Assembly: GCA_002724675.1 (NCBI GenBank)
Contig: PBPL01000101.1
Coordinates: 8-64,007 of the forward strand
Reading direction: 5' to 3'
DNA length: 64,000 nucleotides
Origin: Deltaproteobacteria bacterium
Lineage (GTDB): Bacteria; Myxococcota_A; UBA796; UBA9615
Below are positions 1 to 64,000 of the stretch, one piece after another. Each line of letters starts with the position of its first letter. Within the stretch, counting starts at the first letter, position 1. Position numbers and translations under genes: made by a program. A model generated the notes under the pieces. The model was not told the DNA's origin. It saw nothing but the letters and a program-made list of their open reading frames with translations, and searched no databases.

Positions 1-60
1 ACCGGCGACGAAAACACCGGCGACGAAAACACCGGCGACGAAAACACCGGCGACGAAAAC
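1..60 (+). repeat. Perfect 15-bp tandem repeat (ACCGGCGACGAAAAC) x4, in frame, encoding (TGDEN)4; it probably continues upstream of the window
   Basis: Direct reading: four identical 15-mers at 1-15, 16-30, 31-45 and 46-60, then a diverged fifth unit ACCGACACCGACGAT. Confidence 0.95.
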
Positions 61-870
61 ACCGACACCGACGATGGCGCGGCTGACGGTGACCAGGACC
101 CAACAACCGATCAAGACGACTCTCCAGCGGATCTGGACGATGCTGCCCTGGTGTATGCCGACTTCCCGCTGGAGTCGGAGTGCAACGGTGTCCGCTCGGC
201 AGCCGTCACGATGCAGAACACCGGAACCACTACATGGACCCGAGCCGACGGCTACAAGCTAGGAGCCGTCGATGACAGTGACCCCTTCTATGGTCCCGAC
301 ACGCGAGTGTGGTTGCCCGCCGACGCGGTCGTCCTTCCTGGTGACAACTGGACGTTCTACATCGACATGCAGGCTCCCTCGACTCCAGGCCTGCTGACGA
401 CGGACTGGCAAATGGTGCACGAAGCCGTCCAGTGGTTCGGAGAAGAGGCTGTAGGCGAGGTAGACGTCACCTGCGCGGACACCACCGAACCTTCCGGTTG
501 GACCACCCTCGCATGTGCTCGCAACGGCGCTGAGATCTGTGATGACGAGCTGTTCACAGCCCCTGGCCCGGGAGACCCACAGCTGGGCATCCTCTGTGAG
601 AACGGAGAAGGGGGCATCGGCTTTGTCTCTAGCAACACCGGCCCAGCCCAGTCCGATGGGGTCACTCGCTGCCAAGGCTGGGAGGACCAAGGGCTCGATG
701 CATGGGACTACCTCGACTACGTGGACTCCATCGTGTGCGACCAGGCCGGTGTCGTCCTACCCATCGACCTCAGCGCCTCGCCCGGCGGACACTTCTGGTT
801 CGGCGCCCACGACAACCCCGGTGGCGGGGGTCACATGACCAACATCTGCCTGGTGGAGTGGACTGGGTAG
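1..870 (+). CDS. 5'-partial secreted/low-complexity protein with an NBR1-like (Nbr1_FW type) Ig-fold domain
   Basis: Frame 1 is open from base 1 (TGDENTGDEN...DTDDGAADGDQD...) through the listed ORF 151..870 to TAG at 868-870. The segment NGVRSAAVTMQNTGTTTWTRADGYKLG...WTFYIDMQAPSTPGLLTTDWQMVHEAVQWFGE resembles NBR1-type domains. Confidence 0.6.
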   Translation, partial: TGDENTGDENTGDENTGDENTDTDDGAADGDQDPTTDQDDSPADLDDAALVYADFPLESECNGVRSAAVTMQNTGTTTWTRADGYKLGAVDDSDPFYGPDTRVWLPADAVVLPGDNWTFYIDMQAPSTPGLLTTDWQMVHEAVQWFGEEAVGEVDVTCADTTEPSGWTTLACARNGAEICDDELFTAPGPGDPQLGILCENGEGGIGFVSSNTGPAQSDGVTRCQGWEDQGLDAWDYLDYVDSIVCDQAGVVLPIDLSASPGGHFWFGAHDNPGGGGHMTNICLVEWTG

Positions 871-969
871 GCCTGGGTAAGTCTCGCGAGCCACGCGCTA
901 GCGAGCGAGGCGGTCAGTCGGCCCTCCCAAGCCAAGGGGCCGCAGAGTCTCGATCGCGGGGAGGACCCG

Positions 970-3210
970 TCAGGACTCCCAGAGGAAGTCCACTCTCAGC
1001 TTGAGATGAAGTGTCTCTTCGCCCCAGGCGTCGGCAGGGCTGTGGAAGACCAGAGTATTGCCCTGAACAATGTCCTGGCTGCTGTCCGGCGACTGCACGC
1101 GGGTCGTCACGGGCATCCACCACACGCCGACCGGACGGTCCAACTCGAACACCAAGCTCAGGCCTGCTTCCTGGTCTACCCACTCGAACCAGGTCAGGGC
1201 TCCTAAGTCGGCCGGCCCCGAGACAAGAGCGACGTCGTCCTCATTTCCGTCGCCCTCCCGACGAAGCACGACGGCAGCGGGATTGCCCGAAGGCAACCCA
1301 AAGGTCCACTCGAGGGCATGCCAAGCTTGCGCCGAGTCACGCGAGCGGTTCTGGATCTCGTGCAGTACATCGAGCCGAGGACGGCCCACTTCGAATCGAA
1401 ACGTCTTCTCCACCCGAAGCAGGAGACTGTGTTCCGTGTCCTGAACCACGCCGCTGCGCCCCACCGTCACAGCGCCCGCAGCCGAGAGCTCGTCCGATGT
1501 CTCTGGCGAAGACACCTTCATGACCTCAAAGGGCTGGGATGCGAAGTCGCCGAGTTCTCGAAACTGCCGTCGGGCGAAGCTCTCAAGGGTGGTCTCTGGC
1601 CCCAGGAAGTGGTCCTGAAAAGCTCCGCGCGGCAGCACGGCAGACCAATCGGCATGGTCTGGGGCATCCGCGCCATCGTCTCGGCCCCCCTCCTGGGCGA
1701 CGTCGTCAAAGACAAGGCACACCTCCGTGCCCTCTAGCCGCCGTTCCCCAGGCTCTTCACCACCCGAGAAGCTGGTCTGAAGAGCGATCTGGGCCTGGCG
1801 GAGGTCCAACTCGGACAGCGTACCGCCATCGACTGGATGGACGAGCGCCTGGAAATGAGGCGAGCGCACGCTGACCTCGTCGTGCCCATCGGCGTCGTTG
1901 TCCGCTGTCCCCGCCACCCAACCCCTGTTGGCTGGATCGTTCGCGGCCGCGTCCACGAGGCGCTCAGCTCTCAGCAGGTCGCCAAAGGTGCGTCTGCGGA
2001 GATCCGGGTCATAGATCCCCAAGTGGGATGAGCCCCCATGCCAGTACACACCGTTGTTCTGGGCACGCCAAAGGGCGTCGCAGGCACCGCGAACCACCTG
2101 GGCCAAGTCCATGGGATCCGAGCTTCCACCTCCCGCTTGACTTCGACGCTTCGCCGCGGCGCGCAATCGGTCGACCTTGTACGACACTCGAAGCATGCGC
2201 TTGTGAAGGCGGTTCGCCTCTGGATACTTCACTAGGAAGTTGGACCAAAGGACGCCCCCTAGCAGCCGCTGAACGTCCTCAGTGGTGCCATCCTGTTGCA
2301 TGTGGCGGATCAACCCCTGGCGACGAGCCACAGCCGACGCGGGAAGACTCCAGTTTCGCAGATCCGGGCGAGCGCCCAAGGGCAGATAGAGCCGACCGCT
2401 GCCCGGAGCCTGCGACCAAGCCTGGTCCAGCAGCTGGGTCTTGACCCACGGAAGCTCGTGCTCCAGGAGGTGAAACAGACTCTGGAGTCCGCCGTTTCCT
2501 AGTAGTGCTGAGCCATCCGCAACCAGCACCTCGAGATGTCCAGCCTCGCCGGCAGCCGTGGAGCGCACGCGCTTCCGACCCAGCCGTGACACCAGTTCCT
2601 TGATCTCCCCCGGCGGCTGAGAGGAAACAGCCTGAGACAACTCGCTTCCCATGGGGAACACCGAGATTGGGTGGCCAGCGCGCTCGGTTGTGTAGTGCCC
2701 GCCAAGCTCACCGGGGTGCAGGCCAGCTAAGACAAACTGGGCGTCGTCCAGCAGCGTGTAGCGAAGACCCGCACGTGCTAGGACCACCGGCAACCTAGGG
2801 TCCCAAGCGCGAAGGGGAAGCCAGACACCCTGAGGAGCCTTGCCGAGAGCCTGCTTGATGAGCTGGCGGGATGCCTGCAGCTGAGAGAGGGCGTCTCGCT
2901 CGGGGATTGAACCCAAGACTGGGTCGTACAGGCCACCGCCAAGCACCTCCACCCGGCCATCTCCCACGAGGCCCCGAAGGCTCGTCAGGAAAGCGGGTCG
3001 ATGGGCCTGTGCGTGCTGAAGTATCAACGCCGAGAAGTAGAGATTGAGTCGTAACCGGGGAGAATCACCCAACAGAGCAAGCAGGGGCTCGTAGACCTCT
3101 TCGAACGCCTGATTCAGGGTGTCGGTAGAGCAGTCCACCTCCTGTTGAAAATGAAGAACGATGGAGAGGCGGAGCGAAACACGCGGCGGCGACGACGACG
3201 GAGACGTCAC
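970..3210 (-). CDS. GH57-family alpha-amylase/4-alpha-glucanotransferase-like protein
   Basis: 746-aa ORF. The N-terminal LSIVLHFQQE...YEPLLALL...RLNLYFSALILQH...DGRVEVLGGGLYDPVL...ERDALSQL pattern is typical of the GH57 catalytic domain, and the long C-terminal region resembles the DUF1925/1926 regions. Co-directional with nuoN and immediately downstream of it. Confidence 0.65.
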   Translation of the reverse strand: MTSPSSSPPRVSLRLSIVLHFQQEVDCSTDTLNQAFEEVYEPLLALLGDSPRLRLNLYFSALILQHAQAHRPAFLTSLRGLVGDGRVEVLGGGLYDPVLGSIPERDALSQLQASRQLIKQALGKAPQGVWLPLRAWDPRLPVVLARAGLRYTLLDDAQFVLAGLHPGELGGHYTTERAGHPISVFPMGSELSQAVSSQPPGEIKELVSRLGRKRVRSTAAGEAGHLEVLVADGSALLGNGGLQSLFHLLEHELPWVKTQLLDQAWSQAPGSGRLYLPLGARPDLRNWSLPASAVARRQGLIRHMQQDGTTEDVQRLLGGVLWSNFLVKYPEANRLHKRMLRVSYKVDRLRAAAKRRSQAGGGSSDPMDLAQVVRGACDALWRAQNNGVYWHGGSSHLGIYDPDLRRRTFGDLLRAERLVDAAANDPANRGWVAGTADNDADGHDEVSVRSPHFQALVHPVDGGTLSELDLRQAQIALQTSFSGGEEPGERRLEGTEVCLVFDDVAQEGGRDDGADAPDHADWSAVLPRGAFQDHFLGPETTLESFARRQFRELGDFASQPFEVMKVSSPETSDELSAAGAVTVGRSGVVQDTEHSLLLRVEKTFRFEVGRPRLDVLHEIQNRSRDSAQAWHALEWTFGLPSGNPAAVVLRREGDGNEDDVALVSGPADLGALTWFEWVDQEAGLSLVFELDRPVGVWWMPVTTRVQSPDSSQDIVQGNTLVFHSPADAWGEETLHLKLRVDFLWES

Positions 3211-3235
3211 GGGCTAGGACCCCACAGACCTCAGA

Positions 3236-4735
3236 TCAACCAGCCAGCGCCAGGACGGCGGAGCTCAACCAGCCCAAATAGGACTCACTGAACACGCCCA
3301 GAGCACAGATCGCCAGAGACGTAAGCCCCATACAAAGAGCCACGCGGCGGTTGACCGGGATCACAGCGACCTCACAGCCCACTGTCGGCCGCATGAACAA
3401 CGCGATGACTGGGCGTAGGTAGTACGCGAACGAGACCGCGCTCGTCAGCAAGGCGAGGATTGTGAGGCCCACGTAGCCCTGAGCGACCGCAGCCTTGAAG
3501 ATGACAAACTTGCCAAAGAAGCCGACGAGGGGAGGAATGCCCGTGAGAGACAGCATGGCCAAGACCATCACCCCGCCCACCAGCGGGTGCCGAGCGCCCA
3601 GACCCTGCAGATCACTGAAGCGCTCAGCCTCGTGCCCCTGCCGGGACAGATATACGAGCACAGCAAAGGCTGCGACGTTGCCCACGGTATAGGCGAGAGC
3701 GTAGTAAAGCACCCCCGCCTGGGCCTCCGCAGATCCAGCCAGCACGCCCACGAGAATGTAGCCACCGTGGGCGATGGAGGAATACGCCAGCATTCGCTTC
3801 ACGTTGTCCTGCACCAGCGCCATGAAGTTGCCCACGACCATGGTGAAGGCCGCGACAACCCAGAGCATGCCGTCCAAGCCCAATACCGCCAGCAGAGGTC
3901 CCCCAAAGACACGCAGCAGCACAGCAGCCGCGGTCGCCTTCACCGCCACCGACATGAAAGCCACAAACGGGAGCGGGGCGCCCTCATACACATCGGGAGT
4001 CCACATGTGGAACGGTGCAGCAGAGATCTTGAAGAGCAGCCCTATGAGAACGAGCAGTCCACCTGCTCGCGCATACAGGGGCAGTGCCTCTGCGTTGGCC
4101 ATCAAGGTGGTTTGGAGGGGCTCCAGTTGGGTCGTGGCCACGCCTCCAACCAAGCCCTGGTAGCCGTAAAGAAGGGCGAAACCAAACAACATGATCGCTG
4201 TCGCGAAGGCGCCCAGCACGAGGTACTTGACGCCCGCCTCCACGGAGCGGTCCTCCCAGCGCAGCAAGGCAGCCAAGCAATAGACGGGGATGGACATCAC
4301 CTCGAGGCCGAGGAACAGCGTGACCATGTCTCCCGCGGAGACCATGTACATCATTCCTGAAGTAGCAAACAGGACCAGCGCATGAGCCGCACCCGAGGAC
4401 AGTCGTCGTCGACGCAACCAGCTATCCGAGAGCAACAGACTGAGAGCCGCGCCCACGAGCACAACCAGCTTAAAGAACAGCGAAAACCGATCCGCCACGA
4501 ACAGGCCGTTGAACGAACTCCGCGGTCCTTCAATGTTCCACAGGACGGCCGGGATCCAGGCCGCGGCAACCACACATCCAACCACCGAGAGCGCGAGGGT
4601 CGTGTCCCGAGGGTCCTCCTCTCCGGGTCTTGGGCCACCCCCATGAAGCACTGCATCCAGCAGCAGGACCAGCACCGCACTACCGAGCACCACAAGCTCG
4701 GGAATCATCAGTGAGAAATGGAGATCGGTCGGCAT
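3236..4735 (-). CDS. nuoN: NADH-quinone oxidoreductase subunit N
   Basis: Polytopic antiporter-like protein in the last position of the nuo operon. I place the start at ATG 4733-4735 (MPTDLHFSLMIPELVVLG...), 4 nt after the nuoM stop. The listed ORF extends to 4834 but would overlap nuoM. Confidence 0.9.
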   Translation of the reverse strand: MPTDLHFSLMIPELVVLGSAVLVLLLDAVLHGGGPRPGEEDPRDTTLALSVVGCVVAAAWIPAVLWNIEGPRSSFNGLFVADRFSLFFKLVVLVGAALSLLLSDSWLRRRRLSSGAAHALVLFATSGMMYMVSAGDMVTLFLGLEVMSIPVYCLAALLRWEDRSVEAGVKYLVLGAFATAIMLFGFALLYGYQGLVGGVATTQLEPLQTTLMANAEALPLYARAGGLLVLIGLLFKISAAPFHMWTPDVYEGAPLPFVAFMSVAVKATAAAVLLRVFGGPLLAVLGLDGMLWVVAAFTMVVGNFMALVQDNVKRMLAYSSIAHGGYILVGVLAGSAEAQAGVLYYALAYTVGNVAAFAVLVYLSRQGHEAERFSDLQGLGARHPLVGGVMVLAMLSLTGIPPLVGFFGKFVIFKAAVAQGYVGLTILALLTSAVSFAYYLRPVIALFMRPTVGCEVAVIPVNRRVALCMGLTSLAICALGVFSESYLGWLSSAVLALAG

Positions 4736-4739
4736 GGCC

Positions 4740-6422
4740 TCAGTCCCCTCCCCCCTCAGAGCCCTCGGACTGGGCATCTCCCGAGGCAGCGAGGCGGCTG
4801 TGGAGCTCCCCTGATGGGTTGGCTGGAGACCCAAAGCCTTGTGGCAGGCTTGCTGCCTTCTTCTCTCCAGCCCTGATCTGCTCGATCCAGGCCTCTACAG
4901 TCGGCTCCATCTTGTCGATGAAAGGCTTCGGATACAGACCCATCCAGAAGATCATGAGCAACAGCGGCGCAAACACGAGGCCCTCGCGGGCGCTGAGGTC
5001 CTTGAGACCAAGCCATCGGCTCTGGAGTATGGGCCCGAAGAACACCCGCTCGATCATCCAGAGCAAGTACACCGCCCCGAGCACCACACCGGTCGCGGCA
5101 ACCACTACGTAGCCGTAGGAGGACCAGAATGAGCCTGTCTGGGCAAAGGCCTCGTGACCCCACTGGAAGGCACCCAGCAGAGTCAGGAACTCGCCGACAA
5201 ACCCATTGGTGCCCGGTAGCCCCGCGGAGCTGAGCGCTACGACGATGAACACTGTCGTGTAGATGGGCATGACCTTTGCCAGGCCACCAAAGTCCCAGAT
5301 GCGGCGGGTGTGGGTGCGGTCGTAGAGAACGCCAACCAACAAGAAGAGAGCCCCTGTGCTGATACCGTGATTCAGCATCTGCAAGATGCCACCTTCCACG
5401 CCTTGGGGATTCAGCACGAAGATACCCAACATGATGTAGCCCATGTGGGAGACGGAGCTGTACGCAACCAGCTTCTTCATGTCGGGCTGAATCATGGCGA
5501 CCAGCGCCCCGTAGACGATGCCCACGACCGCCAAGACCAGAATCACCCAGGCCCACTCGGCAACAGCTGCGGGGAACAGAGGCATCCCCAGCCGCAAGAA
5601 GCCGTATGTCCCCATCTTGAGCAGCACGCCCGCAAGCACGACCGATCCAGCCGTCGGCGCCTGCACGTGGGCATCGGGCAACCAGGTGTGCAGTGGGAAC
5701 ATGGGCACCTTGACGGCGAAGGCCAACGCGAAGGCCAGGAACAGCCAAGCCTGAACGTCTGCGCCCATCTGAACTCGATAGAGATCCGTGAACTCCAGAG
5801 ACCAGGGGGACAGCGCCGCTGCTGGCCCCAGCAGACCGGCCACTGCCTGCTCATGGTGCAACCAGTACAGGTAGAAGATGGCGACCAGCATGAGCATCGA
5901 GCCGAACACGGTGTACAGCACGAACTTCAACGTGGCGTAGAGTCGCTCCTTTCCACCCCAGATCCCGATGAGGAAGAACATGGGGATCAGCATCAGCTCC
6001 CAGAAGACATAAAAGACTGCGAGGTTCTGAGCCACGAAGGCACCGAGCATGGCGGTCTGCAGTGCCAGGAGGTGGAAGAAGAACTCGGTGTGCCTTCGAG
6101 ACACAGAGTCCCAGGCGCCCAGGATGACGATGGGCCCCAGGAACGTCGTCAGCATCACCAACCACACGGAGATGCCATCGATGCCCAGGTGCCAGGTCAG
6201 GCCCCAGGTGGGGATCCAAGCGTAGTTCTCCGCGAACTGCATTCCCGCGGCCACGCCGTCGTAGCCCAAGAGAGGCAACGACACGACAAAGCCGAGAACG
6301 GCCGTTGCGAGAGCCACCCACCGAACCGCGCCCTCCGCACCCTTTGGGACAGCGAACAGCAACAGACCACCCACGAGGGGCAAGAACGTGACAATGGTCA
6401 GCAGGGGCAGGCTATCCATCAC
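4740..6422 (-). CDS. nuoM: NADH-quinone oxidoreductase subunit M
   Basis: 560-aa antiporter-like subunit (WLPDAHVQAPTAGSVVLAGVLLKMGTYG motif). GTGA overlap with the nuoL stop. Confidence 0.93.
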   Translation of the reverse strand: MMDSLPLLTIVTFLPLVGGLLLFAVPKGAEGAVRWVALATAVLGFVVSLPLLGYDGVAAGMQFAENYAWIPTWGLTWHLGIDGISVWLVMLTTFLGPIVILGAWDSVSRRHTEFFFHLLALQTAMLGAFVAQNLAVFYVFWELMLIPMFFLIGIWGGKERLYATLKFVLYTVFGSMLMLVAIFYLYWLHHEQAVAGLLGPAAALSPWSLEFTDLYRVQMGADVQAWLFLAFALAFAVKVPMFPLHTWLPDAHVQAPTAGSVVLAGVLLKMGTYGFLRLGMPLFPAAVAEWAWVILVLAVVGIVYGALVAMIQPDMKKLVAYSSVSHMGYIMLGIFVLNPQGVEGGILQMLNHGISTGALFLLVGVLYDRTHTRRIWDFGGLAKVMPIYTTVFIVVALSSAGLPGTNGFVGEFLTLLGAFQWGHEAFAQTGSFWSSYGYVVVAATGVVLGAVYLLWMIERVFFGPILQSRWLGLKDLSAREGLVFAPLLLMIFWMGLYPKPFIDKMEPTVEAWIEQIRAGEKKAASLPQGFGSPANPSGELHSRLAASGDAQSEGSEGGGD

Positions 6423-8590
6423 GTCCCCACTCCAAACCCGACAATCACCAAGAGCAACACCACCATGCCGGCCACCATGATTGTGGCGTAGTTGCCCACG
6501 TCACCATCCTGCGCGCGCCCCATCTTGTCGGCGGCCTGCTTACAGAAAGACGCCACACCGTTGACCAAGCCATCGATGATGACCTCATCGACGATGCGCC
6601 AGAGCACCTCTCGCGACACGAAAACCAGCGGCTTCAGGAGCACAGACTCGTACAGCTCGTCGACGTACCACTTGTTCCACAGCAGGTCGTGAAGCCAAGG
6701 CGACTTCTCGGCAAAGATGTCGCGCAGGGCATCCTTACCGCCGCCCCAGAGCAGCCACGTCAGGAAGATCGACAGCCCTGCCACTCCAAGACTCAGGGCC
6801 ATCAGCCCGTACTCCATGGCGTGGTTGTGAGCCATCGTGGGGTCGAGCGCCACGGTGCTGTACTGGAATACCGGGTGAAGCCAGTCATGGAGGAGATTGG
6901 GAAACCCAAAGTGCCCGCCCAACACGGCAGGCACACCCAGGAAGCCACCCACCAAGCTGAGCACGCCCAGCACCATCAGAGGCACTGTCATCGTCCACGG
7001 GCTCTCCTGCGGGTCGCCATGGGCGTGGTGGTGGTGGTCGTCGTCGGCCGACTCAGCCCCGTGGTCGTGACCGTGTCCTTCGGGCACCCCTCGATGCTCA
7101 CCCCAGAATGTCATCCACAAGATGCGGAACATGTAGAAGGCGGTGCAGAAGGCCGCCAGCAAAACCACCGCGTAGATGAGCGTGCCTCCGCGCTGCGAGG
7201 CAATGGCGTTCCAGAGGATCTCGTCCTTCGAGAAGAATCCGGCAAACGGAAAGATCCCGGCAATGGCCAGCGTGGCGAACAAGAACGTCCAGTGGGTGGT
7301 GGGCATGAAGCGCTTCAGCCCGCCATAGAAGCGCATGTCTTGCTCGTGATGCATCGCGAGGATCACCGATCCAGAGCCGAGGAACAGACAGGCCTTGAAG
7401 AAGGCGTGGGTCATCAGGTGGAACACGCCGACAGCCCAGGCGCCGGCGCCCATAGCAACGAACATGAAGCCCAGCTGGCTCACCGTGGAGTAAGCCAGCA
7501 CCTTCTTGATGTCGTTTTGAACCAGCCCAATGGTCGCCGCCAGGAGCGCGGTGGAAGCCCCCACGACGATCACGACGTAACAGGCGAACTCAGCGTGGAA
7601 GAAGACGCCGTTGAGTCGAGCCACCATGTACACGCCTGCGGTCACCATGGTGGCCGCGTGAATCAAAGCCGAGACCGGGGTCGGCCCAGCCATGGCGTCG
7701 GGCAGCCAGATGTAGAGCGGGATCTGGGCGGACTTGCCGCAAGCGCCCACAAAGAGCAGCAGAGCTGCAGCTTCTAGAGTCCACAGCGGGACCGTAGCTG
7801 GGAGACTCCCCTGAGGCACTGCGAGGGCTTGGTTGATGGCCTGGGGCTCGAGCGTCCCGAATACAGCAAACAGCATCATCATGCCCAGGGCGAAGCCGAA
7901 GTCGCCCACCCGGTTGGTCACGAAAGCCTTCTTGCCTGCCCTGGCGTTGGCGCGATCCTCGAACCAGAACCCAATGAGCAAGTACGAGCACAAGCCGACC
8001 CCCTCCCAGCCCAGGAACAGGACCAAGAGGTTGTCGCCCAGAACGAGGCAGAGCATCGAGAACAAGAAGAGGTTCAGGTAAGCGAAAAATCGTGCATAGC
8101 CCGGGTCCCCCTTCATGTAGCCGATGGAGTAGAGGTGGATCAGGAAGCCCACATTGGTCACGACGAGCAGCATCACGGCCGCCAGCGGGTCCAGCCACAG
8201 CGCAAAGTCCGCCTGGAAGGATCCCACGTGGATCCAGGGGAAGAGGTTCTGGTGCAGACCGAAGTTCCCACCAGCCGCGTGCCCGGGCCCGCTCAGCTGA
8301 ACCAGGTCCAAGACCAGCTTCCAGGACAAGAGGGCCGACAAAGCCACCGTGCCGCAGCCGACCAAGTTGACCCCCTGGGTGCCGAGGCGCTTGCCCAGGA
8401 ACCCATTCAGCGCAGCCCCCAGGAGTGGCAACAAGATCACCACCGCCAAGAGCGAGGTCGCCTCCACCGTCGGGGCTACTGCGACAATCGGGCCTTCGGC
8501 CGCGCCGTGCCCACCGCCCGCTCCATGCGCGACAGCTTGGCCGGCACTGGCGGCGATAGCCTGAGCGGTCTGGGCGAGGAGAGGTTGCAC
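6419..8590 (-). CDS. nuoL: NADH-quinone oxidoreductase subunit L
   Basis: 723-aa antiporter-like subunit with the C-terminal lateral-helix region. Motifs LGWEGVGLCSYLLIGFW and WLPDAMAGPTPVSALIHAATMVTAGVY. GTG start 6 nt after the nuoK stop. Confidence 0.93.
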   Translation of the reverse strand: MQPLLAQTAQAIAASAGQAVAHGAGGGHGAAEGPIVAVAPTVEATSLLAVVILLPLLGAALNGFLGKRLGTQGVNLVGCGTVALSALLSWKLVLDLVQLSGPGHAAGGNFGLHQNLFPWIHVGSFQADFALWLDPLAAVMLLVVTNVGFLIHLYSIGYMKGDPGYARFFAYLNLFLFSMLCLVLGDNLLVLFLGWEGVGLCSYLLIGFWFEDRANARAGKKAFVTNRVGDFGFALGMMMLFAVFGTLEPQAINQALAVPQGSLPATVPLWTLEAAALLLFVGACGKSAQIPLYIWLPDAMAGPTPVSALIHAATMVTAGVYMVARLNGVFFHAEFACYVVIVVGASTALLAATIGLVQNDIKKVLAYSTVSQLGFMFVAMGAGAWAVGVFHLMTHAFFKACLFLGSGSVILAMHHEQDMRFYGGLKRFMPTTHWTFLFATLAIAGIFPFAGFFSKDEILWNAIASQRGGTLIYAVVLLAAFCTAFYMFRILWMTFWGEHRGVPEGHGHDHGAESADDDHHHHAHGDPQESPWTMTVPLMVLGVLSLVGGFLGVPAVLGGHFGFPNLLHDWLHPVFQYSTVALDPTMAHNHAMEYGLMALSLGVAGLSIFLTWLLWGGGKDALRDIFAEKSPWLHDLLWNKWYVDELYESVLLKPLVFVSREVLWRIVDEVIIDGLVNGVASFCKQAADKMGRAQDGDVGNYATIMVAGMVVLLLVIVGFGVGT

Positions 8591-8596
8591 GATCCG

Positions 8597-8896
8597 CTAA
8601 CCCCGCATCGAGTGAAAGACGTCGACAGAGAGGCTTCGTTTCTGCCGGTACATGTTCACCAGGATCGCCATACCAATGGCGACCTCGACCGCCGCCACGA
8701 CAAAGATCATGAGCACCATCACCTGCCCGTCGTGATCCACCATCTGGCGTGAGAATGAGACAAAGGCCAGGTTCACCGCGTTGAGCATCAGCTCGATGCT
8801 CATGAGCACGACGATCAGGTTGCGACGCACCATGACACCCGCCGCTCCCACGACGAAGAGTACGAAAGCAACGATGAGCAGATGATCGAGAGGCAT
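8597..8896 (-). CDS. nuoK: NADH-quinone oxidoreductase subunit K
   Basis: 99-aa protein with three TM helices (LMSIELMLNAVNLAFV motif), at the operon position between nuoJ and nuoL. Confidence 0.93.
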   Translation of the reverse strand: MPLDHLLIVAFVLFVVGAAGVMVRRNLIVVLMSIELMLNAVNLAFVSFSRQMVDHDGQVMVLMIFVVAAVEVAIGMAILVNMYRQKRSLSVDVFHSMRG

Positions 8897-9615
8897 CAGA
8901 CTGCTCCCTCAGTGTCCTGGGCCTCAGACGACCCGGAAGCATCGGCGATCGAGCCCGGCTGAATGGCCGGCGGTGGAACCGAGGGCTCCAGTTCTCCGGG
9001 CTTTCGGCCCGTCAGCAAGATGGCTCCCACGATGCCGGCCAACAAGAGCACCGACGCAATCTCGAACGGCAGCACAAAAGGACCCAACAGATTGGCTCCG
9101 ACCGCTTCGACCGTGCCGAAGCAGATCGCAACACCGGCGCAATCGGTGTCTGCACAGTCCGTCATGTTGTCGCCGTCCTGATCGACACCGTCGCCACAGT
9201 CGGTCTCACAAGCGACACCAGGGGGGCAGACCACGGGTCCTTGTGCGAGAGGGGGTGCGGCAGCGTCACCAGCCACGGAGATCATCCCCTGCCCCAGGAG
9301 AAGCAGTAACAGAGCCAGCAGGGGAAGGCCCATCAGCCCGGCCTTGCGGTACACCGTCTGTGCATCGGCGCTGCCCAAGTCGAGCAACATGATGATGTAA
9401 ACCACCAGAATCATGATGGCGCCCGCATAGATAATGACCTGCAAGGCGGCGATCAGGTGGGCGTCGAGGAGCGCGTAGATCCCCGCCAAGGACAGCATGG
9501 AGAACAGCAAACTGATGGCCCCGTGAATGGGGTGCTTGCAGAGCACGAGGCCCAGTCCACCAGCGACGGCCATGCCGCTGAAGACGTAGAGCAGTGCAAC
9601 GCTGAAGTCCATCAT
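8896..9615 (-). CDS. nuoJ: NADH-quinone oxidoreductase subunit J, with an unusual Cys/Asp-rich loop insert
   Basis: Start chosen at ATG 9613-9615 (MMDFSVALLYVFSG...), preceded by AGGAA. NuoJ-like TM helices (AALQVIIYAGAIMILVVYIIML). Ends with a 1-nt overlap onto nuoK. Confidence 0.88.
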   Translation of the reverse strand: MMDFSVALLYVFSGMAVAGGLGLVLCKHPIHGAISLLFSMLSLAGIYALLDAHLIAALQVIIYAGAIMILVVYIIMLLDLGSADAQTVYRKAGLMGLPLLALLLLLLGQGMISVAGDAAAPPLAQGPVVCPPGVACETDCGDGVDQDGDNMTDCADTDCAGVAICFGTVEAVGANLLGPFVLPFEIASVLLLAGIVGAILLTGRKPGELEPSVPPPAIQPGSIADASGSSEAQDTEGAV

Positions 9616-9676
9616 CAGTTTCCTACTTGGGGGCTGTGCAAGCGCCCTGGTGCGCAATGAGGCTGGCCCCTGTGGG

Positions 9677-10351
9677 TCAGTCCTCGCGCGGTCGATCCCC
9701 CGGGTAGATGTGTTCGTCTTCAACGACAGTCGGCTTCCAGGTGAGCAGGAAGTCCTTGTCGTAGACCATGCGTTGACGCTTGTAGTCCACGAGGTGCACG
9801 TCCGTCGTTAGCCGGATGGCATCGACCGGGCAGGCCTCCTCGCAGTAACCACAGAAAATGCACTTATCGATCTCAATGTCGAAGCGCACCGGATACTTCT
9901 CGATCTGAGGATCGGGGTGCTCGCCCGCCACAATGTGGATGCAGAAGGCTGGGCAAGCTGTGGCGCACATGTAGCAGGCCACACACTGGGGGTCTCCGCT
10001 GGGGCGCTGGGTCAAGATGTGCTTGCCCCGGTTCACCGGCGAGAAGTCGGGGCGCTGCTCTTCGGGGTAGTAGATGGTCACAGTGCCGCGCTTTGTCTCG
10101 GCTCCCTTGCCTCGGATCCACGCGAAGAACCACACTGCCCACTGCGCCATGTTGGAGAAGAATCGGCCGGCGGTGATCGCCAAGCCACTCAGGACGTACG
10201 GGATGTACATCCGCTCCACCCAAGTCATCTTCTCCGGGTTGTAGTACGTGACGATCTCGCCTTCGGTGAACTCCCCTGGATAGGCGGACTCCGGCAAGAC
10301 CGGTCCATCCACCAGGTTCCTAAAGCCAGGGTTGCGCCCAAAGTCAGTCAC
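9677..10351 (-). CDS. nuoI: NADH-quinone oxidoreductase subunit I (2x[4Fe-4S] ferredoxin)
   Basis: Two CxxCxxCxxxCP motifs (CVACYMCATACP, CIFCGYCEEACP). The listed ORF runs to 10525 and overlaps nuoH. A GTG at 10349-10351 preceded by GGGAG gives a normal-length protein starting VTDFGRNPGF. Confidence 0.85.
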   Translation of the reverse strand: MTDFGRNPGFRNLVDGPVLPESAYPGEFTEGEIVTYYNPEKMTWVERMYIPYVLSGLAITAGRFFSNMAQWAVWFFAWIRGKGAETKRGTVTIYYPEEQRPDFSPVNRGKHILTQRPSGDPQCVACYMCATACPAFCIHIVAGEHPDPQIEKYPVRFDIEIDKCIFCGYCEEACPVDAIRLTTDVHLVDYKRQRMVYDKDFLLTWKPTVVEDEHIYPGDRPRED

Positions 10352-10362
10352 AGAGGCTCCCT

Positions 10363-11598
10363 TCAGCTGCCGACGACAGCCAGCACGATGGCCGTCAACA
10401 GAAGGTTGAGGATGGAGATGGGCAAGAGAATCTTCCAGCCCAGGCGCATGATCTGGTCGTAGCGAAACTTCGGCAGAGTCCAGCGGATCAAGACCAGGAA
10501 CCAACAGAAGAAGGCCAGCTTGCACAGGAACGACAGGACCCGCATCACCACGACCACGACATGGGGTACGGTCGCGCCAAAGACCAGATTGCCCGGCACG
10601 AGCTCAGGATGCTGGGTCCAGTACCAGACGTCTGTGACCGCGTGCACTCCAGGGACATGGTAGGCACCAAAAAAGAGCGACGTCACGATGCCCGCAATCA
10701 CCGCGATCTCGATGAACTCACTCATCATGAACAGCCCCATCTTCATGGCGCTGTACTCGGTGAAGTAGCCAGCGACGAGCTCCGACTCGGCCTCTGGCAT
10801 GTCGAACGGCACCCGCTTGTTCTCGGCCATCATCGCCACCAGGAAGATGACGAACATGTGGGGCTGTACAAAGACACCCCAGGTCGGAATGAAGCCGAAC
10901 CAAACGTCGCCTTGCATCTGCGCGATGAGGCCCATGTCCACGGTGCCGTAAATCACGAGCAGGCCCAAGATGGCCATCCCCATGAAGACCTCGTACGAGA
11001 TCATCTGGGAGCTGGATCGAAGCGCTCCCATAAGGGCGTACTTGTTGTTGGACGACCAGCCAGCCAGAGCCGCCGAGAAGACTCCCGTACCGCCCATGGC
11101 AAACACGAACAACAGACCCACATTCAGATCGGCCAGCTGCAATTGAAATGTCGTGTCACCGAAGAAGTCGTGTGCCGTAGCAGCGAGCCCATCGGCGCCC
11201 ACGAAGAGCAGGACCTCTTCCAGCATCACGCCAGGAATAAAGGGGCCTCCAAACGGAACAACAGCGAAGGTAACCAGTACCGGGATCACGGCAAACCACG
11301 GCGCCAGGTTGAAGACGAAGCGGTCGACAAAGGGCGGCGTGAAGTCTTCCTTGGTCAGCATCTTGATCGCGTCAGCGATGCCGTGAAACAGCCCAATCAG
11401 TGTGAAGCGCTTGTACCAGCGGATCCCATCCTTGCCCGGGATCGGTATGGGGATGTAGGCCCGGTTGGCGCCGATGCGGTTGGCCATGACAGCCGCCTGC
11501 TTGCGCTCGACCCAGGTCAACAGACCCCCCAAGTTGAGCAGCAACCCGAGCACAAAGCCCAGGTTCAGCAACGCCACGACGACGAACGCGGGTTCCAT
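10363..11598 (-). CDS. nuoH: NADH-quinone oxidoreductase subunit H
   Basis: 411-aa polytopic protein with NuoH/ND1 motifs (TWVERKQAAVMANRIGANR, AESELVAGYFTEYSAMKMGLF). Confidence 0.93.
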   Translation of the reverse strand: MEPAFVVVALLNLGFVLGLLLNLGGLLTWVERKQAAVMANRIGANRAYIPIPIPGKDGIRWYKRFTLIGLFHGIADAIKMLTKEDFTPPFVDRFVFNLAPWFAVIPVLVTFAVVPFGGPFIPGVMLEEVLLFVGADGLAATAHDFFGDTTFQLQLADLNVGLLFVFAMGGTGVFSAALAGWSSNNKYALMGALRSSSQMISYEVFMGMAILGLLVIYGTVDMGLIAQMQGDVWFGFIPTWGVFVQPHMFVIFLVAMMAENKRVPFDMPEAESELVAGYFTEYSAMKMGLFMMSEFIEIAVIAGIVTSLFFGAYHVPGVHAVTDVWYWTQHPELVPGNLVFGATVPHVVVVVMRVLSFLCKLAFFCWFLVLIRWTLPKFRYDQIMRLGWKILLPISILNLLLTAIVLAVVGS

Positions 11599-11606
11599 GA
11601 CGTCTC

Positions 11607-13328
11607 TCAGGTCTCCAACACCCCGCCGAGGTGGCGGAATCCGGTCTGATTGCCTGGGAACTCAAAGCGGCCATCCAAGAACTCCCGGGCCTGCAGCTCG
11701 GGATCCTGCTTCAGCTTCTTGCGGGCCTCGCGGAGATTCTTCGCGGGCGACTTCAGTCCACCCGCATCGGCTATGGCCAGCAGGAGCTCAAAGCCGTCCC
11801 ACGCCCCCTTGGGTGGCCGCAGAGCCTTCTTGAACCGACTGTGGAATCCATCCACGTTGGTCCAAGTACCGTCCCGCTCCGCCCAGTTCCGCAGGGGAAT
11901 CACAGCGTGAGCGAGCGGAGTCACCGCGTCCACAGCATCCGTCAGCTGAATTACGCGGGCAACCTTCGCGAGGGCCTCAGCCACAGCATCGTCGCCGCCC
12001 CAGTCGTGGGCGAGCCCTGGACCCCACACAATCAACGTATCGATCTCGCCCGCCTGTGCTGCGGCGAGAATCCCAGCGAGGTCCTTGCCATCCTTCTTGC
12101 CGGGCGCGATGCCCGATGCTGAGGCGCCGAGACGATTGGGGTTGTGGTCGTCTGTGTGGAGCACGTCGTCGGCAGGATAGCCATCGACCCGGTCGGTCTT
12201 GACGGCCAGGTGCTGTCCCTTGACCCCCTTCCCTACCAGATGGCCCAGCAACCACGCCTCCTCGTTACTCATCCAACTCGAACCAATGACGGCCAGGCGT
12301 TCCCGACCCTCTTTCTTGTGGGCTGCCAAGCCCTCACCAATCCACGCGATGACATCCTCTGCAGAGGCCTGGTCCTTGCCGGCCAAGCTGGCTGCTGCCG
12401 GTCGCTCCGTAGCCGCCAACTCCTTGTAGAGGTCCCGGCCCTCGTTGCAGATCCAGAAGTCGTTCACGCCCGGGCGCTCCCGCGGCATGATGCGGATGAT
12501 CTCTTCTCGGTCGTGGTCCACTACCGTGTTGCAGGTGCGAGAGCAGCCACCGCAGACCGACTCCGTGTGCTTCAGGAACCAAACTCGCTTCTTGAAGCGG
12601 AAGTCTGTCTTGGTCAGGGCACCCACCGGGCAGATGTCCGCAACGTTGTCCGTGTAGGCGTTGGCGAAGTCGCCACCTTCGACCACCTCGACGATCGCCC
12701 GGTCCCCCCGATTGACGATGCCGAGCTCGTGGGTCCCCGTCACATGCTCGGTAAAGCGAGTGCAACGAGAGCAAAGAATGCAGCGCTCACCGTTGTAGAG
12801 AATGCGATCTCCAAAGGGAACTAGGCGAGGCTTGTGCACCTTCTCGTCGCGGACCTCCGACCGCTGTCGGTCGTGAAGCATGTAGTAGTCCTGCAACATG
12901 CACTCACCGGCCTTGTCACAGATGGGGCAATCGACCGGATGATTGAGCAACAAGAACTCCATCACCGTTGCCCTAGACTTCAAGACCTCGGGGGTATCCG
13001 TGAACACTTGCATGTTGTCTTCCGCATCGACCCAGCAGGTCACCGCGGGACGACGCGCGGGCATGTGCTTCTCCGCACGAGGATTCCAGGTACGGACATC
13101 CGCAATGCACATGCGGCAGTTGCCATCGACGGGCAGGCCCGGGTGATAACAAAAATGGGGAATGACCTTGCCCGCTTGCTTGGCCGCCTCGATCACCTTC
13201 GTCCCCTTGGGCACGGTGACCTCGATCCCATCAATGCTCAGCGTCACCGTCTCGGGCACGGGAGCGGTGGGCTCGACCGCCACCTCGGGTTTCTCCGACG
13301 CGCTCTCGCTTGTTGCGTTGTCCGACAT
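11607..13328 (-). CDS. nuoG: NADH-quinone oxidoreductase subunit G (short form)
   Basis: N-terminal 2Fe-2S region (CYHPGLPVDGNCRMC) followed by 4Fe-4S motifs (HPVDCPICDKAGEC, CILCSRCTRF). Start at ATG 13326-13328 (MSDNATSE), 19 nt after the nuoF stop. Confidence 0.9.
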   Translation of the reverse strand: MSDNATSESASEKPEVAVEPTAPVPETVTLSIDGIEVTVPKGTKVIEAAKQAGKVIPHFCYHPGLPVDGNCRMCIADVRTWNPRAEKHMPARRPAVTCWVDAEDNMQVFTDTPEVLKSRATVMEFLLLNHPVDCPICDKAGECMLQDYYMLHDRQRSEVRDEKVHKPRLVPFGDRILYNGERCILCSRCTRFTEHVTGTHELGIVNRGDRAIVEVVEGGDFANAYTDNVADICPVGALTKTDFRFKKRVWFLKHTESVCGGCSRTCNTVVDHDREEIIRIMPRERPGVNDFWICNEGRDLYKELAATERPAAASLAGKDQASAEDVIAWIGEGLAAHKKEGRERLAVIGSSWMSNEEAWLLGHLVGKGVKGQHLAVKTDRVDGYPADDVLHTDDHNPNRLGASASGIAPGKKDGKDLAGILAAAQAGEIDTLIVWGPGLAHDWGGDDAVAEALAKVARVIQLTDAVDAVTPLAHAVIPLRNWAERDGTWTNVDGFHSRFKKALRPPKGAWDGFELLLAIADAGGLKSPAKNLREARKKLKQDPELQAREFLDGRFEFPGNQTGFRHLGGVLET

Positions 13329-13347
13329 GGTCCTCTCGCTCGAACAG

Positions 13348-14736
13348 TCAGGGCACGAACACGTGCTCGGGGTCATCGTGGCGCTGCGGCACACCGCCTC
13401 CACGCAGATTCAGGGGGTCAGGAAACTGGTTGTCGTACGGGCAGCAACCCTTGTCGATGTGCTCTTCGAACTCGCTGCGGAACACATCAATGAACGACTT
13501 CGTGGGCCAGGCAGCAGCATCGGCCAGGGTGCAGATGGTACGAAGCTCCATTCCGTCGGCGATGCGGTACAGCTCGTCGATGTCGTTGGGGCTGGCGTGC
13601 CCGTGCTCGATGCGATGCACAATGCGCTCAATCCAACCGGTGCCTTCGCGACAGGGAGTGCACTGACCGCAGCTCTCGTGGTGATAGAAGCGCAGCAACA
13701 CCCAGAGTGCCCGAACCATACAGGTGCCTTCGCCGATGACGATGACGCCCCCGGACCCGAGCAGCGTTCCGTGTTCCTGGCAGCTCTCGTAGTCCATGGT
13801 GATCTGCATGGCCGTGTCGGCATCGACCACGGGAACAGAAGACCCACCCACAATGAGTGCCTTGAGTGCGATGCCATCGAGCATGCCTCCGCACTCCTTG
13901 TTCAAAAGATCAGCAAACGGGTAGCCCATGGGCACCTCGTAGACACCCGGACGCTTGACGGGACCGCTGACGCTGAACAGCTTCGTGCCCGCGCTCTTCT
14001 CGGTGCCCCACCTCCGGTACCCCGTGCGGTCCACGGTTGCTCCCGCTCCCTGATCCGCGATGTACACAACGGAAGCGATGCTCTCTACGTTGTTCACGAT
14101 GGTGGGATAGCCGTAGACGCCATACACCGCCGGGAAGGGCGGCTTGATGCGAGGCTGGCCCTTCTTGCCTTCCAAGCTCTCGATTAGACCGGTCTCTTCG
14201 CCACAGATATAGGCCCCAGCACCCGAGTGCACCGTAATGTCACAGTCGAAGCCACTTCCGTAGAGATTCTTACCCAGGTGACCAGCTGCGTAGGCCTCTT
14301 CCACAGCGGCATGCATTCGCTTCAGGCAGCCGACGTACTCACCGCGAATGTAGATGTAGCAATTGTTGCTGCCCATGGCGTAGCAAGACAGCACACAGCC
14401 CTCGATCAACTGGTGAGGATTCTCTTCCATCACCACTCGGTCCTTGAACGTTCCCGGCTCGGACTCGTCCGCATTGACCACGAGCGTGATTGGACCCTCC
14501 GGATCTCTTGGAAGGAAGCTCCACTTGAGCCCAGTGGGGAAGCCGGCACCGCCGCGACCACGCAGCCCCGACTGCTTCACCTCCTCCAGCAGCGCCTCCG
14601 GCGTGTACTTCCCGCCGAGGGCTTCCTTCGCCGTCACATAGCCATGGCGAGACTCATAGCTGGCGAGCGGCCAACTCTCGGTGTTGCGCTCGAAGTTGAG
14701 CAGCACCCGGGCGCCATCCACAATGGGGTAGGTCAT
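13348..14736 (-). CDS. nuoF: NADH-quinone oxidoreductase subunit F (NADH/FMN-binding)
   Basis: Motifs GLRGRGGAGFPTGLKW, ADESEPGTFKDR and ESCGQCTPCREG. ATGA overlap with nuoE. Confidence 0.95.
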   Translation of the reverse strand: MTYPIVDGARVLLNFERNTESWPLASYESRHGYVTAKEALGGKYTPEALLEEVKQSGLRGRGGAGFPTGLKWSFLPRDPEGPITLVVNADESEPGTFKDRVVMEENPHQLIEGCVLSCYAMGSNNCYIYIRGEYVGCLKRMHAAVEEAYAAGHLGKNLYGSGFDCDITVHSGAGAYICGEETGLIESLEGKKGQPRIKPPFPAVYGVYGYPTIVNNVESIASVVYIADQGAGATVDRTGYRRWGTEKSAGTKLFSVSGPVKRPGVYEVPMGYPFADLLNKECGGMLDGIALKALIVGGSSVPVVDADTAMQITMDYESCQEHGTLLGSGGVIVIGEGTCMVRALWVLLRFYHHESCGQCTPCREGTGWIERIVHRIEHGHASPNDIDELYRIADGMELRTICTLADAAAWPTKSFIDVFRSEFEEHIDKGCCPYDNQFPDPLNLRGGGVPQRHDDPEHVFVP

Positions 14737-15434
14737 TGCGCCATATCCCGTGGCTGGAACGGTGGTTGCGCCTCACCGTCACCCACTGTCGGTCGGTCCT
14801 CGTCTCTGCGGTGTACGCCATGGCCAGGTACCACGACCCCGCGGCCCGCCTGAAGGGCGGCCCCATCAGCGATCCGCCGACTGGGCCCGGAGCCGGGACC
14901 GTGGGGCAGATCTTCCGCCCTAGGCTCCTGGTCGGGGGTCGCCCTGAGCTGCTCGAGAAGCTCGTCGACGGCCTTCAGGCTGAGGTTCTCGTAGTAGTGG
15001 TCGTTGACCTGCATCATGGGCGCGGTGCCACAGGACCCGAGACACTCGGCGCCGATGAGCGTGAACTCGCCATCGGGGGTCGTCTCGCCTTTACGGATAC
15101 CCAGCTTCTGCTCCAGATGATCGATGACGATCTCGGCTCCCATGAGCGAGCAGCTGATGTTGTGACACACCTGCAGATGCCAACGACCCACGGGTTGGGT
15201 GTTGTACATCGTGTAGAACGTCGCGACTTCCTCCACCCACATGGGGGGCACCGGGATTTGTTCGGCCACGAAGTGCACTACGTCCGGCCCCACCCGGCCG
15301 AACTCACGCTGGGCCATGGACAACACCGGCAGAATCAGCGCGCGCTGATGATCCTTCGGATAGCGGGTCCTGAGCCACTCGACACGCTCGCGGGCCGCGG
15401 CACTGAACTCAAGATGGGAGGTGTCGACGCTCAT
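14733..15434 (-). CDS. nuoE: NADH-quinone oxidoreductase subunit E (2Fe-2S), with a ~70-aa C-terminal low-complexity extension
   Basis: Thioredoxin-like 2Fe-2S motifs (QVCHNISCSLMGAE, ECLGSCGTAPMMQVN), at the operon position between nuoD and nuoF. Confidence 0.92.
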   Translation of the reverse strand: MSVDTSHLEFSAAARERVEWLRTRYPKDHQRALILPVLSMAQREFGRVGPDVVHFVAEQIPVPPMWVEEVATFYTMYNTQPVGRWHLQVCHNISCSLMGAEIVIDHLEQKLGIRKGETTPDGEFTLIGAECLGSCGTAPMMQVNDHYYENLSLKAVDELLEQLRATPDQEPRAEDLPHGPGSGPSRRIADGAALQAGRGVVVPGHGVHRRDEDRPTVGDGEAQPPFQPRDMAQ

Positions 15435-16732
15435 CGGTCACACTCTCCACCGATCATGTTGATCTGGCCGAACACCGGCACGATGTCGGCCACCTGACTG
15501 CCCAACAGCATCAAGTGGATGGCGCCCATGTTCACGAATGATGGCGGCCGGCAGCGAGCCTTGTAGGGAAGGCCCGTGCCATCGCTCACGAGATAGAAGC
15601 CAAGCTCCCCGTTCGCACCCTCGACCGCGTGGTACGCCTCACCCTTGGGCGGCCGCGGGCCCTCCATGATCAGCTTGAAGTGATTCATGAGGGCTTCAAT
15701 GTTGCTGTAGACCTCTTTCTTGTCGGGGAGGGTCATCCTCGCATCGTCTACGACAATGGGCTCCCCATTGGTCGCTCGGATCATCGGATCGAGCTGGCGA
15801 CAGATGCGGATGCTCTCTTCCATCTCCCGCATGCGCACGAAGTAACGATCGTAGTTGTCCCCGTACTTGCCGATGGGCACCTCGAACGAGACGTCCCCGT
15901 AGGCTGAATAGGGCGCGTACTTTCGAACGTCCAGGCCCACCCCAGTGGAGCGCAGCACGGGCCCTGTGACGCCGTAGGAGACCGCGTCTTCCCTGCTGAT
16001 GACCCCCACACCACGCATGCGGTCGATGAAGATCCGGTTGTGGTCGACGAGACCATGCACATCCCGAAGCTTCGGAATCAGCTCCTCCACATACAAGTGC
16101 TCACATCGATCGAGCCACTCATCGGTGACGTCTCGAGCCAGCCCCCCGACGCGGGCATAGGTCTGGGTCAATCGAGCCCCGCTCACATTGGCGATGTGTT
16201 CCCACAGCCAATCCCGGACCTCGATCATGTAGAGGAACGGAGTGAGGGCCCCGAGCTCCATCAGCGCTGCGCCGAGGCAGGTGAGGTGATCCGTGATTCG
16301 GGACACCTCCGACATGTAGGTGCGAATCAACTGCGTCCTTCGAGTCGCCTCAACCTCGAACAGCTTCTCCACCGTCTCCACCCAACCAAAGTTGTTGATG
16401 AGCGGACTGCAGTAGTTGAGCCGATCCGTATACGGAATCGCCTGATGGTAGGTGTGGTGTTCACACTCCTTCTCGAAGCCTCGGTGCAGATAGCCTGGGA
16501 TGACATCGACGCCCACAATCGTCTCGCCGTCGAGCTCCACCACCATGCGGATGGTCCCGTGCATTGCGGGATGGGACGGACCAATGTTGATCATCGTCCG
16601 GGCGCTGAGATCCGAGTCTTCTCCCTCGGGATAGATCCGACGAATGCACAGCCCCTCGCCCACTGTGACGAACTCCCCGCCCTGGGTGTACGGCAGAGTT
16701 GGCGACCCCTCTGTTGGCATGCCCGCGCTCAT
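15431..16732 (-). CDS. nuoD: NADH-quinone oxidoreductase subunit D
   Basis: Motifs NIGPSHPAMHGT and YLHRGFEKECEH, plus the C-terminal GECDR. Overlaps nuoC and nuoE by 4 nt each. Confidence 0.95.
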   Translation of the reverse strand: MSAGMPTEGSPTLPYTQGGEFVTVGEGLCIRRIYPEGEDSDLSARTMINIGPSHPAMHGTIRMVVELDGETIVGVDVIPGYLHRGFEKECEHHTYHQAIPYTDRLNYCSPLINNFGWVETVEKLFEVEATRRTQLIRTYMSEVSRITDHLTCLGAALMELGALTPFLYMIEVRDWLWEHIANVSGARLTQTYARVGGLARDVTDEWLDRCEHLYVEELIPKLRDVHGLVDHNRIFIDRMRGVGVISREDAVSYGVTGPVLRSTGVGLDVRKYAPYSAYGDVSFEVPIGKYGDNYDRYFVRMREMEESIRICRQLDPMIRATNGEPIVVDDARMTLPDKKEVYSNIEALMNHFKLIMEGPRPPKGEAYHAVEGANGELGFYLVSDGTGLPYKARCRPPSFVNMGAIHLMLLGSQVADIVPVFGQINMIGGECDR

Positions 16733-17322
16733 TTGGGAGCGTCCAGATCTCGAGGGCCGGGGTGAACCACCTCGTCTGTCTCGCGGGTGCCCGGGTACCG
16801 TTCCTCGAACAGCGGATGTGCCTCAAGCTTGTCGTAGTCCTTGCGCAACGGGAATCCCTTGAACTCTGGATAAAGAAGGATTCGACGCAAGTCGGGGTGA
16901 CCATCGAACTCGATGCCGTACATGTCGTAGGTCTCTCGCTCCATCCAGTTGGCAGAACCATAGAGGGAGCACAGGGACGGCACCCTGGCCTCGTCCTCAT
17001 CCACTCGACACTTCACGCGCAGCCGGTGCTGGAAGCGGGTGCTGAAGAAGTGGTCCACGATCTCGAAGCGCGGCTCTTCGTCGATCCAGTCCACAGCCGT
17101 GCTGTCCATCAGCATGTCGAACTGCAGCTCAGAGTCCTCCATCAGCCACTGGCTGGCAGAGAGCCGATGGCTGGCTTCGATGACAATCGTGTCATCGCCC
17201 AGTCGGTCGTGGTGCGACAGAACCGCCTCACCCAAGCCGCTGATGACACGCGACAGAACCGCACTCATCGACGGCTCTGCAGCGGCGTCCTGGGGTGAAG
17301 CGGGGTGGGGTGCGTCAGTCAT
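16729..17322 (-). CDS. nuoC: NADH-quinone oxidoreductase subunit C
   Basis: 197-aa protein with the NuoC 30-kDa signature ANWMERETYDMYGIEFDGHPDLRRILL. Confidence 0.93.
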   Translation of the reverse strand: MTDAPHPASPQDAAAEPSMSAVLSRVISGLGEAVLSHHDRLGDDTIVIEASHRLSASQWLMEDSELQFDMLMDSTAVDWIDEEPRFEIVDHFFSTRFQHRLRVKCRVDEDEARVPSLCSLYGSANWMERETYDMYGIEFDGHPDLRRILLYPEFKGFPLRKDYDKLEAHPLFEERYPGTRETDEVVHPGPRDLDAPK

Positions 17323-17368
17323 GATGGGAAGCGGAGGGTACCAGCGGTCAACGGGGAAAGGAGGGGGC

Positions 17369-17974
17369 CTAGAAGATGGGGTGTCGCTGGCCCTGGATCT
17401 TCTCTTGAAGCTTGATCAGGGCGTCGAGGATCGTCTCTGGACGGGGCGGACAACCAGGGATGTAGACATCAACGGGGATCACCTTGTCGCAGCCGGGCAC
17501 CGATGTGTAGTTCTGATAGAAGCCACCAGAGACAGCACAGGCGCCCACGGCAACGACCCACTTGGGCTCACACATCTGATCGTAGACCGTCTTCAGGACC
17601 GGGGCCTGCTTGTGCACGATGGTCCCCACCACCATGAGCATGTCGCTCTGGCGGGGCGAGAAGCGGGGCAGCGCCGCTCCGAAGCGATCCGTGTCGTAGT
17701 GATTGCCTGAGACGGCCATGAACTCCATGCCACAGCAGGCGGTCACAAATGGGTACTGAAACAGTGAGAACTTCCGTGCCCAACCCATCACAGCATCGAC
17801 ACGGGAGGTCCAGACCGTGTTGGCGAGTCCACTCTCCGCGAGGATCTCGCTACCCGGCGGCAGTGGAGCCACCGGAAGAGCCGCAGCCGAACCGGAGCCC
17901 TGACCAATCTGGACCGTAGCAGCCTCAGGCCCGGCGCCAGTCTCCGCAGGCGGGCCAGCTTCATCTACTGCCAT
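17369..17974 (-). CDS. nuoB: NADH-quinone oxidoreductase subunit B
   Basis: Motifs FVTACCGMEF, GACAVSGG and YIPGCPPRPE. Start set at ATG 17972-17974 (MAVDEAG...), overlapping the nuoA stop by 10 nt. The listed ORF runs to 18196, inside nuoA. Confidence 0.88.
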   Translation of the reverse strand: MAVDEAGPPAETGAGPEAATVQIGQGSGSAAALPVAPLPPGSEILAESGLANTVWTSRVDAVMGWARKFSLFQYPFVTACCGMEFMAVSGNHYDTDRFGAALPRFSPRQSDMLMVVGTIVHKQAPVLKTVYDQMCEPKWVVAVGACAVSGGFYQNYTSVPGCDKVIPVDVYIPGCPPRPETILDALIKLQEKIQGQRHPIF

Positions 17975-18336
17975 TCGAGAGCCCCCTTTCTCCACGCATA
18001 GATAAGCCCCACCACCAAAGAGATGAGGAACACCACGAGCTCCACCAGACCAAACAGGCCCAGCTCCCGATACAGCACAGCCCACGGGTAGAGCAGCACC
18101 GCCTCCAGGTCGAACATGACGAACAAGATGGCGACGAGGTAGTACTTGACGGAGATCCGCCTGCGATTGTCTCGCTGAAGCGCAGGAACCCCGCACTCAA
18201 AGGGCTCGAACTTGACCGCCGGGGTCAAGGCAGCCTTCGGCTTCGGCCCGAGCAGATGGTTCAGCCCGAGCATGACGGCCATGAAGCCGATGGCGCCCAT
18301 GAACGCAAACAGCACCGGAAGGTACTGGGCCGACAT
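17965..18336 (-). CDS. nuoA: NADH-quinone oxidoreductase subunit A
   Basis: Start at ATG 18334-18336 (MSAQYLPVLFAF...), preceded by GGGAGTCAGGAG. NuoA motif PFECG...FDLEAVLLYPWA. Confidence 0.9.
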   Translation of the reverse strand: MSAQYLPVLFAFMGAIGFMAVMLGLNHLLGPKPKAALTPAVKFEPFECGVPALQRDNRRRISVKYYLVAILFVMFDLEAVLLYPWAVLYRELGLFGLVELVVFLISLVVGLIYAWRKGALEWQ

Positions 18337-18576
18337 CAAGACTCCTGACTCCCAGCCGCGGGCTGTAGCCCATCCAGGCAAGCGGCAACGAGCGTCCTCT
18401 CCAGTTGCACCGAAAGTAGGCAACTAGAGTGGGGTCTCCGCAAACTGAAACCCCGCCTGAATCGCCTGTTGGGTTTACACGCGTGTGTGTGCCATTGCAA
18501 GACAACGGGGCCTTCCCAGCCCACCTTTGGTAGTCCTTCACCCGCCCTCGCAAGCAGCCATTGTACAATCGCGATC

Positions 18577-19176
18577 ATGATCCCCGGCCCCCTCCAGTTC
18601 CAGCCACTACCCCAGGACGACCCGCTGCACCGCGCGCTCGCACAAATTGGTGAGCTCTATACAGCGACCAACTTCATGACCTGGTGGGATGCGCGAGCGT
18701 TCTCTGTGGATGGCAACTCTCAGGAGTGGGACCCGTTCGAGCGAAGCCACGCTTCGCTTCTCGCCAGCTTCTTGGAGGAGCATGTGCTGCCCACGTACAT
18801 CTCCGACGGTCCCGCTCGGTTCGACGAACACGTGGCTCGGGTAGGCAAGATCGGCTGGACCGATGTGCGCACTGGAATTCTCGAAGCTCTCAAGCACCAT
18901 CCAGTGTCAGGGGGAGCCCGACCGGGAACAGCGGCGGGCCAGTTTTCCCCGCACGCCTTCATGTTGTTGGAGGTGCTCGAAGACCAGGTGGCCGCCGCCC
19001 TCGGCCTGCCCAGCAGAGAAGAGCTGGATACGATCGAGCGAGAACATCTGCGTTGTGCGGTGTTGCGTCCACGAACAGGCTCCGTGTTCCGAGGCACCCT
19101 CTACCAATATCTGTTCCTGGTGTGGGCTCCGGCGAGCCGTCGGCTGCTTTGGTTCGACCTGGGAGGCAGTCAGTGA
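18577..19176 (+). CDS. Hypothetical protein, translationally coupled to the downstream UbiB-family kinase
   Basis: ORF in the 18469..19176 frame. ATG at 18577 (MIPGPLQFQPLPQDD...). The stop TGA 19174-19176 overlaps the GTG 19173 start of the next gene (GTGA). No recognisable motif. Confidence 0.5.
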   Translation: MIPGPLQFQPLPQDDPLHRALAQIGELYTATNFMTWWDARAFSVDGNSQEWDPFERSHASLLASFLEEHVLPTYISDGPARFDEHVARVGKIGWTDVRTGILEALKHHPVSGGARPGTAAGQFSPHAFMLLEVLEDQVAAALGLPSREELDTIEREHLRCAVLRPRTGSVFRGTLYQYLFLVWAPASRRLLWFDLGGSQ

Positions 19177-20999
19177 CCTGGCAGCCGACTCATCGCGCGG
19201 GTGCGGCCATCCCGTTCACTCCGGGGTCGCCCACCTATCGCCTGAGGGACATCAGCCGAGCACAACAGATCCTTCGCGTCTGTGTACGCCACGGGTTCGG
19301 GCAGGTCATCTCTTCGCTGCCACTGCACCGGATCCCCGGCTTGGGCAAGGCGGTCGAGAGTGTCGAAGACCCCCAGGAAGGCACCGCTCCACGCCGACTC
19401 GTTCGTGCCATGCAGGAATTGGGACCGACCTTCGTCAAGCTGGGCCAGGTGCTGAGCACCCGACCCGACATCCTCCCCGAGTCCTACCTCACGGAGTTCG
19501 CCACACTGCAGGATCAGGTCCCTCCATTTGCTGGCACCACCGCACGAACCATCATTGAGGACGAGCTGGGGACGGAGATAGAGGATGTCTTTGATGGGTT
19601 TGAGGACCAGCCGGTCGCCTCAGCATCCATCGCCCAGGTACACAGAGCAAAGCTGCCAGACGGAACTGTGGTAGCGGTCAAAGTCCAGCGGCCAGGCATC
19701 GAGCAAACACTGCGCTCCGACATCAACATCCTCTATCTGCTGGCCGATCTCTTCACCGGGCAGCTGGACCTCGGCGTCACCTCACCCGTAGCCATTGTCG
19801 AAGCGTTCGACAGAGCGGTCTTCGTCGAGATCGACTTCCACTCGGAAGCAGCCAACGCCGAGGCCTTCAGCCAGGCGGTAGCTGACATCGAGGGAGTCAA
19901 GGTGCCGCGCATCCATCGAGCACTGAGCAGCCGACGTGTGCTCTGCATGGACTGGGTGACGGGGGTCAAGCTGTCCGATATCGACAGCACCAAGGCCGAC
20001 CGACAGTTGGTAATGGACCGCCTCGTAGAGGCTACGTATCAGCAGATCTTCGTGAGTGGAATCTTCCACGCGGACCCTCACCCGGGCAACTTGGTAGTGG
20101 ACGACAACTCGACGCTCAGCTTCCTGGACTTTGGTCTCATCGGCCGGATTACCCCAGAGATGCGAGACACACTGGAGTCGTTGTTCGTGGGGGCGGTCTT
20201 CCGGGACCCAGACACCATCGCCCGGACACTCTACCGAGTCGGGGCGGCAGAAGGCCGCGTGCAGATCCGGCAACTCAGCGCCGAGATTGAGGAACTCCTG
20301 GACCGACACGGCAACATCGCGCTCCAAGATCAGGACACCAGCCGCATCGCACTGGACGTCCTGGAGATTGCTCGCGGGCACGAACTGAAGTTGCCCGAAC
20401 AGTACGCGGTCCTGGCCCGCAGCGAGGTCACCCTCGACGGCATCGCACGAAGCCTTGTCCCCGACTGGGATCCCATCGAGGCGACGCGCCCCTACGCCAA
20501 CCGACTGGCAGCAGATCGCCTCGACCCACAGCGCATGGGCGGAGATCTACTCCGAACGGGCCTGTCCACAGCGACTCTGCTCAAGGACCTCCCCTCGCAA
20601 GTGGACCAACTCATGCTGGACCTCGAGCGAGGCAAGCTGATGCTCAACACGGCGGTGCCTGAACTGAACGAGTTGACTCGAACCCTCGATCGACTGGGCC
20701 GTGCGCTCATCTTCGCCCTGGGCGCCTCAGCATTCCTCGTGTCGGCCTCCACCCTGATGGCTGTGCTCGTCCAGCAAGAGGCTCAGTCCGAGGGCTACGG
20801 GCTCGTAGGAACCTTGCTGGCGTTCACCGTCGTCGTGGGGCTCGGGCTGGCCACCCTCGTTGCCGGTGGACTGATCACCGCCCTGCTCTGGAACCTGTTC
20901 TTCAAGGAGCCTTTCCAGAAGATCCGATGGACTTGGCTCCTTCGCTTCATACCAGGTCTGGAACGAGGTTCCCGGGCCGATCGGCAGAACAGCCGTTGA
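19173..20999 (+). CDS. ABC1/UbiB-family atypical kinase with a C-terminal TM anchor
   Basis: ELGPTFVKLGQVLSTRPDILPESY...FATLQDQVPPF, ASIAQVHRAKL and GIFHADPHPGNL are ABC1/UbiB signatures. Hydrophobic C-terminus. GTG 19173 is preceded by GGGAGG. The listed ORF start at 18684 overlaps the upstream gene. Confidence 0.85.
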   Translation: MTWQPTHRAGAAIPFTPGSPTYRLRDISRAQQILRVCVRHGFGQVISSLPLHRIPGLGKAVESVEDPQEGTAPRRLVRAMQELGPTFVKLGQVLSTRPDILPESYLTEFATLQDQVPPFAGTTARTIIEDELGTEIEDVFDGFEDQPVASASIAQVHRAKLPDGTVVAVKVQRPGIEQTLRSDINILYLLADLFTGQLDLGVTSPVAIVEAFDRAVFVEIDFHSEAANAEAFSQAVADIEGVKVPRIHRALSSRRVLCMDWVTGVKLSDIDSTKADRQLVMDRLVEATYQQIFVSGIFHADPHPGNLVVDDNSTLSFLDFGLIGRITPEMRDTLESLFVGAVFRDPDTIARTLYRVGAAEGRVQIRQLSAEIEELLDRHGNIALQDQDTSRIALDVLEIARGHELKLPEQYAVLARSEVTLDGIARSLVPDWDPIEATRPYANRLAADRLDPQRMGGDLLRTGLSTATLLKDLPSQVDQLMLDLERGKLMLNTAVPELNELTRTLDRLGRALIFALGASAFLVSASTLMAVLVQQEAQSEGYGLVGTLLAFTVVVGLGLATLVAGGLITALLWNLFFKEPFQKIRWTWLLRFIPGLERGSRADRQNSR

Positions 21000-21081
21000 A
21001 GCTGGCTGGACTCGGGCTCGCAGCCACTGGTAGCATTCGCCGGCTGAAGTCCAAGCTCTTCTGTACCCTCCCCGGAAACTC

Positions 21082-22857
21082 ATGACAACGACCAGCATCA
21101 GCGTTCAGGCCGCCCAGGATCATCCTCTACCCGACCACGCTCCCGGCGATCGCATCGGGGGCCACTACGAGGTAATTGAGAAGCTGGGAGACGGCATGCT
21201 AGGGGCTGTCTACAAGGTCAAGCACGAGGCCACAGGCGAGGTCGTGGCTCTGAAGCTCATCCGGCCTCAGCTCGTGGCCGAGGACATCGACATCAATCGA
21301 TTCAACCACGAGTTGCAGATTGCCAAGGGATTCGACCACCCGGGCATCGTCAAGTTGCTGGACAGTGGGGAGGCGGATGGAACGCTCTACCTCACGTCCG
21401 AGTTGATCGAGGGCGAGTCTCTTCGAGATCTGATCACCAAGTACCGCTCCCGCGGTGAAGACCTACCGCTCGACGAGGTTCACGAGATACTGGACGAGGT
21501 TCTCGAAGCCCTCAAGCATGCGCACGGGACCACCATCCACCGGGATCTCAAGCCAGAGAACATCCTGCTCTATGACGTCCCCGACAAGGACGGACAGTTG
21601 ATGCGTAAGGTCAAGGTCAGCGACTTTGCGATCGCCAACGTGGTCAGCCCCACGATCTTCGCGACTTCGTATCTCAATCGAGAGAACGCCTTCTATCTCG
21701 CACCCGAGATGTCCGAATTCCGGGACAAGACAGCCCCCAACAGCGATCTGTACTCGGTGGGCGCCATCCTCTACGAGATGCTGTTGGGCTATCCCCCCAC
21801 TGGCGTCTACGAGATGCCCTCGGACATCCGCAGTGGCGAGGTGCCCAACAGTATCGATGACTTTGTGGAGATCGCCCTCGCTCCCAACCCCCAAGATCGC
21901 TTCCAGCGATGCGAAGACATGCAGAGCGCTCTGGAGCAAGCGTTCTCCGAGGTGTATTTGGTCTCTGAGACCAACATGAGGCGCACGCTCCTCCTGCTCT
22001 TGCTGTTGGCGGCAGCACTCATGGCGGCCGGCGTTTACTTTCAGCAGAGCAAGCCGACCCCTGAAGAGATCCTGGCCAGTGACTACCGGCATCGGGACGC
22101 CATGCGGGAACGGATCAAGATGGAGAACGGCCAACCCGAAAAGGCCCCCGCAATCGACCCGAACAATCCCGACCACGCGAAGTACGCGGGCATGCAGTAC
22201 GTGCCTGCAGGTCAGTTCATACGCGGCAAGTTCCGATTCGCCTCGGAAGAACTCACGGCGATGCAAGGCAAGGGCGAGCTAGACGAGCAAGTCGTACAGG
22301 TGGATGGCTTTTGGATCGATCAGTACGAGATGCACTACGCCCCCAAGGAAGTGCTGGAGGAAGACTCTGAAGCACTCAGTGAAGAGAAAACCCGCTGGAA
22401 CGAGAACACCGCCTACGGCCCGGTCCGCGAGGTCACTTGGACTGAGGCCAAGGCCGAGTGCGAGCGGCTCTCCAAGAGGCTCTGCACGGAAGATGAGTGG
22501 GAGAAGGCCTGCAAGGGGCCCAGCAATTCCATCTATGCCTATGGCGACGACCCGGCGATCACCGTCTACAACCCGCAGGGCAGCGAGATCACCAGTGAGG
22601 GCATCTGCCTGGAGTCGGGCTTCAAGCGTGGGGACAAGGTCAACAGTCTCCCGGCCTGCAAGAGTGCCTACGGCGTCTCTGGAATGTCAGGAGGCGTCGC
22701 TGAGTGGACTTCCACCCAGACCCCGGACGGCAAGAATTACATCGTCAAGCCTGGGCCTCGCGGTGGAGACGCACTCAACACCCGGTGTTCAGGACGCAAT
22801 GACCGACCACCCACGTTCTCTCAGATCCACGTGGGCGCTCGCTGCTGCGCAGACTGA
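21082..22857 (+). CDS. Ser/Thr protein kinase - TM - FGE/SUMF1 (formylglycine-generating enzyme-like) domain fusion
   Basis: Kinase motifs GDGMLGAVYKV, VALKLI, HRDLKPENILL, SDFAIA (DFG is changed to DFA) and YLAPEM. One TM helix (LLLLLLLAAALMAAGVYF). The C-terminal FGE-like domain carries YVPAGQFIRGKF, VTWTEAKAECERL, GVAEWT and HVGARCCAD. Confidence 0.85.
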   Translation: MTTTSISVQAAQDHPLPDHAPGDRIGGHYEVIEKLGDGMLGAVYKVKHEATGEVVALKLIRPQLVAEDIDINRFNHELQIAKGFDHPGIVKLLDSGEADGTLYLTSELIEGESLRDLITKYRSRGEDLPLDEVHEILDEVLEALKHAHGTTIHRDLKPENILLYDVPDKDGQLMRKVKVSDFAIANVVSPTIFATSYLNRENAFYLAPEMSEFRDKTAPNSDLYSVGAILYEMLLGYPPTGVYEMPSDIRSGEVPNSIDDFVEIALAPNPQDRFQRCEDMQSALEQAFSEVYLVSETNMRRTLLLLLLLAAALMAAGVYFQQSKPTPEEILASDYRHRDAMRERIKMENGQPEKAPAIDPNNPDHAKYAGMQYVPAGQFIRGKFRFASEELTAMQGKGELDEQVVQVDGFWIDQYEMHYAPKEVLEEDSEALSEEKTRWNENTAYGPVREVTWTEAKAECERLSKRLCTEDEWEKACKGPSNSIYAYGDDPAITVYNPQGSEITSEGICLESGFKRGDKVNSLPACKSAYGVSGMSGGVAEWTSTQTPDGKNYIVKPGPRGGDALNTRCSGRNDRPPTFSQIHVGARCCAD

Positions 22858-22879
22858 GTCGACGCCTGATCCGATTCCA

Positions 22880-23737
22880 TCACCGAGAGCGACGGCGGCG
22901 GATGGTGACCTCCTCGTCAAACTCCGTCATGGGTCCTCCAGCTGAATCCACCGGACGGTCTCGCAGCTCACGCAGGATCAATCCGTACACGTAAGGATCT
23001 TCCACAAGGTCCATGTGACCTAGCTCGCGCACCACCACATTGCGCACGTCCTGGCCGTTGGCCACGGTCAGCGTGGAGAATCGGTGGGGACTGACAATGT
23101 CCGACGTCGAGTAGACAGAGACCAGGCGTACACCCTGGGGAAAAGGCTCTTCGTTGAGTTCTCGAATGAGGCCGGACCCAGGAAAGAGCTGCCACAGGCT
23201 TCTGGAAACCAGCAACAGCCCCACTCCGGCACCGATGGCAGCAACAGGGGTCCCATGGTGGGGAGTGCCAAGGGTGATGACTGTTCGAACGTATTCGTGG
23301 CCGCCAGCGCGCTGCACCAGATAGCGCGCAATGAGCCCCCCCTTGCTGTGACCGATGATGTGCAGATGACCAAACCCTCGGCGCTCCTGAAGTCGACGAA
23401 TCTTGACGTCGATCATCTGCGCCAGGCTGGCGATGCTCCGGGTGTTGAAGTTCCCCAGCAAGCCACCCAAGTGGAACGAGAGCACGCGATATCCATCTGC
23501 CCGCAGTCGATCCTCCAGCGTCCGCATGACGGCCCGAGTCTGAAAGAATCCCTGGATCAACAGGACGGTCTCTCCATCCATTCCGCTGTCATCGCGACGG
23601 ACGACTCCATCCCCCATGTAGTACTCCAGGCTCCCGATATTTCCGGAGAGAGTTCGACCAATCAGTCGACCTATCCGAAAGGGGCTGAAGCGTCGTGAAC
23701 GACCGACCATGAGAGCTCCAAGTCCAGGCCTCGGCAA
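22880..23737 (-). CDS. Alpha/beta hydrolase (lipase/esterase, PGAP1-like)
   Basis: Nucleophile elbow HIIGHSKGG, followed by VITLGTPHHGT. The exact start is uncertain (the N-terminus is Arg-rich). Confidence 0.7.
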   Translation of the reverse strand: MPRPGLGALMVGRSRRFSPFRIGRLIGRTLSGNIGSLEYYMGDGVVRRDDSGMDGETVLLIQGFFQTRAVMRTLEDRLRADGYRVLSFHLGGLLGNFNTRSIASLAQMIDVKIRRLQERRGFGHLHIIGHSKGGLIARYLVQRAGGHEYVRTVITLGTPHHGTPVAAIGAGVGLLLVSRSLWQLFPGSGLIRELNEEPFPQGVRLVSVYSTSDIVSPHRFSTLTVANGQDVRNVVVRELGHMDLVEDPYVYGLILRELRDRPVDSAGGPMTEFDEEVTIRRRRSR

Positions 23738-23775
23738 AGAGACTGGGACCGGCGGAGAATAGGCAGGTCAACGCG

Positions 23776-23831
23776 CCTTGCAAAGCCCCCCCCTGCCGAG
23801 TCCAATTACAGGCCTCATCCTCCTTGCAAAG
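23776..23831 (+). promoter_or_regulatory. Two direct copies of CCTTGCAAAG (near-palindromic TTGCAA core) 46 bp apart, upstream of purM
   Basis: Exact 10-mers at 23776-23785 and 23822-23831 in the 173-bp region between the hydrolase start and the purM start. Any function is unproven. Confidence 0.3.
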
Positions 23832-23910
23832 GTCCCCTCTGTCCTGCATCATGCCGCCGTTCCCGGGAGTGGAATCGGCATGCGATTCTGCCCCTCGCGA
23901 GCACGGGCCG

Positions 23911-24975
23911 ATGCAGGCGGCCCCGGGGGCTTCCGTGGTCCAGGACCGCTACAAAGAGGCTGGTGTCGACATTGATGCTGGAGCCCTGCTCGTCGATCGC
24001 ATCTCCCCACTAGCCCGCTCGACGATGCGCGACGAGGTCCTTGGAGGCCTGGGGCACTTCGGTGCCATGTGGTCCATCCCAGCCGGGCGCTACAACGACC
24101 TGGTGCTCGTCTCTGCCACAGACGGGGTTGGCACCAAGCTGAAGGTCGCCCAAGCGGCCAACCGCCATGACACGATTGGGATCGACCTGGTCGCCATGTG
24201 CGTCAACGACATCATCTGCACCGGCGCCGAGCCCTTCTTCTTTCTGGACTACTTCGCCTCGGGCAAGCTCGATGTGGACGTCGCCGAGGCGGTCGTAAGC
24301 GGGATCGCGGAGGGCTGTCGCCAGGCGGGCTGTGCGCTGGTCGGCGGCGAGACCGCAGAAATGCCGGGTGTCTATGACCCAGGCGTCTACGATCTTGCGG
24401 GTTTTTCGGTCGGGGGCGCGGAGCGCAGCGCAATCCTCGATGGGACCAGCGTTCGTTCGGGGATGGCCGTGGTGGGGCTCACCTCTTCAGGACTACACAG
24501 CAACGGCTATTCGCTGGTGCGCCGCATCCTGTTCGACGAGTTGAGCCTGGACATGAACGCTCCTCTGCCGGGCACCGATCACACCATCGCCGACGAGCTG
24601 CTGCAGCCGACGCGCATCTACGTTCGACCGGTACTAGCCGTCCTGGAAGAGGTCTCCGTGGCCGCCATCGCCCACATCACAGGCGGCGGTCTCCTGGAGA
24701 ATATTCCTCGAGTCATTCCCGAGGACCTGGCTGTACGAGTGGAACGTGAGTCGTGGAGCCTACCTGCTATCTACGAGTTCCTGGAGACCGAGGGGCGCCT
24801 GTCCCAGACCGATCTGCTCCGGACGTTCAACTGCGGGGTAGGCATGGTCCTACTCGTGGACCGCGACCAGGCGAGTACTACGGTCTCCATTCTCGACAAG
24901 CATGGTCAAGAAGCATTCGTCTTGGGGGAGGTTGTGGAGCGACCGGAGGGCTGCTCAGGGGTTCTCGTTTCATGA
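23911..24975 (+). CDS. purM: Phosphoribosylformylglycinamidine cyclo-ligase (AIR synthetase)
   Basis: YKEAGVDIDAG...GGLGHFGAMW...LVSATDGVGTKL...VGGETAEMPG. I chose ATG 23911 because the PurM N-terminal homology begins there. Confidence 0.92.
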   Translation: MQAAPGASVVQDRYKEAGVDIDAGALLVDRISPLARSTMRDEVLGGLGHFGAMWSIPAGRYNDLVLVSATDGVGTKLKVAQAANRHDTIGIDLVAMCVNDIICTGAEPFFFLDYFASGKLDVDVAEAVVSGIAEGCRQAGCALVGGETAEMPGVYDPGVYDLAGFSVGGAERSAILDGTSVRSGMAVVGLTSSGLHSNGYSLVRRILFDELSLDMNAPLPGTDHTIADELLQPTRIYVRPVLAVLEEVSVAAIAHITGGGLLENIPRVIPEDLAVRVERESWSLPAIYEFLETEGRLSQTDLLRTFNCGVGMVLLVDRDQASTTVSILDKHGQEAFVLGEVVERPEGCSGVLVS

Positions 24976-25622
24976 CCCGACCCGGACCCCGGGCTGCCAT
25001 TCTCATCTCTGGCCGTGGCTCCAACATGGCGGCCATTCTCGACAATGCAACCGCAGAGGGCTGGTCGGATCAGATCGCGCTGGTCGCATCCAATCGGCCC
25101 GAAGCAGAAGGCCTCGGGCTCGCCACGGCTCGGGGGGTTCCAACAGCAGTGCTGGACCACCAGCCGTATGGCACCGAGCACAGAGGACGCTTCGACACTG
25201 ATCTGGCTGAGCTCGTCCTCGCGCACGGAGCAACCTGGGTCGTTCTTGCCGGGTTCATGCGCATCCTCGGCCCAGGCTTTCTGAGCCACTTTCCAGATCG
25301 AATCCTCAACATCCACCCGAGTCTGCTACCCAGACATCCTGGGCTCCACACACACCGACGGGCCCTAGAAGCTGGCGACCGTGAGCACGGCTGTACCGTA
25401 CACTTGGTCAACGAGAGCCTAGATGGTGGCCCCATCCTCGCTCAGAAAGCAGTCCCCATCCTTCCCGATGACGACGAAGACCGACTGGCGGCCAGGGTTC
25501 TAGTGGAAGAACAGCGACTCTTCCCGCAAGTCGTCCGCGCTGCGCTCGAGGGTCGACTACAACGCAGTGATGCCTGTGGCGACCCCGCCAGTTCCTCTCA
25601 AACGAAGGCTGTGTTCACGTGA
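24972..25622 (+). CDS. purN: Phosphoribosylglycinamide formyltransferase
   Basis: AILISGRGSNMAAIL, LAGFMRIL, NIHPSLLP and GCTVHLV motifs. ATGA overlap with the purM stop. Confidence 0.92.
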   Translation: MTRPGPRAAILISGRGSNMAAILDNATAEGWSDQIALVASNRPEAEGLGLATARGVPTAVLDHQPYGTEHRGRFDTDLAELVLAHGATWVVLAGFMRILGPGFLSHFPDRILNIHPSLLPRHPGLHTHRRALEAGDREHGCTVHLVNESLDGGPILAQKAVPILPDDDEDRLAARVLVEEQRLFPQVVRAALEGRLQRSDACGDPASSSQTKAVFT

Positions 25623-27103
25623 TCTCCCGAAACTACGACGTCTTGGTCGTCGATCCGTCCCCAGGTGCACTCATTGCCGCCGCTCTCCTGGCCCGGGCTG
25701 GTCTGTCGGTCCTTGTCCTGGATCCCGAAGAGACACCAGGCCGAGTGGGACCGTTCCGCTTTGCCCGCCACCGCCCCCCAGTGGTGGGCTTCGGCGGCGG
25801 CCATCTCCTTCCCCGAACATTGAAGGCGCTGAAGTTTCATCCCCACGAGCTCCAGGCCCTGCGCAGAGGGGACCCGGGGCTCCAGGTCATCAGTAGTCGG
25901 CATCGTATCGACCTCCACTCCGACCCAGAGGCCATGGACGCCGAGTTTCGACGTGAATATCCGAGGCAGGCCAGAGAACTCAGTTCTGTGGTTCGCAAGA
26001 GCCTCGCTTCTGCCCAGTCGTTCGCCGAGGCGCTGGAGCGAGCCACCGAAGAGGCTGGTCAGGTGGGGCTACTCCAGAGCGTCGGTCTGCAGCGACCCAA
26101 GTGGAACCCGCCACTGCCCCCCCAAGATGTCCCTACATGGGGAGAGTTCCTCGATGACAGCGACCTGGCCGACTCGGGCAGGCTGCTGCTTCGGGGACTC
26201 CTGAGGCCCTTCTGCTCGCTGGACGTGGTCGAGGATCTACCCCTGCCAGTGGCAGGCATCCACCTTGCGGCTGCTTTGGACGGTGCGTTCTCCGATCCGG
26301 GCGAGGAGGACCCGCTACTGACCCTCTTGTTGCGTCGGGTGCGGGCCATGCGTGTCGACGTACTGCCCGCCCACCTCGAGCGCCTCGAGGGCAACCGGCG
26401 TCGGATTGAGCGGGCGATCTTCGAGGGCGGCACAGATCCCATGCCTGTGGAACTCCTTGTCACCGGGGGCGACCCAGAAGACCTGCTCCCGCTGCTGCCA
26501 GGCAAGCCTCGGCCCTACCAAAAAGTGCTGAGTCAGCTGGCGCCGTCACACTTCCGCTACTCCATCTACATCGGGGTTCAGGGCGACGTCATCCCTCCAG
26601 ACCTAGCCGAACAAGCGGTACTCCTGGATGACGAAGACCCCGATGGGGACGCAGGCTGCATGCTTCTGTCCACCTCGCCACCGGACAGTCCCTTGGCCCC
26701 CGGCGAGTTCCGTTCACTGACGCTATCGACACTGCTTCCCTACACAGAAGACGGCCAGCTGCCTGGCAACCTGGAGGGCGTGGCCGCAGCCATGCTCGAT
26801 CGGGTGAAGTGGCTGATGCCCTTCCTAGAACGACATATCGAGGTGCTTCACGTCCCCACGCTGAACGAGCTAGAGGACTCTGACGCGCACATTGCCATCG
26901 ACCCTCGTCCTGTGGCCTACACCCCAGCGATCCCTCCTGCAGAAGACCCCGTCGCTGCCGGGCTCGGAGTCTACCTCCCCCATCGCAACGTCTTCTGTGC
27001 CGGTCCCGCCGCATTCCCTGCGCTGGGGCTCGGTGGTGAAGGGCTGGCGGGTCGACTGGTAGAACGGGTCGCGCTGGCAGGGCTCAAGCGAACGACCGAA
27101 TAA
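25619..27103 (+). CDS. Phytoene-desaturase-like / NAD(P)-FAD oxidoreductase-fold protein with a degenerate dinucleotide-binding motif
   Basis: GTGA overlap with the purN stop. The N-terminal beta-alpha-beta YDVLVVDPSPGALIAAALLARAGLSVLVLDPEE has DPSPGA where GxGxxG is expected. The rest of the sequence gives only a weak family assignment. Confidence 0.45.
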   Translation: MISRNYDVLVVDPSPGALIAAALLARAGLSVLVLDPEETPGRVGPFRFARHRPPVVGFGGGHLLPRTLKALKFHPHELQALRRGDPGLQVISSRHRIDLHSDPEAMDAEFRREYPRQARELSSVVRKSLASAQSFAEALERATEEAGQVGLLQSVGLQRPKWNPPLPPQDVPTWGEFLDDSDLADSGRLLLRGLLRPFCSLDVVEDLPLPVAGIHLAAALDGAFSDPGEEDPLLTLLLRRVRAMRVDVLPAHLERLEGNRRRIERAIFEGGTDPMPVELLVTGGDPEDLLPLLPGKPRPYQKVLSQLAPSHFRYSIYIGVQGDVIPPDLAEQAVLLDDEDPDGDAGCMLLSTSPPDSPLAPGEFRSLTLSTLLPYTEDGQLPGNLEGVAAAMLDRVKWLMPFLERHIEVLHVPTLNELEDSDAHIAIDPRPVAYTPAIPPAEDPVAAGLGVYLPHRNVFCAGPAAFPALGLGGEGLAGRLVERVALAGLKRTTE

Positions 27104-27118
27104 CCTCTAGGGCGCTGG

Positions 27119-27138
27119 GCTGGCAGACACCCGCCAGC
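27119..27138. terminator. GC hairpin between convergent genes (candidate bidirectional terminator)
   Basis: GCTGGC-AGACACCC-GCCAGC, a 6-bp stem in the 38-bp gap between the oxidoreductase-like gene and relA. No U-tract. Confidence 0.3.
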
Positions 27139-27141
27139 GGG

Positions 27142-29307
27142 TCAGGGAGTGCGCTCCCGAGACACCGACACAACCCCCTTCAGGCGGCTGATGTCGTTCA
27201 TCAACGATTGCAGCTGCCGGGCATCGTGCACTGACACCTCGAGCAAGATCTGGGCCTTCTCACCCCTCTGCGTTCGGGCCTCGGCCTTCGTGATGTTGAC
27301 GTTCATCTTGCCCACTGCGCGCGTCAACTCGGCCAGCATCATGGGTCGATCGACCGTCACTACCGAGATGCGCGCCGCGTGGTTGCCCGAATTCTGCCGA
27401 TCCCACTCCACGTCCACCCGACGCTCAGCAGGCAAGGCCAGGGCTTGTCGGCAAGTGGACATGTGGACGGTAATCCCCCGCCCTCGCGTAATGAACCCGA
27501 TGATTGGCTCCCCTGGAAGCGGACGACAGCACTTCGCAAAGACGGTCAACATCCCGTCCATGCCGTGGATTCGAACCGGCGATCCACCACGACGAGCCAT
27601 CCTCCGAAAGAGGCCCGACAAGGACATGGTCCCGACCTCTTCTTCTTCTTCCTCCGCCGCAAGCATCTCGGGCGCTACGTACAGAGCCAGCACCTTGGTG
27701 GGTGCCAGCCGCCCGTAGCCAACATCGGCATAGAGTTGGTCCGGGCTCGGGTGATGAAACTCGTCCAAGGCACGCCGGAGACCGTCGTCCTTGAGCAAGC
27801 CCTTCAAGCTCAGTCGATGCTTTCTCAGTTCCTGATCCAGGAGCGTTCGGCCCATCTCCATGGCGCGGTTGTTTTCTTCCCGACGTAGGAAGTGCCGGAT
27901 CTTGGACAGCGCGCGCGAGGTAACAGCGAACTTCAACCAGTCCTTGGTGGGGTGCTGATCGTTTCGAGTGATGATCTCGATCGTATCTCCAGCCCGGAGC
28001 TGGTAGTTGAGCTTGACCATCCGATCGTTGACACGGGCACCACTGCAGTGTTGACCCACCTCGCTGTGGATGGCGTAGGCAAAGTCGAGCGTCGTCGCGC
28101 CCGCGGGGAACCATCGGATGTCCCCTGCAGGCGTATAGACGTGGACTTGATCGGCGTACAGGTCCACCTTCAAGACATCGAGAAACTCCCGCGAGTCCTC
28201 AATGTCTTCCGCCCACTGCAAGAGCTGACGAATCTTCGTGTACTGAGCGATCTCTTCCGGCTTGAGGGCGAGCTTGCCCTCCTTGTATTTCCAGTGGGCA
28301 GCAATGCCAAACTCGGCCAAGCGGTGCATGTCCTGGGTCCGGATCTGGACCTCGATGCGATGCCCCTCCGGACCAACGACCGTGGTGTGCAGGGATCGAT
28401 AGCCATTGGCCTTGGGCTGCGCAATGTAGTCCTTGAACAGCTCGGAGTGGGGGCTCCACAAGCCATGGATGGCGCCCAACACTCCGTAACAAGCGCCCAC
28501 ATCATCGACCAGCACTCGAAATGCGATGAGGTCGTGGACCTCTTCGAAGGTGAGCTGCTTGTCCTGCATCTTGAGCCAGATGGACCAGAGACGCTTCACG
28601 CGCCCCTTGACCTCGGCCTCGAACCCATAGGGACGGAGAGCCTCGACGATTTCGTTACGCACGCGATCGATGTAGGCCTCGAAGTACGGCCGCCTCGCCT
28701 CCACCTCGGAGTTCAGCTGGGCGTAGACGTCCTCGTGCAGATACTTGAAGCTGAGGTCCTGGAGTTCTCCCTGGATGGACACGATGCCCAATCGATTGGC
28801 GATGGGAGCGTACAGTTCCATTGTCTCCCGGGAGATACGCAGCTTTTTCGCAGCAGGCATCGCATCGAGAGTGCGCATGTTGTGCAGGCGATCCGCGAGC
28901 TTGACCACGATGACCCGGATATCCTTGGCCATCGCAAAGACCAGCTTGCGGAAGCTCTCTGCCTGCGCCTCTTCTGCCGTCCGAAAGTCCAGCTTCTTGA
29001 GCTTGGTGACGCCGTCCACCATGGCCGCCACATCCGTCCCGAACTGGGACTGGATGTCCTGTCCCGTGGCCTCGGTGTCCTCGACCGTATCGTGCAAGAT
29101 CGCCACCGCGATGGTCTCGGTGTCCATGCGGAGGCCTGCGAGGATATTCGCCACCTCTAGGGGATGAGCGAAGTAGGGCTCCCCCGACTTCCGTTGCTGA
29201 CCCTGGTGGTACTTGGAGCCAAACACCCACGCCTTGCGCAAGATGCCTAGGTCCGCATCGGGCGCGTAGGACTGCACCTTCTCCAGGATCTCGTCGAGAC
29301 GAATCAC
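27142..29307 (-). CDS. relA: Bifunctional (p)ppGpp synthetase/hydrolase (RelA/SpoT homologue)
   Basis: HD domain (HPLEVANIL...AILHDTVEDT), synthetase region (YRSLHTTV...EVQIRT), and TGS and ACT-like C-terminal regions. GTG start at 29305-29307. Confidence 0.93.
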   Translation of the reverse strand: MIRLDEILEKVQSYAPDADLGILRKAWVFGSKYHQGQQRKSGEPYFAHPLEVANILAGLRMDTETIAVAILHDTVEDTEATGQDIQSQFGTDVAAMVDGVTKLKKLDFRTAEEAQAESFRKLVFAMAKDIRVIVVKLADRLHNMRTLDAMPAAKKLRISRETMELYAPIANRLGIVSIQGELQDLSFKYLHEDVYAQLNSEVEARRPYFEAYIDRVRNEIVEALRPYGFEAEVKGRVKRLWSIWLKMQDKQLTFEEVHDLIAFRVLVDDVGACYGVLGAIHGLWSPHSELFKDYIAQPKANGYRSLHTTVVGPEGHRIEVQIRTQDMHRLAEFGIAAHWKYKEGKLALKPEEIAQYTKIRQLLQWAEDIEDSREFLDVLKVDLYADQVHVYTPAGDIRWFPAGATTLDFAYAIHSEVGQHCSGARVNDRMVKLNYQLRAGDTIEIITRNDQHPTKDWLKFAVTSRALSKIRHFLRREENNRAMEMGRTLLDQELRKHRLSLKGLLKDDGLRRALDEFHHPSPDQLYADVGYGRLAPTKVLALYVAPEMLAAEEEEEEVGTMSLSGLFRRMARRGGSPVRIHGMDGMLTVFAKCCRPLPGEPIIGFITRGRGITVHMSTCRQALALPAERRVDVEWDRQNSGNHAARISVVTVDRPMMLAELTRAVGKMNVNITKAEARTQRGEKAQILLEVSVHDARQLQSLMNDISRLKGVVSVSRERTP

Positions 29308-29354
29308 AGCCTCGGTACGCTCCTTTGACCACGCGGACCAACCGCAAAGACCAA

Positions 29355-29372
29355 GGGCGCCTCCTGGCGCCC
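29355..29372 (-). terminator. 7-bp GC hairpin in the gmk-relA spacer (possible attenuator/terminator)
   Basis: GGGCGCC-TCCT-GGCGCCC. On the minus strand it is followed by CTTGGTCTTTG. It lies in the 143-nt gap, where no rpoZ-sized ORF exists. Confidence 0.3.
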
Positions 29373-29450
29373 CGATAGAATCCTATCAAGCCAAAATGCC
29401 ACCGGCTATGACCCAGATGTGCCCGACCCCCACAGAGGGAGACCGGAGCC

Positions 29451-30068
29451 TCAGCGTGGCGTAGTTCGTCGCTGGCGTTCCTCGTGAATTACGGCGAGAA
29501 ATTCTTCCTCGGCCCGCTCGAGGTCGTCATTGACAATGCGGTAGTCAAACATCGGCGCCTCTGCGATCTCGGATCTGGCAACCGCGAGCCGTCCTTCGAT
29601 CACATCGGCAGTGTCCGTCGCACGCCCGCGCAGCCGGGCCTCGAGTTCATCCATAGACGGCGGAAGCAGAAAGACAAAGACGGCATCTGCGTCCGATGCC
29701 CGGACCTGCTGTGCTCCCTGGACATCGATGTCCAACAGCACGACAGACCCAGCCTGAACCAGGGCCTCCACCGACCCCCGATGGGTGCCATATCGATTGC
29801 CATGAACGAGCGCATGCTCGAGGAATTCGCCTCGAGCCAAGCGAGATTCGAAGTCGTCCAACGCGACAAAGTGGTAGTCCTCGCCGTCCACCTCTGTGCC
29901 CCTCCGCGGACGAGTCGTGTACGAGACGGAGAATCGCAACTCGGGCAAGCGGGCCATCGCACGCCGCACCAAGGTCGTCTTGCCACAGCCCGAGGGCCCG
30001 GTAAACACGAGAAGAAGGCCTGGATCACTCAAGGTTGGCAACCTGCTCCCGCACCTTTTCGATCTCAC
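29451..30068 (-). CDS. gmk: Guanylate kinase
   Basis: P-loop GPSGCGKTTL, TTRPRRGTEVDGEDYHF. The listed start at 30068 overlaps yicC by 44 nt. A TTG at 30030-30032 (giving MSDPGLLLVFTGPSG) is a plausible alternative start. Confidence 0.9.
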   Translation of the reverse strand: MRSKRCGSRLPTLSDPGLLLVFTGPSGCGKTTLVRRAMARLPELRFSVSYTTRPRRGTEVDGEDYHFVALDDFESRLARGEFLEHALVHGNRYGTHRGSVEALVQAGSVVLLDIDVQGAQQVRASDADAVFVFLLPPSMDELEARLRGRATDTADVIEGRLAVARSEIAEAPMFDYRIVNDDLERAEEEFLAVIHEERQRRTTPR

Positions 30069-30912
30069 TCTTCAGCTCAACGGCCAAGGCCGAGACTTCC
30101 GTTGCAGCAGACTTCGACGCAATGGTATTGGCCTCGCGGAGGAACTCCTGGACCAGAAACTCCAACCGCCGACCCACGGGCTCGGACTTGCCGAGGAGCT
30201 CACTGGCCTGCTCCACATGAGACCGGAGGCGGCAGAGTTCCTCATCGACGTCCGCCTTGTCGGCCAGGATTGCAGCCTCCTGGGCAACTCGACCAGCATC
30301 CACATCAGCGGAGCCAAGGAGCTCGAGCACCCGAGCTTCCAGGCGTGCCTTCAAGAGAGCAGGCTGCTCTCGAACAATCCGCTCGACCGAATCCACCAAC
30401 CCACTAATGGAGGATAGGTAGCCTCGCAACGCCCGGACGAGACGCTCTCCCTCCGCCTCCCGCATCGCCTCAAGGCCCGAGAGCGCGGAATCAAGAGCTT
30501 CTTCGACCTGGGCGGCTTCAGCGGTGACGTCAACCTCAGGCTCGGACACCTCCAAGACCCCCGGAATGCGCAACAAGTCCGATGGACCCAGGTCCTGTGG
30601 GAGACCCAGCTCATCCGCCAGCTGAGCCACCTCGTCACGAATCGCTACCGCCAACGGCCGATTGACCCTCACCTCGTGGCGACGGGCCTCCTCTTGAATC
30701 TCCCGATGCACGTGCACGTCGACCCGACCCCGACCCAATCGATCCCGAAGTCGCTGGGTGAGCTGCTGCTCCAGACCCAGCCAGGATCGAGGCAGCTTCA
30801 TCTTCACGTCCAAGAACCGATGGTTGACCGAGCGCAGCTCCACCGTCACCCGCAAGGTAGGCGAGACGCTCTCTCCTCGGCCGTATCCAGTCATGGACTT
30901 CGCAGCGCTCAA
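30025..30912 (-). CDS. yicC: YicC-family stress-induced protein
   Basis: N-terminal SMTGYGRGE, SVNHRFLD, and the C-terminal REANTIASKS...LKSEIEKVREQVANLE signature. Confidence 0.85.
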   Translation of the reverse strand: MSAAKSMTGYGRGESVSPTLRVTVELRSVNHRFLDVKMKLPRSWLGLEQQLTQRLRDRLGRGRVDVHVHREIQEEARRHEVRVNRPLAVAIRDEVAQLADELGLPQDLGPSDLLRIPGVLEVSEPEVDVTAEAAQVEEALDSALSGLEAMREAEGERLVRALRGYLSSISGLVDSVERIVREQPALLKARLEARVLELLGSADVDAGRVAQEAAILADKADVDEELCRLRSHVEQASELLGKSEPVGRRLEFLVQEFLREANTIASKSAATEVSALAVELKSEIEKVREQVANLE

Positions 30913-30950
30913 GAAGACCTCCAGAGAATTGAGAGACGTGGCGTCGTTGA

Positions 30951-32207
30951 CTACGAGGGGGCGCCAGGCGGCAGCATGTTACTACAGAGGCCGAGCAGCA
31001 TCCGCTGGAGCTCCAGCCCCGTCTGCTCCCAGCTCATCCGCTCCTCGGCTGATAGACGAGCGGCCTGGGCGAGGCGCCTCTGGTATGCAGGATCGTTGTA
31101 CAGCGCACCCAAACAAGCCACTAGGTCACCCGCCGACGGCTCGACAGCGCCCGCTCGATCGTAGAGGGGCAAGAGCACTGCGCCGCCTTCGGCCGAGAAC
31201 TCGAAGTCAAATCCCGGAAGGGCCGAGGTGACTACTGGCAACCCACGGGCCTGGGCCTCAAGCAGGGCTACTGGAACTCCATCTCGATCACCCTCTCGAT
31301 CCACCCGACATGCGAGCACAGCGGCGTGATACCGGCTCCGCTCTAAGCGGTTCTCGATCCACTCTGCGGACTTCATGCCCACCAGATCCACCTTCAGCGC
31401 CCCGCCCGTATCTCGGGACAACACATCGGCAAAGTCAGTAAGGGTCTCGCGCTCTCGCCCATCACCCACGAGGGTGATCTCCACTTGGACCCCACTGCGA
31501 GCCAGGGCTCCACAAGCCTCCAGGGTCAAGTCATGACCCTTCTTCGCGATGAGCCGTCCGACAGACAAGATCCGCAGAGGACCATCGGAAGCTGGTGTCG
31601 AGACAACCTGGTCGGGAATGGCCACGGGACAAGCGAGCAGCTCGACCCGCTGCGACGGCAAGCCCAGCCTGAGGAGCCGATCGCGGTGAAATGGCGTGAT
31701 CGTGGTCACGTGGTTCGAAGCACGGAGGATCCAAGAGAGATCAGGCACAGGAACAAAGAGATCGCGGGCGTGGACGGCCAGAGACACGGGGAGCCGGGCA
31801 AGAAGAGCTGCTGCCACCGCATACCGAGCAGTCTCTGCCGCGTGATGCACTCGGACGACATCGATACGAGCGCGCTTCCAAGATCCAGCCAACCAGGCCA
31901 CTCGACGTAGGTCCCGCATACGAGCGTGTCGAACCCAATTCTGGTGGACCTGGGGATAGTTGGCTCGGGTCTCCATGCCAAGCGAGGAGAGCACACAGCG
32001 CACACTGGACGGACGAGGCACCACCCGAGCAGCCGAGTAAAAGCTCTCGTGTCGGCCGTGACGCACTGCCTCGGAGTCCCTGTCGAGCATCCATGTCTGC
32101 ACCCAGGCTCCCGAGGCCCGAAGCGCTGCGGCCTCGTCCAGAACGAACGTCTCCGTCGGCGCCGGGAGGTATCGCATGAGATAAGCCACCCGCAACCGCC
32201 GGCTCAT
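30951..32207 (-). CDS. Glycosyltransferase, GT4-like (GT-B fold)
   Basis: C-terminal glycos_transf_1-like region (RLIAKKGHDLTLEA...LLEAQARGLPVVTSALPG). 4-nt overlap with the upstream GT gene. Confidence 0.75.
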   Translation of the reverse strand: MSRRLRVAYLMRYLPAPTETFVLDEAAALRASGAWVQTWMLDRDSEAVRHGRHESFYSAARVVPRPSSVRCVLSSLGMETRANYPQVHQNWVRHARMRDLRRVAWLAGSWKRARIDVVRVHHAAETARYAVAAALLARLPVSLAVHARDLFVPVPDLSWILRASNHVTTITPFHRDRLLRLGLPSQRVELLACPVAIPDQVVSTPASDGPLRILSVGRLIAKKGHDLTLEACGALARSGVQVEITLVGDGRERETLTDFADVLSRDTGGALKVDLVGMKSAEWIENRLERSRYHAAVLACRVDREGDRDGVPVALLEAQARGLPVVTSALPGFDFEFSAEGGAVLLPLYDRAGAVEPSAGDLVACLGALYNDPAYQRRLAQAARLSAEERMSWEQTGLELQRMLLGLCSNMLPPGAPS

Positions 32208-33346
32208 GGAAGCTTCCCCTCAAGACGCTCCCCCACGAGCTCTACCAGGCGGTGAGCTCGGTCCTCCCAACGAGGGCGACCGACGACCTGCTGCTCCGAG
32301 GGTCTCGGCCCAGCCAACGACCGGTGAATGCCCTCTACCAGGCTGTCCACATCGTCTGGTGCCACAAAGGTGACCAATCCATCTCCCACCGCGAACCGGG
32401 TCGACGGAAGGTCCGTGGCCACCACAGGCAGACCAGAGCCCACGGCATCGACGACTTGGAGCGGACACAGGGAGCGCCGGGTGACATCGTCTTCTGGATA
32501 GAGGGTCAACCACAGACCCACGCGTTCGAGCAATTCTTCCCGACGCCGGCCCCAGCAAGGCCCCAGCAGATGCACACGTCCTGCCAGTCTCGGGTCATCC
32601 TCTATGGCCCGAGACCAGGCCGCAAAGCGCACACTCCCCTGATCCCGTCCCGCGACGATCAGATCGGGCAACGTGGCGTCCTTGCGCCACGCTGACAACG
32701 CCAGGTCGATGCCAGAACGTCGGTGCAGCCCCATGGCAAGCACGGGTCGTTGTCGATCAGAGGCCGAGGTCACCCGACGGCGAGCGGCATCCCGAGATAG
32801 GCCACAGGCATTGGGAAGCAGAACGATGCGATGGGGATCGACTCCGGACCGGCAGAGGTCGTCGGCGATGCCCTGAGAGGGCGTGAGATGAAGTGAGGAA
32901 CGCACAAGGGCACGCCGATGAACCCGCAAGTCACGCCGCGGCCGCACGTGCCACTCCATCAGCACGGCCTGCCACGGGCGAGAGGCTTCCGAAGAAACGA
33001 CGCGAGGGTCACGGGCCAGCAACACCGCACCACGTGATCGACACTTGGCAAGGTTGCGTCGGAAACGAACACCAGCAAGGGGCGGGCGAGAAGGACGCGA
33101 GGGCCTGGCCAGCTCCAGATGGTTCGACAGAGGGCGCCCCAGCCAGTCGGCCAACTCAGCAGGGCCTCCGTCAGGACGTCCCGCATCCGCCACCAACGTC
33201 ACGGGAGCTTCCGTCACCGACGCGAGCGCTTCCGCTTGCTGAAAAGCCTGCCAGGCCTGGGGTCTTGGGGATGGCATCGCAGCTCGAACTGCCACAACCC
33301 AAGAGGGGGCGGCAGGGACAGCCCTGAACCCCGGGGTTCCTGTCAC
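32204..33346 (-). CDS. Glycosyltransferase, divergent GT-B fold
   Basis: LPNACGL..., PLQVVDAVGSGLPVVATDLPS. 4-nt overlaps on both sides. Confidence 0.6.
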   Translation of the reverse strand: MTGTPGFRAVPAAPSWVVAVRAAMPSPRPQAWQAFQQAEALASVTEAPVTLVADAGRPDGGPAELADWLGRPLSNHLELARPSRPSRPPLAGVRFRRNLAKCRSRGAVLLARDPRVVSSEASRPWQAVLMEWHVRPRRDLRVHRRALVRSSLHLTPSQGIADDLCRSGVDPHRIVLLPNACGLSRDAARRRVTSASDRQRPVLAMGLHRRSGIDLALSAWRKDATLPDLIVAGRDQGSVRFAAWSRAIEDDPRLAGRVHLLGPCWGRRREELLERVGLWLTLYPEDDVTRRSLCPLQVVDAVGSGLPVVATDLPSTRFAVGDGLVTFVAPDDVDSLVEGIHRSLAGPRPSEQQVVGRPRWEDRAHRLVELVGERLEGKLP

Positions 33347-34494
33347 GAGACAGCCTGCAGGGCCGACAGCACCGAAGAGCCCAGGTGATGTGCTCGGCCC
33401 CCTTGCTCAAAGCGCTGCCGACCTCCCTCACCGAGTCGAAACCGAAGAGCAGAGTCCTGGACCAGCTGATCTAGAACAGAGGCCACGGACGACGGCGACG
33501 TGGGGTCGTCGACACGGAGCCCCGTGACCCCAGGCTTGACCGCCTCGGCCGCTCCGGCCGAGCGAGACCCGATCACGGGCAGCCCCCGGGCCCCGGCCTC
33601 GAGATACACCAGCCCGTAGCCTTCGGTGTCACCACCCTCCTGCCGGGGCACCATCACGAACAGATCCGCAGCTCGATAGGCGCGGTCCAAGGCGGAAGTG
33701 GGGACATAGCCGCGAAAGCGAACCCGCTCCGAAATGCCCAACTCGAGCGCGAGCCGCTCAAGGCGGGCTCGGTCAGGCCCATCCCCGACGACCTCGTAGA
33801 GCAAGGCAGGGCAACGATCAGCCAACAGGGCCAGAGCCCGAAGGGTGACGTCGTGCCCCTTGCGACGCACGAGGCGCCCTACGGTCAGCATTCGTATCGG
33901 GGCCCCTGACGATGAATCGAGCAGCCCCTCCACAGTGTCTTCACCGGAATCGGCGGGATCTTCGATGGCAGCGGGAATCGAGTGAATACGATGCGGTGCA
34001 ACGCCACGCTGGAGGAGCTCTTCCCGCATCCAGTGGGTCATGACCAGCCAGAGCACAGGCGCCCGAAGCACCTGTTCCCGCTGTTGGTCACGAGCTGGAG
34101 TCGCCTGCCCCGTAATGTCACGACCATGGGCCAGGACTGCAATGGGCGGCGAATCGGCCTGTGGATCTCGAGCCAGCAGCGCAGGAACCGGCTCCCAGGT
34201 GGTCGCCACAAGCGCATCCGGCCGGGCCGCTTCAACAAGGGCCGGGAGACCGCGAAGCCAATGGCGGTGCCCCTTGTTCCGCCAGCTACGCCCCGGGACT
34301 CCAACAACCGTCCAGGGGCACTCGTTCGCCTTGCGCTCCTGCTTGAGGGCTCTCGCTCGGGGACCACCTCCACGGGTGATGACCCGAACACCCGCACCCC
34401 GCTCGAACAGACCCCTTGCGAGGACCCGAGACAACGTCGCTACGCCGCCATCAGACCATGCGGGCCAGTCCGGGGTAACGATATCGAGTCTCAC
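33343..34494 (-). CDS. Glycosyltransferase, GT4 family
   Basis: GGVATLSRVLARGL N-terminal motif, VGRLVRRKGHD, GYGLVYLEAGARGLPVIGS. Confidence 0.8.
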   Translation of the reverse strand: MRLDIVTPDWPAWSDGGVATLSRVLARGLFERGAGVRVITRGGGPRARALKQERKANECPWTVVGVPGRSWRNKGHRHWLRGLPALVEAARPDALVATTWEPVPALLARDPQADSPPIAVLAHGRDITGQATPARDQQREQVLRAPVLWLVMTHWMREELLQRGVAPHRIHSIPAAIEDPADSGEDTVEGLLDSSSGAPIRMLTVGRLVRRKGHDVTLRALALLADRCPALLYEVVGDGPDRARLERLALELGISERVRFRGYVPTSALDRAYRAADLFVMVPRQEGGDTEGYGLVYLEAGARGLPVIGSRSAGAAEAVKPGVTGLRVDDPTSPSSVASVLDQLVQDSALRFRLGEGGRQRFEQGGRAHHLGSSVLSALQAVS

Positions 34495-35600
34495 GGGGCG
34501 ACGCTCCGCACCGTCTCTACGAGGTCCACATCGAACCCCTTGCCCGCACGGATCACAGGAGTCTCTCGGGGCCTAGCAAGATCCACCGCGGCGTCTAGGA
34601 CCCGTTGCGGGTCTAGCTCCTCAAGGCATCGATGATGACTCAGCGGACAGCGGGCCTGACCATGGAGGCTGCAGGGAGCACAAGGGGGGCTTGTCTCGGG
34701 TAGCTGCACGCCCCGCTCCTGCCAGACCCAGAACCCGGCATCCTGGGGAGTCGGCCCGTACAAACCAACCACCGGCACCCCCAGTGCACCCGCCAGATGG
34801 AGGGGGCCACTGTCACCGCAAACCACAACGTCACAAGAAGCAAGGCCCTCGATCAATCCGCCGAGGCTGCTGTCTGGCCAGGGTTCCGAGACACCATCCA
34901 CAGCAATCTGCTCGAGAAGCGACGACTCGCCGGGCGAACCAAAGAGCCAGCTGCCCCCTCGCTCCCGTTTGCTCCAGAGGGTCGAGAGCTCGGACCAGTG
35001 GCGCACTGGCCATCGCTTTGTTTCCCAACTGGCGCCCGGGCAGAGACCAAGGATAGGTCCCGAGAGCGTGCCATCGGCATTGGCCTCCTCCATCCGGTCG
35101 GCGACCAACTCCGGAATGGAAGAAGGGCGCGCAGGCCACCCTGACTCAGGTAGCCCCAGCCGAGCGAACAGCTCGGCAACAGCAGCCAGGTGACGCTCAG
35201 GCCAGCTTCTGAGGGGGGCGTGCCTCAAGCGACTGGAGCCCAAGACTCGCGGCCACCTCGCCGCTAGGAGCAGAGACCGACGACGGAGTGACTCCTTGCG
35301 TGTCGCCACCCGAGCCGCCCGAAGAAAGCGGGGCACTCGTTGAATGACGCGCCGCGAAGCTGGGACTCCGTGCAAGTCCAAGACGGCGTGGGCAGGTTCA
35401 AGAGTCCCCACATCTTGAGCGCTAACGACATCGACCTCTGAAAGATGATGCGCCAGGAAGGTCACATAGGACGACCCCGTCACCAGGGTGACGCGCAGTT
35501 CTGGATGACGGACGAGCCAACGTAGGGCCGGCAAGACCATGACCAGATCCCCGAGGTGGCCGAGCCGAACCGCCACGACATGACGACGCTGCGATGCCAT
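34491..35600 (-). CDS. Glycosyltransferase family 9 (heptosyltransferase-like)
   Basis: VRLGHLGDLVMVLPALRWL N-terminal motif, GLCPGASWETKRWP, CGDSGPLHLAGALGVPVVGLYGPT. Start at ATG 35598-35600, sharing one base with the upstream stop (TGATG). The listed 520-aa form would overlap the upstream GT9 gene. Confidence 0.8.
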   Translation of the reverse strand: MASQRRHVVAVRLGHLGDLVMVLPALRWLVRHPELRVTLVTGSSYVTFLAHHLSEVDVVSAQDVGTLEPAHAVLDLHGVPASRRVIQRVPRFLRAARVATRKESLRRRSLLLAARWPRVLGSSRLRHAPLRSWPERHLAAVAELFARLGLPESGWPARPSSIPELVADRMEEANADGTLSGPILGLCPGASWETKRWPVRHWSELSTLWSKRERGGSWLFGSPGESSLLEQIAVDGVSEPWPDSSLGGLIEGLASCDVVVCGDSGPLHLAGALGVPVVGLYGPTPQDAGFWVWQERGVQLPETSPPCAPCSLHGQARCPLSHHRCLEELDPQRVLDAAVDLARPRETPVIRAGKGFDVDLVETVRSVAP

Positions 35601-36640
35601 CAAGCAACTCCCCGCACAGCCAGCTCCACCCGCTCGGCGACCTGCTCCACCGAGATCGAGACGGTACACGATGGAGAGAAGCCGTGAGAACATCGCGGCT
35701 GGTAACAGGGCCAGCAAGTGAGATCGCTCCCTCCCTCGAGCGTCGACCCGTGGCCGGGGCCGTGGCGCCCTGGATCGGTAGGCCCGAACAAGACAATGGG
35801 CCACGAACCCACCGCACTGGCCAGATGGGCCAGGCCCGTGTCGGGTAAGACGACGCAGCGAGCCCGCTGCGCCACCCCAGCCCACGCAGAAGGCCCCCAC
35901 AAGTAAGGGCCCAGTGGAGGCGCGCCGCCGAGCCCCGCTACCACGGACTCGGCGCACCTCCCATCGGGAGCTGAGGGCCCCCTGGTGACGGCAATGCGAA
36001 GGCCGCCAGCCTGGAGTCGGCGGCCCAGAGAGACCCAGTTGGCTGTAGTCCAACGCTTGGTGTCCAGCCCCTCGGCCCAGGGATGAAGCAGCACCTCAGG
36101 CTCGCCAGCCGAACGCCAAAGAGCCAGAACCGTCGCGGCTCTCACAGGCGAGAGCCGGAACGAGGCATCGGGCACGCCTTGAGCAGCGACGCCGAGCACC
36201 CGGGTGGCATGCCGCGCCACACGGAGGTAGGAATCTCGCTGATGCTCACCGGGCCCCAGCAACCGGAGTCTCCGGCCTGGCAGCGCTTCCAGAGGGCCAG
36301 GCACCGGATCCGTGAGCAACAGCCGCCGGTGATCCGATGGCAGCCCAATGCGAGTGGGCAGTCGAGAAGCTGCAGCTTGCCAGGCCACCCGAAGAGACGG
36401 TGCAAGGAGCACCGCGACACCGCTCTCGTCTCGACGCAAGCGGGATCGCACCGGCAATCCACAACCCTGGTCTACGAGAAGATCGGAAGCAACCGCGGGT
36501 CCACCAACCGGCTGTAGGGCCCAGTCCGGCAATGCGTTTCGGAGGAGACGAAGTGCCGGAAGCGCGAGGACTGTGTCCCCAAGATGACCGGGTAGGACCA
36601 CCTGCAGAGTCGGAGCCCGGACCTCGCTGCGGCGCACCAC
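35600..36640 (-). CDS. Glycosyltransferase family 9 (heptosyltransferase-like)
   Basis: VVLPGHLGDTVLALPALRLLR, DTKRWTTANW, PDTGLAHLASAVGSWPIVLFGPTDP. Confidence 0.8.
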   Translation of the reverse strand: MVRRSEVRAPTLQVVLPGHLGDTVLALPALRLLRNALPDWALQPVGGPAVASDLLVDQGCGLPVRSRLRRDESGVAVLLAPSLRVAWQAAASRLPTRIGLPSDHRRLLLTDPVPGPLEALPGRRLRLLGPGEHQRDSYLRVARHATRVLGVAAQGVPDASFRLSPVRAATVLALWRSAGEPEVLLHPWAEGLDTKRWTTANWVSLGRRLQAGGLRIAVTRGPSAPDGRCAESVVAGLGGAPPLGPYLWGPSAWAGVAQRARCVVLPDTGLAHLASAVGSWPIVLFGPTDPGRHGPGHGSTLEGGSDLTCWPCYQPRCSHGFSPSCTVSISVEQVAERVELAVRGVA

Positions 36641-36661
36641 TGGGCCCCTCCCCCGCCTCGT

Positions 36662-38215
36662 CTAGCGACGCTTGTTCTTCTTGCGCGCCTTGCGCGCCTT
36701 CTTGCGCATGGCCTTCTTCTTGCTCGCATCCACAGAACGCCGCTGGCTTCCGCCGCCAGTACCCAGACCCAGCGCATCCGCGCCGGCCATGTTCTGCAGG
36801 CTGGAGAGCATCGATGGATTGATGTTGAGTCCCTGCCGGCGCAGACGTGCGAGCCCCTGCGCCTGACGAAGCCCGGGCACCTTGCCCATCAAGCCCGTCG
36901 CCTTGCCCATCTCCCGCATCATCACCCGGGCCATCTTGAACCGCTCGAGCAGTCCCTTTACCTCTTTGCGGCTATGCCCAGAGCCTCCGGCCACTCGCTC
37001 AATGCGACTGTCGCCGAGAATGTCAGGATTGCGGCGTTCCGCCTTGGTCATGGAGTTGAAGATGGCCTCAATCTTCACCAGCTCCCCGTCGTCGACCTTG
37101 GTCCCCTTGGGCACCATGTCGCCCAGCAGAGGCATCTTGTCGAAGACCTCCTGTAGGGGACCCATTTTCTGAATCATCTTCATCTGCTCGATGAAGTCCT
37201 CGAAGTTAAAGTCGCCACTCAGGAGCTTCTCGGCATCCTTCTCGGCCTGCTCCACATCGGCGACTTCCTCGAAGTCCTTCATCAGGCCGACGACGTCGCC
37301 CATGCCGAGGATGCGCCCCGCGAGACCCTCTGGACGGAACTCTTCGAGTCGATCCAGCTCCTCGCCCATGCCCAGATACTTGATGGGGACGCCGCAGACT
37401 TCCTTGATGGAGAGTGCGGCACCTCCTCGAGCATCGCCATCGAGCTTGGTCAGAACAAAGCCCGAGAGCGCAAGGCGCTCGTGGAAGCTCGCGGCCGTTC
37501 GCACCGCATCCTGACCAATCATCGCGTCACAGACGAACAGCGTGTTGCGGGGCTGGGTGCGCTCCCGGATGGCGTCCAGCTCACCCATCATGGAGTCATC
37601 GATAGCCAACCGACCGGCGGTGTCGAACAGGACAACATCGCGTCCAACGCTGGCAGCCTGCTGCATGGCCATCGCACACAAGTCGGGAGGCGACATGCCC
37701 TTCAGCGAGAAGACTGGAATGTCCAGCTTCCGCCCGAGCACCATCAACTGATTGATCGCAGCAGGCCGATAGGTGTCGGCCGCCACCATCATGGGCTTCT
37801 TGCCCTTCTTCTCCTTGAGGAACCAGGCCAGCTTCGCGGTGGTGGTGGTCTTACCAGAGCCTTGGAGACCAACCATCATGACGCCGGTCGGGCCCTTGTT
37901 GGCGTAGTCCAGCTCGGCATCGACGGGACCCATGAGGCCCACGAGTTCATCGTGACAGAGCCGCACAAAGTGGTCACCAGGCGTGACCTGCATGGACTTC
38001 TGCTTTGTCTTGGCCTTGACCTGGACGATCTCGCCTACGGCCTTCCCCTTCAGCCGCTCCAGAAAGCCATTGACCACCCCGTAGTCGACATCCGCCTCCA
38101 GCAGGGAGACGCGGATGTCCCGCAGCGCAGCCTCTACGTCCTCTTCACTGATGCGCGCCTGCCCCTGAAATCGGAGTCGGACATCGCGAAAACCAGAAGT
38201 GAGGGTGTCGAGCAT
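36662..38215 (-). CDS. ffh: Signal recognition particle protein Ffh
   Basis: NG domain (GLQGSGKTTTTAKLA, DTAGRL), M domain, and a basic C-terminal tail. Confidence 0.95.
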   Translation of the reverse strand: MLDTLTSGFRDVRLRFQGQARISEEDVEAALRDIRVSLLEADVDYGVVNGFLERLKGKAVGEIVQVKAKTKQKSMQVTPGDHFVRLCHDELVGLMGPVDAELDYANKGPTGVMMVGLQGSGKTTTTAKLAWFLKEKKGKKPMMVAADTYRPAAINQLMVLGRKLDIPVFSLKGMSPPDLCAMAMQQAASVGRDVVLFDTAGRLAIDDSMMGELDAIRERTQPRNTLFVCDAMIGQDAVRTAASFHERLALSGFVLTKLDGDARGGAALSIKEVCGVPIKYLGMGEELDRLEEFRPEGLAGRILGMGDVVGLMKDFEEVADVEQAEKDAEKLLSGDFNFEDFIEQMKMIQKMGPLQEVFDKMPLLGDMVPKGTKVDDGELVKIEAIFNSMTKAERRNPDILGDSRIERVAGGSGHSRKEVKGLLERFKMARVMMREMGKATGLMGKVPGLRQAQGLARLRRQGLNINPSMLSSLQNMAGADALGLGTGGGSQRRSVDASKKKAMRKKARKARKKNKRR

Positions 38216-38246
38216 GAGCAGCTTTCAGCCAGTACTAGGGAATGGG

Positions 38247-38732
38247 TTATTGAGGCTGTAGCCTCGCCTCGGTGCCGGATCCGGTGGAACCGAACCCGCC
38301 TTCTCCGCGCTCGGTAGCGTCGAGGATCTCGACCTGTTCTACCGACACCTGAGCCACCCGGGCCACCACCAACTGAGCAATGCGCATGCCTCGCTCGATG
38401 ACAAAAGGCTCAGACCCCAGGTTGGCAAGAAGCACCTTCACCTCACCCCGATAGTCCGAGTCGATGGTTCCAGGTGCATTGATGATCGTCACGCCGTGTC
38501 GGAGCGCCAGACCGGACCGAGGGCGGACCTGAATCTCGGTGCCCGGAGGCACCGCCATGGACAGGCCCGTTGGCACCGCGAGGCGGTCTCCTGGGTGAAG
38601 CGTGATGGGTTCAGTGACCGCTGCGCGGACATCGAGTCCCGCCGCCTGAGCGCTCATGGCCTCAGGCAGCGGGACGTCGTTGTCAGCTTCCGGTCGGAGC
38701 CGGCAAACACGTAGGGGTATGACCGGCTCCAC
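38247..38732 (-). CDS. dut: dUTP diphosphatase
   Basis: [33 protein letters not shown] motifs. Confidence 0.93.
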
Positions 38733-38739
38733 GCTCGCC

Positions 38740-40881
38740 TCAGTGCGCGGCGTGCGCGGCTTCTTCGCCGAGCGTCTCGCCGAGGGCAGCCTTGCGGGAC
38801 AGCCGGATCTTGCCCGACTTGTCGACGTCGATGCACTTCACGAGTACCTCGTCGCCCTCCTGCAGGATGTCAGTCACCTTGTTGACCCGTGCCTCAGCCA
38901 GCTCGCTGATGTGCACAAGGCCATCGGTGTTGGCGAAGATCTCCACAAAGGCGCCGAAGTCCACGACCTTCTTCACGATGCCCAGGTAGAGCTTGCCCAC
39001 CTCGGCTTCCTGCGTCAGCTCACGGATCATACGGATAGCCGCCTCACAGGCCGCCGAGTCCGGCGACGAGATCGTGACCACGCCGACCCCAGAGGAGTCG
39101 TCCACGTTTACCTGAGCGCCCGTGGCCTCCACGATGCCCTTGATCGTCTTGCCACCGGGGCCAATGACGTCCCGGACACGGCTCTGGGCAATCTCCAGCT
39201 GGTGAATGCGGGGCGCGAAGGGGCTCAGGTCATCCCGTGCCTCTCCCAGCACCGTATTCATGCAACCGAGGATGTGCTCTCGTCCCTCACGCGCCTGGCT
39301 GAGCGCCTTGCGCATGATCTCCGAGCTCACGCCCTTGATCTTGGTGTCCATCTGGAAGGCGGTGACACCCGCGCGGGTGCCCGTGACCTTAAAGTCCATG
39401 TCGCCCAAGTGGTCCTCATCGCCCGAGATGTCGGACAGGACGGCGTATCGCTCGCCTTCCTTGATGAGACCCATGGCGATACCGGCAACCGGTGCTTTCG
39501 TGGGGACACCAGCGTCCATCATGGCGAGGGACGCACCGCACACCGAGGCCATCGACGAACTGCCGTTGCTCTCGGTGATGTCGGAGACGACACGCACCAC
39601 GTAGGGGTAGTCCTTCTGAGGGACGACCGGGTGCACCGCGCGTCGCGCGAGAGCGCCATGGCCGATTTCCCGGCGACCGGGACCCATCATGCGACGAGTC
39701 TCTCCCACCGAATAGGCGGGGAAGTTGTAGTGCAGCATGAAGCGATTCCAGCCCTGCTCATCGAGTTCATCGATGCGCTGCTCGTCCATGCGTGTACCGA
39801 GCGTGCAGGTCACCAGCGCTTGCGTCTCACCCCGGGTGAACAGGGCCGAGCCGTGGGTTCGCGGCAGCACACCGACCTCCACGTTGATGTTTCGCACCTG
39901 GTCCGGGACACGACCATCCAATCGGACACCCTCGTCCAGGAGACGTCCACGCATCAGCTGCTTGACCAGCTTTCCGTGAATCTCACCCAGCTGCTTGCGG
40001 CGACCCGCCTTCTCGTCGTCACTGGCGTCATCGGCCGCAGCGAACTTCTCTCGAATCGCCTCCTTCACGGCCTTGAGCGCATCCTTGCGGTCGTGCTTGC
40101 CTTCCACCTGGAAGGCGTCGACGATCGCCGAGCTGAACTCCGCGCGGACTTCGTCGACGAGCGACGAGATGTCCTCCTCCTCCGTCACGGTCATCTTGGC
40201 CTTACCGACCGCTGCCACCAACTCCTTCTGGAGCTCAATGATGGGCTGCGCGGCCTGGAAGCCAAACTCGAGACCGGCGACGATGTCTTCTTCGCTGGCC
40301 TCTTCCATTCCGCCCTCGACCATCGTGATGGCCTCGCTGCTGGCGGCAATGATCATGTCGAAGTCACTGTCCTCGAGCTGCGTCAGCGTGGGGTTGGCTA
40401 CCCACTCGCCATTGATGCGACCAACTCGGATGCCCGCGATGGGACCGTCGAACGGAATGTCCGAAATGCAGGTCGCAGCCGAGGCGCCGGTCAGCGCCAG
40501 GACATCGGTGGGGTTCTCCTGGTCGTGCGACACGACATAGGCGAGAACCTGAATCTCAGCACGCCACGTCTTTGGAAACAGCGGCCGGATGGGACGGTCC
40601 ATCATGCGGGCAACGAGAATGCTCTTCGGCCCGGGACGACCCTCACGCTTGAAGTAACCACCTGGGATGCGACCAGCGGCAGCCGCCATGGGTCGGTAAT
40701 CACAGGTCAAGGGCAGGAAGTCAGTGCCAGGACGGCCCTCACTCGCACCCGTTGCCGCGACCAGCACGACGGAATCGCCATACCGGACCAGCACCGAACC
40801 GCCCGCCTGCTTGGCGACGCGTCCGGTCTCAATGGATAGTTGTTTTCCGTTGATCTCAACGGACTTAATTGTAGTTGCCAT
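38740..40881 (-). CDS. pnp: Polyribonucleotide nucleotidyltransferase (PNPase)
   Basis: Two RNase PH domains followed by KH ([11 protein letters not shown]) and S1 ([15 protein letters not shown]) domains. ATG 40879-40881 ([20 protein letters not shown]) matches the canonical PNPase N-terminus. The listed ORF starts 60 nt upstream. Confidence 0.93.
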
Positions 40882-41077
40882 CTTGGCAGTCTCTTTCGTC
40901 GCGGTCAGCAGCCCCTGGGCGAAACCCCTTGGTTCCGCCATCCACGTTTCCGTGGGACTGCCGTCTTCGTAGGCTCCCGAGGCACCCGCGCTGACCGCGT
41001 GGGCAGGGGTGGACGTTCCCCGGGAGATGCCAGCGCTCTCCTTCCCCGTTCCGGGGGAGCGCGCTGAACCAATGGAA

Positions 41078-41147
41078 AGGAGCCGGTCGGCTCCTGGCGC
41101 GAAACTGTTCCGCGCAAATGGTCAGAGCGCTGCGCTTACTGCGCAGC
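41078..41147 (-). promoter_or_regulatory. Three consecutive GC-rich hairpins in the rpsO-pnp intergenic leader
   Basis: AGGAGCC-GGTC-GGCTCCT (41078-41095); GCGCG-N9-CGCGC (41097-41115); GCTGCGC-TTACT-GCGCAGC (41129-41147), immediately 3' of the rpsO stop. In E. coli this spacer carries the rpsO terminator and an RNase III-processed pnp leader. Confidence 0.35.
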
Positions 41148-41154
41148 AGAGGAG

Positions 41155-41418
41155 CTACTTCCGCAGCCCCAATTCCTTGATGATGCTCTTGTACCGACCA
41201 AAATCGCCACCCCGGAGGTAGTCCAGGAGGCCACGGCGCCGGGCAACCATCATCAAGAGACCGCGCCGCGAGGCATGGTCCTTGTGGTGGGTCCGGAAGT
41301 GGTCGGTCAAGTTGTTGATTCGTTCGGTCAGCAGCGCGATCTGGATCTCGGGGGACCCGGTGTCACCGTCGCTGCGGGCGAACGTCGAGATGAGCTCGGC
41401 TTTTCGCTCGGGGGTCAT
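41155..41418 (-). CDS. rpsO: 30S ribosomal protein S15
   Basis: 87-aa protein: [40 protein letters not shown]. Confidence 0.96.
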
Positions 41419-41583
41419 CGTATTGTCTCCTCCGCCGGTGCCGGCCCCGGAACACCCGGAAATCGCACACCGCAGATAGGTTTTCGGCGCGAAGGGTAGG
41501 GTCTAAAGCAGAGGAAGTCAATGATTCACTGCGAGGCGAGTTCCGTGTCACCAGCACCAAGCGCTGGAGCGCCACGAGTCAAG

Positions 41584-42660
41584 TCACCGCAGGACCCGCT
41601 CCACTTGAAAGACAACGGCACCCGCTTCTCGCCGGGAGAGCGAGCCCCGAGAACAGGTGGCGCGCACGACAGCGACCCCCCGCAAGCCATTCCCATCCTC
41701 CAGCACGAGCCGATCGCCCTCGTGGAAGTCGAGGGCCATCAGCGCGGGATCTTGCTGGAGCTCCGACTTCCTCAGAGGCTGGCCTGACCCCACTCTGGCG
41801 GCCAGGAGGTCCGGGAGACGCAGCGTGGGCAAGCCTCCCAGGAGATCGGCTACCGGACACAGCGCGCCAGCCAGGAAGTCCCGCCAGCGACGAGCGTTGT
41901 CTTCGGGCACGAACCGGATCACTTCCCCACCCTCTTGAAGAGCCTGACGCTCAGTGCGCCACTGCTCAGACTTCTCCACGATGTGGTCCAAGGGCAGCGC
42001 ATCATCGACACTGAGAGAGCCCGTGCTCGTACGCCGCAGCATATGCAAGTGGCCACCAACACCCAACACCTCACCCAGATCGTCAGCCAGTGCCCGCACA
42101 TAGGTTCCTGCTCCGCACTTGACCTGAATCACGACATCAGCCGTCGACTCGGCTTGCTCCAGACCCATGAGCTCAATCCCATGAATCACCACGTCCTTGA
42201 CGGGCAGTGCCACCTCTTCCCCTGACCGGGCGTAGTCGTAGAGCCGGCGACCCTCAACGCGTGCTGCGGAGAAGCGAGGCACGGTCTGCTGCTGCTCACC
42301 GAGGAAGCCCTTGAGAGCCTCGCGAATGCTGGCCTCGTCCACAGCCGACGCATCCCTCTGCTGCGTCACCTCGCCCGTCGGGTCCATCGTATCGGTGCGC
42401 ACTCCCAGACGGACTACAGCCTCGTAGCACTTGTCCTGGTTCTGGAGGTAGGGCATCACCCTCGTCGCTCCATTCAGGAGCAACGGGAGCAAGCCTGTAG
42501 CAAAGGGATCCAGCGTCCCGCCATGGCCTACTTTGCCGAGGCGTAGCCTGGCCTTGATGCGCTGGCAGACCTCATGCGAGGTCACGCCGGCAGGCTTGTC
42601 CACCAACAAGACCCCCTGCAGGATCGTATCGGCACCGTTGCGACGACGTCGACGGCCCAT
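41584..42660 (-). CDS. truB: tRNA pseudouridine(55) synthase TruB with a PUA-like C-terminal extension
   Basis: GVLLVDKPAGVTSHEV and KVGHGGTLDPFATGLLPLL motifs. Start overlaps the rbfA stop by 1 nt. Confidence 0.92.
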   Translation of the reverse strand: MGRRRRRNGADTILQGVLLVDKPAGVTSHEVCQRIKARLRLGKVGHGGTLDPFATGLLPLLLNGATRVMPYLQNQDKCYEAVVRLGVRTDTMDPTGEVTQQRDASAVDEASIREALKGFLGEQQQTVPRFSAARVEGRRLYDYARSGEEVALPVKDVVIHGIELMGLEQAESTADVVIQVKCGAGTYVRALADDLGEVLGVGGHLHMLRRTSTGSLSVDDALPLDHIVEKSEQWRTERQALQEGGEVIRFVPEDNARRWRDFLAGALCPVADLLGGLPTLRLPDLLAARVGSGQPLRKSELQQDPALMALDFHEGDRLVLEDGNGLRGVAVVRATCSRGSLSRREAGAVVFQVERVLR

Positions 42661-43106
42661 CAGCCTTGTCCCTCCTGCTCCGAGTCGTCCCCAGCGGTGG
42701 CCTCGGGAGCTGTCATGGGTTCCGAGGGAGTCACAGACTCTGCGACCTCCTCGTCCGCATTCAGTCCATCCATGAGGTCATGCATGTCCACCAGGTTTGC
42801 GACGCCAACGTCATACCGAAACGAGAGCTTCGGGGTGAAGCGAAGACGTAGGTTTCTCCCGGCTTTGCGTTGGAGAAAGGTGGACGCGGCCCGAAGACCA
42901 GCCTCAAGCTCGGCGACCCTCTCCATGTCACCGATTCCGGCCATGGGAACGAAATAGACTCGCGCTTCCCGCAGGTCGTCGGTGACTTCCACCCGAGTGA
43001 TGGTCACAGACTGGACTCGGGGGTCTTTCACCTCGCGCTGCACCAGGCGGGACAACTCCACCTGCAGCTGCTTCCCCACACGATCGCCTCTTCGGATTGT
43101 GGTCAT
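42660..43106 (-). CDS. rbfA: Ribosome-binding factor A, with an acidic C-terminal tail
   Basis: RVGKQLQVELSRLVQREVKDPRV...VTITRVEVTDDLREARVYF. Start at ATG 43104-43106; the listed ORF starts 156 nt upstream. Confidence 0.88.
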   Translation of the reverse strand: MTTIRRGDRVGKQLQVELSRLVQREVKDPRVQSVTITRVEVTDDLREARVYFVPMAGIGDMERVAELEAGLRAASTFLQRKAGRNLRLRFTPKLSFRYDVGVANLVDMHDLMDGLNADEEVAESVTPSEPMTAPEATAGDDSEQEGQG

Positions 43107-43162
43107 AGCGCGCCTTCTACCCGCTAGACGGCCCCACGTCACGCGCTGAGACCGTTCGAGGC

Positions 43163-43747
43163 TCAGAAGAACTCCTTGGGAAGGAACGCGGCCACGTCGA
43201 TCACACGGTAGAGCCGCTCGTCCTCTCGGCTCTTCATGAGACGAATACGGCGCATGTTCCAAGTGGAGTTCCAGCGCAGCTCCGCCGTGGACTCGATGGG
43301 AGAACCGAGATCCAGCGGAAAGCCAGATGTTCCCAGCGCAGTGGGGATGTCCATCAAGTGCTCTAGATCCTTCCGAATACGATAAATGCGACCGTCGTAG
43401 GTCCAGACCTCAGCTCGCTCGAACACCACCTGGCGCTCATTCTCGGGGAGGTCCTCGTAGCGAAGTTGCTCCCCCAACTGGTCCTGCACAACATCCGCCG
43501 GCAGCTCCGACAGCTTGCGTCGCGACAGGTACGGGATGTCGATGTGGAGGCCCGTTCGTTTCTCATAACCGACCTGCACGCGAGCGGAGGGTACACTGGC
43601 TGCGGGCTCCGTCGTAGCGGCCGAGGGACGTGCTGCAAGCCGGGCGTCTTCCTGCTCGATCAGGCTCGGTGGCAGTGTCCCGTCCGATGAGCAACCCCAT
43701 GCCCCCAACAGAAAGGCGACGACGAGGGCAGGGACAGCAGGCACCAT
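43163..43747 (-). CDS. Hypothetical lipoprotein
   Basis: Signal peptide with lipobox MVPAVPALVVAFLLGAWGC, starting at ATG 43745-43747. No recognisable domain. Confidence 0.6.
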   Translation of the reverse strand: MVPAVPALVVAFLLGAWGCSSDGTLPPSLIEQEDARLAARPSAATTEPAASVPSARVQVGYEKRTGLHIDIPYLSRRKLSELPADVVQDQLGEQLRYEDLPENERQVVFERAEVWTYDGRIYRIRKDLEHLMDIPTALGTSGFPLDLGSPIESTAELRWNSTWNMRRIRLMKSREDERLYRVIDVAAFLPKEFF

Positions 43748-43833
43748 TGCGACATCCTGCGGCCCAGCAGCGCCGTTGACAAGGCCTTCTCGCCCACCCA
43801 AGATGACGACGCCTACGCTCCGGGACCCCCACC

Positions 43834-44517
43834 ATGGCTATCACCGTCAGGTTGTTTGCAGCCCTCCGCGAGCACGTCGGACACAGCAAGCTTGAGTTGG
43901 AGTTGGCACCGAACGAGACCGTGGGTTCTCTGTTTGACCGACTCTTCGTCGACCCAGCCCTCCAGGGACTGAGACCGTCGCTGCTCTTCGCGGTGAACCG
44001 GGACTACGTGAGCCACGACCACGAGCTTCGCGATGGTGACGAGGTCGCGTTCATCCCCCCACTGGGCGGGGGTGCTCCCGGTCCAGAGGGCGAGCCCATA
44101 GCCCGCGTGTTTCTGTCTCGGGAACCTCTGAACCTGTCCGCGCTGATTGACTGCGTTCGCGGACCAGGCCGGGGTGGAATCACGACATTCACCGGAACCG
44201 TCCGGGACCACTTTGAGGGCCGACCTGTCCTGCACCTGGACTACGAGGCCTACGAAGAGATGGTCCTACCCAAGATGGCCGAACTGTGCGAGATCATCGA
44301 GACCCGATGGCCGGAAACTTCGGTCGCTATGGCTCATCGAGTCGGCCGGCTCCACATCGGAGACGAGGCTGTCCACGTGGCGGTCGGCGCACCGCACCGG
44401 GACGCCGCCTTCGCAGCGTGTCGGTTCGCAATCGACGAACTCAAGGCCACCGTTCCTATCTTCAAGAAGGAGATCTACGAGGACGGCAGCCAGTGGAAGG
44501 CGCAGGGTGGTGGCTGA
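43834..44517 (+). CDS. Fused molybdopterin synthase: MoaD (sulfur carrier, internal GG) - MoaE (catalytic subunit)
   Basis: The N-terminal ~80 aa have a ubiquitin-like MoaD pattern ending ...DGDEVAFIPPLGGG. The C-terminal ~140 aa carry MoaE motifs (GGITTFTGTVRDHFEG, HRVGRLHIGDEAVHVAVGAPHRDAAF, PIFKKE). Confidence 0.85.
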   Translation: MAITVRLFAALREHVGHSKLELELAPNETVGSLFDRLFVDPALQGLRPSLLFAVNRDYVSHDHELRDGDEVAFIPPLGGGAPGPEGEPIARVFLSREPLNLSALIDCVRGPGRGGITTFTGTVRDHFEGRPVLHLDYEAYEEMVLPKMAELCEIIETRWPETSVAMAHRVGRLHIGDEAVHVAVGAPHRDAAFAACRFAIDELKATVPIFKKEIYEDGSQWKAQGGG

Positions 44518-45238
44518 GGACACATTTCATTTCCGCTCGTCTCGGGGGCGAGCGGATCGCAACCCCTACGTGGACCGCATCAAGGACTTCGGCTCCCATG
44601 CGCTCCGCGCCGAGGAATCTGAGCCGCTGAGAGGTCACTGGCGAGAGGCCATCGGCAAGAGCGCCGACGCACCCCTGTTGTTGGAGATTGGCCCAGGGAA
44701 TGGTTTCTTCTTTGCCGAACTAGCCCGACGCCACCCAGAAGCCGCCGTGGTCGCCGTGGAGATTCGGTTCAAGCGGGTCTGGCTCACCGCCAAGAAAGCC
44801 CTAGAGGCTGGGGCCCATAACTTTCGTGTGATTCACCACCACAGTCGCCACCTGCCGGACCTGTTCGAAGATGGCGAGCTGGACGCCGTGTTCATCCACC
44901 ACCCCGACCCCTGGCCCAAGGAACGGCACCACAAGCATCGACTCTTGCAACCCAGCTTCGCCAACCAGCTGGCGCGCCTCCTGCGAACCAACGGCGAGGT
45001 CTGGCTCAAGAGCGACTTCGAGCCCTACGGACCGCTCGCTCGCGAGGTCTTCTCGGGGAGCGACTTCTCCGAAATCGAGTACACCGCCGACCTGCACGGA
45101 AGACCAAGTCTCGAAGCCCCAGAGGACGTAGTGGCCCGCTTTCGCATGGCCGACGTGGCTACGAACTACGAGGTCAAGTCTCGGAAAAAGGGCGCTCGAA
45201 TCATGCTGGCGGGCTACCGTCGTCAGCCGGTGAGCTAG
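44507..45238 (+). CDS. trmB: tRNA (guanine-N7)-methyltransferase
   Basis: LLLEIGPGNGFFFAELARRHP...VAVEIR and FIHHPDPWPKERHHKHRL motifs. GTG at 44507 or 44510 overlaps the moaDE stop. The listed ORF start at 44147 lies inside moaDE. Confidence 0.85.
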   Translation: MVAEDTFHFRSSRGRADRNPYVDRIKDFGSHALRAEESEPLRGHWREAIGKSADAPLLLEIGPGNGFFFAELARRHPEAAVVAVEIRFKRVWLTAKKALEAGAHNFRVIHHHSRHLPDLFEDGELDAVFIHHPDPWPKERHHKHRLLQPSFANQLARLLRTNGEVWLKSDFEPYGPLAREVFSGSDFSEIEYTADLHGRPSLEAPEDVVARFRMADVATNYEVKSRKKGARIMLAGYRRQPVS

Positions 45239-46244
45239 AGCCCATCTGACGGCTCTGACTCAGCAATCGTCGAACGCTGATTCGGTCCACTACGAGGAAG
45301 AACCCGCCCAGAACACTCAGCAAGAGAAACTGGCTGCCGTGGACCAACACCGAAAAAGCAGCCGCCTGGTCATAGAACTCCGTGCCGACGACCAGCACCA
45401 CGCCGACAATCACCGCAGCCTCGAAGACCCCGGCAAAGAGCGGGGGTGCCGGCAGAATCAGGAAGATGCAGATCGACGAAAGAATCGCTCCTGCGTCCCA
45501 GAAGCCCACCTGGGCACCGAACTCAAGCCCACGAGCCATCACGAGGATCGAGAACACGTTGAGAACCCACGTGATCACCGTCCAAGCGAGGACTGGAACA
45601 GCGCTACGCAAAGAACCCAACGACAGCAGTGCATCCAGGAACGTGCGCAGCAACCCAGAAACCAGCGATCCCATCCTCTCGCCCGCCAGTCCAGCGAGAC
45701 GACCCGCGAGCGAGACACCCCGGTCCCCCATAGCCAGTAGCACGACGAGAAGACCCGATGCGGGCAGCAACACAGAGAGAATGGCGGTGCGGCCCGTACC
45801 CACCAAGTCCACAGGCTCTCCACCAATACTCACCGGACCATCGGGAAGATCTGCCAGAGCCAGCGCGCCAACAAAGATCGCCCCGAGGGCCAGCATGTCG
45901 AGAACCCGCTCGACAACCACCGTCGCTACACCAGACCCAAAGGGGATCTCTTCCCGCTCGAACAGAAGGTACGGACGCACCACCTCCCCGAGCCTAAACG
46001 GAAGCACGTTGATCAGAAAGAAACCAACAGAGCAGACCGAAAAATAGGTCCTAAAACCGACCCGCGGCTCCACGGCCTGAACCAGACGACCCCAGCGAAT
46101 CGACCGACACACATGAACGCTGAAGAAGAGCCCTAAGCCAGCGATGAAGGTCGGGACATGGACCCCTTGCAGGGCCTCCAGAAACGCCTGACCATCGACC
46201 CCTCGAAACGCGAGATACAAGGCGACGGCACCCACCGCCAACAT
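45201..46244 (-). CDS. Flippase-like / lysylphosphatidylglycerol-synthase TM-region (UPF0104) family membrane protein
   Basis: Polytopic protein; the N-terminal AVGAVALYLAFRGVD...SIRWGRLV pattern is typical of UPF0104. Start uncertain: ATG 46244, TTG 46271, or the listed 46406, which would overlap the upstream gene. Confidence 0.6.
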   Translation of the reverse strand: MLAVGAVALYLAFRGVDGQAFLEALQGVHVPTFIAGLGLFFSVHVCRSIRWGRLVQAVEPRVGFRTYFSVCSVGFFLINVLPFRLGEVVRPYLLFEREEIPFGSGVATVVVERVLDMLALGAIFVGALALADLPDGPVSIGGEPVDLVGTGRTAILSVLLPASGLLVVLLAMGDRGVSLAGRLAGLAGERMGSLVSGLLRTFLDALLSLGSLRSAVPVLAWTVITWVLNVFSILVMARGLEFGAQVGFWDAGAILSSICIFLILPAPPLFAGVFEAAVIVGVVLVVGTEFYDQAAAFSVLVHGSQFLLLSVLGGFFLVVDRISVRRLLSQSRQMGSSSPADDGSPPA

Positions 46245-46296
46245 CACGAAGATCTGAAGGATTCTGGGCAACGTGTTGAGCGCCAGCGAGACGCGC

Positions 46297-47649
46297 CTAG
46301 AGCTTGTGGATCCGACCGGCAGGAGAGTCAACTCCAGCCAGAGCATTACGACAGTCGACAATCGCCACTGATTTCCGCGCGACCAACTCCCAGTCGATGG
46401 CAGCATGATCCGCGGTCACCACGACACAATCAAAGGAGGAGAGCATCTCTTCGCCCAGCGACTCCGAAGCCAGCAACTCCCCCGAGACAAGCTCCAAGTG
46501 TGGCACATGTGGATCGTGGTACCGGATCTCAGCTCCCCGAGCGATCAGTAACTGAATGACATCGAGCGCCGGGCTCTCCCGAGTGTCGGACACGTTGGCC
46601 TTGTAGCTCACACCTAGGATGAGCACTCGACTGCCACGCACCGACTTGGAGTCCTCGTTCAGGCTCTCAGAGACCAACTCCACCACATGAGCCGGCATCG
46701 AGGTGTTGACCTCGGCGGCCAACTCGATGAACCGTGCGCGATAGTTGAGTGTCTTGAGGATCCAGGAAAGATAGTGCGGATCCACAGGGATGCAGTGCCC
46801 ACCCAGACCGGGGCCTGGATAAAACTTCATGAAGCCAAACGGCTTGGTGGCGGCGGCATCGATCACCTCCCAGGTGTCCAGGCCCAGCTTGCGACACATG
46901 AGCGCGACCTCGTTGACCAGCCCAATGTTCACCGCTCGAAAGGTGTTCTCCAGTAGCTTGGCCATCTCCGCTGCTCGGGTAGACGACATGGGGACAACCG
47001 TCGTCAAGAAGGTGTTGTACAGCGCGCAACCCACGGCAGTGCACGAATCGGTGATGCCGCCAACGAGACGCGGTGTGTTGCGGATATCGAACGAGAGGTT
47101 CCCCGGATCGACGCGCTCCGGGGAGAAGCAGAGGAAGAAGTCCTCACCGACCACCAAGCCCTTCTCTTCGAAGACGGGCAAGAGAAGCTCGTCGGTGCTC
47201 CCAGGGTAGGTGGTCGACTCCAGGACAATGAGTTGCCCAGGTCGAAGCCGCTCAGCCACTTCGCGGGCAGCCGTCAGAATGAACGAGATGTCCGGATCCC
47301 GCGTCTTGGATAGCGGAGTCGGCACGCAGATAGAGATCGCGTCCATCTCGGACAAATCATCGAAGCTCGCCCGGGGATGGAATCGACCCGACTGAAGGCA
47401 CTCCTGCAGGACCTTGTCGCTTACGTCGTCAATGTAGGACTTTCCCGCTAATAGACTGTCAATCTTTCGCTGATCAATGTCGTAGCCGGTCACATCGAGA
47501 CCAGCAGAGACCATGGTCATCGCCAGAGGAAGACCCACATAGCCCTGCCCGATGACACCCACTCGAGCCCCACCAGACTGAATGAGCCCAATCAACGCTG
47601 CGCTGGCATCCGTAGCTTGGTCGAGCGGCGTTGATTGATCAGTTCTCAT
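46297..47649 (-). CDS. Nucleotide-sugar dehydrogenase (UDP-GlcNAc/UDP-ManNAc 6-dehydrogenase-like)
   Basis: Rossmann motif VGVIGQGYVGLPLA, ICVPTP, and the catalytic region GLGGHCIPVDP. ATGA overlap with the upstream gene's stop. Confidence 0.85.
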   Translation of the reverse strand: MRTDQSTPLDQATDASAALIGLIQSGGARVGVIGQGYVGLPLAMTMVSAGLDVTGYDIDQRKIDSLLAGKSYIDDVSDKVLQECLQSGRFHPRASFDDLSEMDAISICVPTPLSKTRDPDISFILTAAREVAERLRPGQLIVLESTTYPGSTDELLLPVFEEKGLVVGEDFFLCFSPERVDPGNLSFDIRNTPRLVGGITDSCTAVGCALYNTFLTTVVPMSSTRAAEMAKLLENTFRAVNIGLVNEVALMCRKLGLDTWEVIDAAATKPFGFMKFYPGPGLGGHCIPVDPHYLSWILKTLNYRARFIELAAEVNTSMPAHVVELVSESLNEDSKSVRGSRVLILGVSYKANVSDTRESPALDVIQLLIARGAEIRYHDPHVPHLELVSGELLASESLGEEMLSSFDCVVVTADHAAIDWELVARKSVAIVDCRNALAGVDSPAGRIHKL

Positions 47650-49526
47650 CGGTGCTTGGCGGGTCCCACACAGGAGCGACGCATCCTACCCGGATTCCGT
47701 CCGCGCGACACCAGCCCGAGCAGTGCCCACGCCATCAGCAGAGCCACCGGCCCGTGTCCGCGAGCAGAACCACCCAACGACAGGAGCGAGGCCCCACAGT
47801 CCAAGCTGGGAGTCTCGTCCAGACGAAGAGGGTCGGAATAGCCCAGGTATTCCTCTAGGTTCGAGACGCCATCTCCATCGGCATCGAGCGCCCCATCGGC
47901 TCTCTGCGGATTCAATCCCCAGGCAAGCTCCCACACGTCATCCATGCCGTCCGCGTCCCCATCCGGAGGCAGATAGATCAGGCCCAACTCCACCCGTTCT
48001 TCAGTTCCCACCGAGACGACATCAGCGCTCCGCAGCGACCGTGCCTCTGGCCAGTAGGTTGTGACGCGGCTGGGATCGCCGGTGCAAAATGGTAGCCACT
48101 CAACCTGGACCAGGTAGGCGCCAGTATCGAGGCCCTGGACCACAAAAGCGCCATCCCCATCCGTTCGACCACCAGCGACCTCCATCTCGTCAGAGGCGTC
48201 GAATACTGTAATTGCGGCTCCACGAACCGCGGTGCCTGTTCGAGTCCGCACCGACCCCACCAACTGGCCTCCTTCCAGCATGGAGATGTCCAGCTGGCGT
48301 GTCTCACCAGCAACCAATCGGATGGGTTCGGCTGTGCGAAATGGAAGCAGTGGCGACGTACCGGCCAACTGGACCTCCACAGACACCGCACCCGCGGGCA
48401 AGTGCTCCAGACGAGCGGGTGTACTGGAGGTCTCCGGTCCCACCGACCGCGCCAGTAGGCGCTCCCCTCCCCCTCCATCGCTCGCCTGCCGCACAACCAA
48501 TTGCGCCCCGTAGCCCGCCTGCTCCTCCAGCCCACTGACACGAACCTCCAAGACCGCGGCCTCGGCGAGGACGAGGTCAGGAACCGTTGTCACCTCGCCC
48601 GCTTCGAGAAGCAGCCAATCAGCTTCGGCTTGAGTGTCCACTCCAGGAGACCACGTCCTTGAAAACCCCTCCGCTTCCACTCGCAACTGAAACTCAGAGC
48701 CGGGAACGGCGTCGAAGTAAAACCGACCGGTCGAATCGGTTGTAGAGGGCGGAACTGACGCGTTCCGCATCGACAAGAAAACCTCAGCCCCCGGGACAGG
48801 TCTATCTTCCTCGAGGACCCGACCCGCCACCGTGGCTCCTGCAGGCACCACGAGGTCAGCGCGTCGGTCCTCTCCACGCACAGCGTGAATGAACTCCGCC
48901 CCCTCAGGATTCCAGGTCCCCGGGAACCAGACCGACCCCGCCATGGGCACCTCGCCCAGCGGCGCCAGGGAGACTCTCAGCTCGTAGAGCCCCGGGAGGA
49001 TCTCCTCGTCCTCCACGAACGAATCCAGACCCGTGATGCGGTACTGACCTTCATCATCGGTCCAGGATTCTCGAATCAGCCCCTGGTGGAAATAGCCCAC
49101 CCCAGTGGCCGTGACCCTCTGGCCAGCGAGAGGGGCTCCATTGGAGTCCACAACCGTGCCCCACAACGACCCCCCTACAGGCAACAGGAAGTCGATGCCA
49201 GACAAGGTCTGATCGCTCTCTAAGCGCAAGATCTCTGCATTGCAGAAGAGATAGCGATCATCGTAGTAGGCACCCAGCCGATTGAGGGCATCCGGCGGCA
49301 AGGCCCAGGCCCGGTGCAGGCCTGGGTCGACTCCTTCGATGCGGTAGAACCCGCGCTCGTCCGTCGTGGACAGGGCCGCTTGGCCCTTGAGGTCCATGGC
49401 ATAGACCTGGACGCCCTCCAGCGGCTCCCCACCAGGGTATCCGGCGACCTCCCCCTCCAGAACGGCAGCGGCCGCGGCCCCCCCGTAGAGGAGGACCGCG
49501 GCCGCGAGAATGCCTATTGGGCGAAT
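47646..49526 (-). CDS. Secreted protein: repeated carboxypeptidase-regulatory-like (CarboxypepD_reg) domains, a TSP3-like Asp-rich Ca-binding repeat, and a C-terminal Cys + hydrophobic + Arg-rich sorting-like tail
   Basis: Repeated G.V.D..G.P..GA.V... TD..G.Y.I.GL patterns, and DGDADGMDDVWE...DADGDGVSNLEEY. The first canonical start is ATG 49397, but the in-frame sequence upstream encodes a signal peptide and the start of the first domain. I therefore extend the call to ATT 49524-49526 (see findings). Confidence 0.6.
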   Translation of the reverse strand: MRPIGILAAAVLLYGGAAAAAVLEGEVAGYPGGEPLEGVQVYAMDLKGQAALSTTDERGFYRIEGVDPGLHRAWALPPDALNRLGAYYDDRYLFCNAEILRLESDQTLSGIDFLLPVGGSLWGTVVDSNGAPLAGQRVTATGVGYFHQGLIRESWTDDEGQYRITGLDSFVEDEEILPGLYELRVSLAPLGEVPMAGSVWFPGTWNPEGAEFIHAVRGEDRRADLVVPAGATVAGRVLEEDRPVPGAEVFLSMRNASVPPSTTDSTGRFYFDAVPGSEFQLRVEAEGFSRTWSPGVDTQAEADWLLLEAGEVTTVPDLVLAEAAVLEVRVSGLEEQAGYGAQLVVRQASDGGGGERLLARSVGPETSSTPARLEHLPAGAVSVEVQLAGTSPLLPFRTAEPIRLVAGETRQLDISMLEGGQLVGSVRTRTGTAVRGAAITVFDASDEMEVAGGRTDGDGAFVVQGLDTGAYLVQVEWLPFCTGDPSRVTTYWPEARSLRSADVVSVGTEERVELGLIYLPPDGDADGMDDVWELAWGLNPQRADGALDADGDGVSNLEEYLGYSDPLRLDETPSLDCGASLLSLGGSARGHGPVALLMAWALLGLVSRGRNPGRMRRSCVGPAKHR

Positions 49527-49529
49527 GGC

Positions 49530-50462
49530 TTACTCGAAGCCAATCAGCCAGATCGCCTGTCCACCGTACTGCCCAGACAGGTCCGTGCCCACGTAGGGGT
49601 TGGTCTCGGTGTTCTTGAAGAACTCCCAGTATCCGTACCACGAAGAGCCGGGGCCCGCCGCAGCCGAGACCTGGTTGATACCAATCTCGTTGGACAGCGT
49701 TCCAGGGGTGTTGTTCACGAAACCAGCGTGGGTGAACTCAAGCCCGTACTCAGACAGGGTCTGCTCGATCTCGGCAGCGCTGTAGCCACCGTCCACCGTC
49801 AGCTCCATGCCCTGATCGCTCATCGTGGTGACATCCACCAAGCCGAGGCTGAGGAAGTCGCCCATGCCACCATCGGTGATGGGAGTCAGCAGCGAGGGGC
49901 CGAAGTTGGCGCCGGCGAGGTCCAGCTCGGCGACATCGCAGTCGTCCGGGTTGGTCGCAGGATCGGAGATGTCGGTGGCCGACGTGTGATCGAACTCAAT
50001 GGAGCCCGTGCAGTTGTTGCAGCCTTCACCAGCCAGGATGCCGGGGCCGAAGGTGGCAGAGCCAGCGATCTGAATCCACTGCGTGCAGTTCAGGATCTGG
50101 GTTGCCTCGTTGTACTCAGCCCAGTAGTTGACACCGAACACGGCAGAGATGTCGGTAGAGGAGTCGTCCACGGGGACCGCTTCCATCTCGATGGAGAAGC
50201 TGATGGCAGCCAGCGCGAACTCAGCCGCGGTGTCGTCATCATCATCGTCGTCATCATCATCGTCGTCGCCGAGGTTGTTACCACCGTCGTCGTCGTCGTC
50301 ACCAGGAATGTTGTTGCCGTCGTTGTCAGTGTCACCGTCGATGGACGAGTCGCCACCATTGGCACCATCTGTGCGGGCATCACAGCCCATTCCAACCAAC
50401 GCAACACCCACAACCAGCGCCAACATATAGCTACTGAACATCTTCACGATAACCTTGAACAT
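49530..50462 (-). CDS. Asp-rich lipoprotein, function unknown
   Basis: ATG 50460-50462 preceded by GGAGGGAG. Lipobox LVGMGC. D/N/G-rich region including D5 and D12 runs. The remainder has no recognisable motif. Confidence 0.65.
   Translation of the reverse strand: MFKVIVKMFSSYMLALVVGVALVGMGCDARTDGANGGDSSIDGDTDNDGNNIPGDDDDDGGNNLGDDDDDDDDDDDDTAAEFALAAISFSIEMEAVPVDDSSTDISAVFGVNYWAEYNEATQILNCTQWIQIAGSATFGPGILAGEGCNNCTGSIEFDHTSATDISDPATNPDDCDVAELDLAGANFGPSLLTPITDGGMGDFLSLGLVDVTTMSDQGMELTVDGGYSAAEIEQTLSEYGLEFTHAGFVNNTPGTLSNEIGINQVSAAAGPGSSWYGYWEFFKNTETNPYVGTDLSGQYGGQAIWLIGFE
50232..50300 (-). repeat. GAY (Asp) codon tract encoding GDDDDDGGNNLGDDDDDDDDDDDD
   Basis: The plus strand reads GTCGTCATCATCATCGTCGTCATCATCATCGTCGTC..., a low-complexity trinucleotide tract inside the lipoprotein CDS. 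Confidence 0.9.
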
Positions 50463-50704
50463 TCGGGTCTCCCTCCACCTCGCATATACCGACCAGACCG
50501 GTTGCAGACACCCTGCAACACGAACCATCCAGCCCAGCTGAGTGCGAGCGGCGAGCGGTATGTACCCGAGAGCCGCGCGAAAGAAAAGTCCTTTTTCGAA
50601 CAAGCCCTACGCGAAACGGCAACAGGCATCGAAATCGGAAAAAACAAGAAGAGACGCAACTTCAAGACAAGGTCGACGCTGTAACCGATAGCGGCAACCG
50701 CAGC

Positions 50705-51991
50705 TCAGTCAACGCGAACCTGCCTGGGAGGCTCCTTCGACGCCGAGACCGCTCTGACCCGAGCCGTATCCAGCTGACCTCGACCAAACTCCGAGTCGAT
50801 CTCGCGTGCCAGCGAGAGCACGAAGCGAAGAGTTTGCTCGAGAGCGCGGGGCTCTACCGAGTCCAATCGGTCCTGGTGCGTGTGTAAGACCTCCGCAGCC
50901 CTGCCACGAACCAACGTAGTGAGCGTCACCGCCCGGTAGCCGGCCTCCGTCACCGGACCCGCATCGGTTCGCCCCACAAGGGCGACCTCGCCGACCCCAT
51001 CGAACTCATCGGACTGAGCGAGACGCTCCGCCAGAGCAGGCAGGCTTGGTCTATATGGCAAGCGGTCCCAACGCCCTTCTGAGCTGACGAAGTGCAGCTC
51101 CCCACGGCCGACGTCGTCTAGGTTGACGAAGAAGGTCGCGCGCCGGTCCAGAAGATGAGCGAACTGGCGCACGAACGCCTTCATGCCGCCCGAGTCCGCT
51201 TCACGCGCGCCGGTCGCGAGGACCCACAGCTCGCAGTGCTCCAGTGGTTCATTCACCAGATGCTCCGCGGCCACTAGAGCCACCGCGAGGCCAGAGCCGT
51301 TGTCGATGGCCCCAGCGGTGGGGACAGAGCGCCACCAATCGATGGCAATGAGAAGCGTGGCGACGTGGATCCAGGCCGCCATCAGCAGCGCCGCAAGCGC
51401 GACGGGAGAGGGTTCAGGAAGCGCCAACGCCAAGATGGAGGCGACAAGTTGAGTAGCACCACCGACGAGTACAATGGTGCCAGGGTGCAGGGGCACACCA
51501 CCGATTAATTCATAGTGAGCCAGTCGCTTGACCCAGGGACTGAAGAGCGTGGACGCACCGGCCACGTCCGCATGCGCCACGAGCACCACCCGACCCCGAC
51601 TGCCCGGCTGCCGAAGGCGCGCGACCATATTGCCCGTCAGCTGCTTCATGAGAAGCCAGCGCACCAGACGCGGGCGGCCGCGAAGCTCACCCCAAAAGGA
51701 CAGCAAGACCAACGAAGTCAGCAACACAGGCCCCAACCCGTTGCTCAGAAGGGACCAGAGCAGGGCCACGAGCAGAAGGGCCGAGTGTGTCCCCAGCAGG
51801 ACAGAGGTCTGAGGAGCGCACACCGCCCCCTCAACGACCGTGTCCATGCCCAGCCGGTCTAGACGCCCGGCAAGCGCAGCCTGGGCCATGCGCTCACCTT
51901 GAGAACCCGCCAGTCGACCAGGCAACTCGGTGACAACCCCGATGAATTCCTTCATGCGTTGGACCGTCGATGTTTGATGCGAGTGTGACAT
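50705..51991 (-). CDS. M28-family metallopeptidase-like membrane protein
   Basis: RVVLVAHADV... and GAIDNGSGLAVALVAAEHL...WVLATGAREADSGGMKAF resemble M28 metal-ligand blocks. Several hydrophobic helices lie N-terminal to and between these blocks. Confidence 0.5.
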   Translation of the reverse strand: MSHSHQTSTVQRMKEFIGVVTELPGRLAGSQGERMAQAALAGRLDRLGMDTVVEGAVCAPQTSVLLGTHSALLLVALLWSLLSNGLGPVLLTSLVLLSFWGELRGRPRLVRWLLMKQLTGNMVARLRQPGSRGRVVLVAHADVAGASTLFSPWVKRLAHYELIGGVPLHPGTIVLVGGATQLVASILALALPEPSPVALAALLMAAWIHVATLLIAIDWWRSVPTAGAIDNGSGLAVALVAAEHLVNEPLEHCELWVLATGAREADSGGMKAFVRQFAHLLDRRATFFVNLDDVGRGELHFVSSEGRWDRLPYRPSLPALAERLAQSDEFDGVGEVALVGRTDAGPVTEAGYRAVTLTTLVRGRAAEVLHTHQDRLDSVEPRALEQTLRFVLSLAREIDSEFGRGQLDTARVRAVSASKEPPRQVRVD

Positions 51992-52073
51992 TGTCGAGAA
52001 GAGTCTAAACCGTTCGCTATACTCTCAAACCCCAGGGGTCGGTCTTCGGCCCATTACCTCGGTTAGGACCTCG

Positions 52074-53498
52074 ATGAACCTCGTTGTCGACGAGGTTGTT
52101 TCGCTGCACAGCGACAACCTCTCTCATGTATTCCATGTACCCACATCATCGCTGTATGCGATGGACTCCGAAACCATGTCTATCCTCGAGGGTGCTCGTG
52201 ATGGACTGCATACCGATCAGAGCCTGCAGAAACTGACGGCGGACTCAGGTCTCGACCCGGCCGAGGTCGAGGACATCATCGACAATTTGGTGAAGTTGCG
52301 TCTCCTGGTCCCACCAGGCGAGACCGGCAACCGAGGCCCACTTGCTGACCGGCCGCAGAGTGGCCGGAGCATGGGCAATCTCGTCCTCCACGTGGCACAC
52401 ACCTGCAATCTGGGTTGCGGCTACTGCTATGCGGAGCAAGGCCTGTACAAGGGCAAAGCCACCCTCATGAACGAAGAGCGAGCCCATGAATATGTGGACT
52501 GGCTATTCGACCAGTGTGATCCGGAGACCAAGTCTCTCGGCATCACTTTCTTCGGGGGCGAGCCACTGCTGAATCTGAAAGTCATGAAGTCCGCCGCAGC
52601 CCATGCTCGAGAACGAGCGGACACGGACAACAAGTCTGTGCGGTTCTCCGTGACGACCAACGGCACCCTAGTCACCCCCGAGATCGTCGACTTTCTAGCC
52701 GCCATCGACTGTGTCGTCACAGTGAGTCTGGACGGCATCGGCAAGACCAACGATCGCCTGCGCCCGTTCCACTCGGGCCGCGGGTCCTACGACCTCGTCC
52801 TGGACCGCATCCAACCGCTCCTCGAACGGGGCAAGGTGGCTGCCCGTGTCACCGTCACCCGGCAGAACCTCGATGTCGTAGACACCGTCACGACGCTCCT
52901 CGAACGAGGCTTCGCTGAGGTGGGGTGCTCGCCAGTCGATGCGAAGAATCCTGCCTACGACCTGCGAGGGGAAGACTACGAAGTGCTGCTCGATGGCTTC
53001 GGCACACTCTCCCGACGCTACATCGACGAGGCCGTGCAGGGTCGTAAGTACGGCTTCTCTAACATCGCCAACATCATCAAGGCGGTGCACCAAGGGCACA
53101 ACAAGGACTACCCGTGCGGCGCGGGGCTCCAGATGGTTGCGGGTGCCCCCAACGGTGAGATGAGCCTATGCCACCGATTCGTTGGTGAGCCGGACTACGT
53201 CCTTGGCAACGTCAAAGAGGGTGGAATCGATAGCCATCGTCGGCTTCAGATCCTCGAGGACATCCAGCTGTCCGAGCGATCCGACTGCTCCAGTTGCTGG
53301 GCCCGTTACATCTGCTCCGGCGGATGCCACCACGTCAACTTCCTGTTCGAGGGAGACCCCAGCCGCACTTACCTGACCCACTGTGACTACCTCCGAGCTT
53401 GGTATCGCATGGGCCTCGAAGCCTACGCTGAGATCATGTCACGCAACCCCGAGTTCGTCGGGGAGTTCATCGACCCCGGTTTTCTGTGCAATCAGTAA
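52074..53498 (+). CDS. qhpD: Radical SAM / SPASM-domain peptide-modifying enzyme (QhpD-like thioether-forming maturase)
   Basis: CX3CX2C at C111/C115/C118 (CNLGCGYC, nt 52404-52427). Full 7-Cys SPASM motif: C348-x12-G-x4-C366 ... C405-x2-C408-x5-C414-x3-C418 ... C437 (nt 53115-53384). About 100 aa N-terminal to the core could be a peptide-binding (RRE-like) region. Sits immediately upstream of a QhpC-like peptide gene. Confidence 0.8.
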   Translation: MNLVVDEVVSLHSDNLSHVFHVPTSSLYAMDSETMSILEGARDGLHTDQSLQKLTADSGLDPAEVEDIIDNLVKLRLLVPPGETGNRGPLADRPQSGRSMGNLVLHVAHTCNLGCGYCYAEQGLYKGKATLMNEERAHEYVDWLFDQCDPETKSLGITFFGGEPLLNLKVMKSAAAHARERADTDNKSVRFSVTTNGTLVTPEIVDFLAAIDCVVTVSLDGIGKTNDRLRPFHSGRGSYDLVLDRIQPLLERGKVAARVTVTRQNLDVVDTVTTLLERGFAEVGCSPVDAKNPAYDLRGEDYEVLLDGFGTLSRRYIDEAVQGRKYGFSNIANIIKAVHQGHNKDYPCGAGLQMVAGAPNGEMSLCHRFVGEPDYVLGNVKEGGIDSHRRLQILEDIQLSERSDCSSCWARYICSGGCHHVNFLFEGDPSRTYLTHCDYLRAWYRMGLEAYAEIMSRNPEFVGEFIDPGFLCNQ

Positions 53499-53535
53499 CG
53501 AGAGCCTAAGATTGGCGCGAAAAGGAACCCAGCCC

Positions 53536-53832
53536 ATGAGCCGAATCAAGCCTCTGAACATTAAGGCAAGAGCTGTCGAAGCGAGCACAGACCGCGACGT
53601 GCGGGGCTACGCATTCGGCGACTGCTGCGCATCCTTCGCGCCGGGTTGGGAGGTGGGCACCCAAGACAACGCCGACCCCTGCCCGTGGAAGAGCGACCTC
53701 AGCCTCTGCTGGGGCACCTGCTACTGGATGGGTCAGGTGCCCGACTACATCTCGTACGGGGAGTGGCTCGACACCTGCGGCAACATTCAGAACGACTGGC
53801 GCAATCTCTGTACCATTCCGGACAACGGGTGA
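53536..53832 (+). CDS. qhpC: 98-aa Cys/Trp-rich precursor peptide, QhpC-like (gamma subunit of quinohemoprotein amine dehydrogenase; CTQ and thioether carrier)
   Basis: ATG 53536 preceded by AAAGGAA. Sequence MSRIKPLNIKARAVEASTDRDVRGYAFGDCCASFAPGWEVGTQDNADPCPWKSDLSLCWGTCYWMGQVPDYISYGEWLDTCGNIQNDWRNLCTIPDNG. Blocks C-x3-F-x-PGWEV, C-x3-C-x-W-x3-VPD and DWRNL match my recollection of Pseudomonas/Paracoccus QhpC. The Cys-to-acceptor spacings match the published crosslinks (see findings). Confidence 0.75.
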   Translation: MSRIKPLNIKARAVEASTDRDVRGYAFGDCCASFAPGWEVGTQDNADPCPWKSDLSLCWGTCYWMGQVPDYISYGEWLDTCGNIQNDWRNLCTIPDNG

Positions 53833-54908
53833 CGCTCATGCTCCAGCGCACGAACTCCTATATCTGCACTCTGGCCGCTCTCGTCGCGGCTGCCGTCTGG
53901 CTGCTCGCCCTGCCTCAGCACACAGAGGCGGCGGGCGCTCGCACTGCATGGGTATCTAGCAACCACATCCAGGTCATTGACCTGGACACGGCTCGGGTCA
54001 TTGGCCGGCTGCCGCTCTCCGAGTTCATCCACGACATGGACTTCAGCGTGGACGGCAACCGCGTGTACGTAGGCAGCAGCAAGGGGCTGCGTGTGGCCGA
54101 TGCCAACGAGCTCCGGTTTGTGCAGCAGGTGTCCACGAGCATGACCAAGGCCGTAGCGGTCTCCAAAGACGGCAGTCGCGTCGCAGCGATTCATCCTGGG
54201 GACCGAGAGGCGACACAGGCAGCCCGGAAAGCTGGCCTTCCCCTCCCCCCCGCCAAGATCACGATCTACTCGACGCTGGACATGAAGGAACAGAGTTCCT
54301 GGCACGTGCACGCCATGACATTCGATGTCCTGTTCGCGCCATCGAACGATCGGGTCTACGTGTTGGTACCCCCCGAGGGCATGGTCTATGTCCACGACTT
54401 GAGTGGGGCAGTTCTCGACACCATTCAGCTCGTACCGAGGAGCCCCGAGGGTTCCCACCAGGGAGCAATGCTGACCTGGATGGCGCTCTCGCCCGATGGC
54501 CGATCGCTGGTGGTCCCCGGCACAACCGCAGACCGATCGTTCGTAGCAGAGGTCGACCTGGGCAACAGACGACCCCTGGATGAACGCGTGGTCCACCAAG
54601 ATCTGGGACACAACCGGAGGATCCAAGGGCTGGCTTGGGACGATGACGGCAGTGGTGTTTACGTCACTGCAGTGAACTCCATGGTCAAGTTCAATGGTCT
54701 CGGTCTTCCCATCGCCTGGGAATCCATGCCGCTCAACTACGTCGACATCGAGCCCATCCCAGGCACCAACGAGAACGTCCTGGTGGCGCCCATCTTCTCC
54801 AAGTCCAACAAGAGCGGGGGGGTCGCCATCTTGGGCGAAAACGGCGAGTTCCTGAGAACGGTGGAGTTGCCCGACATGAGCCCCTACTTCGTGGCTGTCC
54901 GACCCTGA
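53829..54908 (+). CDS. qhpB: Periplasmic 7-bladed beta-propeller protein (QhpB-like beta subunit)
   Basis: GTG 53829 overlaps the precursor stop (GTGA); ATG 53838 is an alternative start. Signal peptide ...ICTLAALVAAAVWLLALPQHTEA-AG. Seven repeats of the pattern hydrophobic strand-D/N-x-turn...(S/D)xDGxRVYV, e.g. IQVIDLDTARVIG...FSVDGNRVYV, LRVADANELRF...VSKDGSRVAA, ALSPDGRSLVV, WDDDGSGVYV. Confidence 0.7.
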   Translation: MTLMLQRTNSYICTLAALVAAAVWLLALPQHTEAAGARTAWVSSNHIQVIDLDTARVIGRLPLSEFIHDMDFSVDGNRVYVGSSKGLRVADANELRFVQQVSTSMTKAVAVSKDGSRVAAIHPGDREATQAARKAGLPLPPAKITIYSTLDMKEQSSWHVHAMTFDVLFAPSNDRVYVLVPPEGMVYVHDLSGAVLDTIQLVPRSPEGSHQGAMLTWMALSPDGRSLVVPGTTADRSFVAEVDLGNRRPLDERVVHQDLGHNRRIQGLAWDDDGSGVYVTAVNSMVKFNGLGLPIAWESMPLNYVDIEPIPGTNENVLVAPIFSKSNKSGGVAILGENGEFLRTVELPDMSPYFVAVRP

Positions 54909-55900
54909 CCACACTCTGCCTACACGCGCCCGACCGGGCGCGGCTGACGCAACTTGAGCAAGCCTCGGACCTTCGTCGGTCGGAGGCTGCCTGGCTATCC
55001 AGTCTGCCCGACTACAGCCGGCTCTATTTTGGGGTCGAGTTCTGCGAGCACCTGCTTCCCAGCGCGGACGACGTGGAGGCCGCTTGCGACTTCTGCAACC
55101 GGCGTCAATGGAAGCTAACGCTGCTGACACCCTACGTAACCGACTGGGGGCTCGAGAAGATCGACCCACTCCTCCAGGCCCTAGACACCATGGCGCCCCA
55201 TGGCACCGAGGTGGTCGTCAACGACTGGGGAGTACTCCGCCAGGTAGCCAACCGCTCCAACGCAGACCTCTTGGTTGTACTGGGCCGAGGGTTGAACCGG
55301 ATGTTCCGCGACCCGAGAGTTCCCGATGTAGGTCCAGAACATCTGGGGGGAGACGCTCCACCGAGCGCTTGGCGTAGCGCGAGCCACCAGAGTCAGGGTT
55401 TCCGAACCATGCTCCGCTCGGCAGGCATCCAACGGATCGAAACGGACATGCCGATGCAAGGTATGCAGGACCTGGACCCCGACGAACAAGACCTGAAGCT
55501 AAGTGTTCACCTGCCCTATGGAATGGTGGCCAGCGGCCGCATCTGCATGATGAGCGCCCTTGGGCAGTCGGCTTCAGTGCGATTCCCCCCACCTCGCGCC
55601 TGCACTGCGCCCTGCCACGACTACACTTTGGAGCTTCGCGCGCCCTGGACGCGTCGAGCGGTTGGAGCAGGCCGGCTACCCCTGGTTGCAGAGGACAGCT
55701 TTCTGCCTCTAGACCACGTGCTCAATCGCCGTCGTAACGCGTTTCCAGCCCACGAGAATGACGACGCACCGAGGTTCATCCAGAAAGGCAACACCCACTT
55801 CTACTGCCTGGACGAGGAGAAGGTGGACAGTGCGCTGGACTGGGTCCACCGCAACCCCACAGCAGACCGCATCGTGGTAGCACCTGACGTGCCCATGTAG
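54905..55900 (+). CDS. Divergent peptidase-U32-family (TIM-barrel) protein, first of a tandem pair; probable CTG start
   Basis: The listed ORF starts at GTG 55073. The same frame is open back to 54902 and encodes TTLCLHAPDRARLTQLEQ...YSRLYFGVEFC, paralogous to the N-terminus of the next gene (QILCPVNSPEEVAPLVDAGADEFYCG), which is the typical U32 start. U32-like core KLTLLTPYV...EVVVNDWGVLRQV...GIQRIETDMP. Cys cluster C-x19-C-x3-C (GRICMM...RACTAPCH). Confidence 0.5.
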   Translation: MTTLCLHAPDRARLTQLEQASDLRRSEAAWLSSLPDYSRLYFGVEFCEHLLPSADDVEAACDFCNRRQWKLTLLTPYVTDWGLEKIDPLLQALDTMAPHGTEVVVNDWGVLRQVANRSNADLLVVLGRGLNRMFRDPRVPDVGPEHLGGDAPPSAWRSASHQSQGFRTMLRSAGIQRIETDMPMQGMQDLDPDEQDLKLSVHLPYGMVASGRICMMSALGQSASVRFPPPRACTAPCHDYTLELRAPWTRRAVGAGRLPLVAEDSFLPLDHVLNRRRNAFPAHENDDAPRFIQKGNTHFYCLDEEKVDSALDWVHRNPTADRIVVAPDVPM

Positions 55901-55928
55901 GCTTGCGAGCCCTAGGACCCAGAGCCCC

Positions 55929-57035
55929 GTGCAAATCCTTTGCCCCGTCAACAGCCCCGAAGAGGTCGCTCCGCTTGTGGATGCAGGGGCGGACGAGTTC
56001 TACTGCGGCCTGTTCCCCACAGAGTGGTACGAAAAGTGGGGTCGTGGGAGCTGGCCTAACCGGCGCGGACCAGGCCCGGCCAACATCAGCAAGATTGACG
56101 ACCTGGCGCGGCTGGCAGACAGCGTGCACACCGCAGGCTCCGGTGGGCCCAACCAGCGGCGAGTTCCACTGTTCGTTGCGCTAAACCAACAGTTCTACCC
56201 AGACGACCAGGCGGACTTCCTCCTGGGGATCGCTCAGGACCTCCAGAGCCGCTCCGCTGTGGACGCCTTCATAGTGAGTGACCCCGGCTTCATGGGCCTC
56301 TTGAAGACTGAGATTCCGGAGGCGCGAGTCTTCTCCTCCACGGTGTCTGTTGCAACCAATGCTCAGGCGGTCCGGTTTCTTGCGGACTTGGGATGCTCCC
56401 GAGTCATCCTGTCCCGTCATCTGCACCTGGCCGAGGTCGAGTCGCTGCAACAATCCGTCCCCGATGTGGAGCTGGAGGTCTTCCTGCTCAACGACAACTG
56501 TTATTTCGAGGAAGGCTTCTGCAGCACGACACACACCATGCCGGGCTTCGGTGTCTACTGCATGACACCGTGGGAGCTGAGAGTCACCCGCGATGATCAG
56601 GGGGGGCAGGGTCTATCCGATCCCGAGGAGCGAGCTCGCTGGGACTTTCTCATCGACGAGCACCGACGCTTCCTGGGCAATCTGTCGCACCGGGGTTTTG
56701 GGGGCGGTCGCGCAGCAGTTCCGCTCGGACCATGCGGACTCTGCGCGATCCCCAAGCTCATGGACCTGGGCATCCACAGCGGCAAGATCGTGGGTAGGGA
56801 GGCCAGCCTGTATCGAAAGATCCGCTCTGTTCAGTCCGTCCGATACGTACGGGACAGCTATCGAGAAACCGGAGATGCTCAAGAGGCAAAGAAGAAGGCA
56901 GTAGAGCTTCGTGCTGACCCACGGGGTTGCAGTAGCGGCATGTCCTGTTACTACCGTAGCGCCCGAGACCGCGACCTCATCCCCCTGCCCTCCCGGAGCA
57001 CCAAGAAGCCGACTCGAAACGCGACCAAGCCATGA
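55929..57035 (+). CDS. Peptidase-U32-family protein, second of the tandem pair
   Basis: GTG start. MQILCPVNSPEEVAPLVDAGADEFYCG, VALNQQFYPDD...DAFIVSDPGFMGLLK, VSVATNAQAVRFLADLGCSRVILSRHLHLAEV and FLLNDNCYFEEGFCSTTHTMPGFGVYC (CX6CX12C), plus PCGLC. This is the U32 architecture with Fe-S-type cysteines, as in the UbiU/UbiV/RlhA family. Confidence 0.65.
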   Translation: MQILCPVNSPEEVAPLVDAGADEFYCGLFPTEWYEKWGRGSWPNRRGPGPANISKIDDLARLADSVHTAGSGGPNQRRVPLFVALNQQFYPDDQADFLLGIAQDLQSRSAVDAFIVSDPGFMGLLKTEIPEARVFSSTVSVATNAQAVRFLADLGCSRVILSRHLHLAEVESLQQSVPDVELEVFLLNDNCYFEEGFCSTTHTMPGFGVYCMTPWELRVTRDDQGGQGLSDPEERARWDFLIDEHRRFLGNLSHRGFGGGRAAVPLGPCGLCAIPKLMDLGIHSGKIVGREASLYRKIRSVQSVRYVRDSYRETGDAQEAKKKAVELRADPRGCSSGMSCYYRSARDRDLIPLPSRSTKKPTRNATKP

Positions 57036-58927
57036 CCTCAAAGGGGTCCCCTCCCCCCTCTCCAGCCTTTGTGCCCGAGGCCATACGGCCGGACTCGGTG
57101 CGCCCAGCCGACACGGAGGTGTCGGAGCACACGAAGGTCCCCTGGAAGCGCGTCTTCAGCTACCTACTGCCCTACTGGAAGGCCGAGGTCCTTCTGGTGC
57201 TCGGTATGGCGATCGGTATTGGGCTCTCCTTGGTCTACCCGTTCCTGCTGCGAGAAATCGTCGACGATGTGGTGGGCCCCGGCGCCTCGGCTGCGACCGA
57301 TCGATTGTTACCCCTTGCCGCCCTCATCCTGGCCGCCACGGCCGGCGGGGTCGTGCTCTCTGCCGCTGCCGCCTGGCTCCAGACCTGGGTCACAGCACAC
57401 GTCCTCGTTGATCTCCGCTTGGAGTTGTTCCAGCACCTTCAGTCATTGGGCCCTGCTTTCTTTGCCCGCAAGCGACTGGGGGACGTCCTGTCTCGCATGG
57501 GAGGAGACCTCGCCGAGCTGCAACAGGTGGCCACCGGAACTCTCATCAATGTCATTGGGTCGGTCGTCACACTCGTGGGAGTCATCACGGCGCTCACCTT
57601 CCTCCAGCCCCTATTGCTTGCCGTAGGCGCGGCGTTCATCCCCATCGCTATCGGCTTACTGGTGCTGCTTCGGCCCATCATCCGGCGCCTGTCTTTGAGG
57701 ATTCGAGAGCGCAACGCTGACATCTCCCATCAGATGTTGGAGAGCCTAACCGGCCTGCGCACGGTCCTGGCCCACGGGCTTGCCGACCGAGAAGCGAAGC
57801 GGTTCGAGGGCAACAACTTGGCGTTGATCCGAGCCGTTCTGCTCTTCCGCCTGTGGAACTCGGGATCAGCCGGCGCCTTCCAGATCCTCGTCACGGCGAA
57901 CCTCCTGGCTGTCCTCGTCGTTGGTGTCTGGCTGATGCGAACGACTGCGATGACCCCAGGCGACCTCGTCGCGTTCCTCCTGTTCCAACAGCGACTCTAC
58001 GGTCCGCTGCAGGGGCTGGCGGGCACTTATGTCAATCTGCAGCGGGCAGCAGCGTCAGTGGCGCGAGTCTTCGAGTTGCGCGACGCCAAGCCCCTGGAGG
58101 CTGCCGACCCGGCCCTGTCCCTCGACGAACCCTTCCAGGGACGCGTCGAGTTCGACAAGGTTTCGTTCCAATACGCTCCCGGACGACGGGTTCTGACCGA
58201 CCTGACGATGCGAGTGGATCCCGGAGAGACCGTGTGCCTGGTCGGCCCCTCAGGAGTGGGCAAGACGACCGTCCTCGAGCTCATGTTTCGATTCGTCGAC
58301 CCCGATGAGGGACGCGTTCTACTGGACGGCATCGATCTTCGAGAACTGGACCTCGACAGCGTTCTGCCCCAGGTCGCGTTGGTAGGCCAAGAGCCCGCGC
58401 TGTTCGATGGCACTCTACGCGACAACCTCCGATGGCTCCGGCCGGACGCGCCAGAGGCCACCATGAACGAAGTGGTCGAGCAAGTGGGCTTGTCGGAGTT
58501 CGTCCGCAGCCTGCCCCAGGGGCTGGAGACTCCTCTCGGCGACCGCGGCATTCGCCTGTCCTCTGGGCAGCGCCAGCGCATCGGGCTCGCCCGCGCGCTT
58601 CTCCGAGAACCCGTCCTCTTGGTGCTGGACGAAGTCACCTCGGCCCTGGACTGGGAGAGTGACCGGCTCGTCGTCGAAGCACTCCAAGCTCGGCGAGCCT
58701 CGGGCTGCACCACCCTGATCATCTCCCACCGCCTGCATCTTGCCGTCGATGCAGACCGAGTCGTCGTACTAGAAGACGGTCACGTGGCGACCACAGGCAC
58801 CCACCTCACCCTGCTCGACCAGGGCGGACTGTACCGCAGACTTTGGGACTTGCAGCGAGGCGCGGCAGAGGCCAGGAGGTCCCCCAGCAGCGGCAGAACA
58901 CACCCCACCGAGGACGGCTCGGCGTGA
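57032..58927 (+). CDS. qhpF: ABC exporter, fused TMD-NBD half transporter (QhpF-like)
   Basis: ATGA overlap with the U32 stop. Six-helix TMD followed by Walker A GPSGVGKTT, signature LSSGQRQRIGLARAL and Walker B LLVLDEVTSALD. Confidence 0.8.
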   Translation: MTSKGSPPPSPAFVPEAIRPDSVRPADTEVSEHTKVPWKRVFSYLLPYWKAEVLLVLGMAIGIGLSLVYPFLLREIVDDVVGPGASAATDRLLPLAALILAATAGGVVLSAAAAWLQTWVTAHVLVDLRLELFQHLQSLGPAFFARKRLGDVLSRMGGDLAELQQVATGTLINVIGSVVTLVGVITALTFLQPLLLAVGAAFIPIAIGLLVLLRPIIRRLSLRIRERNADISHQMLESLTGLRTVLAHGLADREAKRFEGNNLALIRAVLLFRLWNSGSAGAFQILVTANLLAVLVVGVWLMRTTAMTPGDLVAFLLFQQRLYGPLQGLAGTYVNLQRAAASVARVFELRDAKPLEAADPALSLDEPFQGRVEFDKVSFQYAPGRRVLTDLTMRVDPGETVCLVGPSGVGKTTVLELMFRFVDPDEGRVLLDGIDLRELDLDSVLPQVALVGQEPALFDGTLRDNLRWLRPDAPEATMNEVVEQVGLSEFVRSLPQGLETPLGDRGIRLSSGQRQRIGLARALLREPVLLVLDEVTSALDWESDRLVVEALQARRASGCTTLIISHRLHLAVDADRVVVLEDGHVATTGTHLTLLDQGGLYRRLWDLQRGAAEARRSPSSGRTHPTEDGSA

Positions 58928-59658
58928 ACAAGTCCACTACAGACCGAGGTCCTCTGGTCGCTGTCGTGGACAGTGGCGTGGCAGCCGGACACCCGCACTT
59001 GGAAGGCCTACAGTTGCGTTCCTTCTCCCTCGAGGGAGCGGGATCACCACTGGACCGACGGCCAGAGGCATCGGACCGGACAGGGCATGGCACTGCGTGT
59101 GTTGCCGCCCTATACCGGGCGAATCCCCGGGTGGAGGTCCTAGCAATCCGTCTCTTGGATGAAGAGTTGAGAACAACCGCCGAGGCTGTGGCCGAGGCGA
59201 TCCGCGTCGCTGCCGACGAAGGAGCGAAGGTCATCAACCTCAGCCTGGGCTCGGGCAGGGCCGAATCGAGGTCCCTACTGGAGGAGGCCGTGCTGTACGC
59301 CAGGGAGCGGTCAGCACACTGTGTGGCTGCCGCCCACCCAAAGGGACGGCAGCTTTGGCCAGCCGACCTGCCCAGCGTGATCTCAGCGATTAGTCACCGC
59401 AGTTGCCCTCTCAGCGACCTGTATCGTGTGGAGGGGCCACTGCCCCGGTTTCTCGCGCACGGCTATCCACGGCCCATCGAGGGCCGGCCCCCCACCGCCA
59501 ATCTGTACGGCCCATCGTTTGCCGCCATTCACTTGTCAGCAAAGGTTGCGGAGATTCTGACCAGAGACTCCCAGTTGGCATTCTCCGACATCGTCACCTG
59601 CCTGGAAGAGAGCTGTTCCGGCTCCTGGAATGAAACCAGCACTCACCCTAGGTCTTGA
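58924..59658 (+). CDS. qhpE: Cytoplasmic subtilisin-like (S8) serine protease (QhpE-like leader peptidase)
   Basis: GTGA overlap with the ABC stop. Asp block LVAVVDSGV, His block DRTGHGTACVAAL, Asn region VINLSLG, Ser block YGPSFAAIHLSA. No signal peptide. Only 244 aa. Confidence 0.7.
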   Translation: MNKSTTDRGPLVAVVDSGVAAGHPHLEGLQLRSFSLEGAGSPLDRRPEASDRTGHGTACVAALYRANPRVEVLAIRLLDEELRTTAEAVAEAIRVAADEGAKVINLSLGSGRAESRSLLEEAVLYARERSAHCVAAAHPKGRQLWPADLPSVISAISHRSCPLSDLYRVEGPLPRFLAHGYPRPIEGRPPTANLYGPSFAAIHLSAKVAEILTRDSQLAFSDIVTCLEESCSGSWNETSTHPRS

Positions 59659-59683
59659 CCGACCCCTCCCAGCCCGATAAACG

Positions 59684-60562
59684 GTGTACATGTCTCCCGC
59701 ACCTGACGAACCGAGCTTCGAAGACGCTGAAGAGGCGTTCGAGCGTGGCGACGTCGAGACTGCCCTGGCGATCTGTGAGGGCTACCTCGGCGAAGACGAG
59801 TCCAAGGCACCCGTCGAGGCCCTCTACTTAGCTGCAGAGTGTCTCCTGGAGCTCCAGGAGGTCACCGAAGCGACCCACATGATCGACCTGGCCTTGAACG
59901 AGCACCCAGACGACGCCGTGCTGGTACACACGAAAGCCATTTGCTGCTTCGAGCAAGCCAAGCTCGAAGATGCTCGGAAGGGCTTCGAGAGAGCCGCGAA
60001 CCTGGACGACCAACTGGGGGAGCCGCTGTTCTACCTAGGCATCCTGACCGAACGAGACGGTGACTTCGGCGCAGCAGACCGCCTCTTTGAGCACGGTGTT
60101 CGCTTGGACCCCGAGAACCTGTCCCTGCCGGTCGATTGGCCGGCCGACAAGGTTCGCCAGATCTTCGATGAGGTGGTCGAAGAGATGCCAGATCCTTTTG
60201 GCATGTGGCTGGCTGGTCTGCGCGTGGACGTGGCCGACCTTCCCGACGACGCTGCTCTGGCTGCCGCAGAGGGACCCATCTCCCCACTCGTTCACTGTCT
60301 CTTTGACGGGCCAGCACCAAGCCCTCCGGCGGAGAAGACGGACCCCGACGAGTGGCTTACGACCCACCCGAGCCGCGTCCGACTGTTTCGACGCAACCTG
60401 GGCAAGAGCGCCCACGACGAGTACGAGCTACACCGAGAGATACTCGAAGCTCTCCTCTGGGAATCCATGGAGTTCCTGGGCCTCGACGAGGGACACCTGG
60501 CCAAGCTCGGTATCCTCGACGACGAGGACGACGAGGCGCTGCTCCCGGGCAAGCCCCACTAG
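59684..60562 (+). CDS. TPR-repeat protein fused to a degenerate Zincin_1 (DUF1025-like) domain that lacks the HExxH histidines
   Basis: N-terminal TPR-like helices (AEEAFERGDVETALAICEGYL..., AICCFEQAKLEDARKGFERAANLD..., LFYLGILTERDGDFGAADRLFEHGVRLDP). The C-terminus VRLFRRNLGKSA...REILEALLWESMEFLGLDEGHLAKLG aligns with the ...VLHEIGHHFGLDEEDL..LG family motif, but W/E/F replace the His ligands. 25 nt after qhpE-like, and the last gene before a strong hairpin. Confidence 0.55.
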   Translation: MYMSPAPDEPSFEDAEEAFERGDVETALAICEGYLGEDESKAPVEALYLAAECLLELQEVTEATHMIDLALNEHPDDAVLVHTKAICCFEQAKLEDARKGFERAANLDDQLGEPLFYLGILTERDGDFGAADRLFEHGVRLDPENLSLPVDWPADKVRQIFDEVVEEMPDPFGMWLAGLRVDVADLPDDAALAAAEGPISPLVHCLFDGPAPSPPAEKTDPDEWLTTHPSRVRLFRRNLGKSAHDEYELHREILEALLWESMEFLGLDEGHLAKLGILDDEDDEALLPGKPH

Positions 60563-60563
60563 T

Positions 60564-60586
60564 CTCAGATGGGCAGACCATCTGAG
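60564..60586. terminator. 9-bp perfect hairpin between convergent genes (candidate bidirectional terminator; 3' boundary of the qhp-like operon)
   Basis: CTCAGATGG-GCAGA-CCATCTGAG, starting 2 nt after the TPR gene stop and 24 nt before the stop of the minus-strand lipoprotein gene. No U-tract. Confidence 0.45.
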
Positions 60587-60609
60587 TCGCGAACAGGCTG
60601 GGTAGGTCG

Positions 60610-62031
60610 TCAGCCGCCGCGAGTCAGTATGATGGTGACTTCGTAGTATCGATTGGCAGCACTCGCTTGCTCATCCACATCAGACACCACGACCTGCCAC
60701 GTACCCGAGGAGAGCTCCTGGGAGACCACAGGGGACTCAGCTGCCATGTCCCAGGGCAAGGGGTCGCCGGCCTCACCTTCGGGGTTGATCAGGTGGACTT
60801 GCGGCGCCGTAGTCTCGCCATGGAGGGTGGATGCGAACGAAACATCGAGGACATCGCCTGACTCAGCTTCCAGGGAGTAGCGATCCTGGTCACCCGCACT
60901 GCCAATCCGGCCCCAGTACGTAGCCTGAGCCACGCTCTCACCCGAGCTAAAGGACAGGCCGAGCGCCATTGCCGTCTCCGTGGTCTCGTTGGGTTCCACC
61001 TCGACCGCCGGCATGTCGGCTGGATTGTTCTTCGCCGCGTGCAGGAAGTACCAGTGATCAAAGCCCCCGGAGTCACCAGCGTCCAGGACTTCCAACATGT
61101 AGAAGCCCGTCTCTAGGACGGGTATCCAGGCCCTGGTCTCTGTCTCCCAGTTCATCCCATCGTAGGTCTGGATGAGGCTCTCACCGTCTTCCAGGTAGAC
61201 ATTGACCCGAGTAGTTCCGGCACTCCCGCTGTTGGGGAACCCGTACAGGCGGAGAACCTCCGAGCTGATCACGGGGACGGAAATCCAGTCGCGGTCTTTA
61301 GACGGGGCAAGGGTGCCACCAGCCGTGTAGTTCACCGCGTACTCGTCCACCCCCCAGACCACAGCATCTTCCAGTTGATCGTTGGGCTCGCCAACGTGCA
61401 TGGGATTGGACTCCGAGCCCAACTGAGAAAAGCTAAGCGTGTACTGGCGATCGTCCCCGGAGCCCGGGACGACAACGCTGGGGTCGTTGGCCCAGCTGCG
61501 CCGATCTTCCAGGCTGAAGTAATAGAGATCTGTAGACGGGACCGCCGAGTAAAAGCGTGAATTGGGCTCCACCGAAGGGACGCGGCTGTAGTTGTCGTTG
61601 TAGCCGATCTCGTCCCCATTCCCGTCGTAGTACACAATCACCGTATCCAGGGACTCGGAGTCCTCAGCATCCGCCGTGACTAGGAACAAGTCCCCCACTG
61701 TTCCGTAGAAACGAAACCAATCCACATCATCTGCTGGGGCGATGTGCAGCTGGACCGTATCCCCGTACTCAATTAGCTGCGCCTCATCGGGAAAATTGTT
61801 GCGATCCCCCTCGACGCACTGGCCAAGTTCATCGCAGATCTCGAGCCCGGACTCGTAGTCACAGTCCAGATCCTCGTCACAAACAGCCTCTGGCTCACCT
61901 CCTCCTGGAGGAGCTACAGGCGCGTCGTCATCCTCCTCAGCCTCATCCCCACAGCCCCAGAGGCCCAGCCCTAGAGCGAGCGTCAGCAACAACCAGCGAG
62001 TACGTTGGCGAGAGAGGGAATGAAGTGGCAT
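60610..62031 (-). CDS. Secreted lipoprotein with a Cys-rich acidic linker and repeated pre-peptidase C-terminal (PPC)-like domains
   Basis: ATG 62029-62031. Lipobox LGLGLWGC. CDEDLDCDYESGLEICDELGQC. Repeated D.DW/Y..F....GD.l....(a)...DtV..lY...G pattern (DDVDWFRFYGTVGDLFLVTA...DTVIVYYDGNGDEIGYND, DQDRYSLEAESGDVLDV). Confidence 0.6.
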   Translation of the reverse strand: MPLHSLSRQRTRWLLLTLALGLGLWGCGDEAEEDDDAPVAPPGGGEPEAVCDEDLDCDYESGLEICDELGQCVEGDRNNFPDEAQLIEYGDTVQLHIAPADDVDWFRFYGTVGDLFLVTADAEDSESLDTVIVYYDGNGDEIGYNDNYSRVPSVEPNSRFYSAVPSTDLYYFSLEDRRSWANDPSVVVPGSGDDRQYTLSFSQLGSESNPMHVGEPNDQLEDAVVWGVDEYAVNYTAGGTLAPSKDRDWISVPVISSEVLRLYGFPNSGSAGTTRVNVYLEDGESLIQTYDGMNWETETRAWIPVLETGFYMLEVLDAGDSGGFDHWYFLHAAKNNPADMPAVEVEPNETTETAMALGLSFSSGESVAQATYWGRIGSAGDQDRYSLEAESGDVLDVSFASTLHGETTAPQVHLINPEGEAGDPLPWDMAAESPVVSQELSSGTWQVVVSDVDEQASAANRYYEVTIILTRGG

Positions 62032-62092
62032 GAGACGAACTCCAGCGAGTGGGGGCCGTCCTGGCCGGCGCCCGGGCATTCTCGCCTACAGT

Positions 62093-63643
62093 CTACTCCC
62101 ACTCAATGGTCCCCGGGGGCTTGCTGGAGATGTCATAGACCACCCGATTGATGCCGCGGACCTCGTTGATAATGCGGTTCGAGCAACGCGCCAGCACCTC
62201 CCGCGGCATATCAAACCAGTCCGCTGTCATGCCATCGGTTGAGGTCACGGCACGCAAGGCACACACATTCTCGTAGGTGCGTTCGTCACCCATCACCCCC
62301 ACCGTCTGCACCGGCAAGAGGACAGCAAATGCCTGCCAAATGGAGTCGTAGAGGCCTGCTCGACGGATCTCGTCGATAAAGATGTGGTCGGCTCGCCTCA
62401 AGACGTCGCAACGATCCTCGGTGACTTCACCCAGGACCCGCACACCGAGTCCGGGACCTGGGAACGGATGGCGCCCCAGCTTTTCGGAGCCGATGGCTAA
62501 CTCAGCCCCCAGCAAACGCACCTCGTCCTTGAACAGATCGCGCAGCGGCTCGAGGAGCTCGAGCTTCATGTGCTCGGGCAAGCCACCCACATTGTGATGG
62601 CTCTTGATGGTCGCGGAAGGACCACCCTTGGGCGACACACTCTCGATGACGTCGGGATAGAGCGTACCCTGGGCCAAGAAGCGCGCGCCATCCACAGAGT
62701 CGGCTGAGTCCTCAAAGACCTCCACAAACACACGACCGATGATCTTTCGCTTCTGCTCGGGGTCCGTCACACCCTCTAGGGCGCTGAGGAATCTGTCCGA
62801 GGCATCCACATGTCGAAAATCAATACCTCGGAAGTCCTCAAAAAAACCACAGACCTCGGACGCCTCTTCCCAACGAAGCAGGCCGTTGTCGATAAAAATG
62901 CAGGTGGCCTGAGAGCCTATGGCCTGGGCAAGAAGCGCTGCGACGACGGTGGAGTCCACACCACCAGACAAACCCAGGATGACCCGAGAGTCCCCGACGA
63001 CCCGACGGATGCGATCGACCTCCGTCTCGAGGAAGGACCCCATGGTCCAGTCCGGTCGACATCCACAGACATCGACCACGAAGTTCCGGAGGATCGCCCC
63101 CCCTTGGGGAGTGTGCGCGACCTCGGGATGAAACTGCACCCCAAACATGCGGTCATCATCTGAAGCCATGGCTGCAAAAGGCGAGTTGCCGCTGTGGCCC
63201 ACCGACTGAAATCCATCGGGAAGCCGAAGAACCTTGTCACCGTGACTCATCCAAACCTGGAGCCCCGCCTCGTCAGACACCCCTCGCAGGAGACGACTGT
63301 CGCCCTGGGGAGTCAGCTCGGCATGACCGAACTCACGCTCATTGGAAGGCGCAACCTCGCCACCGAAGAGGTGAGTCAAGAGCTGCATGCCGTAGCAGAT
63401 ACCCAGCACCGGAACCCCGAGATCCACATCGGCACGCTCCAGCCGAGGTGCCCCCTCGGCATAGACAGAAGCGGGACCGCCGCTCAGAATCAGGCCCAGA
63501 AGTTCGTCCGACTCCCAGTCCTGCGCCGGTTGTGTATATGGGCGGACCTCGCAGTAGACGTTCTGCTCACGGATCCGGCGAGCGATCAGTTGGGTGTACT
63601 GGGAGCCGAAGTCGAGGATCAAGATCTTTTCGCGCTTGGCCAC
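62093..63643 (-). CDS. guaA: GMP synthase (glutamine-hydrolysing)
   Basis: GATase domain ([33 protein letters not shown]), ATP-PPase loop [10 protein letters not shown], and the C-terminal [11 protein letters not shown] 63641-63643 preceded by AGGAGA. The listed ORF extends 243 nt further upstream with no homology. Confidence 0.93.
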
Positions 63644-64000
63644 CAGGCTGTCTCCTATCTCCGTGAAGGCCCGCAACGGGAGAGAGGCCCTCTTCCACCT
63701 CAGGGGAGTCTGAGCGGCTGTTTTCCGCCGCCTCGGCAAGTCCCAAAGCCCACCGCCCTCCCGTGAGGCCGTCAAGGGTAGCGTCGAGTTCCTGCAGCCG
63801 CAATCGGCGGTCGAGGGATGCTTCGAGATCCTCGGGACCGGCCACCAGTTCCTCCACCCGCAGCCGCCTCCGATCGAAATAGTCAATGGTCACTCGGTGG
63901 ACAATCGCCTGACGCAACTCGATGGTGGCACGACTCTCACGGACAGCCCGCAAGACTTCCCCACTAGAGGCGAGGTCCGCCAGGTCCCACTCCAACCACA
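63567..64000 (-). CDS. 3' end of a hypothetical protein (5' end lies outside the window), with a coiled-coil / outer-membrane-factor-like C-terminus
   Basis: The frame is open to the window edge (...[33 protein letters not shown]...[11 protein letters not shown]...). The listed M is a TTG, i.e. an internal Leu. The tail overlaps the guaA start by 77 nt, so the coding status of the last ~40 codons is uncertain. Confidence 0.35.

Follow-up and report, generated by a model that had tools for sequence, protein, structure and literature searches.

A conserved gene junction without a canonical start codon, and probable AUU initiation of an exported CarboxypepD_reg protein, in two sister species of uncultured bacteria

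AUU is a poor initiation codon against which IF3 discriminates, and this counts against any proposal of an AUU start; reinitiation on non-canonical codons is, to our knowledge, little documented in bacteria. Stem-loops between cistrons stabilise the upstream segments of polycistronic mRNAs, as in the Rhodobacter puf operon and at the malE-malF REP of E. coli. AUU nevertheless starts infC and pcnB, and in reporters it yields about 1-2% of the expression obtained with AUG (bioRxiv 10.1101/063800). Experimentally coupled gene pairs such as galT/galK and rplK/rplA have a spacing of +3 nt, and a scanning ribosome uses whichever start is closest (review PMC12548453). The documented coupled cases reinitiate on AUG, GUG or UUG, and an AUU as the sole natural reinitiation start is not described in that review. 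In eukaryotes, when a hairpin lies about 14 nt past a start codon that is weak or not AUG, the scanning 40S subunit is held up over that codon, which is known as the Kozak effect (PMC2001202).

The junction described here lies in a 64,000-nucleotide stretch of contig PBPL01000101.1 from a Deltaproteobacteria bacterium (hereafter the window). The window and three further assemblies (L083, L084, L085) represent species A, while L001-L003 represent a sister species B at 66% identity, giving seven assemblies in total. On the minus strand, an ORF beginning at ATG 50462 ends in ...IWLIGFE-TAA, with the TAA at 49532-49530, and the same frame continues past it as GCC ATT CGC CCA ATA GGC ATT CTC..., translated as AIRPIGILAAAVLLYGGAAAAAVLEGEVAGYPGGEPLEGVQVYA, before the ATG at 49397-49395 is reached. 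The features to which we refer are the following.

49530-50462, minus strand: upstream gene for a 310-aa lipoprotein-like protein (MFKVIVKMFSSYMLALVVGVALVGMG-C...), from ATG 50462-50460 to TAA 49532-49530.
49530-49532, minus strand: TAA that ends the upstream gene and shares its frame with the downstream ORF, next base G (UAAG), identical in seven assemblies of two species.
49527-49541, minus strand: small predicted stem-loop GGCUU-CGAGU-AAGCC that contains the UAA, with the AUU directly after it and partly paired in MFE folds (weak evidence).
47646-49526, minus strand: proposed full CDS, 626 codons from ATT, stop TGA 47648-47646.
49524-49526, minus strand: ATT (AUU), putative initiation codon, +3 nt after the TAA, conserved in both species.
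49464-49526, minus strand: predicted Sec-type signal peptide (M)RPIGILAAAVLLYGGAAAAA, probable cleavage between AAA and VLEGEV.
49509-49511, minus strand: second conserved ATT, an alternative near-cognate start; the hairpin begins 3 nt after it (+7 counting its A as +1).
49468-49505, minus strand: RNA hairpin GCGGCCGCGGUCCUCCU-CUAC-GGGGGGGCCGCGGCCGC, 17 bp including 2 G.U, about -38 kcal/mol.
49398-49463, minus strand: mature protein start VLEGEVAGYPGGEPLEGVQVYA, supplying the first CarboxypepD_reg beta-sandwich with strand A and most of strand B.
49395-49397, minus strand: ATG, the publicly annotated start (MBN94191.1, 583 aa, uncultured marine MAG), internal to domain 1; R, M or V in homologues.

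None of the 44 sense codons between TAA 49532-49530 and ATG 49397 is ATG, GTG or TTG. Counted from the TAA, no frame contains a canonical start triplet between -11 and +100 in the window or between -32 and +88 in the sister species. The sequence-only reading of this DNA had reported the GFE-TAA ending, the continuation of the frame and the start-free 44 codons, and all three hold. Gaps of at least 110 nt between canonical start triplets make up 0.8% of all such gaps in the window, and a rough estimate from codon frequencies puts the chance of a start-free run of 44 sense codons at about 5%, so that a missing start codon is by itself only mildly improbable. The feature is real because the 44 codons can be shown to encode protein, not simply because a start codon is missing. 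A change of the genetic code is excluded or very unlikely as an explanation. TAA is an ordinary stop in the window, where the 39 long ORFs end in 4 TAA, 8 TAG and 27 TGA. As to the small stem-loop around the UAA, its sequence is identical in both species.

Homologue alignment, Pfam coordinates, a structure model and purifying selection together demonstrate that the 44 codons upstream of ATG 49397 are real coding sequence. The extension aligns to the N-termini of the homologues P0003, P0005 and P0006, which start MDRLxxLxxLLLL...A.A and continue past the cleavage position as TVxGEVxGFPDGxPLxGVQV. When the extension is included, the Pfam CarboxypepD_reg profile is matched over positions 2-50 with 25.6 bits; from ATG 49397 only positions 28-50 are matched, with 12.9 bits, and positions 2-27 are thus found only in the extended protein. 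AlphaFold2 places a helix at residues 3-15 and strands at residues 22-31 and 41-46 within the extension (pLDDT 75-83). Between the two species, codons 340-355 show a dS of 2.05 and a dN/dS of 0.09. The predicted signal peptide, judged by eye from its Sec features ((M)R-PIG, then ILAAAVLLYGG, then AAA before V), aligns with homologue signal peptides ending AYA before G, AAA before E, SAA before E and AQA before A. These four lines of evidence agree with the earlier proposal that a signal peptide and the opening CarboxypepD_reg strands lie upstream of the only canonical start. A start at ATG 49397 would consequently truncate the protein, and the public annotation most likely shortens it by 43 residues.

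The proposed CDS comprises the signal peptide, four CarboxypepD_reg-type beta-sandwich domains (PF13620, scoring 134 bits where 32.3 is the cut-off, E=2e-39, in 4 matched stretches, the first domain needing the extension to be complete), Asp-rich thrombospondin-type-3-like repeats and a C-terminal tail composed of a Cys, a hydrophobic stretch and an Arg-rich end. The whole gene has a dN/dS of 0.15 over 581 aligned codons and no stop or frameshift in either species. Its TGA overlaps the ATG of the next gene (ATGA), ORF 46297-47649, of the UDP-glucose dehydrogenase family. In the alignment, a hydrophobic stretch and a tail rich in R come after an invariant Cys578, a resemblance to MYXO-CTERM and no more; for a MYXO-CTERM-type sorting domain, the NCBIfam search gave no match at E<=0.1.

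The upstream gene carries a strong Shine-Dalgarno sequence, GGAGGGAG, at 50476-50469, 6 nt 5' of its ATG. Its product has a poly-Asp linker and a conserved C-terminal domain. The label 'lipoprotein' given to it earlier agrees with the N-terminal ...LALVVGVALVGMG-C pattern, which is its sole basis; the Pfam and NCBIfam searches returned no family match. Compared with the sister species, the gene has a dN/dS of 0.11 and a dS of 0.70, against a dS of 1.79 for the downstream gene. A homologue of the upstream protein is encoded directly 5' of the CarboxypepD_reg gene in L001, L004-L008, L010, L086 and L088-L090.

All seven assemblies of both species have the arrangement TAA GCC ATT and lack a canonical start ahead of the signal peptide. 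In contrast, each of the ten distinct, more distant syntenic relatives (L004-L008, L010, L086, L088-L090) has a GTG or TTG before the signal peptide, which either overlaps the end of the lipoprotein gene by 16-20 nt or lies 9-55 nt past its stop. The two genes are out of frame with each other in nine of these relatives, L004 being the exception, where one third would be in frame by chance. The comparison of orthologous loci proposed by the sequence-only reading gives a canonical start and unfused ORFs in the ten distant relatives, and no canonical start in the sister species. From this distribution, the start-less arrangement is read as a derived state.

Which codon is then used? The codon, the reinitiation mechanism and the role of the hairpin are what we infer from the comparisons that follow. 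The TTG start of L086 (TTG-AAG-CCA-GGT-CTC, MKPGL) lies opposite ATT 49526-49524 when aligned with ATT-CGC-CCA-ATA-GGC-ATT-CTC of the window. Initiation at this ATT would give an n-region with one Arg (MRPIG in one species, MSRTG in the other), comparable to MDRL, MEHRL and MKPG in homologues. The three codons after it differ non-synonymously between the two species (RPI to SRT) while the frame and one Arg are kept, as is expected for the n-region of a signal peptide. No Shine-Dalgarno sequence precedes the ATT; the sequence-only reading had seen no strong one. Among the initiators suggested previously, this ATT is conserved, ATA 49517-49515 is refuted by an ACA in the sister species, and CTG 49460-49458 lies past the signal peptide; the list had overlooked ATT 49511-49509. 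We consider AUU 49526-49524, coupled to upstream termination, the most likely initiation codon, and hold this with moderate confidence; of the explanations offered by the sequence-only reading, a rare AUU start with termination-reinitiation is the best supported, given the conservation of the ATT, its +3 nt spacing, its alignment with the L086 TTG and the lack of a Shine-Dalgarno sequence. Since only two species, and hence one evolutionary event, carry the arrangement, this ATT could be conserved simply as an Ile codon, or because the 6 nt beside a conserved stop are shared by descent. The equal conservation of ATT 49511-49509 also counts against a unique choice.

The hairpin at 49505-49468 lies within the signal-peptide codons, 18 nt past ATT 49526-49524 and 24 nt past the TAA, and was also recovered as inverted repeat I7. 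It is the most stable 44-nt fold on either strand of the whole 64-kb window (-39.5 against a mean of -11.1, sd 3.9), and the fold of the antisense strand is weaker (-30.4). Only two differences separate it from its counterpart in the sister species, both C->U with pairing kept as G.U. The hairpin region (codons 317-339) has a dS of 0.16 compared with 1.8-2.05 in the flanking coding sequence, about 10-fold lower, a reduction that is highly significant against the rate of the downstream gene (P=7e-6 to 2e-4) and borderline when measured by the rate of the lipoprotein gene itself (P=0.054 at 30%). The hairpin is under RNA-level selection. The Rfam 15 search assigned it to no family, the sole match, Atu_C4, reaching 19.3 bits (E=0.34) where the gathering score is 80. 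It does not qualify as an intrinsic terminator, as the stem is followed by UGCCGUUCUGG without a U-tract, and no terminator-like site was found in 47000-52500. The relatives with canonical starts have no strong hairpin at the equivalent position, the strongest in L006 (-34.6 kcal/mol) lying about 30 nt further downstream, so that the appearance of the hairpin coincides with the loss of the canonical start, in one event only.

Several other readings of the junction have to be weighed against initiation at AUU 49526-49524. A sequencing or assembly error that masks a canonical start or a frameshift is suggested by nothing beyond the oddity itself and a GC-rich region with a G7 run; the same junction in seven independent assemblies, four from species A and three from B, the reading AVLLYGGAAAAAVLEGEV in a fifth source (the partial NCBI protein HCP48253.1) and the dN/dS of the gene exclude, for all practical purposes, the error or mutation that had been proposed. 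Programmed readthrough of the UAA would produce a lipoprotein-CarboxypepD_reg fusion in which the hydrophobic stretch is internal and not a signal peptide. The shared frame of both ORFs in both species and the very stable hairpin downstream are compatible with this, whereas the ten distinct relatives keep separate genes with their own GTG or TTG, out of frame in nine, and all homologous lipoproteins end 0-3 residues past a conserved [IV]W.[IV].F motif. In E. coli, a UAA with G as the next base terminates efficiently, and known readthrough stimulators act about 8 nt from the stop; here the only strong structure is 24 nt away, and the stretch after the UAA aligns with genuine N-terminal signal peptides. 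A fusion would moreover place an internal transmembrane segment after an exported lipoprotein and probably leave the beta-sandwiches in the cytoplasm, opposite to the homologues. Readthrough, although raised by the sequence-only reading, is thus disfavoured and in our judgement very improbable.

Little more can be said for ATG 49397 as the true start, with the 44 codons a relic and the product truncated and non-exported, or a pseudogene. It is the only canonical start and is picked by gene callers in both species, yet a relic would need to have stayed free of stops and indels with a dN/dS of 0.09 at a dS of about 2. Conservation of the signal peptide reaches 100%, a start at the ATG would cut domain 1 at about profile position 23-28 of 82 and remove two strands, and the C-terminal Cys/TM/Arg sorting-type tail is sensible only on an exported protein. 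A properly spaced Shine-Dalgarno sequence is absent, the nearest candidate (GGAGGG) being about 16-17 nt upstream and probably too far; the whole-gene dN/dS excludes a pseudogene. It had been stated that orthologues beginning at the equivalent Met with a different export signal would refute the upstream signal peptide, and homologue N-termini instead align upstream of that residue. We regard this start as scarcely credible. A non-canonical start elsewhere, mainly at ATT 49511-49509, or the use of several near-cognates in the stretch, is less remote but still unlikely. This second ATT is conserved in both species and has an AGG just 5' of it (AAUAGGC-AUU and AACAGGC-AUU), and the non-synonymous changes in all three codons between ATT 49526-49524 and the GGC before the second ATT would also fit a non-coding spacer. 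On the other hand, the frame and an Arg are preserved between the two ATTs, the AGG is only 1 nt away and therefore wrongly spaced for a Shine-Dalgarno sequence, and the product (MLAAAVLLYGG...) would have an n-region without positive charge, unlike all homologues. A hairpin of -38 kcal/mol only 3 nt past this ATT would fall inside the initiation complex and should inhibit initiation, and the L086 TTG is opposite the first ATT, not the second.

With AUU 49526-49524 as the preferred start, the mechanism might operate as follows. The upstream gene, with its strong Shine-Dalgarno sequence, would be well translated, and ribosomes terminating at the UAA would not leave the mRNA but would start again, with fMet-tRNA, at the near-cognate AUU next to it, by translational coupling that would require no Shine-Dalgarno sequence. 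Nor would the AUU have to compete with other starts, since all three frames are free of canonical start triplets for about 100 nt. In this way a multi-domain CarboxypepD_reg protein, exported by the Sec route, would be produced in a low and constant proportion to its lipoprotein-like partner. The geometry is that of coupling: the genes are co-directional, as in galT/galK and rplK/rplA, with the same +3 nt from stop to proposed start (TAA GCC ATT), and the next operon junction is an ATGA overlap. Further coupling traits are a downstream gene without a Shine-Dalgarno sequence, an upstream gene that appears strongly translated, and relatives in which the pair overlaps or has short gaps; the proposed AUU itself departs from the AUG, GUG or UUG of the documented cases. 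As in E. coli infC (IF3) and pcnB (poly(A) polymerase), AUU would be the sole possible initiator of an essential coding region, is conserved in relatives and would be expected to give low, tunable expression (bioRxiv 10.1101/063800). Those genes differ in having their own ribosome-binding sites and in encoding cytoplasmic regulators, with the infC AUU giving IF3 autoregulation, whereas the candidate AUU here lacks a Shine-Dalgarno sequence, lies +3 nt past a stop, and has both the signal-peptide codons and a very strong hairpin after it.

For the hairpin, one or both of two roles may be proposed: confining the post-termination ribosome to the roughly 15 nt that hold the AUU and blocking initiation further downstream, or forming or stabilising the 3' end of the upstream cistron and further lowering downstream expression. 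The first resembles the Kozak effect in that a stable hairpin stands at a short fixed distance (18 nt) past a near-cognate start and a scanning, non-translocating ribosome is invoked; the distance is slightly longer than the Kozak optimum, and the effect belongs to eukaryotic cap-dependent scanning and is not established for post-termination scanning by bacterial 30S or 70S ribosomes, which makes the comparison an analogy only. Counted from the AUU, the first base of the hairpin is +22, about 6 nt past the expected leading edge of a ribosome with the AUU in its P site, and the positional fit of such a wall is therefore only approximate. Expression solely by ribosomes reinitiating on the AUU, with the hairpin about 18 nt downstream as a wall, seems doubtful to us on this analysis. 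The alternative for the hairpin, compatible with an AUU start, is an intercistronic attenuator or a 3'-exonuclease block that stabilises the 3' end of the lipoprotein mRNA and fixes upstream expression at a high level relative to downstream expression, its overlap with the signal-peptide codons being incidental. A position 24 nt past a stop is typical of a terminator or stabiliser, and the lower dS of the lipoprotein gene is consistent with higher expression. The second most stable hairpin of the window (38634-38677) is likewise GC-rich, placed after a stop (that of pnp) and without a U-tract, which suggests that the role is generic, in 3'-end formation or stabilisation, and unrelated to start selection. 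Like the puf and malE-malF elements, the hairpin is GC-rich, without a U-tract and soon after the stop of a presumably abundant cistron; those elements lie in non-coding spacers, whereas this one lies within downstream signal-peptide codons. The missing U-tract and the empty terminator scan speak against attenuation, as does the need of the downstream operon genes (the ATGA-coupled UDP-glucose dehydrogenase and others) for read-through transcription, and canonical-start relatives lack a strong hairpin at this position. We rate the attenuator or exonuclease block as a serious candidate, with a likelihood somewhat under even.

The case is most likely a further example of an already known phenomenon, the non-canonical start. 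If the hairpin does act as a wall on ribosomes that reinitiate at the AUU, it would represent in prokaryotes what Kozak's downstream-hairpin effect is in eukaryotes, and the exported CarboxypepD_reg protein would be held at a hard-wired low stoichiometry relative to its upstream partner, with an expression that is possibly sensitive to IF3.

The two genes under study lie on the minus strand and share one reading frame. The features needed to follow their junction are these, together with a second hairpin found elsewhere in the window.

ATG 50462 to TAA 49532-49530, minus strand: lipoprotein-like gene, 310 aa, ending ...IWLIGFE-TAA
50476-50469, minus strand: Shine-Dalgarno sequence GGAGGGAG of the lipoprotein-like gene, graded strong
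49541-49527, minus strand: smaller predicted stem-loop, GGCUU-CGAGU-AAGCC, holding the UAA
49505-49468, minus strand: RNA hairpin GCGGCCGCGGUCCUCCU-CUAC-GGGGGGGCCGCGGCCGC, 17 bp, about -38 kcal/mol, inside signal-peptide codons
38677-38634, minus strand: second most stable hairpin of the window, -35.5 kcal/mol

After the TAA the frame goes on for 44 sense codons (GCC ATT CGC CCA ATA GGC ATT CTC GCG..., or AIRPIGILAAAVLLYGGAAAAAVLEGEVAGYPGGEPLEGVQVYA), reaches ATG 49397, and ends at TGA 47648-47646 (minus strand), where the CarboxypepD_reg gene stops. ATG, GTG and TTG are all absent from the 44 codons, and the stretch from -11 to +100 nt around the TAA (about 110 nt) is free of canonical start triplets in all frames. 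Our re-reading of the ORF end and of these in-frame codons agrees with the sequence-only reading, whose description was accurate. The mature N-terminus predicted after signal cleavage, VLEGEVAGYPGGEPLEGVQVYAMDLK, lies upstream of ATG 49397.

The source record of the window is a marine 'Deltaproteobacteria bacterium' MAG (MBN94191.1, CL928_08970). The TAA GCC ATT junction recurs, again without a canonical start ahead of the signal peptide, in three other, independent assemblies of this species (L083, L084, L085) and in three assemblies (L001-L003) of a second species (66% protein identity); an incomplete NCBI protein belonging to yet another assembly likewise opens AVLLYGGAAAAAVLEGEV. The recurrence of the junction in independent assemblies of two species and in this partial protein excludes the sequencing error that had been considered as an explanation. 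A change of genetic code was ruled out because TAA, TAG and TGA all close long ORFs normally, and the window shows ordinary stop usage (27 TGA, 8 TAG, 4 TAA). The protein P0001 (99% identical, NCBI/MetaClust) is a record without a gene and stood outside the junction comparison. Metagenome contigs scanned with VNYWAEY and [SP]WYGYWE yielded no confirmed relative, a contig scan by DDDDDDD was swamped by poly-Asp matches and gained no member, and a scan of GTDB genomes found relatives at no more than 41% identity, which served as outgroups; as sampled here, the clade carrying the ATT comprises two species.

Several lines of evidence agree with the earlier claim that a signal peptide and the beginning of the first domain precede ATG 49397. 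A protein search returned two close relatives, P0001 (99%) and P0002 (66% identity), both called from the same internal ATG, and several distant ones (32-38% identity) that open MDRLxxLxxLLLL...A.A|TVxGEVxGFPDGxPLxGVQV and align residue for residue with the extension. The CarboxypepD_reg Pfam profile matches positions 2-50 with 25.6 bits when the extension is included, versus 28-50 with 12.9 bits from ATG 49397; the whole protein matches PF13620 at 2e-39. AlphaFold2 places a helix (3-15) and two strands (22-31 and 41-46) entirely within the extension, with a pLDDT of 75-83 for this block, in a model built on a 7-sequence alignment with a mean pLDDT of 67. In the comparison with L001, dN/dS is 0.15 over 581 aligned downstream codons (dS about 1.8) and 0.09 over extension codons 340-355 (dS 2.05), without a single stop or indel. 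The 44 codons of the extension are, on this evidence, translated, which places the start of the protein at a non-canonical codon inside 49529-49398 unless the protein arises by readthrough.

The 310-aa upstream protein has a lipoprotein-type N-terminus (...LALVVGVALVGMG-C), followed by a poly-Asp linker and a C-terminal domain that has no match in Pfam or NCBIfam. At about 50200-50300 its gene has 12 Asp codons in a row, part of a longer linker, acidic and rich in Asn/Gly (...GDDDDDGGNNLGDDDDDDDDDDDDTAAE...), that joins the lipobox to the conserved C-terminal domain and varies in length between the two species. Paralogues with 49-51% identity occur in another context at L087 (ENA ERZ1305922) and L091 (NCBI DQDA01000403.1), next to an ABC-F ATPase, a pentapeptide-repeat protein and an acyltransferase and with no CarboxypepD_reg gene after them; L091 belongs to MAG project DIU15, which is also the source of fragments 100% identical to the window. 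Relative to L001, dS is 0.70 in the lipoprotein-like gene (49530-50462) and 1.79 in the CarboxypepD_reg gene (47646-49397), a 2.5-fold gap. The low value suggests either strong codon-level constraint (high expression) or a more recent exchange of that gene.

The gene pair is syntenic in ten more distant relatives (L004-L008, L010, L086, L088-L090), within a shared neighbourhood that has an M28 peptidase gene upstream, genes for a UDP-glucose dehydrogenase and an LPG-synthase-TM protein downstream, and a divergent radical-SAM/QH-AmDH-gamma-like cluster. At 50705-53498, and conserved in L001 and L086, the same-strand M28 peptidase gene is accompanied by a divergent radical-SAM/SPASM enzyme, a 98-aa QH-AmDH-gamma-like peptide and a beta-propeller protein, which looks like a peptide-modification cassette (RiPP-like or quinohemoprotein-like) beside a cell-surface operon. 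At 47646-47649 the CarboxypepD_reg stop and the ATG start of the following gene (UDP-glucose/GDP-mannose dehydrogenase family) share the sequence ATGA, and the next junction of the operon is therefore a classical -4 coupling. The CarboxypepD_reg protein itself carries Asp-rich DxDxDG thrombospondin-type-3-like repeats (47649-47830; weak NCBIfam matches to MtsD and Amuc_1099); beyond them come an invariant Cys, a run of hydrophobic residues and a tail rich in Arg. This end looks like a MYXO-CTERM-type sorting signal, and no NCBIfam model for such a tail matches the protein.

In all ten relatives a GTG or TTG stands ahead of the signal peptide, either placed so that the two genes overlap by 16-20 nt (L010, L008, L007) or lying 9-55 nt past the stop of the upstream gene. 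By this comparison the ATT state is derived from such starts. The start of L086, TTG-AAG-CCA-GGT-CTC (M-K-P-G-L), aligns with ATT-CGC-CCA-ATA-GGC-ATT-CTC ((M)-R-P-I-G-I-L) in the window, and ATT 49526-49524 is thus the homologous start position. The three codons after it differ non-synonymously between the two species (RPI to SRT) with the frame and exactly one Arg kept, which by its sequence pattern is the behaviour of a signal-peptide n-region. Among the candidate starts listed in the sequence-only reading, only this conserved ATT stands: ATA 49517-49515 was dismissed since the sister species has ACA there, as was CTG 49460-49458, located past the conserved signal peptide, and ATT 49511-49509 had been overlooked.

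The hairpin at 49505-49468 is the most stable 44-nt fold in the 64 kb (-39.5 versus a mean of -11.1, sd 3.9, every 44-nt window being scanned on both strands); of the spaced inverted repeats detected in the 64 kb it is the longest. Its sister-species counterpart shows just two differences, both C-to-U with pairing kept, and covariation between two such nearly identical sequences is uninformative. Over codons 317-339 the protein is 100% identical and dS is 0.16, against 0.70 for the lipoprotein-like gene and 1.8-2.05 for the coding sequence just downstream; 3 of the 23 identical-aa codons differ, where the rate of the downstream gene is 50-59% (P=7e-6 to 2e-4) and that of the lipoprotein-like gene 30% (P=0.054). 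Because conservation in a secreted protein is ordinarily lowest in its signal peptide, this pattern of substitution makes RNA-level constraint on the hairpin region likely. GCG/GCC runs are inherently self-complementary; a mere by-product of Ala codons was nevertheless rejected, since selection is favoured by a stem that extends through UCCUCCU/GGGGGGG, by the asymmetry between strands (the antisense strand is clearly weaker, -30.4, two pairs being G·U), by the top stability rank in 64 kb and by a dS that is 10-fold lower. Canonical-start relatives have no strong hairpin at the equivalent position, the strongest (L006, -34.6 kcal/mol) lying about 30 nt further downstream. No U-tract follows the hairpin, an Rfam search gave no credible family, and a terminator and promoter scan near the junction found nothing. 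L083 carries GTC->GGC (Val->Gly) at the position matching window 49495, in the 5' arm, turning a U·G pair into a G·G mismatch; the change reflects either variation within the population or a mistake in that assembly.

We infer that ribosomes ending at the UAA would reinitiate on AUU 49526-49524, yielding the CarboxypepD_reg protein at a low, fixed ratio to its lipoprotein-like partner. The rare AUU start with termination-reinitiation coupling proposed earlier gains support from this ATT, a candidate codon that is conserved, homologous in position to canonical starts, +3 nt past the stop and without a Shine-Dalgarno sequence; the gene before it has a strong one. The +3 nt spacing is shared with the classical coupled pairs galT/galK and rplK/rplA, and in scanning experiments the start nearest to the stop gets used (PMC12548453). 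Initiation at AUU is proven in bacteria (infC, pcnB), with about 1-2% of AUG activity in reporters (bioRxiv 10.1101/063800). The hairpin begins 18 nt past the AUU, somewhat further than the edge of the ribosome would be expected to reach. A ribosome that stays on the mRNA after termination without translocating could move only about 6 nt beyond the AUU before meeting the hairpin, and an initiation complex on ATT 49511-49509 would contain it, so that the hairpin could, speculatively, be a wall focusing reinitiation on the AUU, by analogy with Kozak's downstream-hairpin effect in eukaryotes (PMC2001202). We consider such hairpin-assisted reinitiation improbable, and initiation at ATT 49511-49509 or at a mixture of near-cognate codons equally so.

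Alternatively or additionally, the hairpin may form or stabilise the 3' end of the upstream cistron. A generic role of this kind is supported by the hairpin at 38677-38634, which likewise has no U-tract and lies about 60 nt past the stop of a pnp (polynucleotide-phosphorylase-like) gene, between ORF 38740-40941 and an ORF ending at 38247. The ATG of a dUTPase-like ORF (38657-38655) sits in its loop, and this hairpin may serve in termination or stabilisation, or else present or control the dut start. UAA-G readthrough into a lipoprotein-CarboxypepD_reg fusion, the other option raised from the sequence, is disfavoured: the genes of the family are separate, and their frames relative to the upstream stop differ (1,1,1,1,2,2,2,2 and 0, as listed), so fusion is not a family trait; the natural C-terminus of the upstream protein is conserved, the hairpin lies 24 nt from the stop, and membrane topology argues against a fusion. 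Frameshifting by -1 or hopping was rejected on inspection, the ORFs being already in frame with no slippery heptamer ahead of the hairpin. That ATG 49397 is the true start, or the gene a pseudogene, is contradicted by the selection data; starting there would yield a non-exported protein lacking two strands of its first domain and keeping a Cys/hydrophobic/Arg-rich C-terminal tail that is sensible only outside the cytoplasm.

Public annotation (MBN94191.1; JGI/ENA calls for the sister species) starts the CarboxypepD_reg protein 43 residues late, dropping the export signal and part of the first domain, so that localisation and structure predictions from the deposited sequence are wrong. Gene callers limited to ATG/GTG/TTG silently shorten such genes in MAGs. 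AUU starts and termination-reinitiation coupling are both already known; to our knowledge, naturally fixed non-canonical starts are very rare in bacteria, with only infC and pcnB confirmed in E. coli. The CarboxypepD_reg gene appears to be a comparatively well-supported new natural example from an uncultured marine lineage, implying misannotation, the evidence being comparative throughout and representing one evolutionary event (two species). Derived from GTG/TTG relatives, at +3 nt and with no Shine-Dalgarno sequence, it makes a clean natural test case for post-termination reinitiation on AUU, in which the unusually conserved hairpin is a specific, mutable element and the only component that might point to a new mechanism.

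Follow-up and report, generated by a model that had tools for sequence, protein, structure and literature searches.

Can an operon that encodes most of a quinohemoprotein amine dehydrogenase (QHNDH), and in which no haem-binding subunit has been recognized, specify a working enzyme, and if so, where would the electrons of that enzyme go? The question is raised by a 64-kb stretch of DNA (the whole sequence analysed, hereafter the window) from a marine Myxococcota-like bacterium, for which the original prediction had proposed a haem-less gamma/beta quinoprotein needing another electron acceptor or, alternatively, a caged peptide with a non-enzymatic role. Judged by its gene content, the operon is likely to represent an undescribed haem-less branch of the QHNDH family, an inference made from sequence alone. 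We favour, with a probability of about 0.6, the reading that its product is a periplasmic two-subunit gamma/beta relative of QHNDH without haem, i.e., a cysteine tryptophylquinone (CTQ) amine dehydrogenase served by an unlinked electron carrier; no expression or biochemical data are available, and the function is inferred. The features of the locus are collected in Table 1.

Table 1. Genes and other features of the qhp-like operon and its flanks, in window coordinates.
Feature	Position	Strand	Support or remark
M28 peptidase gene, membrane-anchored, divergent	50705..51991	-	Pfam Peptidase_M28, 53.8 bits
QhpD-like radical SAM/SPASM maturase	52074..53498	+	TIGR03906, Pfam
Gamma subunit precursor, QhpC-like, 98 aa	53536..53832	+	NF037958 QH_gamma, PF08992
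7-bladed beta-propeller, secreted; taken as the beta subunit	53838..54908	+	
UbiV-like partner of the U32 protein; 331 aa if the start is CTG 54905	54905..55900	+	
U32-family Fe-S protein, UbiU/TrhP-like	55929..57035	+	Pfam Peptidase_U32
ABC exporter, QhpF-like	57032..58927	+	Pfam ABC_membrane and ABC_tran
Subtilisin-like leader peptidase, QhpE-like	58924..59658	+	NF049966, Pfam Peptidase_S8
TPR repeat and Zincin_1 protein	59684..60562	+	Pfam TPR families; Zincin_1, 34.6 bits
Perfect 9-bp hairpin, no U tract	60564-60586	+	directly 3' of the last operon stop codon
Lipoprotein gene, convergent, 489 aa	60610-62079		

The operon spans 52074-60562. Its predicted boundaries, namely the divergent M28 gene, the hairpin and the convergent lipoprotein gene, were upheld, with an 82-bp gap to the M28 gene if the latter starts at ATG 51991 and 118 bp with the start of the public gene calls. 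The M28 gene occupies the same position in several related loci (L004, L011-L013, L016, L090, L093), its conservation being restricted to the marine/Myxococcota clade, and acidobacterial clusters lack it; it is a conserved neighbour by position only, without a demonstrated functional link. The TPR/Zincin_1 protein, which has no evident signal peptide, is encoded by the terminal operon gene in the marine/Myxococcota clade and is conserved in L004, L011-L016, L090, L093, L100 and L103. The hairpin region (60555-60620) folds at -28.3 kcal/mol (z -2.6), the terminator scan does not call the hairpin itself, and promoter and terminator scans of the operon returned no more sites than shuffled sequences. 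A complex I operon is also present in the window.

The possibility that the cluster is a decaying remnant without a functional product can draw on the U32-partner gene, for which the window offers no canonical start codon. It is nevertheless very unlikely, given that all eight ORFs are intact, that many marine MAGs and metagenomes share the eight-gene layout, with protein identities of 45-60%, and that catalytic and Fe-S residues are invariant.

The gamma precursor passes the curated NCBIfam QH_gamma model (63 bits, cutoff 50) and matches the corresponding Pfam family with an E-value of 1.6e-10. Its alignment to 1jmx_G and 1jju_C shows that every residue needed for CTQ and for three thioether bridges is retained: C30/E39, C49/D54 and C62/D70 correspond to C7/E16, C27/D33 and C41/D49, and C58/W64 to the CTQ pair C37/W43. 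All eight residues are invariant in 28 members of the same gamma subtype; within these diverged sequences, no variation is seen at the CTQ Trp, at the Cys paired with it or at the Asp corresponding to the catalytic base. The subtype is marked by two extra invariant Cys (C81 and C92) and by the C-terminal motif LC[TV][IV]PD (LCTIPD here). Directly upstream of the gamma gene lies that of the QhpD-like maturase, with the motif CNLGCGYC, the SPASM Cys motifs and the Pfam domains Radical_SAM, Fer4_12 and SPASM; its top NCBIfam match (E 1e-111, 373.8 bits) stays below the equivalog cutoff of 453, as the QhpE-like protease does in its own family (E 1.7e-37, 128.9 bits, cutoff 165). The propeller, confidently 7-bladed, matches QHNDH beta and the heavy chains of aromatic amine dehydrogenase (AADH) and methylamine dehydrogenase (MADH), but it too falls below the NCBI equivalog cutoff, and its identity as the beta subunit is presumed. 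The start of the QhpF-like exporter gene overlaps the U32 stop; the gene has an equivalent place in QhpA-containing clusters, and its role is inferred to be the transfer of processed gamma to the periplasm.

With the canonical system (qhpABCDEFG of Paracoccus denitrificans and Pseudomonas putida; 1JJU, 1JMX, 1PBY) the operon has in common the gamma pattern of Cys, Asp/Glu and Trp, a radical SAM/SPASM maturase, a subtilisin-like leader peptidase, an ABC exporter, a 7-bladed propeller as the presumed partner subunit and the D-C-B gene order. It differs in the divergence of beta, QhpD and QhpE already described, in the two extra Cys and distinct C-terminus of gamma, and in lacking both QhpA and QhpG, a U32 pair being present instead.

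The original prediction that no credible ORF of the operon or its flanks carries a CXXCH motif held: a six-frame scan of positions 50000-62500 found none in stop-to-stop frames of 60 aa or more. Two near-motifs occur, CSGGCH at 53313 in the SPASM domain of the QhpD-like gene, as predicted, and the previously unlisted CTAPCH at 55601, which belongs to the conserved Cys motif of the U32-partner gene. Across the whole window just two CXXCH motifs lie in frames of at least 60 aa, and neither was accepted as a haem site, that at 12363 falling in NuoG, an Fe-S protein, and that at 25182 in an 83-aa frame without gene support. Searches of the window by phmmer and HMM gave no match to the dihaem alpha subunit QhpA, which is characterised by PF09098 plus domains II-IV (phmmer query: a bona fide QhpA from L008, scoring 336 bits against the TIGR03908 cutoff of 274), or to a haem-less alpha remnant (profile search). 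Three flanking lipoproteins (49530-50603, 47646-49397, 60610-62079) were considered as diverged alpha subunits and rejected, with hhalign probabilities of at most 0.5% against the alpha remnant and QhpA C-termini (positive control 96.8%). The absence of the motif says little on its own, because only about 0.02 occurrences are expected by chance in 3711 aa (2.6% of shuffles contain one), and its meaning comes from the comparison with related clusters.

In that comparison, qhpA was found in none of 36 distinct loci carrying the present gamma subtype, including the 20 with at least 2 kb of upstream sequence. With the other gamma type, 16 of 17 loci carry it (0/20 vs 16/17, Fisher p = 1.3e-9), directly upstream of qhpD in nearly all cases. 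The loci lacking qhpA within their flanks (0/20) span several phylum-level lineages, and the QhpD maturases of the haem-less clusters are monophyletic, forming a clade of their own. Acidobacterial sister clusters (L023, L026, L033) carry, at the qhpA position, a haem-less alpha domain-IV protein alone (PF09100, 26.8-31.5 bits; hhalign against the QhpA C-terminus, 96.8%). Only these remnants pass the Pfam cutoff for an alpha domain; Ig-domain proteins 5' of gamma (L115, L119) and T9SS-tailed proteins (L069, L110) gave weak matches to the remnant profile and were not counted. Around each locus with the present gamma subtype, about 10 kb of sequence is free of c-type cytochrome motifs, and no cupredoxin or cytochrome family is found among the Pfam-annotated genes of seven loci. 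Taken together, the gamma subtype, the QhpD clade, the alpha remnant and the lack of a linked cytochrome motif support the predicted haem-less quinoprotein with another electron acceptor, within the scope of the window and related loci.

These data bear most directly on the rival view that the operon belongs to a standard alpha-beta-gamma QHNDH, with the gene for the dihaem alpha subunit located elsewhere in the genome. A genome-wide search for qhpA had been called for in the original prediction, and none was found in the window or the 36 related loci; the rest of the genome lay outside the search, which leaves room for a distant qhpA or some other dedicated partner and weakens our main reading. 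The rival is further helped by the presence of all other qhp functions in the operon and by L018, L031 and L044, in which maturation genes stand apart from structural genes, evidence that genes of the qhp type need not all share one locus. It is nonetheless unlikely: loci of the other type carry qhpA in place with a single exception and those of the present subtype have none within their flanks, alpha alone is missing while beta remains linked to gamma, invariant changes of its own mark the gamma subtype and the QhpD clade is separate, and the acidobacterial remnant at the qhpA position argues for true loss of the cytochrome domain.

The same loci speak to another rival, a non-enzymatic function (signalling, metal binding or antibiosis) for the caged peptide as a RiPP-like export product, with the propeller in an accessory role. 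The combination of precursor, radical SAM/SPASM enzyme, protease and ABC exporter follows such a logic, and some relatives (L069, L092, L110) have two tandem precursor genes. Against it stand the invariant CTQ Trp, Cys partner and catalytic-base Asp, a precursor core conserved over its whole length rather than hypervariable, the secreted propeller gene, always 3' of gamma in related loci, and the alpha remnant of the sister clusters, which points to a multi-subunit enzyme ancestry. A FadL/TodX-like outer-membrane channel gene is present in relatives, which fits substrate uptake for a periplasmic enzyme. The non-enzymatic alternative of the original prediction is therefore not favoured, and we regard it as very unlikely.

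What the original prediction missed is that QhpG is absent as well and that the operon contains a putative U32 hydroxylase pair. No FAD-binding or monooxygenase family was detected on any operon protein with Pfam or NCBIfam, and QhpG is absent from the precomputed Pfam annotations of seven related loci, no QhpG reference sequence having been used. A 494-aa Rossmann-type ORF at 25619-27103 was rejected as a displaced QhpG, as it lies 26 kb away and has only faint CrtD/carotenoid-isomerase matches. The U32 protein scores 121 bits against Pfam Peptidase_U32 (PF01136), with NCBIfam TrhP and UbiU matches below cutoffs and no match among PDB sequences. Among 59 homologues, its Cys 191, 198, 211, 269, 272, 334 and 340 do not vary; the spacing C191-X6-C198-X12-C211 plus C269/C272 satisfies the expectation of a conserved motif for a 4Fe-4S cluster and may be compared with CX6CX16CX38C in UbiU (PMC6747719). 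The partner is matched by neither Pfam, NCBIfam nor PDB sequence searches, and its link to the U32 family rests on a profile-profile match, the fold and the Cys motif, without a family-level sequence match; the motif reads CXnCX18CX3C, with the first Cys far upstream, vs the UbiV-type CXnCX12CX3C. The start of the partner gene is miscalled, public and mechanical calls using GTG 55073 and thereby dropping the first conserved Cys.

The U32 protein and its cryptic partner appear to replace the flavin monooxygenase QhpG, an activity for which sequence is the only evidence. Their resemblance to UbiU-UbiV, TrhP and RlhA lies in the U32 domain with invariant Cys and the adjacent partner gene. These systems are required for O2-independent hydroxylations, prephenate-dependent in the case of UbiU-UbiV (PMC6747719, PMC10990095). 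The operon pair differs from them in its presumed substrate, a protein-bound Trp rather than a quinone precursor or RNA base, and from UbiU-UbiV in a partner too diverged for Pfam or NCBIfam recognition. The role of an O2-independent hydroxylase acting on the gamma Trp is inferred, and a protein substrate has yet to be demonstrated for any U32 enzyme. In the one limited library searched, no paper links U32 proteins with QHNDH or tryptophylquinone.

The pair is not confined to haem-less clusters, being present in many that do contain QhpA (L008/L049, Syntrophobacteraceae and Desulforhabdus; many Blastocatellia), where it sits likewise between beta and the ABC exporter and the QhpD-, QhpE- and QhpF-like genes have the same order. 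These clusters differ from the operon in having a bona fide QhpA (TIGR03908, 336 bits), the other gamma subtype and a QhpD of a different clade, the Syntrophobacterales ones carrying an NrfH-like membrane cytochrome too. No description of them was found in the literature searched.

Gene content, residue conservation, folds, phylogenetic separation and the absence of a nearby qhpA are shown; the steps of the mechanism that we propose are inferred beyond the sequence features cited. In the cytoplasm, the QhpD-like radical SAM enzyme would cage the gamma precursor with the thioethers C30-E39, C49-D54 and C62-D70. The heterodimer of U32 and UbiV-like proteins, both Fe-S proteins, would then hydroxylate Trp64 twice without O2, doing the job of the flavoprotein QhpG of canonical systems, with prephenate as the oxygen donor by analogy with UbiU-UbiV. 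The QhpE-like protease would cut the leader, and gamma would reach the periplasm via the QhpF-like exporter, there to bind the Sec-exported propeller, close the C58-W64 link and be oxidised to CTQ without alpha haems. C81 and C92 probably form a disulfide stabilising a tail that alpha would otherwise cover; this disulfide and the subunit stoichiometry are guesses, which, like the QhpD and QhpE scores below equivalog cutoffs, weaken the main reading. The mature enzyme would oxidise primary amines, and reduced CTQ would donate its electrons, without an intermediary, to a soluble carrier whose gene lies elsewhere, just as amicyanin is reduced by methylamine dehydrogenase and azurin by aromatic amine dehydrogenase.

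The lack of a linked acceptor gene in every locus also leaves room for an oxidase that reduces O2 directly, without any protein acceptor, in the manner of the CTQ enzymes LodA and GoxA. In its favour are the existence of CTQ oxidases (PMC11951088), the seawater metagenomic source and the complex I operon of the window. This rival is unlikely, since a caged small subunit on a propeller is the architecture of dehydrogenases (QHNDH, MADH, AADH) and not of single-chain LodA/GoxA, and an O2-independent type of hydroxylase for cofactor synthesis suggests work at scarce O2; direct evidence for or against it is lacking. Neither a large CTQ chain of the LodA/GoxA type nor a LodB/GoxB flavoprotein is found among the operon products, the CTQ being expected on the 98-aa precursor.

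A dehydrogenase with an unlinked carrier remains the preferred reading, and its likeness to MADH and AADH (1MG2, 2H3X) has clear limits. Their cofactor is TTQ (Trp-Trp) vs CTQ here, disulfides take the place of thioethers in their light subunit, which the dihaem enzyme MauG matures in the periplasm, and mau clusters link the carrier gene mauC, whereas the operon has no linked carrier gene. The operon does not show the marks of the TTQ type (a Trp-Trp light subunit with six disulfides, MauG and a linked cupredoxin).

A bolder reading, which we hold only tentatively and consider rather less probable than its negation, is that of a natural two-subunit CTQ amine dehydrogenase building and using its quinone with neither haem nor O2, in which the U32/UbiV-like pair dihydroxylates a protein-bound Trp, the final oxidation proceeds without alpha haems and electrons leave directly from an exposed gamma. 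If true, it would provide the first protein substrate for the U32 hydroxylase family. Canonical QhpG inserts both oxygen atoms from O2. The U32 pair in its place predicts an O2-independent route to tryptophylquinone, which, if it exists, would add proteins to quinones and RNA as targets of U32 chemistry; the U32-type clusters occur in soil Acidobacteriota as well as in MAGs whose labels name typically anaerobic groups. In the current model of CTQ biogenesis, the haems of the alpha subunit are proposed to carry out the last oxidation of dihydroxy-Trp (PMC7876137), and a lineage without alpha haems represents a direct natural test of this model. A haem-less gamma/beta form would also tie the architecture of QHNDH to that of the TTQ dehydrogenases, and it prompts one to ask which carrier in the periplasm serves these marine Myxococcota-like bacteria in amine oxidation.

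The qhp-like genes form a single, tightly packed operon of eight genes, identical copies of which are carried by TARA and other seawater metagenome contigs. In NCBI the source bears the label of a Deltaproteobacteria MAG, and close relatives are labelled Myxococcota. The boundaries named in the original prediction held, with a divergent M28 gene upstream and a 9-bp hairpin and a convergent lipoprotein gene downstream. Its claim that no credible ORF of the operon or its immediate flanks contains the haem-binding motif CXXCH held too, as a six-frame scan of positions 50000-62500 (frames of at least 60 aa) returned none. The near-motif it had reported, CSGGCH in the SPASM domain, was confirmed, and a second one, CTAPCH, lies in the fourth gene; the only real gene in the window with CXXCH is that for NuoG. 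Motif absence alone is nevertheless weak evidence, because only ~0.02 occurrences are expected by chance in the 3711 residues concerned. No match in the window was obtained with a bona fide dihaem alpha subunit, QhpA, from a related cluster (L008; TIGR03908, 336 bits), and no alpha remnant is detectable in the marine clade, window included. The flanking lipoproteins were considered as diverged alpha relatives and rejected (hhalign probability at most 0.5%). Elsewhere the window carries housekeeping genes (the nuo operon of complex I, PNPase, Ffh, glycosyltransferases). It also encodes a fusion of a Ser/Thr protein kinase with an FGE-sulfatase (formylglycine-generating enzyme-like) domain. Two genes upstream of the operon, a position conserved in the marine clade, lies the gene for a putative lipoprotein of 357 aa that contains a long poly-Asp stretch, lacks Pfam matches and is unrelated to QhpA by hhalign.

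The gamma subunit is intact yet of a distinct type. Aligned with the crystallised gammas 1jmx_G and 1jju_C, it keeps the pair forming cysteine tryptophylquinone (C58/W64 = C37/W43) and the thioether pairs (C30/E39, C49/D54 and C62/D70 = C7/E16, C27/D33 and C41/D49), all invariant in 28 diverged relatives. Two more cysteines, C81 and C92, are equally invariant in those 28, as is an LC[TV][IV]PD motif at the C-terminus; other gamma types lack these features. The subtype is a small family (36 clusters at 90% identity; above 90 bits, roughly six 50%-identity representatives from 1.84 billion proteins) and ranges over the marine Myxococcota-like clade, Acidobacteriota, Gemmatimonadota and Candidatus Glassbacteria.

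Among 119 related loci gathered from genomes and metagenomes and annotated by phmmer, none of the 36 distinct loci with the window's gamma subtype contains QhpA, and no credible CXXCH ORF occurs in their flanks. When the count is limited to loci whose upstream flank reaches 2 kb or more, QhpA is present in 0/20 of this subtype versus 16/17 of the other type (Fisher p = 1.3e-9), in which the order is almost always QhpA-QhpD-gamma-beta-...-ABC-S8 and the sources are Blastocatellia, Terriglobia, Syntrophobacteraceae, Desulforhabdus, Desulfobacterales and MAGs labelled Clostridia. Neighbour-joining of the QhpD maturases places the window-subtype clusters in a clade apart from every QhpA-containing cluster, and their betas resemble each other more than other betas. 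It remains possible that qhpA is encoded elsewhere in the genome, as its absence covers the window and the locus flanks, not whole assemblies. In favour of this reading, three Blastocatellia loci (L018, L031, L044) are limited to maturation genes, namely those for QhpD, the U32 pair, the ABC exporter and the S8 protease, with gamma in addition at L018. No alpha or beta gene is nearby, and the system can therefore be split across a genome.

Evidence that the cytochrome domain was truly lost within this gamma lineage comes from three acidobacterial sisters, in which the gene at the qhpA position encodes a secreted, CXXCH-free protein some 300 aa long. This protein matches alpha domain IV only (PF09100, 26.8-31.5 bits; cutoff 25) and aligns with QhpA C-termini (hhalign 96.8%, E 2e-10). 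In these acidobacterial clusters, the genes for beta and the U32 partner are separated by one for a second, diverged propeller paralogue (24% identity to the first beta). In Gemmatimonadota- and Glassbacteria-type clusters, gamma precursor genes occur as a tandem pair, preceded by a gene whose product joins a weak alpha-domain-IV-like region to a sorting tail for type IX secretion. On two high-GC metagenome contigs, the QhpD-gamma-beta trio of the haem-less gamma subtype stands alone, with no hydroxylase, exporter or protease genes nearby. Some QhpA-containing clusters, from Syntrophobacterales and Desulfobacterales, encode an NrfH-like membrane-anchored multihaem cytochrome, which suggests electron delivery to the quinone pool in those lineages.

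A flavin-monooxygenase domain, as in QhpG, is absent from all the operon's proteins. The U32 protein has invariant Cys 191/198/211 and 269/272. Its partner belongs to a family unrecognised by the databases searched, without an NCBIfam model, and is tied to U32 by four invariant cysteines (CX166CX18CX3C, similar to the CXnCX12CX3C of UbiV; PMC6747719) and by profile-profile comparison with the family of the adjacent U32 protein (94%, E 1.2e-7). Public gene calls shorten the partner to 275 aa, starting at GTG 55073, downstream of its true start; a conserved N-terminus (LHAPDR...YFGVEFC), holding the invariant Cys47 that is the first Cys ligand, is encoded in frame from about 54905. There is no ATG, GTG or TTG in this frame between 54905 and 55072, and the sole plausible initiator is the near-cognate CTG at 54905, overlapping the beta stop codon (cTGa). 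O2-independent hydroxylations are known to need the U32 proteins UbiU-UbiV, TrhP and RlhA, with prephenate as oxygen donor for UbiU-UbiV (PMC6747719; PMC10990095). The same pair is present in QhpA-containing clusters, and the exchange of QhpG for U32 is therefore independent of alpha loss. The pair also occurs away from qhp genes, at L006/L007 and about 20 other loci, adjoining an arylsulfotransferase in a Vicinamibacterales MAG, from which we infer that its family probably acts on other substrates too.

What is shown is confined to the genes present, the conserved residues, the folds and the phylogeny; every chemical step that follows is inferred. The most likely mechanism, to which we give a probability of about 0.6, is that of a haem-less gamma/beta amine dehydrogenase. 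In the cytoplasm, the gamma precursor would be caged by QhpD, Trp64 would be dihydroxylated by the U32 pair without O2, and the leader would be cut by the subtilase before the ABC exporter moves gamma out. In the periplasm, gamma would settle onto the propeller, the Cys58-Trp64 link would close and the quinone would be made without alpha haems, a C81-C92 disulfide being plausible; gamma/beta would then oxidise amines and reduce a separately encoded soluble carrier. This mode of action matches that of methylamine and aromatic amine dehydrogenases, whose heavy chains share the propeller fold. An oxidase cannot be excluded and remains possible. A free RiPP-like peptide and a decaying cluster are both unlikely, as the catalytic residues are invariant, the beta gene is always present and the layout is conserved. 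With regard to substrates of the proposed dehydrogenase, a FadL/TodX-like outer-membrane channel (about 510 aa) follows the protease gene in relatives and is absent from the window's operon; it fits hydrophobic amine uptake.

Coordinates and database matches of the features discussed
Feature	Locus	Coordinates (strand)	Match or remark
Operon	window	52074-60562 (+)	eight genes
Gene 1, QhpD-like radical SAM/SPASM enzyme	window		top match TIGR03906, E 1e-111, 373.8 bits (below cutoff 453)
Gene 2, QhpC-like gamma precursor	window		98 aa; QH_gamma 63 bits (cutoff 50)
Gene 3, beta-propeller	window		356 aa, secreted
Gene 4, U32 partner	window		no database matches
Gene 5, U32-family protein	window		PF01136, 121 bits
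Gene 6, ABC exporter	window		
Gene 7, QhpE-like subtilase	window		128.9 bits (cutoff 165)
Gene 8, TPR repeats + Zincin_1 domain protein	window		
Hairpin	window	60564-60586	
Poly-Asp lipoprotein	window	49530-50603 (-)	
Kinase-FGE-sulfatase fusion	window	21082-22857 (+)	
nuo operon	window	about 3200-18600 (-)	
Alpha remnant (mini-alpha)	L023; L026; L033	4394-5518; 4623-5552; 4421-5509	
Second propeller	L023	8593-9729	
Tandem gamma precursor genes, with upstream protein	L069; L092; L110; L114	915-1583; 931-1599; 921-1673; 387-1139	
QhpD-gamma-beta trio	L111; L113	4203-7259; 3676-6724	
NrfH-like cytochrome	L008	9330-9869	also L049, L076, L083, L087
Partner/U32 pair without qhp genes	L006/L007	10001-12018	
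FadL/TodX-like channel	L090	15645-17165	PF03349, 34 bits
FadL/TodX-like channel	L004	14638-16197	also L015, L016, L093, L100, L103

In the literature searched, QHNDH is described only as a haem-containing, QhpG-dependent enzyme, and no link of U32 proteins with QHNDH or tryptophylquinone was found. The findings are of real interest both to the field of protein-derived quinone cofactors and to that of U32 chemistry.

What the first reader, a model, noticed from the sequence alone, without database searches (positions are those of the whole stretch)
52074..60586. Non-canonical qhp-like operon: radical-SAM-crosslinked quinopeptide system without the haem subunit or flavin monooxygenase
Seven or eight co-directional, mostly translationally coupled genes:
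- radical SAM/SPASM enzyme (52074-53498);
- 37-nt gap containing an AAAGGAA Shine-Dalgarno sequence;
- 98-aa Cys/Trp peptide (53536-53832);
- GTGA overlap;
- signal-peptide beta-propeller (53829-54908);
- CTGA overlap;
- first U32-like gene (54905-55900);
- 28-nt gap;
- second U32-like gene (55929-57035);
- ATGA overlap;
- ABC exporter (57032-58927);
- GTGA overlap;
- small cytoplasmic subtilisin (58924-59658);
- 25-nt gap;
- TPR/pseudo-zincin gene (59684-60562);
- a 9-bp hairpin.

The radical SAM - peptide - propeller - ABC - subtilisin set mirrors the Paracoccus/Pseudomonas qhp operon as I remember it: qhpA, D, C, B, E, F, G, R. That operon builds quinohemoprotein amine dehydrogenase. QhpD installs three Cys-Asp/Glu thioethers in QhpC. 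QhpG dihydroxylates the Trp. QhpE removes the leader. QhpF exports the gamma subunit.

Here the gene order differs, qhpA and qhpG are absent, and two U32-family genes and a TPR protein are inserted. I know of no description of this configuration.
Basis: partly seen in the sequence, partly recalled or inferred. Interest (0 to 1): 0.9.

Follow-up and report, generated by a model that had tools for sequence, protein, structure and literature searches.

The report
Haem-less quinoprotein operon with iron-sulfur hydroxylase pair
This operon builds a tryptophan-quinone amine dehydrogenase, but the usual oxygen-dependent flavin hydroxylase is replaced by a pair of iron-sulfur proteins related to the oxygen-independent ubiquinone hydroxylases, which points to a so far undescribed way of making this protein-derived cofactor without O2.

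Summary
Eight co-directional, mostly overlapping genes occupy 52074-60562.

**What the genes are**
- Five are homologues of qhp genes: QhpD, QhpC, QhpB (remote), QhpF and QhpE.
- No qhpA or qhpG exists anywhere in the 64 kb window.
- The peptide keeps every canonical crosslink residue and the quinone tryptophan.

**What I add**
- Gene 5 is a U32 protein, 27% identical to E. coli UbiU.
- Gene 4 belongs to an unannotated family of about 2,100 sequence clusters. It has a U32-like barrel fold and four invariant cysteines spaced as in UbiV.
- This gene pair and QhpG exclude each other. Of 34 complete qhp maturation modules with the pair, none has QhpG. Of 41 without it, 38 have QhpG, and the other 3 are cut by contig ends.
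- In L134 the pair occupies the QhpG slot.
- The pair also sits in qhp clusters of cultured denitrifiers (Thauera). Aromatoleum aromaticum carries a gene-4 homologue of unknown context.

**Interpretation**
- The pair most likely hydroxylates the tryptophan without O2. This is inferred, not shown.
- The missing haem subunit is shared by about ten related genomes, but a copy elsewhere in the genome cannot be excluded.
- I found no publication linking U32 proteins to this cofactor.

Verdict: a new variant of a known system, of high interest.

The parts
51994..52023 (+). weak sigma-70-like promoter match upstream of the first gene
   Evidence: TCGAGA-18-TATACT, 9 of 12 matches. One site was found against 1.2 expected by chance, so this is not evidence on its own.
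52074..53498 (+). QhpD-like radical SAM/SPASM enzyme (474 aa). Predicted to install the Cys-to-Asp/Glu thioethers in the peptide.
   Evidence: TIGR03906 at 373.8 bits, full length, below the 453 cut-off; it is the best of 73 rSAM models. PF04055; 36% identity to Cupriavidus QhpD, E 2e-90.
53536..53832 (+). QhpC-like gamma-subunit precursor (98 aa). Leader is about residues 1-25. The core holds C30, E39, C49, D54, C58, C62, W64 and D70, plus extra cysteines C31, C81 and C92.
   Evidence: NF037958 at 63 bits, above the 50 cut-off. PF08992 at 41 bits, above 25; alignments show that all canonical crosslink and quinone positions are conserved.
53829..54908 (+). Secreted beta-propeller, a divergent QhpB (beta subunit) homologue. 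The N-terminus reads as a signal peptide by eye.
   Evidence: hhalign of the clade's propellers against the QhpB family gives probability 99.5%, E 7.5e-23, over 295 columns. No curated model hits it, and pairwise BLAST is insignificant.
54905..55900 (+). Gene 4: unannotated Fe-S TIM-barrel protein with a UbiV-like cysteine pattern. It is the partner of the U32 protein. It has a CTG start, or reinitiates translation, at the CTGA overlap.
55929..57035 (+). Gene 5: U32-family protein related to UbiU and TrhP (368 aa).
   Evidence: PF01136 at 121 bits; partial matches to TrhP (82.5 bits) and UbiU (72.7 bits); 27% identity to E. coli UbiU, E 1e-16, with UbiU C169, C176 and C193 aligned to C191, C198 and C211. 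C191, C198, C211, C269 and C272 are invariant in 73 sequences.
57032..58927 (+). QhpF-like ABC exporter (631 aa). Predicted to export the modified gamma subunit.
   Evidence: PF00664 plus PF00005; 32% identity to Cupriavidus QhpF, E 1e-81.
58924..59658 (+). QhpE-like small cytoplasmic subtilisin (244 aa). Predicted leader peptidase.
   Evidence: NF049966 at 128.9 bits, the best hit but below the 165 cut-off; the Asp, His and Ser triad motifs VDSG, GHGT and GPSFA align with QhpE.
59684..60562 (+). TPR plus pseudo-zincin protein (292 aa), cytoplasmic, specific to this clade. Role unknown; possibly a scaffold or chaperone.
   Evidence: TPR families and PF06262 at 34.6 bits, above 22.4; no HExxH in 10 relatives; the motif region reads LLWExMEFLGL; it is always the last gene of the operon in the clade.
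60564..60586 (+). 9-bp hairpin between the operon and the convergent gene; candidate terminator without a T run.
   Evidence: CTCAGATGG-GCAGA-CCATCTGAG, -18.2 kcal/mol, z -2.8.
50705..51991 (-). Divergently transcribed M28-family membrane peptidase. It is a conserved neighbour, but its membership in the system is uncertain.
   Evidence: PF04389; it is present upstream in most relatives. However, genes further upstream are syntenic too, so it may only reflect conserved genome order.

Best explanation
The locus encodes a two-subunit, haem-less relative of quinohemoprotein amine dehydrogenase together with its complete maturation line.

**Proposed pathway.**
1. In the cytoplasm, the QhpD-like radical SAM enzyme binds the leader of the 98-aa peptide. 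It forms three thioethers, by analogy C30-E39, C49-D54 and C62-D70.
2. The gene 4 / gene 5 pair then hydroxylates Trp64 at two positions without O2. Each protein is a TIM-barrel with a four-cysteine [4Fe-4S] site, and the pair probably acts as a heterodimer like UbiU-UbiV. By analogy with UbiU-UbiV, the oxygen would come from prephenate. This is the job that the FAD monooxygenase QhpG does with O2 in canonical operons.
3. The QhpE-like subtilisin removes the leader.
4. The QhpF-like ABC transporter exports the peptide.
5. In the periplasm the peptide joins the secreted QhpB-like propeller, and the Cys58-Trp64 quinone is completed.

**Status of each step.**
- Shown here: the homologies, the conserved residues, the gene order, and the mutually exclusive distribution of the pair and QhpG.
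- Inferred: the hydroxylase activity, the oxygen donor, the heterodimer, and the absence of any haem subunit in the mature enzyme.
For: **Homology and conserved residues**
- All canonical gamma-subunit residues and the leader motif are conserved.
- The QhpD, QhpB, QhpE and QhpF homologies are documented.
- Gene 5 is a U32 protein. Its cysteines align with three of the four UbiU [4Fe-4S] ligands.
- Gene 4 has four invariant cysteines in a CXnCX18CX3C pattern. The UbiV ligands follow CXnCX12CX3C.
- Gene 4 is homologous to its U32 partner. Its predicted fold matches the U32 structure 5d88 among the top hits of two methods.

**The two genes work together**
- A natural fusion protein, P0476 (705 aa), carries a gene-4 domain followed by PF01136.

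**Displacement of QhpG**
- In 32 loci centred on gene 4 that hold QhpC/D, QhpE and QhpF, none has QhpG.
- In a QhpC-centred metagenome sample of 43 such loci, 38 have QhpG only and 2 have the pair only. None has both. The 3 with neither are cut by a contig end 2-188 nt away.
- Fisher's exact test gives p = 3e-18, not corrected for phylogeny.
- L134 reads A-D-C-B-F-E-gene4-U32, where its relatives L137 and L142 read A-D-C-B-F-E-G.
- In the U32 tree, all qhp-linked pairs fall in one clade.

**Cultured hosts**
- The pair sits in qhp clusters of the cultured denitrifiers Thauera butanivorans and T. phenylacetica. Aromatoleum aromaticum and A. petrolei carry gene-4 homologues whose context could not be read.
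- A paper I could see only as a reference title reports quinohemoprotein amine dehydrogenases initiating anaerobic amine degradation in A. aromaticum.

**Published background**
- QhpG takes both oxygen atoms from O2 (PMC7876137).
- UbiU-UbiV are O2-independent hydroxylases of an aromatic ring, and prephenate is the oxygen donor (PMC6747719; PMC10990095).

**Localisation**
- Genes 4 and 5 have no signal peptide by eye. That fits action in the cytoplasm before export.
Against: - No biochemical activity has been shown in vitro for any U32 protein (PMC10990095). None is known to act on a protein.
- Gene 4 is not recognised by Pfam. Its comparison with UbiV itself is not significant: E 0.05-0.07 against a low-diversity UbiV profile.
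- Structural matches are shared with many unrelated TIM barrels.
- Gene 4 lacks a canonical start codon.
- Many hosts of the pair are not anaerobes (Blastocatellia, a Tara Oceans MAG). 'Anaerobic adaptation' therefore cannot be the whole story.
- About half of the gene 4 / U32 loci have no qhp gene within 10 kb, so the family is not restricted to this substrate.
- The distribution test is not corrected for shared ancestry.
- A qhpA or qhpG gene elsewhere in this genome cannot be excluded from a 64-kb window.
Confidence: 0.65

Rival explanations
1. The U32 pair belongs to the system but does a different step. Candidates are the Cys-Trp crosslink, oxidation of the dihydroxy-Trp to the quinone, or electron transfer to the radical SAM enzyme. 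Under this reading the tryptophan is hydroxylated by an enzyme encoded elsewhere, or spontaneously in the periplasm.
For: - The later steps of quinone formation are poorly defined. The 2025 review lists both QhpG and QhpA as biogenesis factors (PMC11951088).
- In this clade QhpA is missing too, so another activity might be needed.
- L007 and L171 carry both QhpG and the pair.
Against: - The pair is mutually exclusive with QhpG specifically, and it occupies QhpG's slot.
- It occurs equally with and without QhpA.
- Characterised relatives are all linked to hydroxylation of aromatic or heteroaromatic rings.
- Loci with both enzymes fit the dual-pathway pattern known for ubiquinone.
Confidence: 0.15
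2. The enzyme is an ordinary three-subunit quinohemoprotein. Under this reading qhpA, and perhaps a regulator, is simply encoded elsewhere in the genome, and the operon only looks haem-less.
For: - Only 64 kb of the genome is visible.
- L019, L020, L043 and L060 show that maturation modules can be separated from structural genes.
- Thauera loci lack QhpE/F or keep them on the other strand.
Against: - About ten species-level genomes of the clade share the qhpA-less operon, whereas every other clade puts qhpA directly upstream of qhpD.
- The clade's gamma subunit has three extra cysteines, and its beta subunit is too divergent for curated models. This is consistent with a changed quaternary structure.
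- A second group (L037, L045, L063) has only a haem-less 305-aa protein with alpha domain IV. Haem-free versions therefore exist.
Confidence: 0.25
3. The two U32-type genes are true peptidases, as the family name suggests. They would trim the peptide or degrade misprocessed product.
For: - The family was first named from collagenase-like activities.
- Gene 5 hits PF01136.
Against: - A dedicated leader peptidase (QhpE-like) is already present.
- Both proteins keep invariant four-cysteine sets typical of the Fe-S hydroxylase members.
- Peptidase action would not explain the exclusion of QhpG.
Confidence: 0.04
4. The locus makes a secreted thioether peptide natural product (ranthipeptide-like), not an enzyme subunit.
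For: - The second-best rSAM model is PapB, a ranthipeptide maturase.
- The set of ABC exporter, S8 protease and small Cys-rich peptide is a typical RiPP layout.
Against: - The peptide passes the equivalog cut-off for the gamma subunit. It keeps the quinone Trp, the quinone Cys, and the Asp33 equivalent that I recall as the catalytic base.
- A secreted QhpB homologue is translationally coupled to it.
Confidence: 0.04

Closest known systems
Quinohemoprotein amine dehydrogenase operon (qhpADCBEFGR) of Paracoccus denitrificans and Pseudomonas putida. The reference copy used here is Cupriavidus basilensis plasmid pRK1-2 (L088).
   Same: - The gamma peptide has the same leader motif, three Cys-Asp/Glu thioether positions and the Cys-Trp quinone positions.
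- The QhpD-type radical SAM enzyme, QhpB-type propeller, QhpE-type subtilisin and QhpF-type exporter are all present.
- The logic is the same: cytoplasmic maturation followed by export.
   Different: - There is no dihaem alpha subunit, no FAD monooxygenase QhpG and no AraC regulator.
- The gene order is D-C-B-x-x-F-E.
- Two Fe-S TIM-barrel genes and a TPR/pseudo-zincin gene are added.
- The gamma subunit has three extra cysteines.
- The beta subunit, QhpD and QhpE all score below the curated family cut-offs.
UbiU-UbiV, the O2-independent, prephenate-dependent hydroxylases of anaerobic ubiquinone synthesis (E. coli, Pseudomonas aeruginosa)
   Same: - Two adjacent paralogous genes are involved.
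- One partner has a clear U32 domain, with a CX6C...C motif aligned to UbiU ligands.
- The other partner has one far-upstream cysteine plus a C...CX3C group, as in UbiV.
- The pair stands in for a flavin monooxygenase that needs O2.
- Some facultative bacteria carry both routes.
- Several hydroxylations are made on one aromatic ring.
   Different: - The substrate would be a tryptophan in a crosslinked protein, not a prenylated phenol.
- There is no UbiT lipid-binding partner.
- Gene 4 is far more divergent than UbiV and is missed by PF01136.
- Cysteine spacings differ.
- The gene order is V-like then U-like.
TrhP and RlhA, U32 proteins needed for O2-independent hydroxylation of tRNA U34 and 23S rRNA C2501
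   Same: - They belong to the U32 family.
- They are macromolecular-substrate hydroxylases linked to prephenate and Fe-S clusters.
- Gene 5's best NCBIfam match is TrhP.
   Different: - They are single proteins acting on RNA.
- The match to gene 5 covers only about 90 residues and lies far below the cut-off (82.5 bits against 534).
LodA/LodB and GoxA/GoxB, quinone oxidases using the same Cys-Trp cofactor, matured by a flavoprotein
   Same: They are haem-less enzymes that use cysteine tryptophylquinone, with a dedicated hydroxylating partner encoded next to them.
   Different: They are large single-chain oxidases that use O2. They have no thioether-crosslinked small subunit, no radical SAM enzyme, no exporter and no U32 proteins.

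Membership tests
Quinohemoprotein amine dehydrogenase system (qhp) | Gamma-subunit precursor QhpC with a leader, four modified Cys, the acceptor Glu/Asp residues and the quinone Trp | tested here: met
   NF037958 scores 63 bits, above the 50 cut-off. C30, E39, C49, D54, C58, C62, W64 and D70 align with canonical positions. The residue numbering of the acceptors is recalled from the P. denitrificans structure.
Quinohemoprotein amine dehydrogenase system (qhp) | QhpD radical SAM/SPASM thioether synthase next to qhpC | tested here: inconclusive
   The best model is TIGR03906 over its full length, at 373.8 bits against a 453 cut-off. Identity to QhpD is 36%, E 2e-90. It is the closest family but scores below the equivalog threshold.
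Quinohemoprotein amine dehydrogenase system (qhp) | Beta subunit QhpB, a secreted seven-bladed propeller | tested here: met
   Profile-profile comparison gives probability 99.5%, E 7.5e-23, over 295 columns. This is remote homology only: no curated model hits and BLAST is insignificant.
Quinohemoprotein amine dehydrogenase system (qhp) | Alpha subunit QhpA, a dihaem cytochrome c (the 'hemo' in the name) | tested here: not met
   No BLAST hit to two QhpA references anywhere in the 64 kb window. None was found among the flanking ORFs scanned with Pfam. It is absent from the operon in about ten relatives. The rest of the genome was not visible.
Quinohemoprotein amine dehydrogenase system (qhp) | QhpG, the FAD-dependent tryptophan dihydroxylase | tested here: not met
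   No hit in the window. None of the 32 complete pair-containing modules has it.
Quinohemoprotein amine dehydrogenase system (qhp) | QhpE subtilisin-like leader peptidase and QhpF ABC exporter | tested here: met
   NF049966 is the best hit at 128.9 bits, below the 165 cut-off, and the catalytic triad is kept. The exporter is 32% identical to QhpF, E 1e-81.
UbiU-UbiV-type U32 O2-independent hydroxylases | Peptidase_U32 domain (PF01136) in both partners | tested here: inconclusive
   Gene 5 scores 121 bits. Gene 4 gives no hit, and only 1 of 29 family members reaches E 0.18. Gene 4 matches its partner family at probability 93%, E 3.4e-7. The U32 structure 5d88 ranks 2-3 in the fold searches.
UbiU-UbiV-type U32 O2-independent hydroxylases | Four conserved cysteines per protein that bind a [4Fe-4S] cluster | tested here: met
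   At the sequence level, gene 4 has C47, C214, C233 and C237 invariant. Gene 5 has C191, C198, C211, C269 and C272 invariant. The patterns compare with those in PMC6747719. Cluster binding itself cannot be tested here.
UbiU-UbiV-type U32 O2-independent hydroxylases | The two proteins form a heterodimer | not testable with these tools
   Indirect support only. The genes are adjacent in most of the 87 loci examined, and a natural fusion protein, P0476, exists.
UbiU-UbiV-type U32 O2-independent hydroxylases | Specific orthology to UbiU or UbiV | tested here: not met
   Gene 5 scores 72.7 bits against the 440 cut-off of the UbiU model. Gene 4 against UbiV gives E 0.05-0.07. These are distinct subfamilies.
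UbiU-UbiV-type U32 O2-independent hydroxylases | Hydroxylation without O2, using prephenate as the oxygen donor | not testable with these tools
   Needs anaerobic reconstitution or 18O-shikimate labelling.

The most novel reading that the evidence does not exclude
The gene 4 / gene 5 pair is the first U32-type hydroxylase that acts on a protein. It makes the dihydroxy-tryptophan precursor of cysteine tryptophylquinone without O2, replacing QhpG in many bacteria, including cultured denitrifying Thauera. That would explain how these quinoproteins are matured in anoxic cells. In the window's lineage the product is in addition a haem-free beta-gamma quinoprotein, with extra disulfide or thioether bracing in gamma, that hands electrons to a so far unknown acceptor.
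Probability: 0.5. Interest if true: 0.88.

Novelty: new variant of a known kind. Interest (0 to 1): 0.8.

Why it matters
**An open gap in cofactor biology.** Every described route to a tryptophan-derived quinone cofactor inserts oxygen from O2: QhpG, LodB/GoxB and MauG. Yet a cited paper title reports quinohemoprotein amine dehydrogenases initiating anaerobic amine degradation in Aromatoleum aromaticum. A dedicated, widespread O2-independent hydroxylase would close that gap.

**A new handle on the U32 family.**
- It would extend the newly proposed prephenate-dependent hydroxylation chemistry from lipids and RNA to proteins.
- It would give the U32 field a soluble, gene-encoded, mass-spectrometry-friendly substrate. 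In-vitro assays for this family have so far been lacking.
- It would assign a function to an unannotated family of about 2,100 sequence clusters.

**Electron transfer.** The haem-less version raises a separate question: how a quinone on a 70-residue subunit passes electrons onward without its built-in cytochrome.

**Testability.** Cultured hosts (Thauera, Aromatoleum, Stutzerimonas) make the idea testable by genetics now.

Tried and rejected
**Searches and comparisons that gave nothing**
- Sequence search of the gene-4 profile against PDB chains found only a designed TIM barrel at E 0.09.
- Pfam and NCBIfam give no hit on gene 4 or its family.
- Profile comparison of the gene-4 family with E. 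coli UbiV or UbiU was not significant.
- I spent a large protein search on UbiV to build a better profile. The 120 hits listed were all Enterobacteriaceae, nearly all above 85% identity (Neff 1.4), and the comparison did not improve.
- A plasmid search for a proteobacterial gene-4 homologue found no match.
- Clustering the neighbours of the 45 gene 4 / U32 loci without qhp genes found no recurrent partner family. The substrate of those pairs stays unknown.

**Sources I could not reach**
- The Aromatoleum paper (PMC6657600) is not held. I know only its title, from a reference list, and cannot say whether its authors noticed the two genes.
- The look-up of the A. petrolei protein found no record.

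**Ideas considered and rejected**
- Defence system or mobile element. The window is plain chromosomal context: the nuo operon, relA/spoT and guaA.
- GTG 55073 as the true start of gene 4, as in the GenBank records. That would remove invariant Cys47 and the first strand of the barrel.

Full report
**1. The observation**

The eight ORFs are present and co-directional at 52074-60562.
- a 37-nt gap with AAAGGAA before the peptide gene;
- GTGA, CTGA, ATGA and GTGA stop/start overlaps;
- two short gaps;
- a 9-bp hairpin at 60564-60586 (-18.2 kcal/mol, z -2.8).

Base composition is uniform across the window. The surroundings are ordinary chromosomal genes:
- a complex I operon;
- an ABC1 kinase;
- relA/spoT;
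- UDP-glucose dehydrogenase;
- guaA.

A 99%-identical gene-4 protein is annotated on a 64,056-bp contig of a MAG labelled 'Deltaproteobacteria bacterium' (MBN94197.1, locus tag CL928_09000). The tag style suggests a marine Tara Oceans bin, which is my own inference. This contig is probably the source of the window.

**2. What the genes are**

Curated models and pairwise comparisons place five genes in the quinohemoprotein amine dehydrogenase (qhp) system.

| Gene | Best model | Versus the Cupriavidus basilensis reference cluster (L088) |
|---|---|---|
| rSAM | TIGR03906 QhpD, full length, 373.8 bits (cut-off 453); next best PapB at 296 | 36% identity to QhpD, E 2e-90 |
| 98-aa peptide | NF037958, 63 bits (cut-off 50) | 37% identity to QhpC, E 4.5e-17 |
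| S8 protease | NF049966 QhpE, 128.9 bits (cut-off 165) | 29% identity; Asp/His/Ser motifs kept |
| ABC protein | none specific | 32% identity to QhpF, E 1e-81 |

The propeller hits no curated QhpB model. A profile of the clade's propellers nevertheless matches a profile of 25 QhpB sequences with probability 99.5%, E 7.5e-23, over 295 columns.

The peptide alignment shows the conserved leader motif (M-x-x-[IL]-K-P-[IL]-N-x-K-A-[RQ]). It also shows every canonical functional position:
- C30 and E39;
- C49 and D54;
- C62 and D70;
- quinone residues C58 and W64.

These correspond to Cys7-Glu16, Cys27-Asp33, Cys41-Asp49 and Cys37/Trp43 of the solved enzymes. Cys7, Cys27 and Cys41 and the Trp42-Trp43 pair are cited. 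The acceptor numbering is from my memory of the P. denitrificans structure.

Three additional cysteines (C31, C81, C92) are specific to the versions that lack an alpha subunit.

**3. What is missing**

Two QhpA references and a QhpG reference give no hit in any frame of the 64 kb window. Pfam scans of 30 flanking ORFs found none of the following:
- a c-type cytochrome;
- a cupredoxin;
- an FAD monooxygenase.

The rest of the genome is not visible.

**4. The two inserted genes**

*Gene 5.* It is a clear U32 protein (PF01136, 121 bits).
- Its best NCBIfam matches are partial hits to TrhP and UbiU.
- It is 27% identical to E. coli UbiU (E 1e-16).
- Its C191, C198 and C211 align to the UbiU cluster ligands C169, C176 and C193.
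- In 73 family members, C191, C198, C211, C269 and C272 are invariant.

*Gene 4.* It has no Pfam or NCBIfam match.
- It defines a family of 2,132 representatives at E <= 0.001 among 1.84 billion clusters, of which 1,630 score at E <= 1e-10.
- Every member that carries a source name is annotated 'hypothetical protein'.
- Four cysteines (C47, C214, C233, C237) are invariant in 87 sequences.
- One lies far upstream and the others form a C-X18-C-X3-C group. This echoes the UbiV ligand pattern CXnCX12CX3C (PMC6747719).
- The AlphaFold model is confident (pLDDT 86.9) and is a TIM barrel.
- The gene-4 family profile matches the profile of its own U32 partners at probability 93%, E 3.4e-7.
- Direct comparison with UbiV is not significant.

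I therefore call gene 4 a divergent U32-like Fe-S barrel, not a UbiV orthologue. A natural 705-aa protein fuses a gene-4 domain to a PF01136 domain. This supports the view that the two work as one unit, as UbiU and UbiV do.

*Start codon of gene 4.* No ATG, GTG or TTG precedes GTG 55073 in its frame. Yet homologues are 320-335 aa long and cover the upstream 56 codons, which include invariant C47. In a 78%-identical relative (L089) the CTGA junction is identical. Across the 56 codons there are 31 identities, 16 synonymous and 9 non-synonymous differences, and the other two frames contain stop codons. Translation must therefore begin at or near CTG 54905. The 275-aa GenBank models are too short.

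**5. Comparative genomics: the pair replaces QhpG**

*Gene-4-centred sample.* A scan of 185,579 species genomes with the gene-4 profile found 261 relatives. I mapped the best 80, plus the loci fetched earlier, against reference proteins. Three kinds of qhp-linked locus appear:
1. The window's clade (L001, L008-L014, L029, L089). It reads M28(-) | D-C-B-gene4-U32-F-E-[519 aa]-TPR/zincin and has no qhpA.
2. More than twenty loci, mostly Acidobacteriota. They read qhpA-D-C-B-gene4-U32-F-E.
3. Smaller groups:
   - Some hold only the maturation module D-(C)-gene4-U32-F-E.
   - Others (L037, L045, L063) have a haem-less 305-aa protein carrying alpha-subunit domain IV only (PF09100).

Of 32 loci that contain QhpC/D, QhpE and QhpF, none has QhpG.

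*QhpC-centred sample.* A scan of metagenome contigs gave 578 relatives, of which 80 loci were mapped. Among the 43 loci with QhpC/D, QhpE and QhpF:

| Content | Loci |
|---|---|
| QhpG only | 38 |
| Gene 4 / U32 pair only (L134, L135) | 2 |
| Both | 0 |
| Neither (all cut by a contig end 2-188 nt from QhpE/F) | 3 |

L134 reads A-D-C-B-F-E-gene4-U32. Its near relatives L137 and L142 read A-D-C-B-F-E-G. The combined 2x2 table gives p = 3e-18. The loci are not phylogenetically independent, so that number overstates the evidence.

In a neighbour-joining tree of the U32 partners, two basal clades have no qhp linkage. All qhp-linked pairs then fall in one large clade.

This is the signature of non-orthologous gene displacement of QhpG by the pair.

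**6. Link to physiology**

QhpG takes both oxygen atoms from O2 (PMC7876137). UbiU-UbiV hydroxylate an aromatic ring three times without O2, with prephenate as the oxygen donor. The authors of that work predicted the chemistry would be general for U32 proteins, most subfamilies of which are uncharacterised (PMC6747719 and PMC10990095).

A search with the proteobacterial gene-4 homologue found named proteins in the following cultured bacteria:
- Aromatoleum aromaticum;
- A. petrolei;
- Thauera butanivorans;
- T. phenylacetica;
- T. aminoaromatica;
- Stutzerimonas stutzeri;
- two Pseudomonas species.

The contexts I could read are:
- **T. butanivorans:** AraC | gene4-U32-ALDH-qhpA-D-C-B.
- **T. 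phenylacetica:** ALDH-gene4-U32 beside QhpE/F and qhpA, with no FAD monooxygenase.
- **L007 and S. stutzeri:** these carry both QhpG and the pair, although the S. stutzeri U32 gene is split. This is the dual arrangement known for ubiquinone synthesis across the O2 range.

A 2019 J. [quoted passage not shown] An O2-independent route to the cofactor must therefore exist, and the pair is the obvious candidate.

The pair is not confined to anaerobes (soil Blastocatellia, a marine MAG). From my own knowledge, TrhP and RlhA also work in aerobic cells, so this is compatible with the hypothesis.

**7. Proposed mechanism**

*Cytoplasm:*
1. The rSAM enzyme makes three thioethers.
2. The gene 4 / gene 5 heterodimer dihydroxylates Trp64 without O2.
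3. The S8 protease removes the leader.

*Export and periplasm:*
4. The ABC transporter exports the gamma subunit.
5. The gamma subunit associates with the secreted propeller, and the Cys58-Trp64 quinone is completed.

Shown: the homologies, the conserved residues, the gene coupling and the distribution. Inferred: every catalytic statement about the pair, the oxygen donor, and the subunit composition.

The TPR/pseudo-zincin protein has no HExxH motif in any of ten relatives. It may be a scaffold, since QhpG is known to form a ternary complex with QhpC and QhpD, but this is speculation.

The M28 peptidase gene is a conserved neighbour. It may only reflect conserved genome order, because genes further upstream are syntenic as well.

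**8. The missing haem subunit**

This is a separate feature of the window's lineage. The points in favour of a real beta-gamma enzyme are:
- The operon structure is the same in about ten genomes.
- The gamma subunit has clade-specific extra cysteines.
- The beta subunit is very divergent.
- Other haem-less variants exist (L037 type).

The point against is that only 64 kb is visible, and structural and maturation genes are sometimes separated in other genomes (L019, L043, L170). I put about 0.25 on qhpA being encoded elsewhere. The electron acceptor of a haem-less enzyme is unknown.

**9. Novelty**

Full-text searches returned nothing for these term combinations:
- QhpG with U32;
- U32 with tryptophylquinone;
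- quinohemoprotein with peptidase U32;
- the Aromatoleum paper's title phrase, QhpG, CTQ and 'U32 family', required two at a time, which returned only three QhpG/CTQ papers and none containing 'U32 family'.

A 2025 review lists only QhpG and QhpA as biogenesis factors for this cofactor. No curated protein family covers gene 4 or the gene-5 subfamily.

The library lacks most subscription papers, including the Aromatoleum study. A prior remark on these genes therefore cannot be ruled out.

I classify the finding as a new variant of a known kind:
- It is a qhp system with a different hydroxylase and, in this lineage, no cytochrome subunit.
- If the mechanism holds, it implies a new substrate class for U32 enzymes.

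Noticed in passing
window 54905-55072: Gene 4 has no ATG, GTG or TTG before 55073. A CTG inside a CTGA stop/start overlap is conserved in a 78%-identical relative (L089 position 9911), with 16 synonymous against 9 non-synonymous changes over 56 codons. The public protein models (HCP45161.1 and MBN94197.1, 275 aa) start too late and lack invariant Cys47.
   Followed up: yes
P0476 (protein): A natural 705-aa fusion carries a gene-4-family domain (residues 7-293) and a Peptidase_U32 domain (417-646). This is a Rosetta-stone hint that the two proteins act together.
   Followed up: partly
L037 4746-5660 and 7392-9834 (also L045, L063): Acidobacteriota loci carry a secreted 305-aa protein with only domain IV of the alpha subunit (PF09100, no CXXCH). 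It sits upstream of rSAM-QhpC, followed by two tandem propeller genes and then the U32 pair, ABC exporter and S8 protease. This is a second kind of haem-less variant.
   Followed up: partly
L032 8411-10021: In a Leptospirales MAG the QhpC-like leader and Cys/Trp core form the N-terminus of a 537-aa protein with a CARDB-like region. It sits next to an rSAM gene, the U32 pair and an S8 protease gene.
   Followed up: no
L082 915-1583: Two tandem QhpC-like genes lie in a Gemmatimonadota MAG, upstream of a divergent propeller and the U32 pair.
   Followed up: no
L171 9043-11988 and 14353-18048: In Stutzerimonas stutzeri a decayed second cluster lies next to an intact QhpF-E-G set. The decayed cluster holds a 41-aa QhpA fragment, an S8 gene, gene 4, and a U32 gene split into two ORFs.
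   Followed up: partly
L006 8614-12018; about 45 loci listed: About half of the gene 4 / U32 pairs have no qhp gene within 10 kb. Many are in MAGs of anaerobes (Desulfosporosinus, Thermodesulfobacteriota, Bacillota). One pair follows an arylsulfotransferase gene. No recurrent neighbour was found, so their substrates are unknown.
   Followed up: partly
L001 14638-16197 (also L013, L014): A 519-aa secreted protein with no Pfam match is inserted between the S8 and TPR/zincin genes in part of the clade. It is absent from the window.
   Followed up: no
window 49530-50603 (-): A 357-aa predicted lipoprotein has a long run of Asp (DDDDDDDDDDDD) and Asn/Gly/Asp-rich repeats and no Pfam match. A homologue is conserved upstream of the M28 gene in relatives.
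   Followed up: no
window 21082-22857 (+): A Ser/Thr protein kinase is fused to an FGE-sulfatase (formylglycine-generating enzyme-like) domain.
   Followed up: no
window 3236-16732 (-): A complete-looking NADH:quinone oxidoreductase (nuo) operon is present, followed by an ABC1/UbiB-type kinase at 18684-20999. This indicates a respiratory, quinone-using organism.
   Followed up: no
L008-L010, L013, L014, L029 record titles: The closest relatives of the window are deposited as 'uncultured Rickettsiales bacterium'. Their gene content and about 62% G+C look like the 'Deltaproteobacteria' / Myxococcota-type MAGs carrying the same operon, so the label is probably a taxonomy-mapping artefact.
   Followed up: no
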